From positions 1 through 25,517 of the forward strand of contig JBQTGV010000201.1 in the NCBI GenBank assembly GCA_052390515.1: a stretch of DNA of 25,517 bases, written 5' to 3'. This DNA comes from Candidatus Eiseniibacteriota bacterium (GTDB taxonomy: Bacteria > ARS69). The translations under genes and the position numbers were made by a program. The notes beneath the pieces are model-generated. The model was given only the letters and a program-made list of their open reading frames with translations. It had not been told where the DNA came from and did no database searches. Below are positions 1-25,517 of the stretch, one piece after another (position 1 is the first letter of the stretch; every line of letters begins with the position of its first letter).

Positions 1-1281
1 GCCGACTCCCGATCGCCCCATCAACTCCGGCAGGAAGAGGCTGAGCGAGGGACCGTAGGTGATGAGCAGGAGCGCCAGCGCGAGGATCGCCAGGAACGGC
101 AGGCAGGACCGGTACAGATCCCAGATCGATTTCTCGAACCGGAACGAGGATATGAACAGGTTGAGACCGAGCGGCGGAAGCGAGTACCCGATTTCCAGGT
201 TGGTCAGGAAGATGATCCCGAGGTGTGTCAGGTTCACTCCGTACCCCTCCGCGATCGGGACGATCAGCGGCAGCACCACGATGAGCGCCGAGAACACGTC
301 CAGCAGCGCACCGACGATCAGGAGGAAGATGTTCAGGGCGATCAGGAACGTCCACTTGGAGCTGAACGCGCCTTGCATCCACTCCAGGATCTGCATCGGC
401 ACGTCGGCATCGATGAGGTAGTTCGTGAGCCCGAAGGCGGCGGCGACGATCACCAGGATCCCGGCGACGAGCACCATGGACCCGCGGACGACGTGGGGCA
501 GGTCCCGGAGACGGAGGTCCCGGTAGACGACCATCTCCACGAAGAGGGCGTACAGCGCCGTCAGGGATCCGGCTTCCATCACCGTCACCCGGCCGGAGTA
601 GATGCCCCCCAGCACGACCAGGGGCAGTGGGACTTCCCAGGCGGCATGGCGAAGGGCGGTGCGCAGCTCCCCCCACCGGAACGGCGTGCGCCCCGCCGCC
701 GGCGCCAGCGGGCGCCGCGCCCCGTAGAGGGCGAGCAGCAAGATCAGGATCACCCCCGGGACGATCCCGGCGAGGAAGAGCGCGTCGATCGGTGTCCCGG
801 CGACGTACGCGTAGATGATGAGTGGCAGGCTCGGAGGGAACAGCAGCCCCAGCGACCCCGAGGTGGTGATGAGCCCCAGCGTGAACCGCTCCGGGTAGCC
901 GGAAGAGATGAGTGCCGGGTAGAGCAACCCCCCCACGGCAAGGATGGTCACGCCGCTCGCACCGGTGAACGCGGTGAACAGCGCGCAGGTGAGCAGCGCC
1001 ACCAGCGGCAGCCCGCCGGGGAGCCAACCCACCAGCGCGCGGGCCACGGCGAGCAGCCGCCGTGGAGCTCCGCTCTCCGCCAGGACCGCACCGGCGAACG
1101 TGAAGAGCGGCAGTGCCACCAGCAACGGCGACCCGGCGAGGCGCAGCATCTCGATCGCCACCGCGGAACCGGAGATCTCGATGGAGGCGAACAGCACGAG
1201 CGCCAGGAACGCGACGACCAGGAAGAGCGGCAGACCGAAGAGCGCGGCCAGGAGCCCGAGGACGACGAGGGGCGCGGTCAA
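1..1281 (-). CDS. dctM: TRAP transporter large permease (DctM); last few codons and stop lie beyond the window edge
   Basis: Not in the ORF track. TTG at 1281 overlaps the dctQ stop (TTGA). Translates MTAPLVVLGLLAALFGLPLFLV..., very hydrophobic, with DctM motifs FTAFTGASGVT, GSLGLLFPPSLPLI and EIGYSLPPLGLNLF, ending ...LLITYGPSLSLFLPELMGRSGVG at base 1. Confidence 0.92.
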   Translation of the reverse strand, partial: MTAPLVVLGLLAALFGLPLFLVVAFLALVLFASIEISGSAVAIEMLRLAGSPLLVALPLFTFAGAVLAESGAPRRLLAVARALVGWLPGGLPLVALLTCALFTAFTGASGVTILAVGGLLYPALISSGYPERFTLGLITTSGSLGLLFPPSLPLIIYAYVAGTPIDALFLAGIVPGVILILLLALYGARRPLAPAAGRTPFRWGELRTALRHAAWEVPLPLVVLGGIYSGRVTVMEAGSLTALYALFVEMVVYRDLRLRDLPHVVRGSMVLVAGILVIVAAAFGLTNYLIDADVPMQILEWMQGAFSSKWTFLIALNIFLLIVGALLDVFSALIVVLPLIVPIAEGYGVNLTHLGIIFLTNLEIGYSLPPLGLNLFISSFRFEKSIWDLYRSCLPFLAILALALLLITYGPSLSLFLPELMGRSGVG

Positions 1282-1949
1282 GGCTGAGTTCCCTGGTGTC
1301 CGGTCGGCGCGGGCAGCTCCAGCTCCACCTCCACCTCGGGCGCGCGCGGCGCCTCGCCCGCGATCTCCGCGAACAAGAGCCACGCGAAGCGGTAGGCCAG
1401 CACCAGGAAGGCGACGGGCAGCGCGGCGATGATCACCCACGCCGGCACGGAGAGGAACGCCACCTCGGGAAAGGCGACCTCGTCCGCGAGCAGGAGCAGG
1501 GAGGCGTGCGCGAGCATGAGGGCCACGATCCCGGCGAACGCGGCGACGGCCGCGCCGGCGATCCGCTGCGCCGTGCCTCGCAGCAGGCGGCCGAGCACGT
1601 TGATCTGGACGTGTCGCTTGCGCCCGGTGGCGGCGATCGCGCCGGTCAGCGCCAGGAGCAGCACGAGGTGCCGGAGCACGGGATCGATCCACAGCAGGCC
1701 GGAGTCGAGCAGATTGCGGAGCAGGATCTGCAGGCCGGACAGGAACACCATGGCGAGGAGGTTCGCGGCGAGCAGAGCGTCGATGAGCATCTCGAGCCGG
1801 TCACGGAGGAGAATGACCGGGGCCGAGCGGCGCACGGCGAAGAGGGCACCCGCCACCATGAGGCAGACCGCGCCGCAGACGGCCGCGAACGGTCCGAGCG
1901 GCGGGAGCCCTGCCAAGAAGCGCGCCAGCGTCTCGGCCAGGCCTGTCAC
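1278..1949 (-). CDS. dctQ: TRAP transporter small permease (DctQ)
   Basis: C-terminal part of ORF 1278..2933. GTG at 1949 overlaps the dctP stop. Contains LQILLRN, WIDPVLRHLVL and RHVQINVL, typical of DctQ, and lies between P and M. Confidence 0.85.
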   Translation of the reverse strand: MTGLAETLARFLAGLPPLGPFAAVCGAVCLMVAGALFAVRRSAPVILLRDRLEMLIDALLAANLLAMVFLSGLQILLRNLLDSGLLWIDPVLRHLVLLLALTGAIAATGRKRHVQINVLGRLLRGTAQRIAGAAVAAFAGIVALMLAHASLLLLADEVAFPEVAFLSVPAWVIIAALPVAFLVLAYRFAWLLFAEIAGEAPRAPEVEVELELPAPTGHQGTQP

Positions 1950-2992
1950 TATCGGCTCCCCGCCTCCCCGGCAGGCTCTGCGCGGCGGGCCGCCACCACG
2001 TGCTTCATCCGCGAGAGCAGTTCCGCGGAGTAGAGCTTGCCCACGTTCCGGTTCGCGGCCTTCTCGCCGATCTCGCGGAAGAGCACCAGCTCCGGCCCTG
2101 CGATCGGCACGATCTGGATCCCGGCGGCACGTATGTCGTCCAGCGCGCGGCGGTTCTCCTCCCGCGACGACTGCTTCAGCCGGGCGAAAACGTCCTTCGC
2201 GATCTCCCGGATCTTCGCCTGAGAGGCGGGAGTGATCCCGCTCCACGCCTTCTCGGTGACGATCACGGCGCCGATCGCGTGGGTGATGGGCAGCTCGCTC
2301 ATCGACTTCACCTGGGTGTGCCACTGCAGGACGACGGCGGCGTACGGCGAGCTGTACACGCCGTCGACGAGCCCGGTCTGCAGGCTCGTGTACACGTCGG
2401 TGATGGCCAGCGGAACCGGAGCCACGCCGGCCTCGGCGAAGAACGCTTCGGCGAGGGGATCCCCCTCCCACAGCCACATCTTCCTGGACCGCAGGTCGCC
2501 GAGGTTCCTCACCGGCGCGCGCGTGAACAGATGCACGAACCCGACTTCCGCCCACCCCAGGAGGACGTGCCCGCTCTCGCGCAGCGCGGCCTCCAGCTCC
2601 GTGCCGAGCTCGGCGTAGACCGCGTCGATCTCGGCCTCGCTCTGGAACGCGAACGGCACCTCCAGCACGCGCAGCGGCGGCGCCACGACGCCGAGCCCGT
2701 TGCCGGTGAACCCGCCGCCGTGCAGCTGGCCGCTGCGCATCTTCTTGAGGACGAGCCGCTCGTCGCCCTGCACGCCACCCGGGTAGAACTTGAAGCCCGC
2801 CTCCCCGGCGGTGGCCTCGCGCACGCGGGTGTCGAGCTCGTGCATGAGGGTCATCCAGGTGGAACCCTCCGGAGCGAGCGTGGCGATCTTGATCTGCACG
2901 CGCGCGGCCGCGGGGGCCGCGTGAGCGACGCACGGACTCAGCGCGAACAGCAAACCGGCGAACACGAGAAGTCGATTCACGGCGGGCCTCAC
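1949..2992 (-). CDS. dctP: TRAP substrate-binding protein DctP, TatP(T) type (start GTG 2992 or 2980)
   Basis: Signal peptide, then IKIATLAPEGSTW, YPGGVQGDE, VLLGWAEVG and VYTSLQTGLVDG motifs of DctP. Confidence 0.92.
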   Translation of the reverse strand: MRPAVNRLLVFAGLLFALSPCVAHAAPAAARVQIKIATLAPEGSTWMTLMHELDTRVREATAGEAGFKFYPGGVQGDERLVLKKMRSGQLHGGGFTGNGLGVVAPPLRVLEVPFAFQSEAEIDAVYAELGTELEAALRESGHVLLGWAEVGFVHLFTRAPVRNLGDLRSRKMWLWEGDPLAEAFFAEAGVAPVPLAITDVYTSLQTGLVDGVYSSPYAAVVLQWHTQVKSMSELPITHAIGAVIVTEKAWSGITPASQAKIREIAKDVFARLKQSSREENRRALDDIRAAGIQIVPIAGPELVLFREIGEKAANRNVGKLYSAELLSRMKHVVAARRAEPAGEAGSR

Positions 2993-3879
2993 TCGAAGAG
3001 TTCCTCGCTCCGCGCGAGCAAGGTCTCGGCCTTCACGCGGGCGATGCGGTTCAGCAGCTCGGCCTCGGGCAGGGCGCCCGGCTTCGCCGCGAGCACTTCA
3101 CGGAGGGATGACTCGAACGCGGCGGCGTCGAACGTCTGAACGCACCACGATTTTGCGAAGAACACGAGACCGAGCAGCAGGTTCCTTCCGGACACGGCGA
3201 AGGCTCGCTCGAACTCCTCGCGGGAGCGATCCGGGTTCCCTCCTAGCATGATGGGCCGGCTGGCGTGCATCGTGCCGATCAGGATCCGGGGCATGCCCCA
3301 GAACAAGCGCTCGTCGAGCTCCGCGACGCGCTCGGCGAGCGGCATCAGCCGGGCGACGTCGGCCACCGCCCCCGGATCGCCGAGGCTCAGCTGGATCCAC
3401 ATGCCCCAGTTCGCCGCGACCCACAGCAGGGACTCGGCGTCCTTCGGACGGACCTCCCGCAGCACCACGGCGAGCTCGTCGAAGGTCCCCTCGCGGATGG
3501 CGCGCTCGGCTTCCGGCCGGCCGAACGCACGCCACGCGACCTCCCGCCCCCGGTCGTACAGCGCCAGCGCACGTCCCGGGTCTTCGTCCTCGACGTACCC
3601 GAACGCGTACGCGAAGTACATCATGGAGGCCAGCACGGCGACGTCGCGCTGGCGGGGGTGAGTCTCGAGCATGCCTTCGAGCAGCAGGATGCTGGTCGGC
3701 AGGGCGTCCCCGACGAGCCGGGGGTCCTCGGAGCGGAGCGCGGCTTCGGTCGTGTTCTCGAGTACCGGCACCATGAGGTCGACGGTGAGGCGCGACGTGC
3801 TGCATCCTCCGAGAAGCACGAGGACGGGGACGGCGAAGGGGGCGAGGAGCGCGGTGGACGGAAGCTTCCCGAGGCTCAT
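2989..3879 (-). CDS. tatT: TRAP transporter TatT component (TPR-like lipoprotein)
   Basis: ATG 3879 after a GAGGGGGG SD; lipobox LGGC. Helical protein with ED-x-LVGDALP, YAFGYVED, LGGNPDRSREEFERA and a C-terminal LF-E, directly upstream of dctP. Confidence 0.85.
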   Translation of the reverse strand: MSLGKLPSTALLAPFAVPVLVLLGGCSTSRLTVDLMVPVLENTTEAALRSEDPRLVGDALPTSILLLEGMLETHPRQRDVAVLASMMYFAYAFGYVEDEDPGRALALYDRGREVAWRAFGRPEAERAIREGTFDELAVVLREVRPKDAESLLWVAANWGMWIQLSLGDPGAVADVARLMPLAERVAELDERLFWGMPRILIGTMHASRPIMLGGNPDRSREEFERAFAVSGRNLLLGLVFFAKSWCVQTFDAAAFESSLREVLAAKPGALPEAELLNRIARVKAETLLARSEELFE

Positions 3880-4039
3880 CGACCCCCCTCCCCCACGAAC
3901 GGCGCGCTCCGGGGGCGAAGGAACCATGGCAGCCGGGCACCGGCAAGCGGGTTTTTACCACTCGGACGAAACAACGGCGGCGCCTGCCGCGTCTCAGCCG
4001 TTGAAAGCTCTTCTTCCGGCGACTGGATCCGGGGGGCCG

Positions 4040-5977
4040 ATGCAGCGATTCACGATTCCGGCGGTGTTCTCGATCGTCCTGGCCGCGGCGCCGGTTGCGG
4101 CGCTCGAACATCCCACGTGGAAGGAGTTCTCCCGTGAGGAGCTCTTCTCCACGCACTTCCCCGAGGCGACGGGCGCCGACGCGGTGATCCTGTTCGACGC
4201 GTGCGAAGTGAAGGTGGACCCCAAGCTCCACCTCCGCATCGGACGGCACCGCCGGACGAAGATCTTCACGCCCGCCGGAGCCAGCCGGGGCGAAGTGCGC
4301 ATCCGCTTCGGGGACGACGACAAGATCCTGGACCTCGAGGGTCACACCGTGGTGCCGCCCGCGCGCTTCGTGAAGCTCGAGAAGAAGCACTCCCGCGAGG
4401 AAGCGCATCCGGACGGCGGTCGCGTGCTGATCGTCTCCTTCCCCGAGGTCGCGCCGGGAACGATCCTCGAGTACTCGTACACCCACTGGACGAAGCAGCT
4501 CGCGCGGATCGAGCCCTGGGAGTTCCAGAACGACGACTTCACGCGGGTGAGCACGCTCGATCTGCAGATTCCCCGCGGCATGGAGTACGAGTCGGAGTTC
4601 GGCTGGCTGGCGGGGCCGACGCCCGCGCCGGAGCGCAAGACGGTCATCGATGCAGACCACCCCGACCGCGAGCTCGAGCAGAGCCGGTGGACGTTCACCC
4701 AGATCCAGCCGTTCCGGCCCGAGCCGTGGCTCTCCAATACCGTGGACTACCGCACCACGCTGCACCTGCAGCTCGTGGCCAGCGACCAGGGCGGGAAGCG
4801 CGTCGAGATCGCGCCGTCGTGGGGCTCCCTGTCCGCTTCCGTAGCGGCCGGCTGGGCCGCGGCGCTCGCCGACGACGGCGGCGTCGCGAAGTGGGCGCAG
4901 ACGGCCGGAGGCGCGACGCCCGCCGAGCGCGCCGAGTCGCTCTTCCGCAAGGTCCGCGACGAGATCGCCGACTCGCCGGCGTCCTCGCCCTTCGCCCTGC
5001 CGCCGCTCCGGTCGGTGGTGGAGTCGCGGAAGGCGTCACCCTCGGCGAAGAACCTCCTGCTCGTGCACGTGCTGCGTGGAGCCGGCCTCGCCGCCGATCC
5101 GGTGCTGGTGCGGCCGCGCTCGCGGGGAGAGCTGCACGCGAAGTGGCGCATCCTCGATCAGCTGGAGTACGTCGTGGCCCGCGTGGATCTCGGCGGACGC
5201 ATCGTGTACGCCGACGCGCGCAGCAGCCGGTGCCCCTTCGGTATGTTGCCACCGGATCTGCTCGTCACCTCGGGCCTGCTCGTCGCCGCCAGCGGCGGCT
5301 CCCTCGTCGACCTCGGCATGGCCGCGCCGCCGTCCTCGGTCGAGGCGAAGACCGTGGCGCGGCTCGACTCCTCGGGCACGCTCTCCGGGTCGACGCAGTG
5401 GACCTTTGCCGGGTACGAAGCGCTGGAAGCGCGCCGTGAGATCCTCGGCGGGAGCGCCGCCGACTACGTAACACGGCTCCTGCGGCGGAACCTCGGCGAG
5501 GCCGGGGTCGACTCCGTGCAGGTCGAGGGGCTGGACGCTGAGGGAGCACCGCTCGTTCTTCACGCCGCGTTCCAGGCCGTCGACTGGGCGAGCAGCGGAA
5601 TGGACCGGATCGAGTGCCGCGTGCCGTTCGTGCTGGCGCGCCAGGAACCTATCCTCGCCGAAGGGACGCGCGCCTTCCCGATCGAGCTCCCCTTCCCGAC
5701 GAGCCACGACGAGACCGTGCGTCTCGATCTGCCGGAGACCTTCCGGGTCGCGCAGGCCCCGCCCGGAGGCCGGGCCAGCAACGAGGATCTCTCCTACTCG
5801 CTGAGCGTAGAAGCGTCCGAGCAGTCCGTCTCCGCGCGGCGCCGCTTCGTGGTCCGCGAGCCTGAGATCCAGCCGGCGCGGTCCGCCGGCGTGCGCGAGA
5901 TCGACGAGAAGGCTCTCTCCTGCGATTCGGCAAAGCTCGTGGGGAGCCGGCGCGCGTTCGGCAGCGCCACGCGCTAG
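4040..5977 (+). CDS. Secreted DUF3857 / transglutaminase-like domain protein
   Basis: ATG 4040 gives a signal peptide (MQRFTIPAVFSIVLAAAPVAA). ADAVILFD, FPEVAPGTILEYSY and WEFQ fit DUF3857; KNLLLVHVLRGAGL...PVLV fits the TGase-like core; RAFPIELPFP fits the C-terminal domain. Confidence 0.8.
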   Translation: MQRFTIPAVFSIVLAAAPVAALEHPTWKEFSREELFSTHFPEATGADAVILFDACEVKVDPKLHLRIGRHRRTKIFTPAGASRGEVRIRFGDDDKILDLEGHTVVPPARFVKLEKKHSREEAHPDGGRVLIVSFPEVAPGTILEYSYTHWTKQLARIEPWEFQNDDFTRVSTLDLQIPRGMEYESEFGWLAGPTPAPERKTVIDADHPDRELEQSRWTFTQIQPFRPEPWLSNTVDYRTTLHLQLVASDQGGKRVEIAPSWGSLSASVAAGWAAALADDGGVAKWAQTAGGATPAERAESLFRKVRDEIADSPASSPFALPPLRSVVESRKASPSAKNLLLVHVLRGAGLAADPVLVRPRSRGELHAKWRILDQLEYVVARVDLGGRIVYADARSSRCPFGMLPPDLLVTSGLLVAASGGSLVDLGMAAPPSSVEAKTVARLDSSGTLSGSTQWTFAGYEALEARREILGGSAADYVTRLLRRNLGEAGVDSVQVEGLDAEGAPLVLHAAFQAVDWASSGMDRIECRVPFVLARQEPILAEGTRAFPIELPFPTSHDETVRLDLPETFRVAQAPPGGRASNEDLSYSLSVEASEQSVSARRRFVVREPEIQPARSAGVREIDEKALSCDSAKLVGSRRAFGSATR

Positions 5978-6169
5978 GGTTCCGTCTCGGAAGAAATGCT
6001 CAGATGGCCGAGCGTCGTAGCCGCCGTGCCGGAGCCACGGACGGCGGAGGAAACACGCCTTCGCCAGCGGAAGGTCCGGATCGTATAAAGGCTCCCACGA
6101 AGCGAGTGAGGCACGGATGCCGAGCGAGCGTAGCGAAGCGATCTGACTTCTTTCGAGACGAAACACTGG
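5974..6169. mobile_element. Putative MITE-like non-autonomous element with imperfect terminal inverted repeats
   Basis: 5976-5995 AGGGTTCCGTCTCGGAAGAA matches the reverse complement of 6148-6167 (AGTGTTTCGTCTCGAAAGAA) at 17/20. The IR extends inward with TCAGAT (6000-6005) / ATCTGA (6141-6146). Bounded by CTAG and CTGG. Confidence 0.6.
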
Positions 6170-6184
6170 CCGGTGGTCTCGGGG

Positions 6185-7108
6185 TCACCCCGGAACGAAC
6201 ACCTCGATCGCCGCGGGCACGGAGCGGATGACGAGCGGGCTCTCTCCGGCCGTGCACACCTCGCCGTCCACCTCGTAGCGGATCGGCGCGTCGAAGCCCA
6301 CGCGGAACGCGTCCCCCGTCAGGATCTCCACCTCGCGCTGCCCTTCGTGCCGGCCCCGCGCCACGAGATCGAAGAGCCGCGCGCGCCGCAGCGGTCCGGC
6401 GTCGGCGATGGAGACGAGATCGAGCCGCCCGTCGGCGAGCTCCGCGCGCGGAGCGATCCGGAAGGACCCGCCGAAGATCCCGCCGTTGGCGACGACCAGC
6501 ATCAGGTGTGCGGCTCGGCGCGCCGGCCCGGAGCCCTCGGCGATCTCCAGCATGGTCCCGGGGAAGCGGAACAGCTGCCGAAGCGCGCAGAAACGGTAGA
6601 GGAGGTCGCCGCGCAGGAGCGGCGTGCGGGCGGCGTCGTCGATCACGGCGATGTCGAAGCCGAAGCCGACGATGTTCAGGAAGTACCGGTCCGCGACCAA
6701 GCCGGCGTCGATCCGACGCGTTCGGCCGGCCGCGATCGCCCGCACGACTTCCGCCGACCGCTCGAAGGTGACGCCCAGGCTCTTGCCGAAGTCGTTGCCG
6801 GTCCCGGACGCGAGCAGACCGAGCGCCACGTCCCGCCTGGGGCCCCGGAGAATCCGGTCCGCCGCCCGGCTCCACGTGCCGTCGCCGCCCACCGCGACGA
6901 TCGCGTCGTGCCCGTCGCGGAGCGCGCCGTCGATCAGCGCGTCCTCCTCACCGGGGCGGCTGGTCACCGCCTCACGATAGGCCGGGAACTCCCGCCGGAG
7001 CAGCTCCCGGAAGTGCGGGATGCGGTCCGCCCGCCGCCCACGCCCGGCGGCGGGATTGACCAGAACGAACACGGACCTGGGCGGTGTCACTCCTGACGCC
7101 CCGCGCAC
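6185..7108 (-). CDS. YegS/DgkB/BmrU-family diacylglycerol (lipid) kinase (start GTG 7108 or 7090)
   Basis: Intact motifs NPAAG, GGDGT, GTGNDF, FLNIVGFGFD, ANGGIFGG and DGE. Confidence 0.92.
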   Translation of the reverse strand: MRGASGVTPPRSVFVLVNPAAGRGRRADRIPHFRELLRREFPAYREAVTSRPGEEDALIDGALRDGHDAIVAVGGDGTWSRAADRILRGPRRDVALGLLASGTGNDFGKSLGVTFERSAEVVRAIAAGRTRRIDAGLVADRYFLNIVGFGFDIAVIDDAARTPLLRGDLLYRFCALRQLFRFPGTMLEIAEGSGPARRAAHLMLVVANGGIFGGSFRIAPRAELADGRLDLVSIADAGPLRRARLFDLVARGRHEGQREVEILTGDAFRVGFDAPIRYEVDGEVCTAGESPLVIRSVPAAIEVFVPG

Positions 7109-7115
7109 CGCCGCG

Positions 7116-7787
7116 TCACGCCGTGGCCAGCGTCTCGAGTTCCTCGAACACCTGCACGCCGTCCCTCATCCACAGCTCCCGGAACGGACGATCCGCGATC
7201 TCGTCGGCGTCGAGACCGCTCCCCATGGGGTGGTCGTGGAGGACCAGGGAACCCTGCTCCTCCTCGTGCTCGCTGAATCGGCCGCGCATGTGGATGTCGA
7301 CTTTGAGGCCGGCGTCGCCGTCCACCATGAAGGACTGGTAGAGGTGATCGACCTCGCTCCAGCGATGCTCCCGGACGGCGAGGTCCAGCACGCGGCTCCG
7401 CCCCTCCCGCACCCGGCACTCGATCCCGTCCGGCGCCTGCTCGAAGTCGATCTGCACGTCCGCCATGTGGTGCGGCAGATGCCACCTCTCGATGGCATGC
7501 TCGCGCGACTCCCGGGTGCTCGTGCCCAGCACGAAGGGAAAGAAGGCGGACCGCGGGAAGGCCTCCCCCCGCTTCGCCAGCGGGGGAACGATGACCGCGA
7601 GAACGATCTCCTGGTACGCTCCGACCATGCTGTCGGTGAAGTCGAACGCGGTCACCGCCAGGACGCCGGAGCCGTGATGGACCTCCAGTGGTTGCAAGTG
7701 GGCAGGGAGAAGCGCGCGCGCCGTGCCCGTGGGCATCTCGAAGAACGCGCTCACCGCGTGCCGGAATCGGTAATGCGTGAGTGGCAT
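7116..7787 (-). CDS. Acetoacetate decarboxylase-fold family protein
   Basis: ARALLPAHLQP, FDFTDSMVGAYQEIVLAV and AIERWHLP match the ADC superfamily pattern. Confidence 0.75.
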   Translation of the reverse strand: MPLTHYRFRHAVSAFFEMPTGTARALLPAHLQPLEVHHGSGVLAVTAFDFTDSMVGAYQEIVLAVIVPPLAKRGEAFPRSAFFPFVLGTSTRESREHAIERWHLPHHMADVQIDFEQAPDGIECRVREGRSRVLDLAVREHRWSEVDHLYQSFMVDGDAGLKVDIHMRGRFSEHEEEQGSLVLHDHPMGSGLDADEIADRPFRELWMRDGVQVFEELETLATA

Positions 7788-7816
7788 GGGCCTCCGCCTC
7801 GCGTGAAGTGGATCGG

Positions 7817-8569
7817 ATGCTGAGGGGTGCCGCGACGCTCCTCGTCGCCGGCCTCTGGTTCCTCGGCGCCGACGTGATCGAGCGGTTCCTCGTGGCTCCC
7901 TTCGTCAGGCTCCGTCCCGCGTCGCGGTGGAAGGTGCTCCACCGCTGGGCGGGGTTCGTCGCCGGCGGAACGCTGGGGATCCTCCGGCGGCTCGGCGGGG
8001 CCCGCTTCGATCTCCCCGCGCGGATCCCCGCCCGCTCCGGCGTCCTCGTCCTGATGAACCACCAATCCTTAATGGACATTCCCGTAGCGTTCAAGTGCCT
8101 GGAAGGCGACACCCCCCTCCTGGTGACGAGGCGCCGCTACGCCCGAGGCATCCCCCTGGTGTCCCACATGCTCCGCCTCTACGAGCATCCCCTGGTGGAT
8201 CCGGGCCGGACGACCCGGGAGGACCTCCAGCACCTCGGCAGGGCGGCGAGGGAGAGCCCCGCCCCGATCGTCGTCTTTCCCGAGGGGCATCGCACCCGCG
8301 ACGGGGAGATCCGCCCCTTCAAGAAGGCCGGGGTCGGCGCTATCCTCACCGCCCGCCGCTGGTCGGTCTACCTCCTCGTGGTGGACGGACTGTGGCGCTG
8401 CGCGAGGATCTCCGAGTTCGTGCGGACGATCAGCTCGGTGCGGGCGCGTGCCGAGTGGATCGGTCCGGTCGAGTTTCACGGGCCGGAGAACGACCCCGAT
8501 GCGTTCCTCGACGAGATGAGGACCCGGATGCGAAACCGGCTGGCCGAGATCCGTGACCGTCCTCGCTGA
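7817..8569 (+). CDS. plsC: 1-acyl-sn-glycerol-3-phosphate acyltransferase (PlsC / LPLAT family)
   Basis: NHQSLMD (NHx4D) and VFPEGHRTRDG motifs, plus an N-terminal hydrophobic helix. ATG 7817 is the most plausible start. Confidence 0.88.
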   Translation: MLRGAATLLVAGLWFLGADVIERFLVAPFVRLRPASRWKVLHRWAGFVAGGTLGILRRLGGARFDLPARIPARSGVLVLMNHQSLMDIPVAFKCLEGDTPLLVTRRRYARGIPLVSHMLRLYEHPLVDPGRTTREDLQHLGRAARESPAPIVVFPEGHRTRDGEIRPFKKAGVGAILTARRWSVYLLVVDGLWRCARISEFVRTISSVRARAEWIGPVEFHGPENDPDAFLDEMRTRMRNRLAEIRDRPR

Positions 8570-9467
8570 GCCGCCGGCCGCGGCGCGAGCACTCCAGCGG
8601 AGCGCCGGCCAGGAGCTCGTCGCTCTGCTCGCGTTCGGCTCGCGCGTGACCGGTGCCGGACCGGACGCGCGCAGCGCGTGGGATCTCTTCGCCGTCGTCC
8701 GCGACTACGCGGCGTTCTACGGGCGATGCCGCGACGATGCCGCCTGGCGCCGCTCCGCCCGCGGCCTCTCCCGCTGGAACCGCATCCTCCCGCCGAACGT
8801 GCTCCATCTCGCCGAGCCCGGCGGCCCGGGCGCGAAGCTCTTCGTGATCTCGGAGCACCATCTCGAGCGGGCCCTGCGGCCGGCCCACGCGGATCACTTC
8901 TGCCGGGCTCGCCTCATGCAACGGGTCGAGGTCCACGCCGACTCGTCCGTCGCGCGCGCCCGCATGGAGACGCTGCTCGCCGGAACACGCCGCACGATGG
9001 TCTCCTGGCTTCGGCCTTTCCTGCGCGGTCCGTTCGACGCGGGCCGCTTCTGCCGGGAGCTGTTGGCCGTCTCCTACCGGAGCGAGATCCGGCCCGAGCC
9101 CGCCGGACGCGCCGTCGAGGTCTTCCTCGCGCAGAGCGACTACCTGCTCTCCGAATACGGCGCCATCCTCGAGGCTGCCGCGGAGCGCGGCGAGCTCGTA
9201 CGCGAGGGTTCCTCGTTCCGCTACGCACGGCCGGCCGGCCTCGGCGAGCGCCTCGCGGCGCGGTGGCGCCTGCATCGGTCCAAGCTGCGCTCGACGGTGC
9301 GCTGGCCCAAGTACGTGATGACCTTCGACGGCTGGCAGGACTACATCGCCGCGAAAGTGGAGCGCCGCGTGGGCCTTCGCGTCGTGCTCACCGAGCGCGA
9401 GCGCCGCCACCCGTTCCTCTTCCTGTGGCCGAAGCTGTTCCGTGTCCTCCGCGCGAGAGGCCGATGA
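8553..9467 (+). CDS. Tam41/Mmp37-like nucleotidyltransferase, putative phosphatidate cytidylyltransferase (CDP-DAG synthase)
   Basis: NTase signature AFGS...WDLFAVV; KLFVIS...L...RARLMQRV; LLAVSYRSEIR; C-terminal DYIAAKVER. These align by eye with conserved Tam41 blocks. Lies between plsC and a CDP-alcohol transferase. Confidence 0.65.
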   Translation: MTVLAEPPAAARALQRSAGQELVALLAFGSRVTGAGPDARSAWDLFAVVRDYAAFYGRCRDDAAWRRSARGLSRWNRILPPNVLHLAEPGGPGAKLFVISEHHLERALRPAHADHFCRARLMQRVEVHADSSVARARMETLLAGTRRTMVSWLRPFLRGPFDAGRFCRELLAVSYRSEIRPEPAGRAVEVFLAQSDYLLSEYGAILEAAAERGELVREGSSFRYARPAGLGERLAARWRLHRSKLRSTVRWPKYVMTFDGWQDYIAAKVERRVGLRVVLTERERRHPFLFLWPKLFRVLRARGR

Positions 9468-10195
9468 GGAGCGAGATCACCTTGCTGGTCGTGCTGCTGG
9501 GCTGCGCGGTCCTCTCCATGGTCGCGTGGTCGGCGGCGCGCCGCGGCGAGGACGCAACGTCCCGTCACACCGCGCAGCGCGGGAGCTTCGCTCTCGGCAC
9601 GGCCGTACGGGAGTGGTTCTACTGGACGCTGGGCCCGGTCGAGCGGCTGATCATCGCGCTGCGCATCGCTCCGGAGACGTTCAACGCGCTCGGCGTGCTC
9701 CTCGCGCTCGGTTCGCTCGTGGCTTACGCCACGGGCCTGCTCCCGCTCGGTGGTTGGCTGATGCTGGCGAGCGGCCTGGCCGACGTGCTCGACGGAGTGG
9801 CCGCGCGCGCGCGCCAGGTGGTGTCCCGCTACGGCGCCTTCCTCGACTCCACGCTGGACCGCTTCGCGGAGACGGCGGTCTTCGTCGGTCTCGCCTGGTT
9901 CTACCGTACGCCGGTCGCGGTGACCATCGTGGTCGTCGCGCTCTCCGGTTCCCTCCTGGTGAGCTACACGCGCGCCCGCGGCGAGGGCCTCGGCGTCGAG
10001 TGCAAGAAGGGCGTGATGCAGCGCGCGGAGAGGATGCTGCTCCTCGGCTTCGCTTCGCTGCTCGATCCCACGATCTCCTCGGCCGTGCGGCGCGAGCCGG
10101 GTTCCGTGCTGCTTGCCGCGCTGGCGCTCGTCGCGGTCGGCTCCACCGGCACCGCGATCTGGCGCACGATCTGGATCGCGCGCGCATTGCGGTGA
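9464..10195 (+). CDS. CDP-alcohol phosphatidyltransferase (PgsA / phosphatidylinositol-phosphate synthase-like)
   Basis: ATGA overlap at 9464. Full signature DVLDGVAAR...YGAFLDSTLDR, plus SYTRARGEGLG and RAER motifs. Confidence 0.92.
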   Translation: MRSEITLLVVLLGCAVLSMVAWSAARRGEDATSRHTAQRGSFALGTAVREWFYWTLGPVERLIIALRIAPETFNALGVLLALGSLVAYATGLLPLGGWLMLASGLADVLDGVAARARQVVSRYGAFLDSTLDRFAETAVFVGLAWFYRTPVAVTIVVVALSGSLLVSYTRARGEGLGVECKKGVMQRAERMLLLGFASLLDPTISSAVRREPGSVLLAALALVAVGSTGTAIWRTIWIARALR

Positions 10196-11463
10196 GGTCC
10201 GCCGCCGCGCTCGGCGTGCTGCTGTGGCTGCCGATCGCGCTCGCCGTGGACGGCGGCCTGGCGCTCGCCGCGGGGTGGTCGCCGCGCGGGGCCGGGCGCG
10301 CTCTCGTTCCGGTCTGCCTCGGCCTCCTCGCCGGGGGCGCGGCGCTCCTCGCCCTGCCGAGGACGCGGAGTTGGCTGGCGCGGCGGCTCGGCGCGATCGC
10401 ACTGGCCGGCGCCGGCCTGCTCCTCGCCCTGGCGCTCGGCGAGCTCGTCGTGCGCCCCTTCCGCCCGATCGTGGTCGACGAGCTCACCCACCTTCGCCCT
10501 CCCGGCCTCGAGCAGGTGTACCACCCCGATCCGGCCGTGATGCCCGGCGTTCGCGGCGACTCGAGATACGAGATCAACTCCCTCGGCGTCCGGGGCGACG
10601 ATCTGCCTCCCGGCGCCGGCACCTACCGCGTCCTGTGCGTCGGCGGGAGCAGCACGGAGTGCCTCTACCTCGACCAGGACGAGGCCTGGCCCACGCGGTT
10701 GCAGGCTTCGCTCCGCACCGCCGGACGGGACGTCTGGGTCGGCAACGCCGGCATCTCCGGCTACGCGACGCCGTACCACATCCGCTTCGTGCGCGCGTCC
10801 TCGGTCGCCGCGGGAATGGACTGCTTCGTCTTCCTGGTCGCAGTGAACGACCTCCTGTGGTGGCTCGGAGAGCGGAGCTTCGCCTCCGTGCCGCCCGACC
10901 CCGAGCCCGTGCGGCGGCCCTTCGCGCTCTCGACCGGAGTCGGCCGACTCGTGGCCGCCGCCGCGCAGCGCCTCGAGCGCCCCCAGGGTCCCGGGGTCGT
11001 GGAGGACGAGGCCGGGGAGAACTATGTCGAGCGGCGCCGGGAGCGGGCCGACGCCGCCCCGTTCGAGGAGCTCGAGCCGCCGCTCGAGTCGTACGTCGCA
11101 TACGCGGCCCGCCTCGATCACCTCGTCGTGTCGTGCCGGGAGCGCGGGCAGAGGGCGATCCTCGTCACGCACCCGGTGCTCTGGCGCGAGGGCATGCCGC
11201 CCGAGGAGGAGGCTCTCCTGTGGCTCGGGCGACGCAAAGGGGGCGCGTACGTCTCCGCCGCGAGCCTGCGCCGGATCATCGACCGGTACAACGAGCTGGC
11301 GCGCGGCGTCGCGGCGAAGCGCGGCGCGGAGATCGTCGATCTCTCCGATCTGTCGGGCGACCCGCGCTGGTTCTACGACGACTGCCACTTCAACGAGGCC
11401 GGCGCCGCGGAGGTCGCGCGGCGGCTGGCCGAGCACTTCCTTCGAGCAGCGCTTCCGGATTGA
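10192..11463 (+). CDS. Membrane-anchored SGNH/GDSL hydrolase family protein
   Basis: GTGA overlap at 10192. N-terminal TM helices, then block I CVGGSSTE, block II NAGISG, block III AVND and block V DDCH. Confidence 0.85.
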   Translation: MRSAAALGVLLWLPIALAVDGGLALAAGWSPRGAGRALVPVCLGLLAGGAALLALPRTRSWLARRLGAIALAGAGLLLALALGELVVRPFRPIVVDELTHLRPPGLEQVYHPDPAVMPGVRGDSRYEINSLGVRGDDLPPGAGTYRVLCVGGSSTECLYLDQDEAWPTRLQASLRTAGRDVWVGNAGISGYATPYHIRFVRASSVAAGMDCFVFLVAVNDLLWWLGERSFASVPPDPEPVRRPFALSTGVGRLVAAAAQRLERPQGPGVVEDEAGENYVERRRERADAAPFEELEPPLESYVAYAARLDHLVVSCRERGQRAILVTHPVLWREGMPPEEEALLWLGRRKGGAYVSAASLRRIIDRYNELARGVAAKRGAEIVDLSDLSGDPRWFYDDCHFNEAGAAEVARRLAEHFLRAALPD

Positions 11464-11552
11464 CACGGAGACCAAGGGAGCGCCACTCTGCGTGCGACGC
11501 GCCAGCGCCTCGTGCCGCAGCGGTCGAGCGCGTCCCGACCCCGAGGGCGACC

Positions 11553-12080
11553 TTGTCGCTTCGCTCTCTCACGGCTTTCCTGATGGCGCTCCACGTCGCT
11601 GCCTGCAGCGCGCCCTACTCACCGGTGGATCCCGCGAGCCCCGCCGACGTGGCCCGGATCGCGCCGAAGCTCGAGGGAAGGAACCGCGTCACGCTGCAGT
11701 CCGGGGAGAGAACCGAGTTGCACGCCGTCACCGTCGCCGCCGACTCGATCCGCGGGACCATGCCCGGATCGGTCGAGCGAAGATCCTTCCCGACTCTCCA
11801 CGTCACGGAACTGTCCCATCGCAGCCGGATGCAGGGAGCGTCGCGCGGACTTTGGATCGGCGCCGCCGCGGGCGTCCTCATCGCAGCGATCGCCTCCCCG
11901 TCACAGGACGACAGCTTCGTGGACCCCGGGCCTGCATTCTTTTTCCCAGTCATCGGCGGTGCCGGTGCTGTGACTGGATTCGGATTCGGTTTCGCACTCG
12001 GCTCCTGGAAGAACGTGCTGTTGATCCGTCCGGGAGCGCCCGCCGATCCCGCCCGGTCGTCATCACCCACGGACCGCTGA
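11553..12080 (+). CDS. Putative lipoprotein with C-terminal glycine-rich hydrophobic segments
   Basis: TTG 11553 after a GAGGG SD gives MSLRSLTAFLMALHVAAC (lipobox VAAC). Later GLWIGAAAGVLIAAI and GGAGAVTGFGFGFALG segments. Confidence 0.6.
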   Translation: MSLRSLTAFLMALHVAACSAPYSPVDPASPADVARIAPKLEGRNRVTLQSGERTELHAVTVAADSIRGTMPGSVERRSFPTLHVTELSHRSRMQGASRGLWIGAAAGVLIAAIASPSQDDSFVDPGPAFFFPVIGGAGAVTGFGFGFALGSWKNVLLIRPGAPADPARSSSPTDR

Positions 12081-12092
12081 GACGCCAGCGCG

Positions 12093-13073
12093 TCACCCGC
12101 AGACGCGGTTCCGTCCCGAGTCTTTCGCCTGGTACACCGCCTCGTCGGCATGCCGGATGATCGAGTCGGGGTCGGTCCCATCGCGGGGGAAGCTGGCCAC
12201 CCCCAGCGAGAGCGTGACGTTGCCGAGCGGCTGGTTCTCCCGGCCGTGGAACGAATGGCTCTCGACGATCCGGCGGATGTGCTCGGCCAGCTCCCTCGCC
12301 TCGTCTTTGGAAGCTTGCGGAACCAGGGCGACGAGCTCTTCGCCGCCGTAGCGCGCCACGATTCCGGGCTGAGGCACTTCCCGCCGCGTGAGCTCGGCCA
12401 GCGTCTTGAGCACGTCGTCTCCGGCCAGGTGTCCGTTCGTGTCGTTGAAGCGCTTGAAGTGATCCACGTCCATGAAGATCACCGAGACCTCGGTGTCGTT
12501 TCGGCGCGCCTCGTTCAGCTCGCGGATCAGCGCCTCGCGGAAGAGGCGATGATTGAAGAGCCCGGTGAGCCCGTCCTTGCTGGCGTGCTCCTTCAGGTTG
12601 TCGGCCAGCTTGAGCAACGCGGTGTTCGCGCGGTTGAGGTCCGCCGTCTGGACCTTGAGCTCCTCGGTGAAGCGGCGGCTCCGGCGGACCTGCGCGGCCT
12701 TCTCCGCCGCGCGACCCACCACCGAGGTGATGACCTCGATCTCGACGAACGGCTTGATCATGAAGTCGTAGGCCCCCGCTCGAAGGGCCCGCGTCGCCGA
12801 CTCGAGCGAGGCGTGGCTCGTCATGATCAGCACCACGGTGTCGGTGTCGATGGCCTTCACTTCCTCGAGCAGCGCGAGGCCGGACATTCCACGCATGACG
12901 ATGTCGGTGACGACGATCGGGAACGGCTTCCGGCGAAAGGCTTCGAGCGCCTCTTCGGCGCTGGCCACGGCGGTCACGGGATAGCCGTCCTCTTCCAGCA
13001 CGTCGACCAGCACGGTGCGCAGGGTGGCCTCGTCCTCGGCAACGAGCACGCGGGGTTTCTCTTTCGAGGTCAA
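12093..13073 (-). CDS. Diguanylate cyclase response regulator (REC-coiled coil-GGDEF); start uncertain (TTG 13073/13082, ORF extends to 13178)
   Basis: REC domain: VLVAEDE, TDIVM, MTS, IKPF. GGDEF domain: DGLTGLFN, DVDHFKRFNDTNGHLAGD, RYGGEEL, ADEAVYQAKDSGRN. Confidence 0.92.
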   Translation of the reverse strand: MTSKEKPRVLVAEDEATLRTVLVDVLEEDGYPVTAVASAEEALEAFRRKPFPIVVTDIVMRGMSGLALLEEVKAIDTDTVVLIMTSHASLESATRALRAGAYDFMIKPFVEIEVITSVVGRAAEKAAQVRRSRRFTEELKVQTADLNRANTALLKLADNLKEHASKDGLTGLFNHRLFREALIRELNEARRNDTEVSVIFMDVDHFKRFNDTNGHLAGDDVLKTLAELTRREVPQPGIVARYGGEELVALVPQASKDEARELAEHIRRIVESHSFHGRENQPLGNVTLSLGVASFPRDGTDPDSIIRHADEAVYQAKDSGRNRVCG

Positions 13074-13171
13074 GTCGGGCAAGTCCTGGCAGGGGAATCG
13101 AGCCCCGTGGTCGGGGCCTTCGGTGTCTTTTCGGCCCTCCCCGGGGACTCTCTTGATCGGAAACCGTCGCC

Positions 13172-13200
13172 TTGACACTAGACATACGTCTAGCTATCGT
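13172..13200 (+). promoter_or_regulatory. sigma70-type promoter of imuA-imuB-dnaE2, probably leaderless
   Basis: TTGACA (13172-13177), 17-bp spacer, TATCGT (13195-13200). The ATG is 5 nt downstream and has no SD. Confidence 0.75.
13178..13193. promoter_or_regulatory. Palindromic operator CTAGAC-ATAC-GTCTAG, candidate LexA (SOS) box
   Basis: Perfect 6-4-6 palindrome filling the -35/-10 spacer of an operon that is normally LexA-repressed. Confidence 0.7.
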
Positions 13201-13205
13201 CGGGT

Positions 13206-13817
13206 ATGGCCCGTCTCGTCCAGGCTGCTCGCGGTCTTTCCGTTCCCTTTCTCGCCCGGCCGCTGTCCGACCTGCTCCCGGGGCGGCTCGTCGAGGTGTC
13301 CGGGGGACCGGGATCGGCCCGGCTCACGTTCGCCGCCTCGCTCGTTCGACGGGCGCAGATCGAGGGAGAGACCACCGCCTGGATCCAGCGAGAGGACGGG
13401 GTCCTGTTCCCTCCGGATCTCGAGGAAGCGGGCGTAGACCTCGGCGCTCTCGTCGTGGTGCGCATCCCGCTCTCCTTCGCGGACGGGATGTTCCGCGCCG
13501 CGGAGATCCTGCTCGGTTCGGGAGCGTTCGGCCTCGTGATCCTGGACATCCGCGACACCCGGCCCCGAATCCCCGCCTCCGTGCAGGGGCGGTTGCTCTC
13601 CGCGGCGCGTGAGCATCGCAGCCGCGTGCTCTTCCTGACTTCGAACCCCGCCGCGTCCGAATCGCTGGGGTCCCTCGTGGGGCTCCGGCTCGAGCCGCGG
13701 CGGATCCGGGTGGGACCCGGCACGTTCGTGCTGGAGACTCGCGTCTTGAAGAACAAGCAGGGCCTCTGCCTCGACGAGCCGGTAGAGCACCGCCGCGGCC
13801 CCCGGGGACTGGAGTGA
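13206..13817 (+). CDS. imuA: ImuA, RecA-like mutasome protein
   Basis: GRLVEVSGGPGSARLT (degenerate Walker A), FPPDLEEAGVDL and LLGSGAFGLVILD; first gene of the imuB-dnaE2 cassette. Confidence 0.85.
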   Translation: MARLVQAARGLSVPFLARPLSDLLPGRLVEVSGGPGSARLTFAASLVRRAQIEGETTAWIQREDGVLFPPDLEEAGVDLGALVVVRIPLSFADGMFRAAEILLGSGAFGLVILDIRDTRPRIPASVQGRLLSAAREHRSRVLFLTSNPAASESLGSLVGLRLEPRRIRVGPGTFVLETRVLKNKQGLCLDEPVEHRRGPRGLE

Positions 13818-13820
13818 TCC

Positions 13821-15313
13821 GTGAACGACCTCTTCGAGCCGGACATCGCGTGCGTCGCCGTTCCCGCGTTTCCCTTGCAGGTCGTCCTGCGCGCGCATCC
13901 GGAATGGAGGGACGACGCCCTCGTGATCGTCGAGGACGATCGCCCGCTCGCGCGCATTCTCTGGGCGAACCGTTCCGCGCGGCGGCACCGGATCGTCCCC
14001 GGACAGAAGTTCTCCCAGGCCAGGTCCCTCGTGGCCAAGTTGCGCGCCGTGCCCACGTCCGCCGTCGACTCGCCCGCGGTGACCGGCGAGATCTTCGCGC
14101 GGCTCCTCTCCTTCTCCCCCCGCGTCGAGCCCGCCGAGGATCCCTCCGGCGTCTTCTGGATGGATCCACGCGGCCTCGGGCGGCTCTACGACAGCCACGC
14201 CTCGTGGGCCTCGCGGATCGAACGCGCGGTCGCCGAGCGCAACCTCGTGGCCTCGGTCGTCGTGGGATGGAACCGGGCGAACGTCCTCGCCGTGTCGCTC
14301 TCGGTGCGCGGCGTGCGCGTGTTCCAGGACCCGGCGGAAGAGACGCGGGAAGCGGACCGCGTCGGTCTCTCCACCGTCGATCTTCCGCCGGAGCTTCGCC
14401 GGGGCCTCCACCGGCTGGGCCTCGCCACGCTCGGTGAGCTCCGGCGGCTTCCTGCCTCCGGCCTCGTTGCGAGGTTCGGGGCGGAAGCCGGAGCGCTTCA
14501 GAATTTCCTGTGCGGAAGGACCTGGACGCCGCTCCGGCCCGCGTTCCCCGAGCGCTCGTTCCGCGTGGACGTTCCCGTCGATCCGCCCGACGACGACCGC
14601 AACCGTCTCCTGTTCGCGGTCAAGGGGGCGCTGCACGAGCTCACCCGGTTGCTTCGCGCCGAGTCGAAGGGGGTGGTCGCGGTCGAGCTCTCGCTCGCGC
14701 TCGACCACGCGGGCGAGCATCACGAGCGGATCGAGACGGCGGCTCCCACGCTCGACGTGGTTCGCCTCGTCGACCTCGTGCGGCTCCGGCTCGGGGGGAT
14801 CGAGCTGGCCGCGCCCGTCGAGCAGGTGAGCGTGGAGGTCCGCGCGAGGGAAGTTTCCGCGGGGCAGCTCTCCCTTCTGGAGACACCTCCCCCCCGCGAC
14901 CGCGCCCGCGCCGCGGAGGCCCTGTCCCGGGTGAGGGCCGCGTTCGGAGGCACGTCGGTGGTGAGAGCGCGGCTCGTCGACGCGTACCTCCCCGAATCCC
15001 GCGTGCGGTGGGAAACACTCACCGAGGTTCCGGAGCCGGTCCCGCCGGAGCTTCCCGGTCTCCTGCCCCTGATGCGCACGCTGCTCCCGGTCCCCCGCGC
15101 GCTCCCCGACGTTCCGCGGCACGAACGGGAGAGCTGGCTCGGGCGTCACGGTGCGGTCGAGACGCTGCACGGACCCGACCGGGTGAGCGGCGGATGGTGG
15201 AATCAGGCGCACGACCGCGACTACTTCTTCGCCGAGACGAGGACGGGCGAGATCCTGTGGCTCTTTCTCGAGCGAGCGGAACGCGCCTGGTACCTGCACG
15301 GATTCGTGGACTG

Positions 15314-15314
<1 letters not shown>
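13821..15314 (+). CDS. imuB: ImuB, catalytically inactive Y-family polymerase
   Basis: Y-family fold lacking catalytic acids (ACVAVPAFPLQ, FSPRVE); clamp motif QLSLL; C-terminal GPDRVSGGWW...RDYF...WYLHGFVD. Confidence 0.9.
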
Positions 15315-18403
<3,089 letters not shown>

Positions 18404-18433
18404 ACGCCGCCCCGTGCCCGAGATGCGTCGCGC

Positions 18434-19357
18434 CTACCGGTAAACCGCCTTGACCATCCCCCAGCTCGCCGGCCGGAGTCCTACGGACGCCGCCAGCGCC
18501 GGCGCCGCGTCGATGATCCAGATGTCCATGCTGCCCGAGCGTGCCGAGGCGAAAGCCATGCGCGTCCCGTCCGGCGACCACCAGAAGATCGCGTCGGTCG
18601 CGGTGTGGAACGTGATCTGCACCGGAGTCCCCCCGGCGGCGGGAACGGTCCACAGGTTCAGATTCCCCCCGGCGCCGGAGGAGTAGCCGATCAACGCTCC
18701 GTCCGGTGAGTACGCCGGATCGAAACCGGTCGCCGTCGTCACCTGCGTGGCCGCGCCGCCCGTGGCCGGCATCACCCAGACCTGATTCAAGCCGGTGCGG
18801 TTGGAGTCGAACACGACCGTGGACGCATCCGGCGAATAGTGCGGATCGGAGTCCGTCGCGGGGTCGAAGGTCAGCTGCGTCTCCGCGCCACCGCCCGCGG
18901 GCACCGTGTAGATGTCGAAGGTGCCACGCGCCGAGTCGAAGATCAGCGTCGTGCCGTCCGGGGACCAGCTGGCTCGCCGGTCGGCCGCCGGGTGGAAGGT
19001 GAGCTGCGTCGCGGCCGCGCCGGCCGAGGCCGGCATGGTGTAGATGTCGAAGTTCCCCGTCCGGTCGGAGTCGAACGCGAGCGTGCTTCCGTCCGGCGAC
19101 CAGGTCGGATGCGTCTCGCTGGCCGCATCGAAGGTGATCCGCGTCGGCGGCACCCCCCCGGAGGCCGGGATCAGGTACAGGTCGAAGCTCCCCCACTGAT
19201 CCGAGCTGAACGCGATCGTGGCGCCGTCCGGCGACCAAGCCGGCATCGTCTCGAAAGCCTGGTTGATCGTGAGCTGGACCGCGCCGTCCTGGGAGAGGGC
19301 GGCCGGAACCGGCAGAGCGAAGCTGCCGGCCAGACCGAGCAGGGACCGGAATCTCAT
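18434..19357 (-). CDS. Secreted TolB-like PD40-repeat beta-propeller protein
   Basis: Signal peptide, then six ~43-aa repeats (QLT...P.WSPDG..IAF.S.R.G.FDIY..PA.GG), ending in ASWGMVKAVYR. Confidence 0.88.
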   Translation of the reverse strand: MRFRSLLGLAGSFALPVPAALSQDGAVQLTINQAFETMPAWSPDGATIAFSSDQWGSFDLYLIPASGGVPPTRITFDAASETHPTWSPDGSTLAFDSDRTGNFDIYTMPASAGAAATQLTFHPAADRRASWSPDGTTLIFDSARGTFDIYTVPAGGGAETQLTFDPATDSDPHYSPDASTVVFDSNRTGLNQVWVMPATGGAATQVTTATGFDPAYSPDGALIGYSSGAGGNLNLWTVPAAGGTPVQITFHTATDAIFWWSPDGTRMAFASARSGSMDIWIIDAAPALAASVGLRPASWGMVKAVYR

Positions 19358-19363
19358 GGGACG

Positions 19364-19369
19364 ATTCTA
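19364..19369 (-). promoter_or_regulatory. Candidate -10 element (TAGAAT) for a leaderless PD40 gene transcript
   Basis: TAGAAT lies 6 nt upstream of the ATG at 19357; no SD; -35 weak. Confidence 0.45.
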
Positions 19370-19412
19370 GCGCGCGGGGCTGCCGCGTTTCAGCAGTGGC
19401 GGTCGGCGCGCG

Positions 19413-20150
19413 TCAGCGGCTGCGGAGCCGGCCGGTCTTCTTGAGGAAGCGAGCCACGAAGTAGAACGCGAACACGGCCCCCAGGGCCACGATCCAGCCC
19501 GACGGGTTCTCCCGGATCGAATCGCCGCCCCGGTGCGCCGGGTGCTCGAGGGCGAGGAGCAGGACCAGCGCGAGAGACCAGGTGAAGATCTGGCCGTACT
19601 CCTTGGCGAGCACCCGCCACCAGTCGAACCGGGCCCCGCGCAGCGTTTCGCCCAGTCCTCGAAGAGAGATCCGGAACCGATCGACTCGACGGCAGTAATC
19701 GTCGTAGCGGACACCGAACTTCTCGGCCAGGAAGCGCTCCTCCGCGGCAACGATCGCCAGGTAGGTCAGGCCGACCGCCGGCACACCGACCAGCCACCCC
19801 ACCGGCGAATTGAGCACGGTGAAGAGGCCCAGGAAAACGAGGAAATTGCCGACGTAGAGCGGGTTGCGGCAGTGCGCGAACAGACCGTGCTCGACGAGCT
19901 CGTCGGCGTGAACGCGCCCCTTGCAACCGGCCCGGGGCACGTAGGCGATGCCGATGACCGCGGCACGCAGGAGCTGCCCGCAGATCACGAGAGCGACGCC
20001 GAGGACGTCCATGGCGCGGTCCGCGGCGAGGCTGCCGAAGGGAAGCCGCGGGTGGTCGGCCAGCAGCGTCGCCGCGAAAGCCGCCGGAAACAGCAGGTCT
20101 CGCCAGCGGAAGAGCCAGTTCCCCAGACCGACGAGGGCGCCCGGAAGCAT
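19413..20150 (-). CDS. Isoprenylcysteine carboxyl methyltransferase (ICMT/PEMT) family membrane methyltransferase
   Basis: ATG 20150. Motifs LVEHGLFAHCRNPLYVGN and AEERFLAEKFGVRYDDYCRRVDRF, with several TM helices. Confidence 0.85.
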   Translation of the reverse strand: MLPGALVGLGNWLFRWRDLLFPAAFAATLLADHPRLPFGSLAADRAMDVLGVALVICGQLLRAAVIGIAYVPRAGCKGRVHADELVEHGLFAHCRNPLYVGNFLVFLGLFTVLNSPVGWLVGVPAVGLTYLAIVAAEERFLAEKFGVRYDDYCRRVDRFRISLRGLGETLRGARFDWWRVLAKEYGQIFTWSLALVLLLALEHPAHRGGDSIRENPSGWIVALGAVFAFYFVARFLKKTGRLRSR

Positions 20151-20173
20151 GGGGACCGGCCTCGAGGCGCCGG

Positions 20174-21256
20174 TCACGCCGGGGCGCTCGTCGCCTGCTC
20201 CCGCGCCGCCGGGAGCGGCAGCGCGCGGACGAGATCCAGGAACTCGCCCGCGTCGATCTGCTGGATCGCATCGGAGAGGGCACGCGCGGGATCGGGATGC
20301 ACCTCGAACATCAGGCCGTCCGCTCCGGCGGCGAGCGCCGCGCGCGCGCACGGCAGGAGGATGTCGGTTCGCCCGACGGCGTGGCTCACGTCCACGATCA
20401 CCGGCAGCTCCAGCTCCGCGCGCAGAAGCGGCACCGCGGCGACATCCAGCGTGTTCCGCGTCCGATAGTCGAACGTGCGGATTCCCCGCTCGCAGAGCAC
20501 GACGGACTCGTTGCCGCCCGCACGAAGGTAGCCCACCGCGGAAGCCATCTCGTCCAGGCTGGCCATGAACGCACGCTTGAGCAGCACGGGAATACGCATG
20601 CGCCCGAGCGCCTTGAGCAGCTCCGTGTTGTACATGCTGCGCGCACCGACCTGGACCATGTCCACCTGCGCCGCCACGGCTTCGAGCGTGGTCACGTCCA
20701 GCACCTCGGTGACGACCGGCAGGCCGAACTTCCTTCCCGCAGCGCAGAGCAGGCGGACGCCTTCCTCACGGAGCCCCTGGAACGAATCCGGATCGGTGCG
20801 CGGCTTGTACGCCCCGCCCCGCAGGATCGCGGGGACACCGAGCTCCGGCGCCAGCGCGGCCACGGCCTCGATCTGCTCGGCGCTCTCCACCGCACACGGC
20901 CCGAAGAAGAGCACCTGCTCGGCGCCACCCACCGTCACCGGCCCGACGCGGACCGGCGTGACCGCGGCGTCCCGGATGACCCCGCGCCCGCTCCGCTCCC
21001 GCTGCTGCAGCTGGAGCGAGGCGCGGAAGATCGCGGAGAAGACCGCACGGATCTCGGCGACGTGGAAGGGACCGCGGGATTCCCGAAGCACGTCGCGGAG
21101 CATCGCCTCCTCGCGGGTCGGATCGTACGCCGCGACGCCGTGCTCCTCCTTGTACCGCGCGATGAGGCGGACGATCTCGGCCCGTTCCTGGACCAGATCG
21201 AGGATCTCGCGGTTCAGGCGATCGACGTCTCCACGGAGGCGGGACAGTCGGTCCAG
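20174..21256 (-). CDS. Bifunctional chorismate mutase (AroQ) / DAHP synthase class I-beta, apparent CTG start
   Basis: The frame stays open 51 codons upstream of ATG 21103 and reads LDRLSRLRGDVDRLNREILDLVQERAEIVRLIARYKEEHGVAAYDPTREEAM (AroQ). DAHPS motifs: GPCAVES, RGGAYKPRT, QVGAR, CERGIRTF, DVSH, EVHPDP. Confidence 0.88.
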   Translation of the reverse strand: MDRLSRLRGDVDRLNREILDLVQERAEIVRLIARYKEEHGVAAYDPTREEAMLRDVLRESRGPFHVAEIRAVFSAIFRASLQLQQRERSGRGVIRDAAVTPVRVGPVTVGGAEQVLFFGPCAVESAEQIEAVAALAPELGVPAILRGGAYKPRTDPDSFQGLREEGVRLLCAAGRKFGLPVVTEVLDVTTLEAVAAQVDMVQVGARSMYNTELLKALGRMRIPVLLKRAFMASLDEMASAVGYLRAGGNESVVLCERGIRTFDYRTRNTLDVAAVPLLRAELELPVIVDVSHAVGRTDILLPCARAALAAGADGLMFEVHPDPARALSDAIQQIDAGEFLDLVRALPLPAAREQATSAPA

Positions 21257-21329
21257 GGTCCCTCTTCCTTTCGGTGCGATGGGAAGGCGCGGCCCCGAAC
21301 TCTACCAGAGCCCCCCGCCTCGTCGCGCG

Positions 21330-21800
21330 TCAATCTCCGCGACGCTTCCAGCGCCACTCCGACGACCGCATTTCGCCGTTCACCAGACCTTCCACCCTCG
21401 CGCTGAGGGTCCCGTCCGTGTCCAGCCGGTAGATGATGCGCTGCGGAAAGTCGTGCTCGGAGTTCTCGAAGGTGGCCGAGCGCTCGCCGGACTCCGCCAG
21501 GAAGAACGGCGTCGCCGGGCGCCCGCCGGGGGAACCCAGGTAGACGACGCGGCCGTCCTGCACGGTGATTCGCAGGAACTCGAAGGCCGTGTTCCCCGAA
21601 GCGTAGACGTCGCGGTGGACGCCGACCAGCATCCCGCCGTCGGCGTCGGTCCACAGCTCCTCCGAGCGCCCGGCCGCGCTTTCGCTGGCCCAGTGCCCGG
21701 CGAGCCAGGAGAGAGCCTCGAGGGGCTTCGCCGCGTCGTCCGCCGCGGCGGTCCCACCCCCGACGGCCAGACAGAAGGCGAAGAGCCTGACATGGAGCAT
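21330..21800 (-). CDS. Secreted DUF6265-like protein
   Basis: ATG 21800 gives a signal peptide; LSWLAGHW, EELW, FEFLRI and FENSEHDFPQRIIY pattern. Confidence 0.75.
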   Translation of the reverse strand: MLHVRLFAFCLAVGGGTAAADDAAKPLEALSWLAGHWASESAAGRSEELWTDADGGMLVGVHRDVYASGNTAFEFLRITVQDGRVVYLGSPGGRPATPFFLAESGERSATFENSEHDFPQRIIYRLDTDGTLSARVEGLVNGEMRSSEWRWKRRGD

Positions 21801-21977
21801 GAAGTCCTCCCGATCGCGCTCGGCGATCCCTCCCGACACGCTCGCCCGAGCCAATGGCGTCTGTCAAGGGACGCCAGCCCTGCCGCGTCCCCTGGCCGGC
21901 CGCCCCGGTCTCGGGCATCATGGAGAGCAGGTCGTTCGCGGGCGCCGGGCCGGCAGTCCGTTACGGGAGGGGGCGGA

Positions 21978-22481
21978 ATGGGCGAAGGCGTACGGATCCG
22001 CTGCTTCGATTACGTGAACCATCCCTACGAGGCCGTCCGCGACGCGCTCACCGCGGACGCCGGCGAGGTGTTCCGTGCCGCCACGCGCGCGGCCACGTCC
22101 CGCGCGGGCTCACTTGCCGCGGAACTCCGCGTCCAGGTCGGAGGCTTCGACATGGGCAAGGAGATCTCCATCTCGGTCGACACGGTGGAGGAGCTGGCTC
22201 CCGAGGTCACCGCTCCGCCGCTCCTTCGCCTCGAGCTCGACTGGGAGGCGGCGGCGGCGCCGCGGCTGTTCCCGTTCATGCGCGCGGAGCTCCTGGCCTA
22301 CCCGCTCACCGGCACGGAGACGCAGCTCGAGCTCTCCGGCCGGTACGATCCGCCGCTCGGCCCTCTGGGCGGCGCGCTCAACGCCGCCCTTCTTCACCGG
22401 ATCGCCGAGGCCGCGGTGCACCGCTTCCTGAACGACGTGGCCGGGCACCTGCGCGCCTCGCTCACCGCGCGCGCGCGCTGA
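21978..22481 (+). CDS. Conserved hypothetical protein, possibly SRPBCC/START-like
   Basis: ATG 21978 after a GGAGG SD; coding-like codon use; LFPFMRAEL...GRYDPPLGPLG...HRIAEAAVHRFL followed by a C-terminal helix. Confidence 0.65.
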   Translation: MGEGVRIRCFDYVNHPYEAVRDALTADAGEVFRAATRAATSRAGSLAAELRVQVGGFDMGKEISISVDTVEELAPEVTAPPLLRLELDWEAAAAPRLFPFMRAELLAYPLTGTETQLELSGRYDPPLGPLGGALNAALLHRIAEAAVHRFLNDVAGHLRASLTARAR

Positions 22482-22487
22482 CCTCTC

Positions 22488-25187
22488 TCACGTCCGCGCC
22501 GAGGCCGCGCTCCTCCGGGCGAGCACGAGCTTCGTAGCCTCCACGGACACGAACACGCCGATCGAGACCGCGCCCACGAGCCAGAGGTCGGACAGCCGCG
22601 GCATGCCGATGCCGAACGCCTCGCGAACGGCGGGGATCTGCAGGAGCACGGCGAGGAGCACGAGCTCCCAGGCGATGGCGATGAGCAGCCACTTGTGCGG
22701 CCGCGCGACCGTGATTCCGTAGCGCAGCGACCGGAAGTTCAGGGCGATGACCAGCTCCACGATCACGAAAAGCAGGAACACCTGGGTACGGGCCATGGTG
22801 AGGTCGGGCAGGTCCCGGAAGAAGATCCACAGGAAGATCGGCGTCTCGATCAGCACACCCAACGCGATCAGCGTCCGCACCTCGTGGGAGAAGACGCTCT
22901 CCTTCGGATCGCGGGGGGGCCTCTTCATCACGTCCGGATCGGGCGGCGAGAGCCCCAGCGCGAGTGCCGGGAGCCCGTCGGTGGCCAGGTTGAGGTACAG
23001 GATCGCCGCCGGCAGGAGCGGCAGGAACTCCGGACCCAGCACGATGGTCACGCCACCCAGCACGATCACCTCGGTGATGTTCGCGCGCAGCAGGTATGCG
23101 AGGTACTTCTTGATGTTGTCGTAGATCCATCGCCCCAGCTCGATGGCGCGGACGATGCTGGCGAAGTTGTCGTCCGTCAGCACGATGTCGGACGCTTCCT
23201 TCGCCACCTCGGTGCCGGTGATGCCCATGGCCACGCCGATATCGGCGTGCTTCAGCGCCGGCGCGTCGTTGACCCCGTCACCGGTCATGGCCACGACCTG
23301 GCCCTTGCGCTTCCAGGCCTTGATGATCTTCAGCTTGTCCATGGGCGAGACGCGCGCGTACACCGACACGCGTTCCACGACCTCGGCGAGCCCGTCGTCG
23401 TCCAGCCGGGCCAGATCCTCGCCGGTGAGGACCAGGTCCCCCTCGCGGTGGATGCCGATCTCTCGCGCCACGGCCACGGCGGTGAGCTGGTGATCGCCGG
23501 TGATCATCACCGGCTTCACGTGGACCTCGCGGCAGGTGCGCACCGCGGCCACGGCCTCCTCCCGCGGCGGGTCCATCATGGCGACGAGCCCCAGGAAGAC
23601 GAGGTCGCTCTCCGCCGCCTCCTCGTCGTCGCTCTCGCCGAGGGCGAGTTCCTTGTAGGCCACGCCCACGACGCGGAGAGCGGCGGCGGCCATGTCCCGG
23701 TTCGCGGCGAGGAGCGCCTCCCGCCCCGAGTCGTCGAGCGGAACCCGGCCGTCGCCCTGCTGCAGGAACGAGCAGCGCAAGAGCAGCACTTCGGGGGCTC
23801 CCTTCACGAAGGCGGTGCGCGTCCCGTTCGTGCCCGCGTGAATCGTGGTCATCCGCTTCCGCTCGGAGCTGAACGGATGCTCCTTCACCCGTGGGGCGGC
23901 GGCCCGCGCCCGCTCGGTGTCCATGCCGGCCTTCGCGGCGAGGACGACCAGCGCCCCCTCGGTGGGATCCCCCACGATCGACCAGCGGCCGTCGGTGCGC
24001 GCCAGCGAGGCGTCGTTGCACAGCAACCCGCCCTCGAGCAGCAACTGCAGCGCACGCCCGTCCACGGCCCGGCTCAACGTTCCCTCCGGCGCGTAGCCGA
24101 CCCCGCTCACGTCCACGTTCTCGCCGCCCACGAACAGCCGCCGGACCGTCATCTCCCCCTTGGTCAGCGTGCCGGTCTTGTCCGAGCAGATCACCGTCGT
24201 GCAGCCGAGCGTCTCGACGGCCTGCATCCTCCGCACCACGGCGTGGCGCTTGGCCATCTCGTGCATGCCGATGGCCAGCGCGCCGGTGACGATCGCGGCC
24301 AGGGCCTCGGAAACCGCTGCCACGGCCAGGGCCACGGCGAAGATGAGGATCGTCACGGTGAACTCGAGCGTGACCTCGCCGAACAGCAGCTCGCGGACCA
24401 GGCTCACGCCCACCACCAGCCCGCAGATGGAGAGCGAGATGATCGCCACCCACTTGCCGATCTCCTCGGTGCGCAGCTCCAGCGGCGTCTTGTCCTGCAC
24501 GATGGCGGCGGCCTGCTCGGCGATAAGGCCGAACTCGGTCGTCATCGCCGTGGCGGTGACGACGGCCACGCACCTTCCGTAGGCGATGTTCGTGCCGGCG
24601 AAGACCATGTTGCGCCGGTCGCCCAGCGCGGTGGCCGCGCCCAGCGCCGAGGGATCCTTGGACACGGTGGTCGACTCGCCGGTGAGCGACGCCTCGTCGC
24701 AGCGCACCGAGTGCGCCTCGATGACCCGCCCGTCGGCGGGGACCCGATCCCCCGCCTCCAGCAGCATGACGTCGCCCGGGACCAGCTCCTTGGAGGGCAG
24801 CTCCTTCACGGCGCCGGCGCGGCGCACCGTGATCGTCGGCGCGAGCATGCGCTTGAGGGCGTCGAGACTCTTCTCCGCGCGGTATTCCTGGGCGAAACCG
24901 AGCACCGCGCTGAACACGACGATGGCGAGGATCAACCCGGCGTCGAACAGCTCGCCCACCAGCGCGGAGAGCACCGTGGCCACGAGGAGGATGATCAGCA
25001 GGGTGTTCTTGAACTGGCGGAGGAGCAGCGACAGCGGCGACACGCCGCCCTCCTGCCGCAGCTCGTTCGCCCCGTACTGCTCGAGCCGGCGCGCCACCTC
25101 CTCGTCCGAGAGCCCCGACGCGGGATCCGTCCCGAGCTCCCGCAGCGCCGAGGCCGCGTCCAGCGAATGCCAGGAAACCGTCGCCAC
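22488..25187 (-). CDS. Cation-translocating P-type ATPase, type IIA (Ca2+-ATPase-like)
   Basis: GTG 25187 after a GGAGGGAG SD. Motifs YGANEL, LTGES, DKTGTLT, FSSERKRM, KGAPE, DPPR, MITGD, GDGVNDAPALK and NLATDGLPALAL. Confidence 0.93.
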   Translation of the reverse strand: MATVSWHSLDAASALRELGTDPASGLSDEEVARRLEQYGANELRQEGGVSPLSLLLRQFKNTLLIILLVATVLSALVGELFDAGLILAIVVFSAVLGFAQEYRAEKSLDALKRMLAPTITVRRAGAVKELPSKELVPGDVMLLEAGDRVPADGRVIEAHSVRCDEASLTGESTTVSKDPSALGAATALGDRRNMVFAGTNIAYGRCVAVVTATAMTTEFGLIAEQAAAIVQDKTPLELRTEEIGKWVAIISLSICGLVVGVSLVRELLFGEVTLEFTVTILIFAVALAVAAVSEALAAIVTGALAIGMHEMAKRHAVVRRMQAVETLGCTTVICSDKTGTLTKGEMTVRRLFVGGENVDVSGVGYAPEGTLSRAVDGRALQLLLEGGLLCNDASLARTDGRWSIVGDPTEGALVVLAAKAGMDTERARAAAPRVKEHPFSSERKRMTTIHAGTNGTRTAFVKGAPEVLLLRCSFLQQGDGRVPLDDSGREALLAANRDMAAAALRVVGVAYKELALGESDDEEAAESDLVFLGLVAMMDPPREEAVAAVRTCREVHVKPVMITGDHQLTAVAVAREIGIHREGDLVLTGEDLARLDDDGLAEVVERVSVYARVSPMDKLKIIKAWKRKGQVVAMTGDGVNDAPALKHADIGVAMGITGTEVAKEASDIVLTDDNFASIVRAIELGRWIYDNIKKYLAYLLRANITEVIVLGGVTIVLGPEFLPLLPAAILYLNLATDGLPALALGLSPPDPDVMKRPPRDPKESVFSHEVRTLIALGVLIETPIFLWIFFRDLPDLTMARTQVFLLFVIVELVIALNFRSLRYGITVARPHKWLLIAIAWELVLLAVLLQIPAVREAFGIGMPRLSDLWLVGAVSIGVFVSVEATKLVLARRSAASART

Positions 25188-25371
25188 GAACTCCCTCCCG
25201 CGCGGAGCGGGAGAATACCCGCCCTCGCGCGATTCCAGGAGCGGGAAAGCGCGCGCGTCGCCGACCCGCGAGGCCTCGAGGCTTCCGGCGGGACTCTCCG
25301 CCGGAGCGGCCGTTGACGGAGATGCCGGGTTGTGGTTTCTTCCACGGCTGCCTGCGGAGGGCTCCCGCTCG

Positions 25372-25517
25372 ATGGATCTCGTTCCTCTCGCGCTGCACTT
25401 CGGGGCCGTGGTCGCGCTCATCGGCGCGATGCTCGGGGTTTCGTGGATCCTGGGCCAGCGACACAACGAGCTCTACACCGGGGATCCCTACGAGTCCGGG
25501 ATCATCCCCACCGGAAC
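25372..25517 (+). CDS. nuoA: NADH-quinone oxidoreductase subunit A, 5' part (runs off the window)
   Basis: Not in the ORF track. ATG 25372 after GGAGG; MDLVPLALHFGAVVALIGAMLGVSWILGQRHNELYTGDPYESGIIPTG is a TM helix plus the PYESG loop typical of NuoA. Confidence 0.8.
   Translation, partial: MDLVPLALHFGAVVALIGAMLGVSWILGQRHNELYTGDPYESGIIPTG

Follow-up and report, generated by a model that had tools for sequence, protein, structure and literature searches.

The cluster at 6185..11463 of the window, a stretch of 25,517 nucleotides (positions 1 to 25,517 of contig JBQTGV010000201.1) from a Candidatus Eiseniibacteriota bacterium (GCA_052390515.1), most likely builds a phosphate-carrying sphingolipid rather than an ordinary phospholipid. 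Sphingolipids are membrane fats better known from animals and fungi. We favour a pathway in which five conserved genes of the cluster, together with a serine-palmitoyltransferase-like (spt-like) gene on contig C219 of the same genome, make a phosphosphingolipid with a CDP-ceramide step and an inositol-phosphate head group. That the pathway produces a sphingoid-type phospholipid is probable; if it does, a CDP-ceramide intermediate is likely, and an inositol head group fairly likely. The route seems to run without bCerS, the sole ceramide-making enzyme known in bacteria. The features are collected in Table 1.

Table 1. Features of the cluster with their proposed roles; positions are those of the window.
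Position	Strand	Feature	Basis
6185..7108	-	DAGK/YegS/sphingosine-kinase-family lipid kinase, start possibly at 7090; proposed sphingoid-base or ceramide kinase	
7116..7787	-	ADC-fold protein with no conserved lysine; accompanies the spt-like gene	predicted structure and alignment
7788..7816	.	divergent gap, 29 bp	spt-like gene occupies the same position in most relatives
7817..8569	+	divergent PlsC-fold acyltransferase; candidate N-acyltransferase	PF01553 2.8e-15
8553..9467	+	Tam41-fold cytidylyltransferase, cpgC-position homologue; proposed CDP-ceramide synthase	Foldseek, VIA, hhalign
9464..10195	+	PIP-synthase-like CDP-alcohol phosphotransferase; proposed head-group transferase, acceptor inositol phosphate	
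10192..11463	+	membrane-anchored SGNH/GDSL hydrolase; co-transcribed passenger	Lipase_GDSL_2 7.7e-16

All six open reading frames are there, their GC3 (0.89-0.92) is of the coding type, and the Pfam families represented are DAGK_cat and YegS_C, ADC, Acyltransferase (PF01553), CDP-OH_P_transf and Lipase_GDSL_2. An earlier note on this DNA had described overlapping genes in two arms lying back to back, and the junctions are as it described them: the plsC stop at 8569 lies past the tam41-like GTG start at 8553 (17 bp overlap), an ATGA at 9464-9467 joins the tam41-like and CDP-alcohol transferase genes, a GTGA at 10192-10195 joins the latter to the SGNH gene, and 29 bp separate the two divergent ATGs. 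In the family relatives G070, G067, G064 and G060, spt sits between adc and plsC. Five of the six genes recur over 80 loci related to this one, from Gemmatimonadota, Krumholzibacteriota/Latescibacterota, Eisenbacteria and Acidobacteriota: the CDP-alcohol transferase in 78/80, the ADC-fold gene and the PlsC-like gene in 69/80 each and the kinase in 65/80, where many of the absences are contig ends. This clustering far exceeds chance. All 80 loci and all the named matches derive from metagenome-assembled genomes, and among them we identified no cultured carrier. Contrary to the note, the cluster is not self-contained: its spt-like partner lies on contig C219.

The linkage of the genes, the folds and families of their products and the conserved catalytic motifs lead us to infer the following order of reactions. 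The Spt-like enzyme, probably assisted by the ADC-fold protein, would condense serine and an acyl donor into a 3-keto sphingoid base, and a dehydrogenase (the MDR, SDR or CerR-like gene of the relatives) would reduce the ketone. The kinase would then phosphorylate C1, and the PlsC-like enzyme would attach the second acyl chain, most probably to the amino group of sphinganine-1-phosphate, a compound that resembles lyso-PA, giving ceramide-1-phosphate. With CTP, the Tam41-fold enzyme would convert this into CDP-ceramide, which the PIP-synthase-like enzyme would transfer to inositol phosphate; a phosphatase encoded elsewhere would leave inositol phosphoceramide.

The PlsC-like protein keeps the HX4D and EG-R motifs of its family (NHxxxxD in 67/68 sequences, EG-R in 68/68). 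On TIGR00530 (AGP acyltransferase) it reaches 46 bits against a cut-off of 103, and a PlsC paralogue on contig C155 does better, at 84 bits; the cluster protein also matches the OlsA model weakly. Enzymes of the PlsC family are known as O-acyltransferases, and we know of none with this fold that makes an amide bond. A profile search detected bCerS, which Stankeviciute 2022 reportedly defined along with CerR, in 13/50 cluster genomes; it was not found in the other 37, nor in the source genome (95% complete). It was found in 8/11 genomes whose cluster has lost plsC versus 9/44 that keep it (Fisher p 0.002, a value that overstates the association because kin are not independent). On the tree, four of five separate plsC losses fall in bCerS-positive lineages, and most bCerS genes of the plsC-loss lineages adjoin CerR-like, spt or ceramide-kinase-like genes. 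Because most cluster genomes are without a detected bCerS and plsC-less clusters are mostly bCerS-positive, amide formation may be the task of the PlsC-like enzyme; given a sphingoid-type pathway, this is slightly more likely than not. The complete proposal, a bCerS-independent ceramide pathway assembled from glycerophospholipid-type parts (kinase, PlsC-fold N-acylation, Tam41-fold CDP-ceramide, PIP-synthase-like transfer to inositol phosphoceramide), is tentative and, taken whole, rather improbable.

The same sphingolipid pathway could instead employ the PlsC-like protein for an ester chain on the 3-OH or on a hydroxy acyl chain, much as OlsA esterifies ornithine lipid; the amide would then come from an unlinked enzyme or be missing altogether. 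Such a reading stays within the same class of explanation. The known chemistry of the family and the weak OlsA match speak for it, as do the dispensability of plsC in 11 clusters, three of them in genomes without bCerS (L029, L034, L036), and the nine of 44 genomes with both genes. We nonetheless consider it unlikely, since the losses of plsC occur mostly where bCerS is present, no other acyltransferase recurs across the 80 loci, and natural PlsC-Tam41 fusions (P0055, P0058, P0060, P0061) tie the PlsC-like protein directly to the Tam41-like step.

The spt-like gene lies inside 67/80 loci. In the source genome it is accompanied on its contig by a second ADC-fold copy, and the same displacement is seen in relatives: of 13 genomes with an spt-less locus, 10 hold the orthologue elsewhere (60-70% identity), followed each time by an adc copy. 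Within the window's family the Tam41-like gene occurs in 7/11 genomes, and exactly those seven carry the spt orthologue; among 151 Gemmatimonadota genomes, the Tam41-like gene occurs in 13, the spt orthologue in 14 and both in 12. The best PDB match of the C219 protein is Spt (3A2B, 289 bits, versus 226 for Kbl and 190 for BioF), and an 18-row tree places it with Spt and separate from Kbl, BioF and HemA (support 95/98), although that tree has few references and only one of them bears the NCBI label spt. It carries DEAHS and GTFSKS, which we take to be Spt motifs. A BioF or Kbl role was considered and ruled out by these scores and this tree, by the lack of any bioB or bioD found in the source genome, and by a separate gene for Kbl. 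On the nearest NCBIfam Spt model the protein reaches 364 bits against a cut-off of 640 (364-379 for the Spt-like proteins, which score about equally on BioF/Kbl models). The synthase sits on a long branch, and it is not proven that it uses serine, because GSPILSG replaces the GSRxxNG of the reference Spt.

Its companion is constant: 0-48 bp separate the hit ends of the spt-like and ADC-fold genes in 71/71 loci where both are near full length. The ADC-fold protein scores slightly under the Pfam cut-off (29.1 versus 29.8 bits) and its profile matches no PDB sequence; its predicted structure (pLDDT 95.5) superimposes on 3BH2 with Z 22.1 and rmsd 2.7 over 202 residues. Across the acetoacetate decarboxylase-like superfamily (ADC 3BH2, MppR, Sbi00515, Swit_4259) the fold is shared with Z 19-22, but identity is 10-18% and the conserved lysine is missing. 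Glu, His and Arg residues are invariant in the family; among 73 sequences a near-invariant Lys is absent (no column has Lys in more than 36 rows), and His stands at what we take to be the Schiff-base position. As to the ketone reduction, 42/58 loci with room to see one have a reductase gene next to the cluster, and 16/58 show none. These are MDR, SDR or CerR-like enzymes, and in most loci the family differs from CerR. The MDR reductase has no orthologue in the source genome, whose best matches to the relatives' MDR, SDR and CerR-like enzymes are unlinked and 28-38% identical.

The long branch with its changed GSR/N motif, the constant pairing with the ADC-fold protein and a reductase mostly unlike CerR would also suit an oxoamine synthase that uses another amino acid or acyl donor, with the ADC-fold protein rearranging or decarboxylating the product towards an amino-alcohol phospholipid that has not been described and falls outside the classical sphingolipids. 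We give this only a small chance: Spt provides the nearest solved structure and the tree neighbours, and the kinase, Tam41 and CDP-alcohol transferase would need a primary alcohol, such as serine would supply.

For the Tam41-like protein the fold assigned in the earlier note is borne out by the predicted structure (pLDDT 90), in which we see the NTase and winged-helix domains of Tam41/Mmp37. Foldseek places 7ECD at E 8.8e-8, with all top five matches being Tam41, and VIA gives Z 21.0 and rmsd 3.2 over 242 residues, the next family having Z 9.0. The whole two-domain fold is common to the Tam41 CDP-DAG synthases of S. pombe (6IG2/6IG4) and of Firmicutes (7ECD; the Firmicutes Tam41 is reportedly the subject of Kimura 2022), with Z 21 and 16, and the Tam41 positions GS, a single Asp, Lys, Arg and SY-x-E-x-R are invariant or nearly so. 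Identity is 12-14%, under Pfam detection, and the context points to a sphingoid substrate. The protein has no Pfam or NCBIfam match of its own, PF09139 (Tam41_Mmp37) included; 8/47 aligned homologues match that model (E up to 1, best 3.3e-7). A single-sequence search of the PDB gave no match, and a profile search gave Tam41 at E 0.16 only. PF09139 matched nothing in the source genome nor in the Caulobacter control, so that this search can neither show nor exclude CpgC. By hhalign, the family aligns with the Roseomonas gene between kinase and spt (99.6%, E 7e-25). The gene order at the Roseomonas locus is that of Caulobacter, and through this positional orthologue we recognise the linkage of a Caulobacter-type cpg cluster, in which a homologue of CpgC goes together with spt, a CDP-alcohol transferase and a lipid kinase. 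The Tam41 fold directly precedes the CDP-alcohol transferase in 78/80 loci; therefore we predict CDP-ceramide, a term with 0 matches in the literature searched. Folds do not fix the substrate, because bacterial (Firmicutes) Tam41 makes CDP-DAG (PMC11646218) and CpgB phosphorylates DAG too, in vitro.

The kinase matches DAGK_cat (5.6e-23) and YegS_C (1.4e-26), conserves the GGDGT motif and has DgkB as its best PDB match (E 3e-20); it shows no tblastn similarity to the Roseomonas kinase at the CpgB position. For the CDP-alcohol transferase, the top NCBIfam models are archaetidylinositol-phosphate and PIP synthases, both under cut-off (137 versus 180; 112 versus 170), and the best PDB matches are PIP synthases. 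Next to the family signature it has the inositol-phosphate pocket residues of PIP synthase: equivalents of M. tuberculosis R94, S132 and R155 occur in 77/77 sequences and of R195 in 76/77, residues that bind the acceptor phosphate and may not be inositol-specific. By comparison with Roseomonas, it is not an orthologue of CpgA. Inositol-phosphate synthase (MIPS) is found in 45/50 cluster genomes and also in 142/151 Gemmatimonadota, so the substrate is available but not specifically linked, and its co-occurrence was dropped as evidence after this phylum control. The SGNH gene, which the note had counted as a tailoring member, was rejected from the pathway: it occurs in 0/80 loci, with no match in any other fetched locus. 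It has a paralogue (49%) on contig C104.

The reading of the earlier note, a second glycerophospholipid route from lyso-PA/DAG through PA and CDP-DAG to a PI-like lipid with Tam41 replacing CdsA, is very improbable: each family's textbook role fits it, the kinase is closest to DgkB, Firmicutes Tam41 makes CDP-DAG and the window is without spt, but the genome holds a canonical cdsA (beside uppS and frr), the better-scoring plsC, three other CDP-alcohol transferases and a second PIP-synthase-like gene elsewhere, the glycerophospholipid backbone is disfavoured because such a route would not need the spt-like gene that is core in relatives, and neither the core membership and genome-wide co-occurrence of spt-like and adc genes nor the CpgC precedent is explained. 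We agree with the note that a lipid intermediate would be CDP-activated and that the route is dedicated to a specialised lipid.

Bacterial sphingolipid makers have been predicted from the three genes spt, bCerS and cerR; in a Black Sea survey, many spt-like genes came without the two others, and non-homologous replacements were suggested (PMC11334938). The phosphosphingolipid cluster proposed here names candidates for these: bCerS could be replaced by a PlsC-fold acyltransferase and CerR by MDR/SDR enzymes. The bCerS-independent proposal, if true, would bring another type of ceramide synthase, another way to make inositol sphingolipids and a mechanism for Caulobacter CpgC. The cluster would add lineages of Gemmatimonadota, Krumholzibacteriota, Eisenbacteria and Vicinamibacteria as possible sources of environmental inositol ceramides. 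The new part is the distribution of bCerS in cluster genomes and its relation to plsC loss. The gene combination, of which the earlier note knew no description, does have conserved synteny, but Caulobacter had already provided a described case of a Tam41-domain gene neighbouring spt, a CDP-alcohol transferase and a lipid kinase.

In Caulobacter crescentus, the ceramide-phosphoglycerate (CPG) cluster consists of cpgABC and spt (CC_1159-CC_1162; PMC9393093, PMC11324152). Mutants in cpgC keep ceramide phosphate and lose CPG (PMC9393093), CpgC converting ceramide-1-phosphate by a yet unidentified mechanism; the Tam41 domain of CpgC is already in print, being reported for CC_1161 homologues (S1 Text, PMC11324152). 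Loss of CpgA, the CDP-alcohol transferase, leaves CPG intact (PMC9393093), so a CDP-ceramide step in Caulobacter needs another transferase. The loci here have in common with that cluster spt, a DAGK-family kinase, the Tam41-domain protein and a CDP-alcohol transferase. Unlike it, they have no recurring bCerS, AcpR, AasR, CpgD or LptFG paralogues and carry PlsC-like, ADC-fold and MDR/SDR genes instead, the transferase is PIP-synthase-like, and kinase and transferase are not orthologues of CpgB and CpgA; Roseomonas queries for bCerS, CpgA, CpgB and CpgD gave no tblastn match at E 1e-3 in the source genome. In the inositol sphingolipid route of Bacteroides thetaiotaomicron (BT_1522-BT_1526), PI-DAG is made first and an AUR1-like enzyme moves the head group (PMC9246714); that family is absent from the annotated recurring neighbours of our loci. 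There too a PIP-synthase-type transferase and MIPS feed the inositol head group, and the product class proposed here is the same, whereas in our proposal it is the ceramide side that would be CDP-activated.

Re-reading the sequence bears out the six ORFs of the earlier note, including the way they overlap and the 29 bp that separate the two divergent gene groups. Pfam places five of them, as a DAGK/YegS kinase, an ADC protein (with a score slightly below the cut-off), a PlsC-type acyltransferase, a CDP-alcohol transferase and a GDSL hydrolase; a family search with the ORF at 8553-9467 returns no match. A structure model of its protein, with 47 homologues as input (pLDDT 90), finds Tam41 in Foldseek (7ECD, E 8.8e-8), and the VIA comparison of the model with Tam41 gives Z 21.0 (rmsd 3.2, 242 residues), the next family reaching 9.0. 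Tam41 outranks every other fold in the model comparison, in agreement with the Tam41-like identity first proposed, and the alignment columns that match the Tam41 motifs (GS, Asp, Lys, Arg and SY-x-E-x-R) show little or no variation across the family.

Features of the window and the basis of their assignment
Feature	Coordinates	Strand	Basis
Kinase	6185-7108	-	Pfam
ADC-fold gene	7116-7787	-	Pfam
PlsC-like gene	7817-8569	+	Pfam
Tam41-like gene	8553-9467	+	structure model
CDP-alcohol transferase	9464-10195	+	Pfam
SGNH/GDSL gene	10192-11463	+	Pfam
TRAP transporter genes, TAtT and DctP components	1278-3927	-	family search
Putative mutagenesis cassette-like genes, presumably imuA/imuB/dnaE2-like	13206-18403	+	translations
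Response regulator-GGDEF protein, DUF3857 protein (family search); putative methyltransferase-like membrane protein, DAHP-synthase-like gene, P-type ATPase (translations)	12093-13178, 3671-5977, 19413-21103, 22488-25466	-, +, -, -	family search; translations

We examined the gene neighbourhood in the best 80 of 179 relatives from a genome scan, all on metagenome-assembled genomes assigned to Gemmatimonadota, Krumholzibacteriota/Latescibacterota, Eisenbacteria and Acidobacteriota. Among these best 80 of 179, the CDP-alcohol transferase recurs in 78, the ADC and PlsC-like genes in 69 each and the kinase in 65; the SGNH gene, which the earlier note had included in the cluster, is found in 0. Clustering the ORFs of the same best 80 of 179 loci gives two further members absent from the window, an MDR dehydrogenase gene (36/80) and an alpha-oxoamine synthase gene, serine-palmitoyltransferase (Spt)-like, which lies immediately ahead of adc (67/80). 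Vicinamibacteria carry the full gene set co-directionally with an SDR at the front. A reductase (MDR, SDR and genes like CerR, a known reductase, pooled) adjoins the cluster in 42 of the 58 loci with room to see one.

The synthase has an orthologue, at 63-65% identity, on another contig of the genome under study (C219), where it is overlapped by another ADC-fold gene, which shares 58% identity with the copy in the window (L081:376-2477). Thirteen genomes have no synthase in the locus, and 10 of them have it elsewhere, with an adc copy behind each. Since the relative G070 holds an intact cluster plus a second spt copy, 81% like that on C219, the data suggest that spt-adc was duplicated and the in-cluster spt then lost. 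The two genes also co-occur: 7 of 11 genomes of the window's family have the Tam41-like gene and exactly the same 7 have the synthase orthologue (2 of them apparently being the genomes of loci L001 and L002), and among 151 Gemmatimonadota, including 2 genomes of the locus set and non-independent kin, 13 have the Tam41-like gene, 14 the synthase orthologue and 12 both. The nearest solved structure to the C219 synthase is Spt, and it falls on the Spt side of a small tree, away from Kbl, BioF and HemA; Kbl has a separate gene in the genome, and searches there for bioB and bioD find neither. Against a plain Spt label, the synthase falls below all NCBIfam thresholds for Spt, and its sequence reads GSPILSG at the site where Spt has GSRxxNG.

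The genome keeps its ordinary lipid genes apart from the cluster: a cdsA adjoining uppS and frr, another plsC, scoring above the window's PlsC-like gene, and three further CDP-alcohol transferases; it also encodes the inositol-phosphate synthase MIPS. Tam41 is therefore no substitute for CdsA, as had been proposed within a second glycerophospholipid route; of that interpretation the Tam41 fold and the recurring synteny stand, and the lipid class is probably wrong.

We propose instead that a keto-sphingoid base would be made from serine and an acyl donor and then reduced; a search of the genome for the reductase finds none assignable to the pathway. Phosphorylation at C1 would be followed by PlsC-like acylation, plausibly at the amine because sphinganine-1-phosphate resembles lyso-PA, although the kinase and acyltransferase could act in reverse order. 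The Tam41-fold enzyme would then use CTP to form CDP-ceramide, for transfer to inositol phosphate.

The known bacterial ceramide synthase, bCerS, is present in 13 of 50 cluster genomes (those of 49 of the 80 loci plus the genome under study, where a search does not find it). Eleven clusters have no intact plsC-like gene, counting L037, which keeps a fragment, and excluding the truncated L042; no close orthologue is found elsewhere in these 11 genomes. bCerS occurs in 8 of these 11 against 9 of 44 genomes with the plsC-like gene. A quick tree requires five plsC-like losses, four in bCerS-positive lineages, whose bCerS genes mostly adjoin CerR-like, spt or kinase genes. This is the distribution expected if both genes did the same job; counter-cases, among incomplete genomes, are three with neither and nine with both. 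One clade without plsC-like (L029, L034, L036, L052) has no bCerS match in 3 of 4 and a long Tam41-like branch (1.48), and an altered product is possible there. In L122 the place behind a bCerS-like gene, where other loci carry a CerR-like gene, is taken by a homologue (34%) of the cluster MDR dehydrogenase. Natural fusions join PlsC-like and Tam41-like domains. Other fusions join the Tam41-like domain to a cytochrome P450 (P0065, whose N-terminal 400 residues have no family assignment, and P0069), an NTP transferase (P0129), an exo/endo/phosphatase domain (P0193) or a CDP-alcohol transferase (P0093).

The window's CDP-alcohol transferase is likest to PIP synthases, and the cluster enzyme retains the inositol-phosphate-binding residues of M. 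tuberculosis PgsA1. MIPS is present in 142 of 151 Gemmatimonadota. Inositol lipids may therefore be a phylum-wide trait, and the presence of MIPS is uninformative on the head group. A GT4 glycosyltransferase, which we take to be PimA-like, adjoins the cluster at L030, L032, L035, L053 and L067 and could glycosylate an inositol head group. The ADC-fold protein (fold match Z 22) has invariant Glu, His and Arg residues and no conserved lysine in its family alignment. Its gene lies close behind spt in 71 of 71 loci holding both near full length; our guess is a synthase partner that binds or decarboxylates the synthase product.

The cluster resembles the Caulobacter cpg sphingolipid cluster. A Tam41-like profile search gives 1337 representatives, one group of them proteobacterial, and annotated plasmids of that group lead to a Roseomonas locus with the gene order cpgD to acp as in Caulobacter. 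There a hypothetical gene between kinase and spt matches the window's Tam41-like family (hhalign 99.6%, E 7e-25); the likeness to Caulobacter is judged from this positional gene and the Caulobacter annotations. Homologues of CC_1161 (CpgC) carry a Tam41 InterPro domain according to the S1 Text of PMC11324152, and according to PMC9393093 cpgC mutants lose ceramide phosphoglycerate and keep ceramide phosphate; papers of 2025 and 2026 term the CpgC mechanism unidentified. Two IncP plasmids, one from Pseudomonas (L088, NZ_CP073662.1) and one from Diaphorobacter (L089, NZ_CP065408.1), also carry Caulobacter-type sphingolipid gene sets; the Diaphorobacter plasmid is conjugative, with the set beside arsenic and mercury resistance genes. 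In the literature searched, mainly outside subscription journals and without bioRxiv supplements, the term "CDP-ceramide" does not occur, and we find neither this gene combination nor a ceramide synthase of the PlsC type described. Given the Roseomonas match, the CpgC domain and the mutant data, bacterial sphingolipid clusters are already known to include a Tam41-type gene. The core of the cluster has a described counterpart; directly testable are the candidate bCerS replacement, the formation of CDP-ceramide predicted here and the putative role of the ADC-fold protein linked to Spt.
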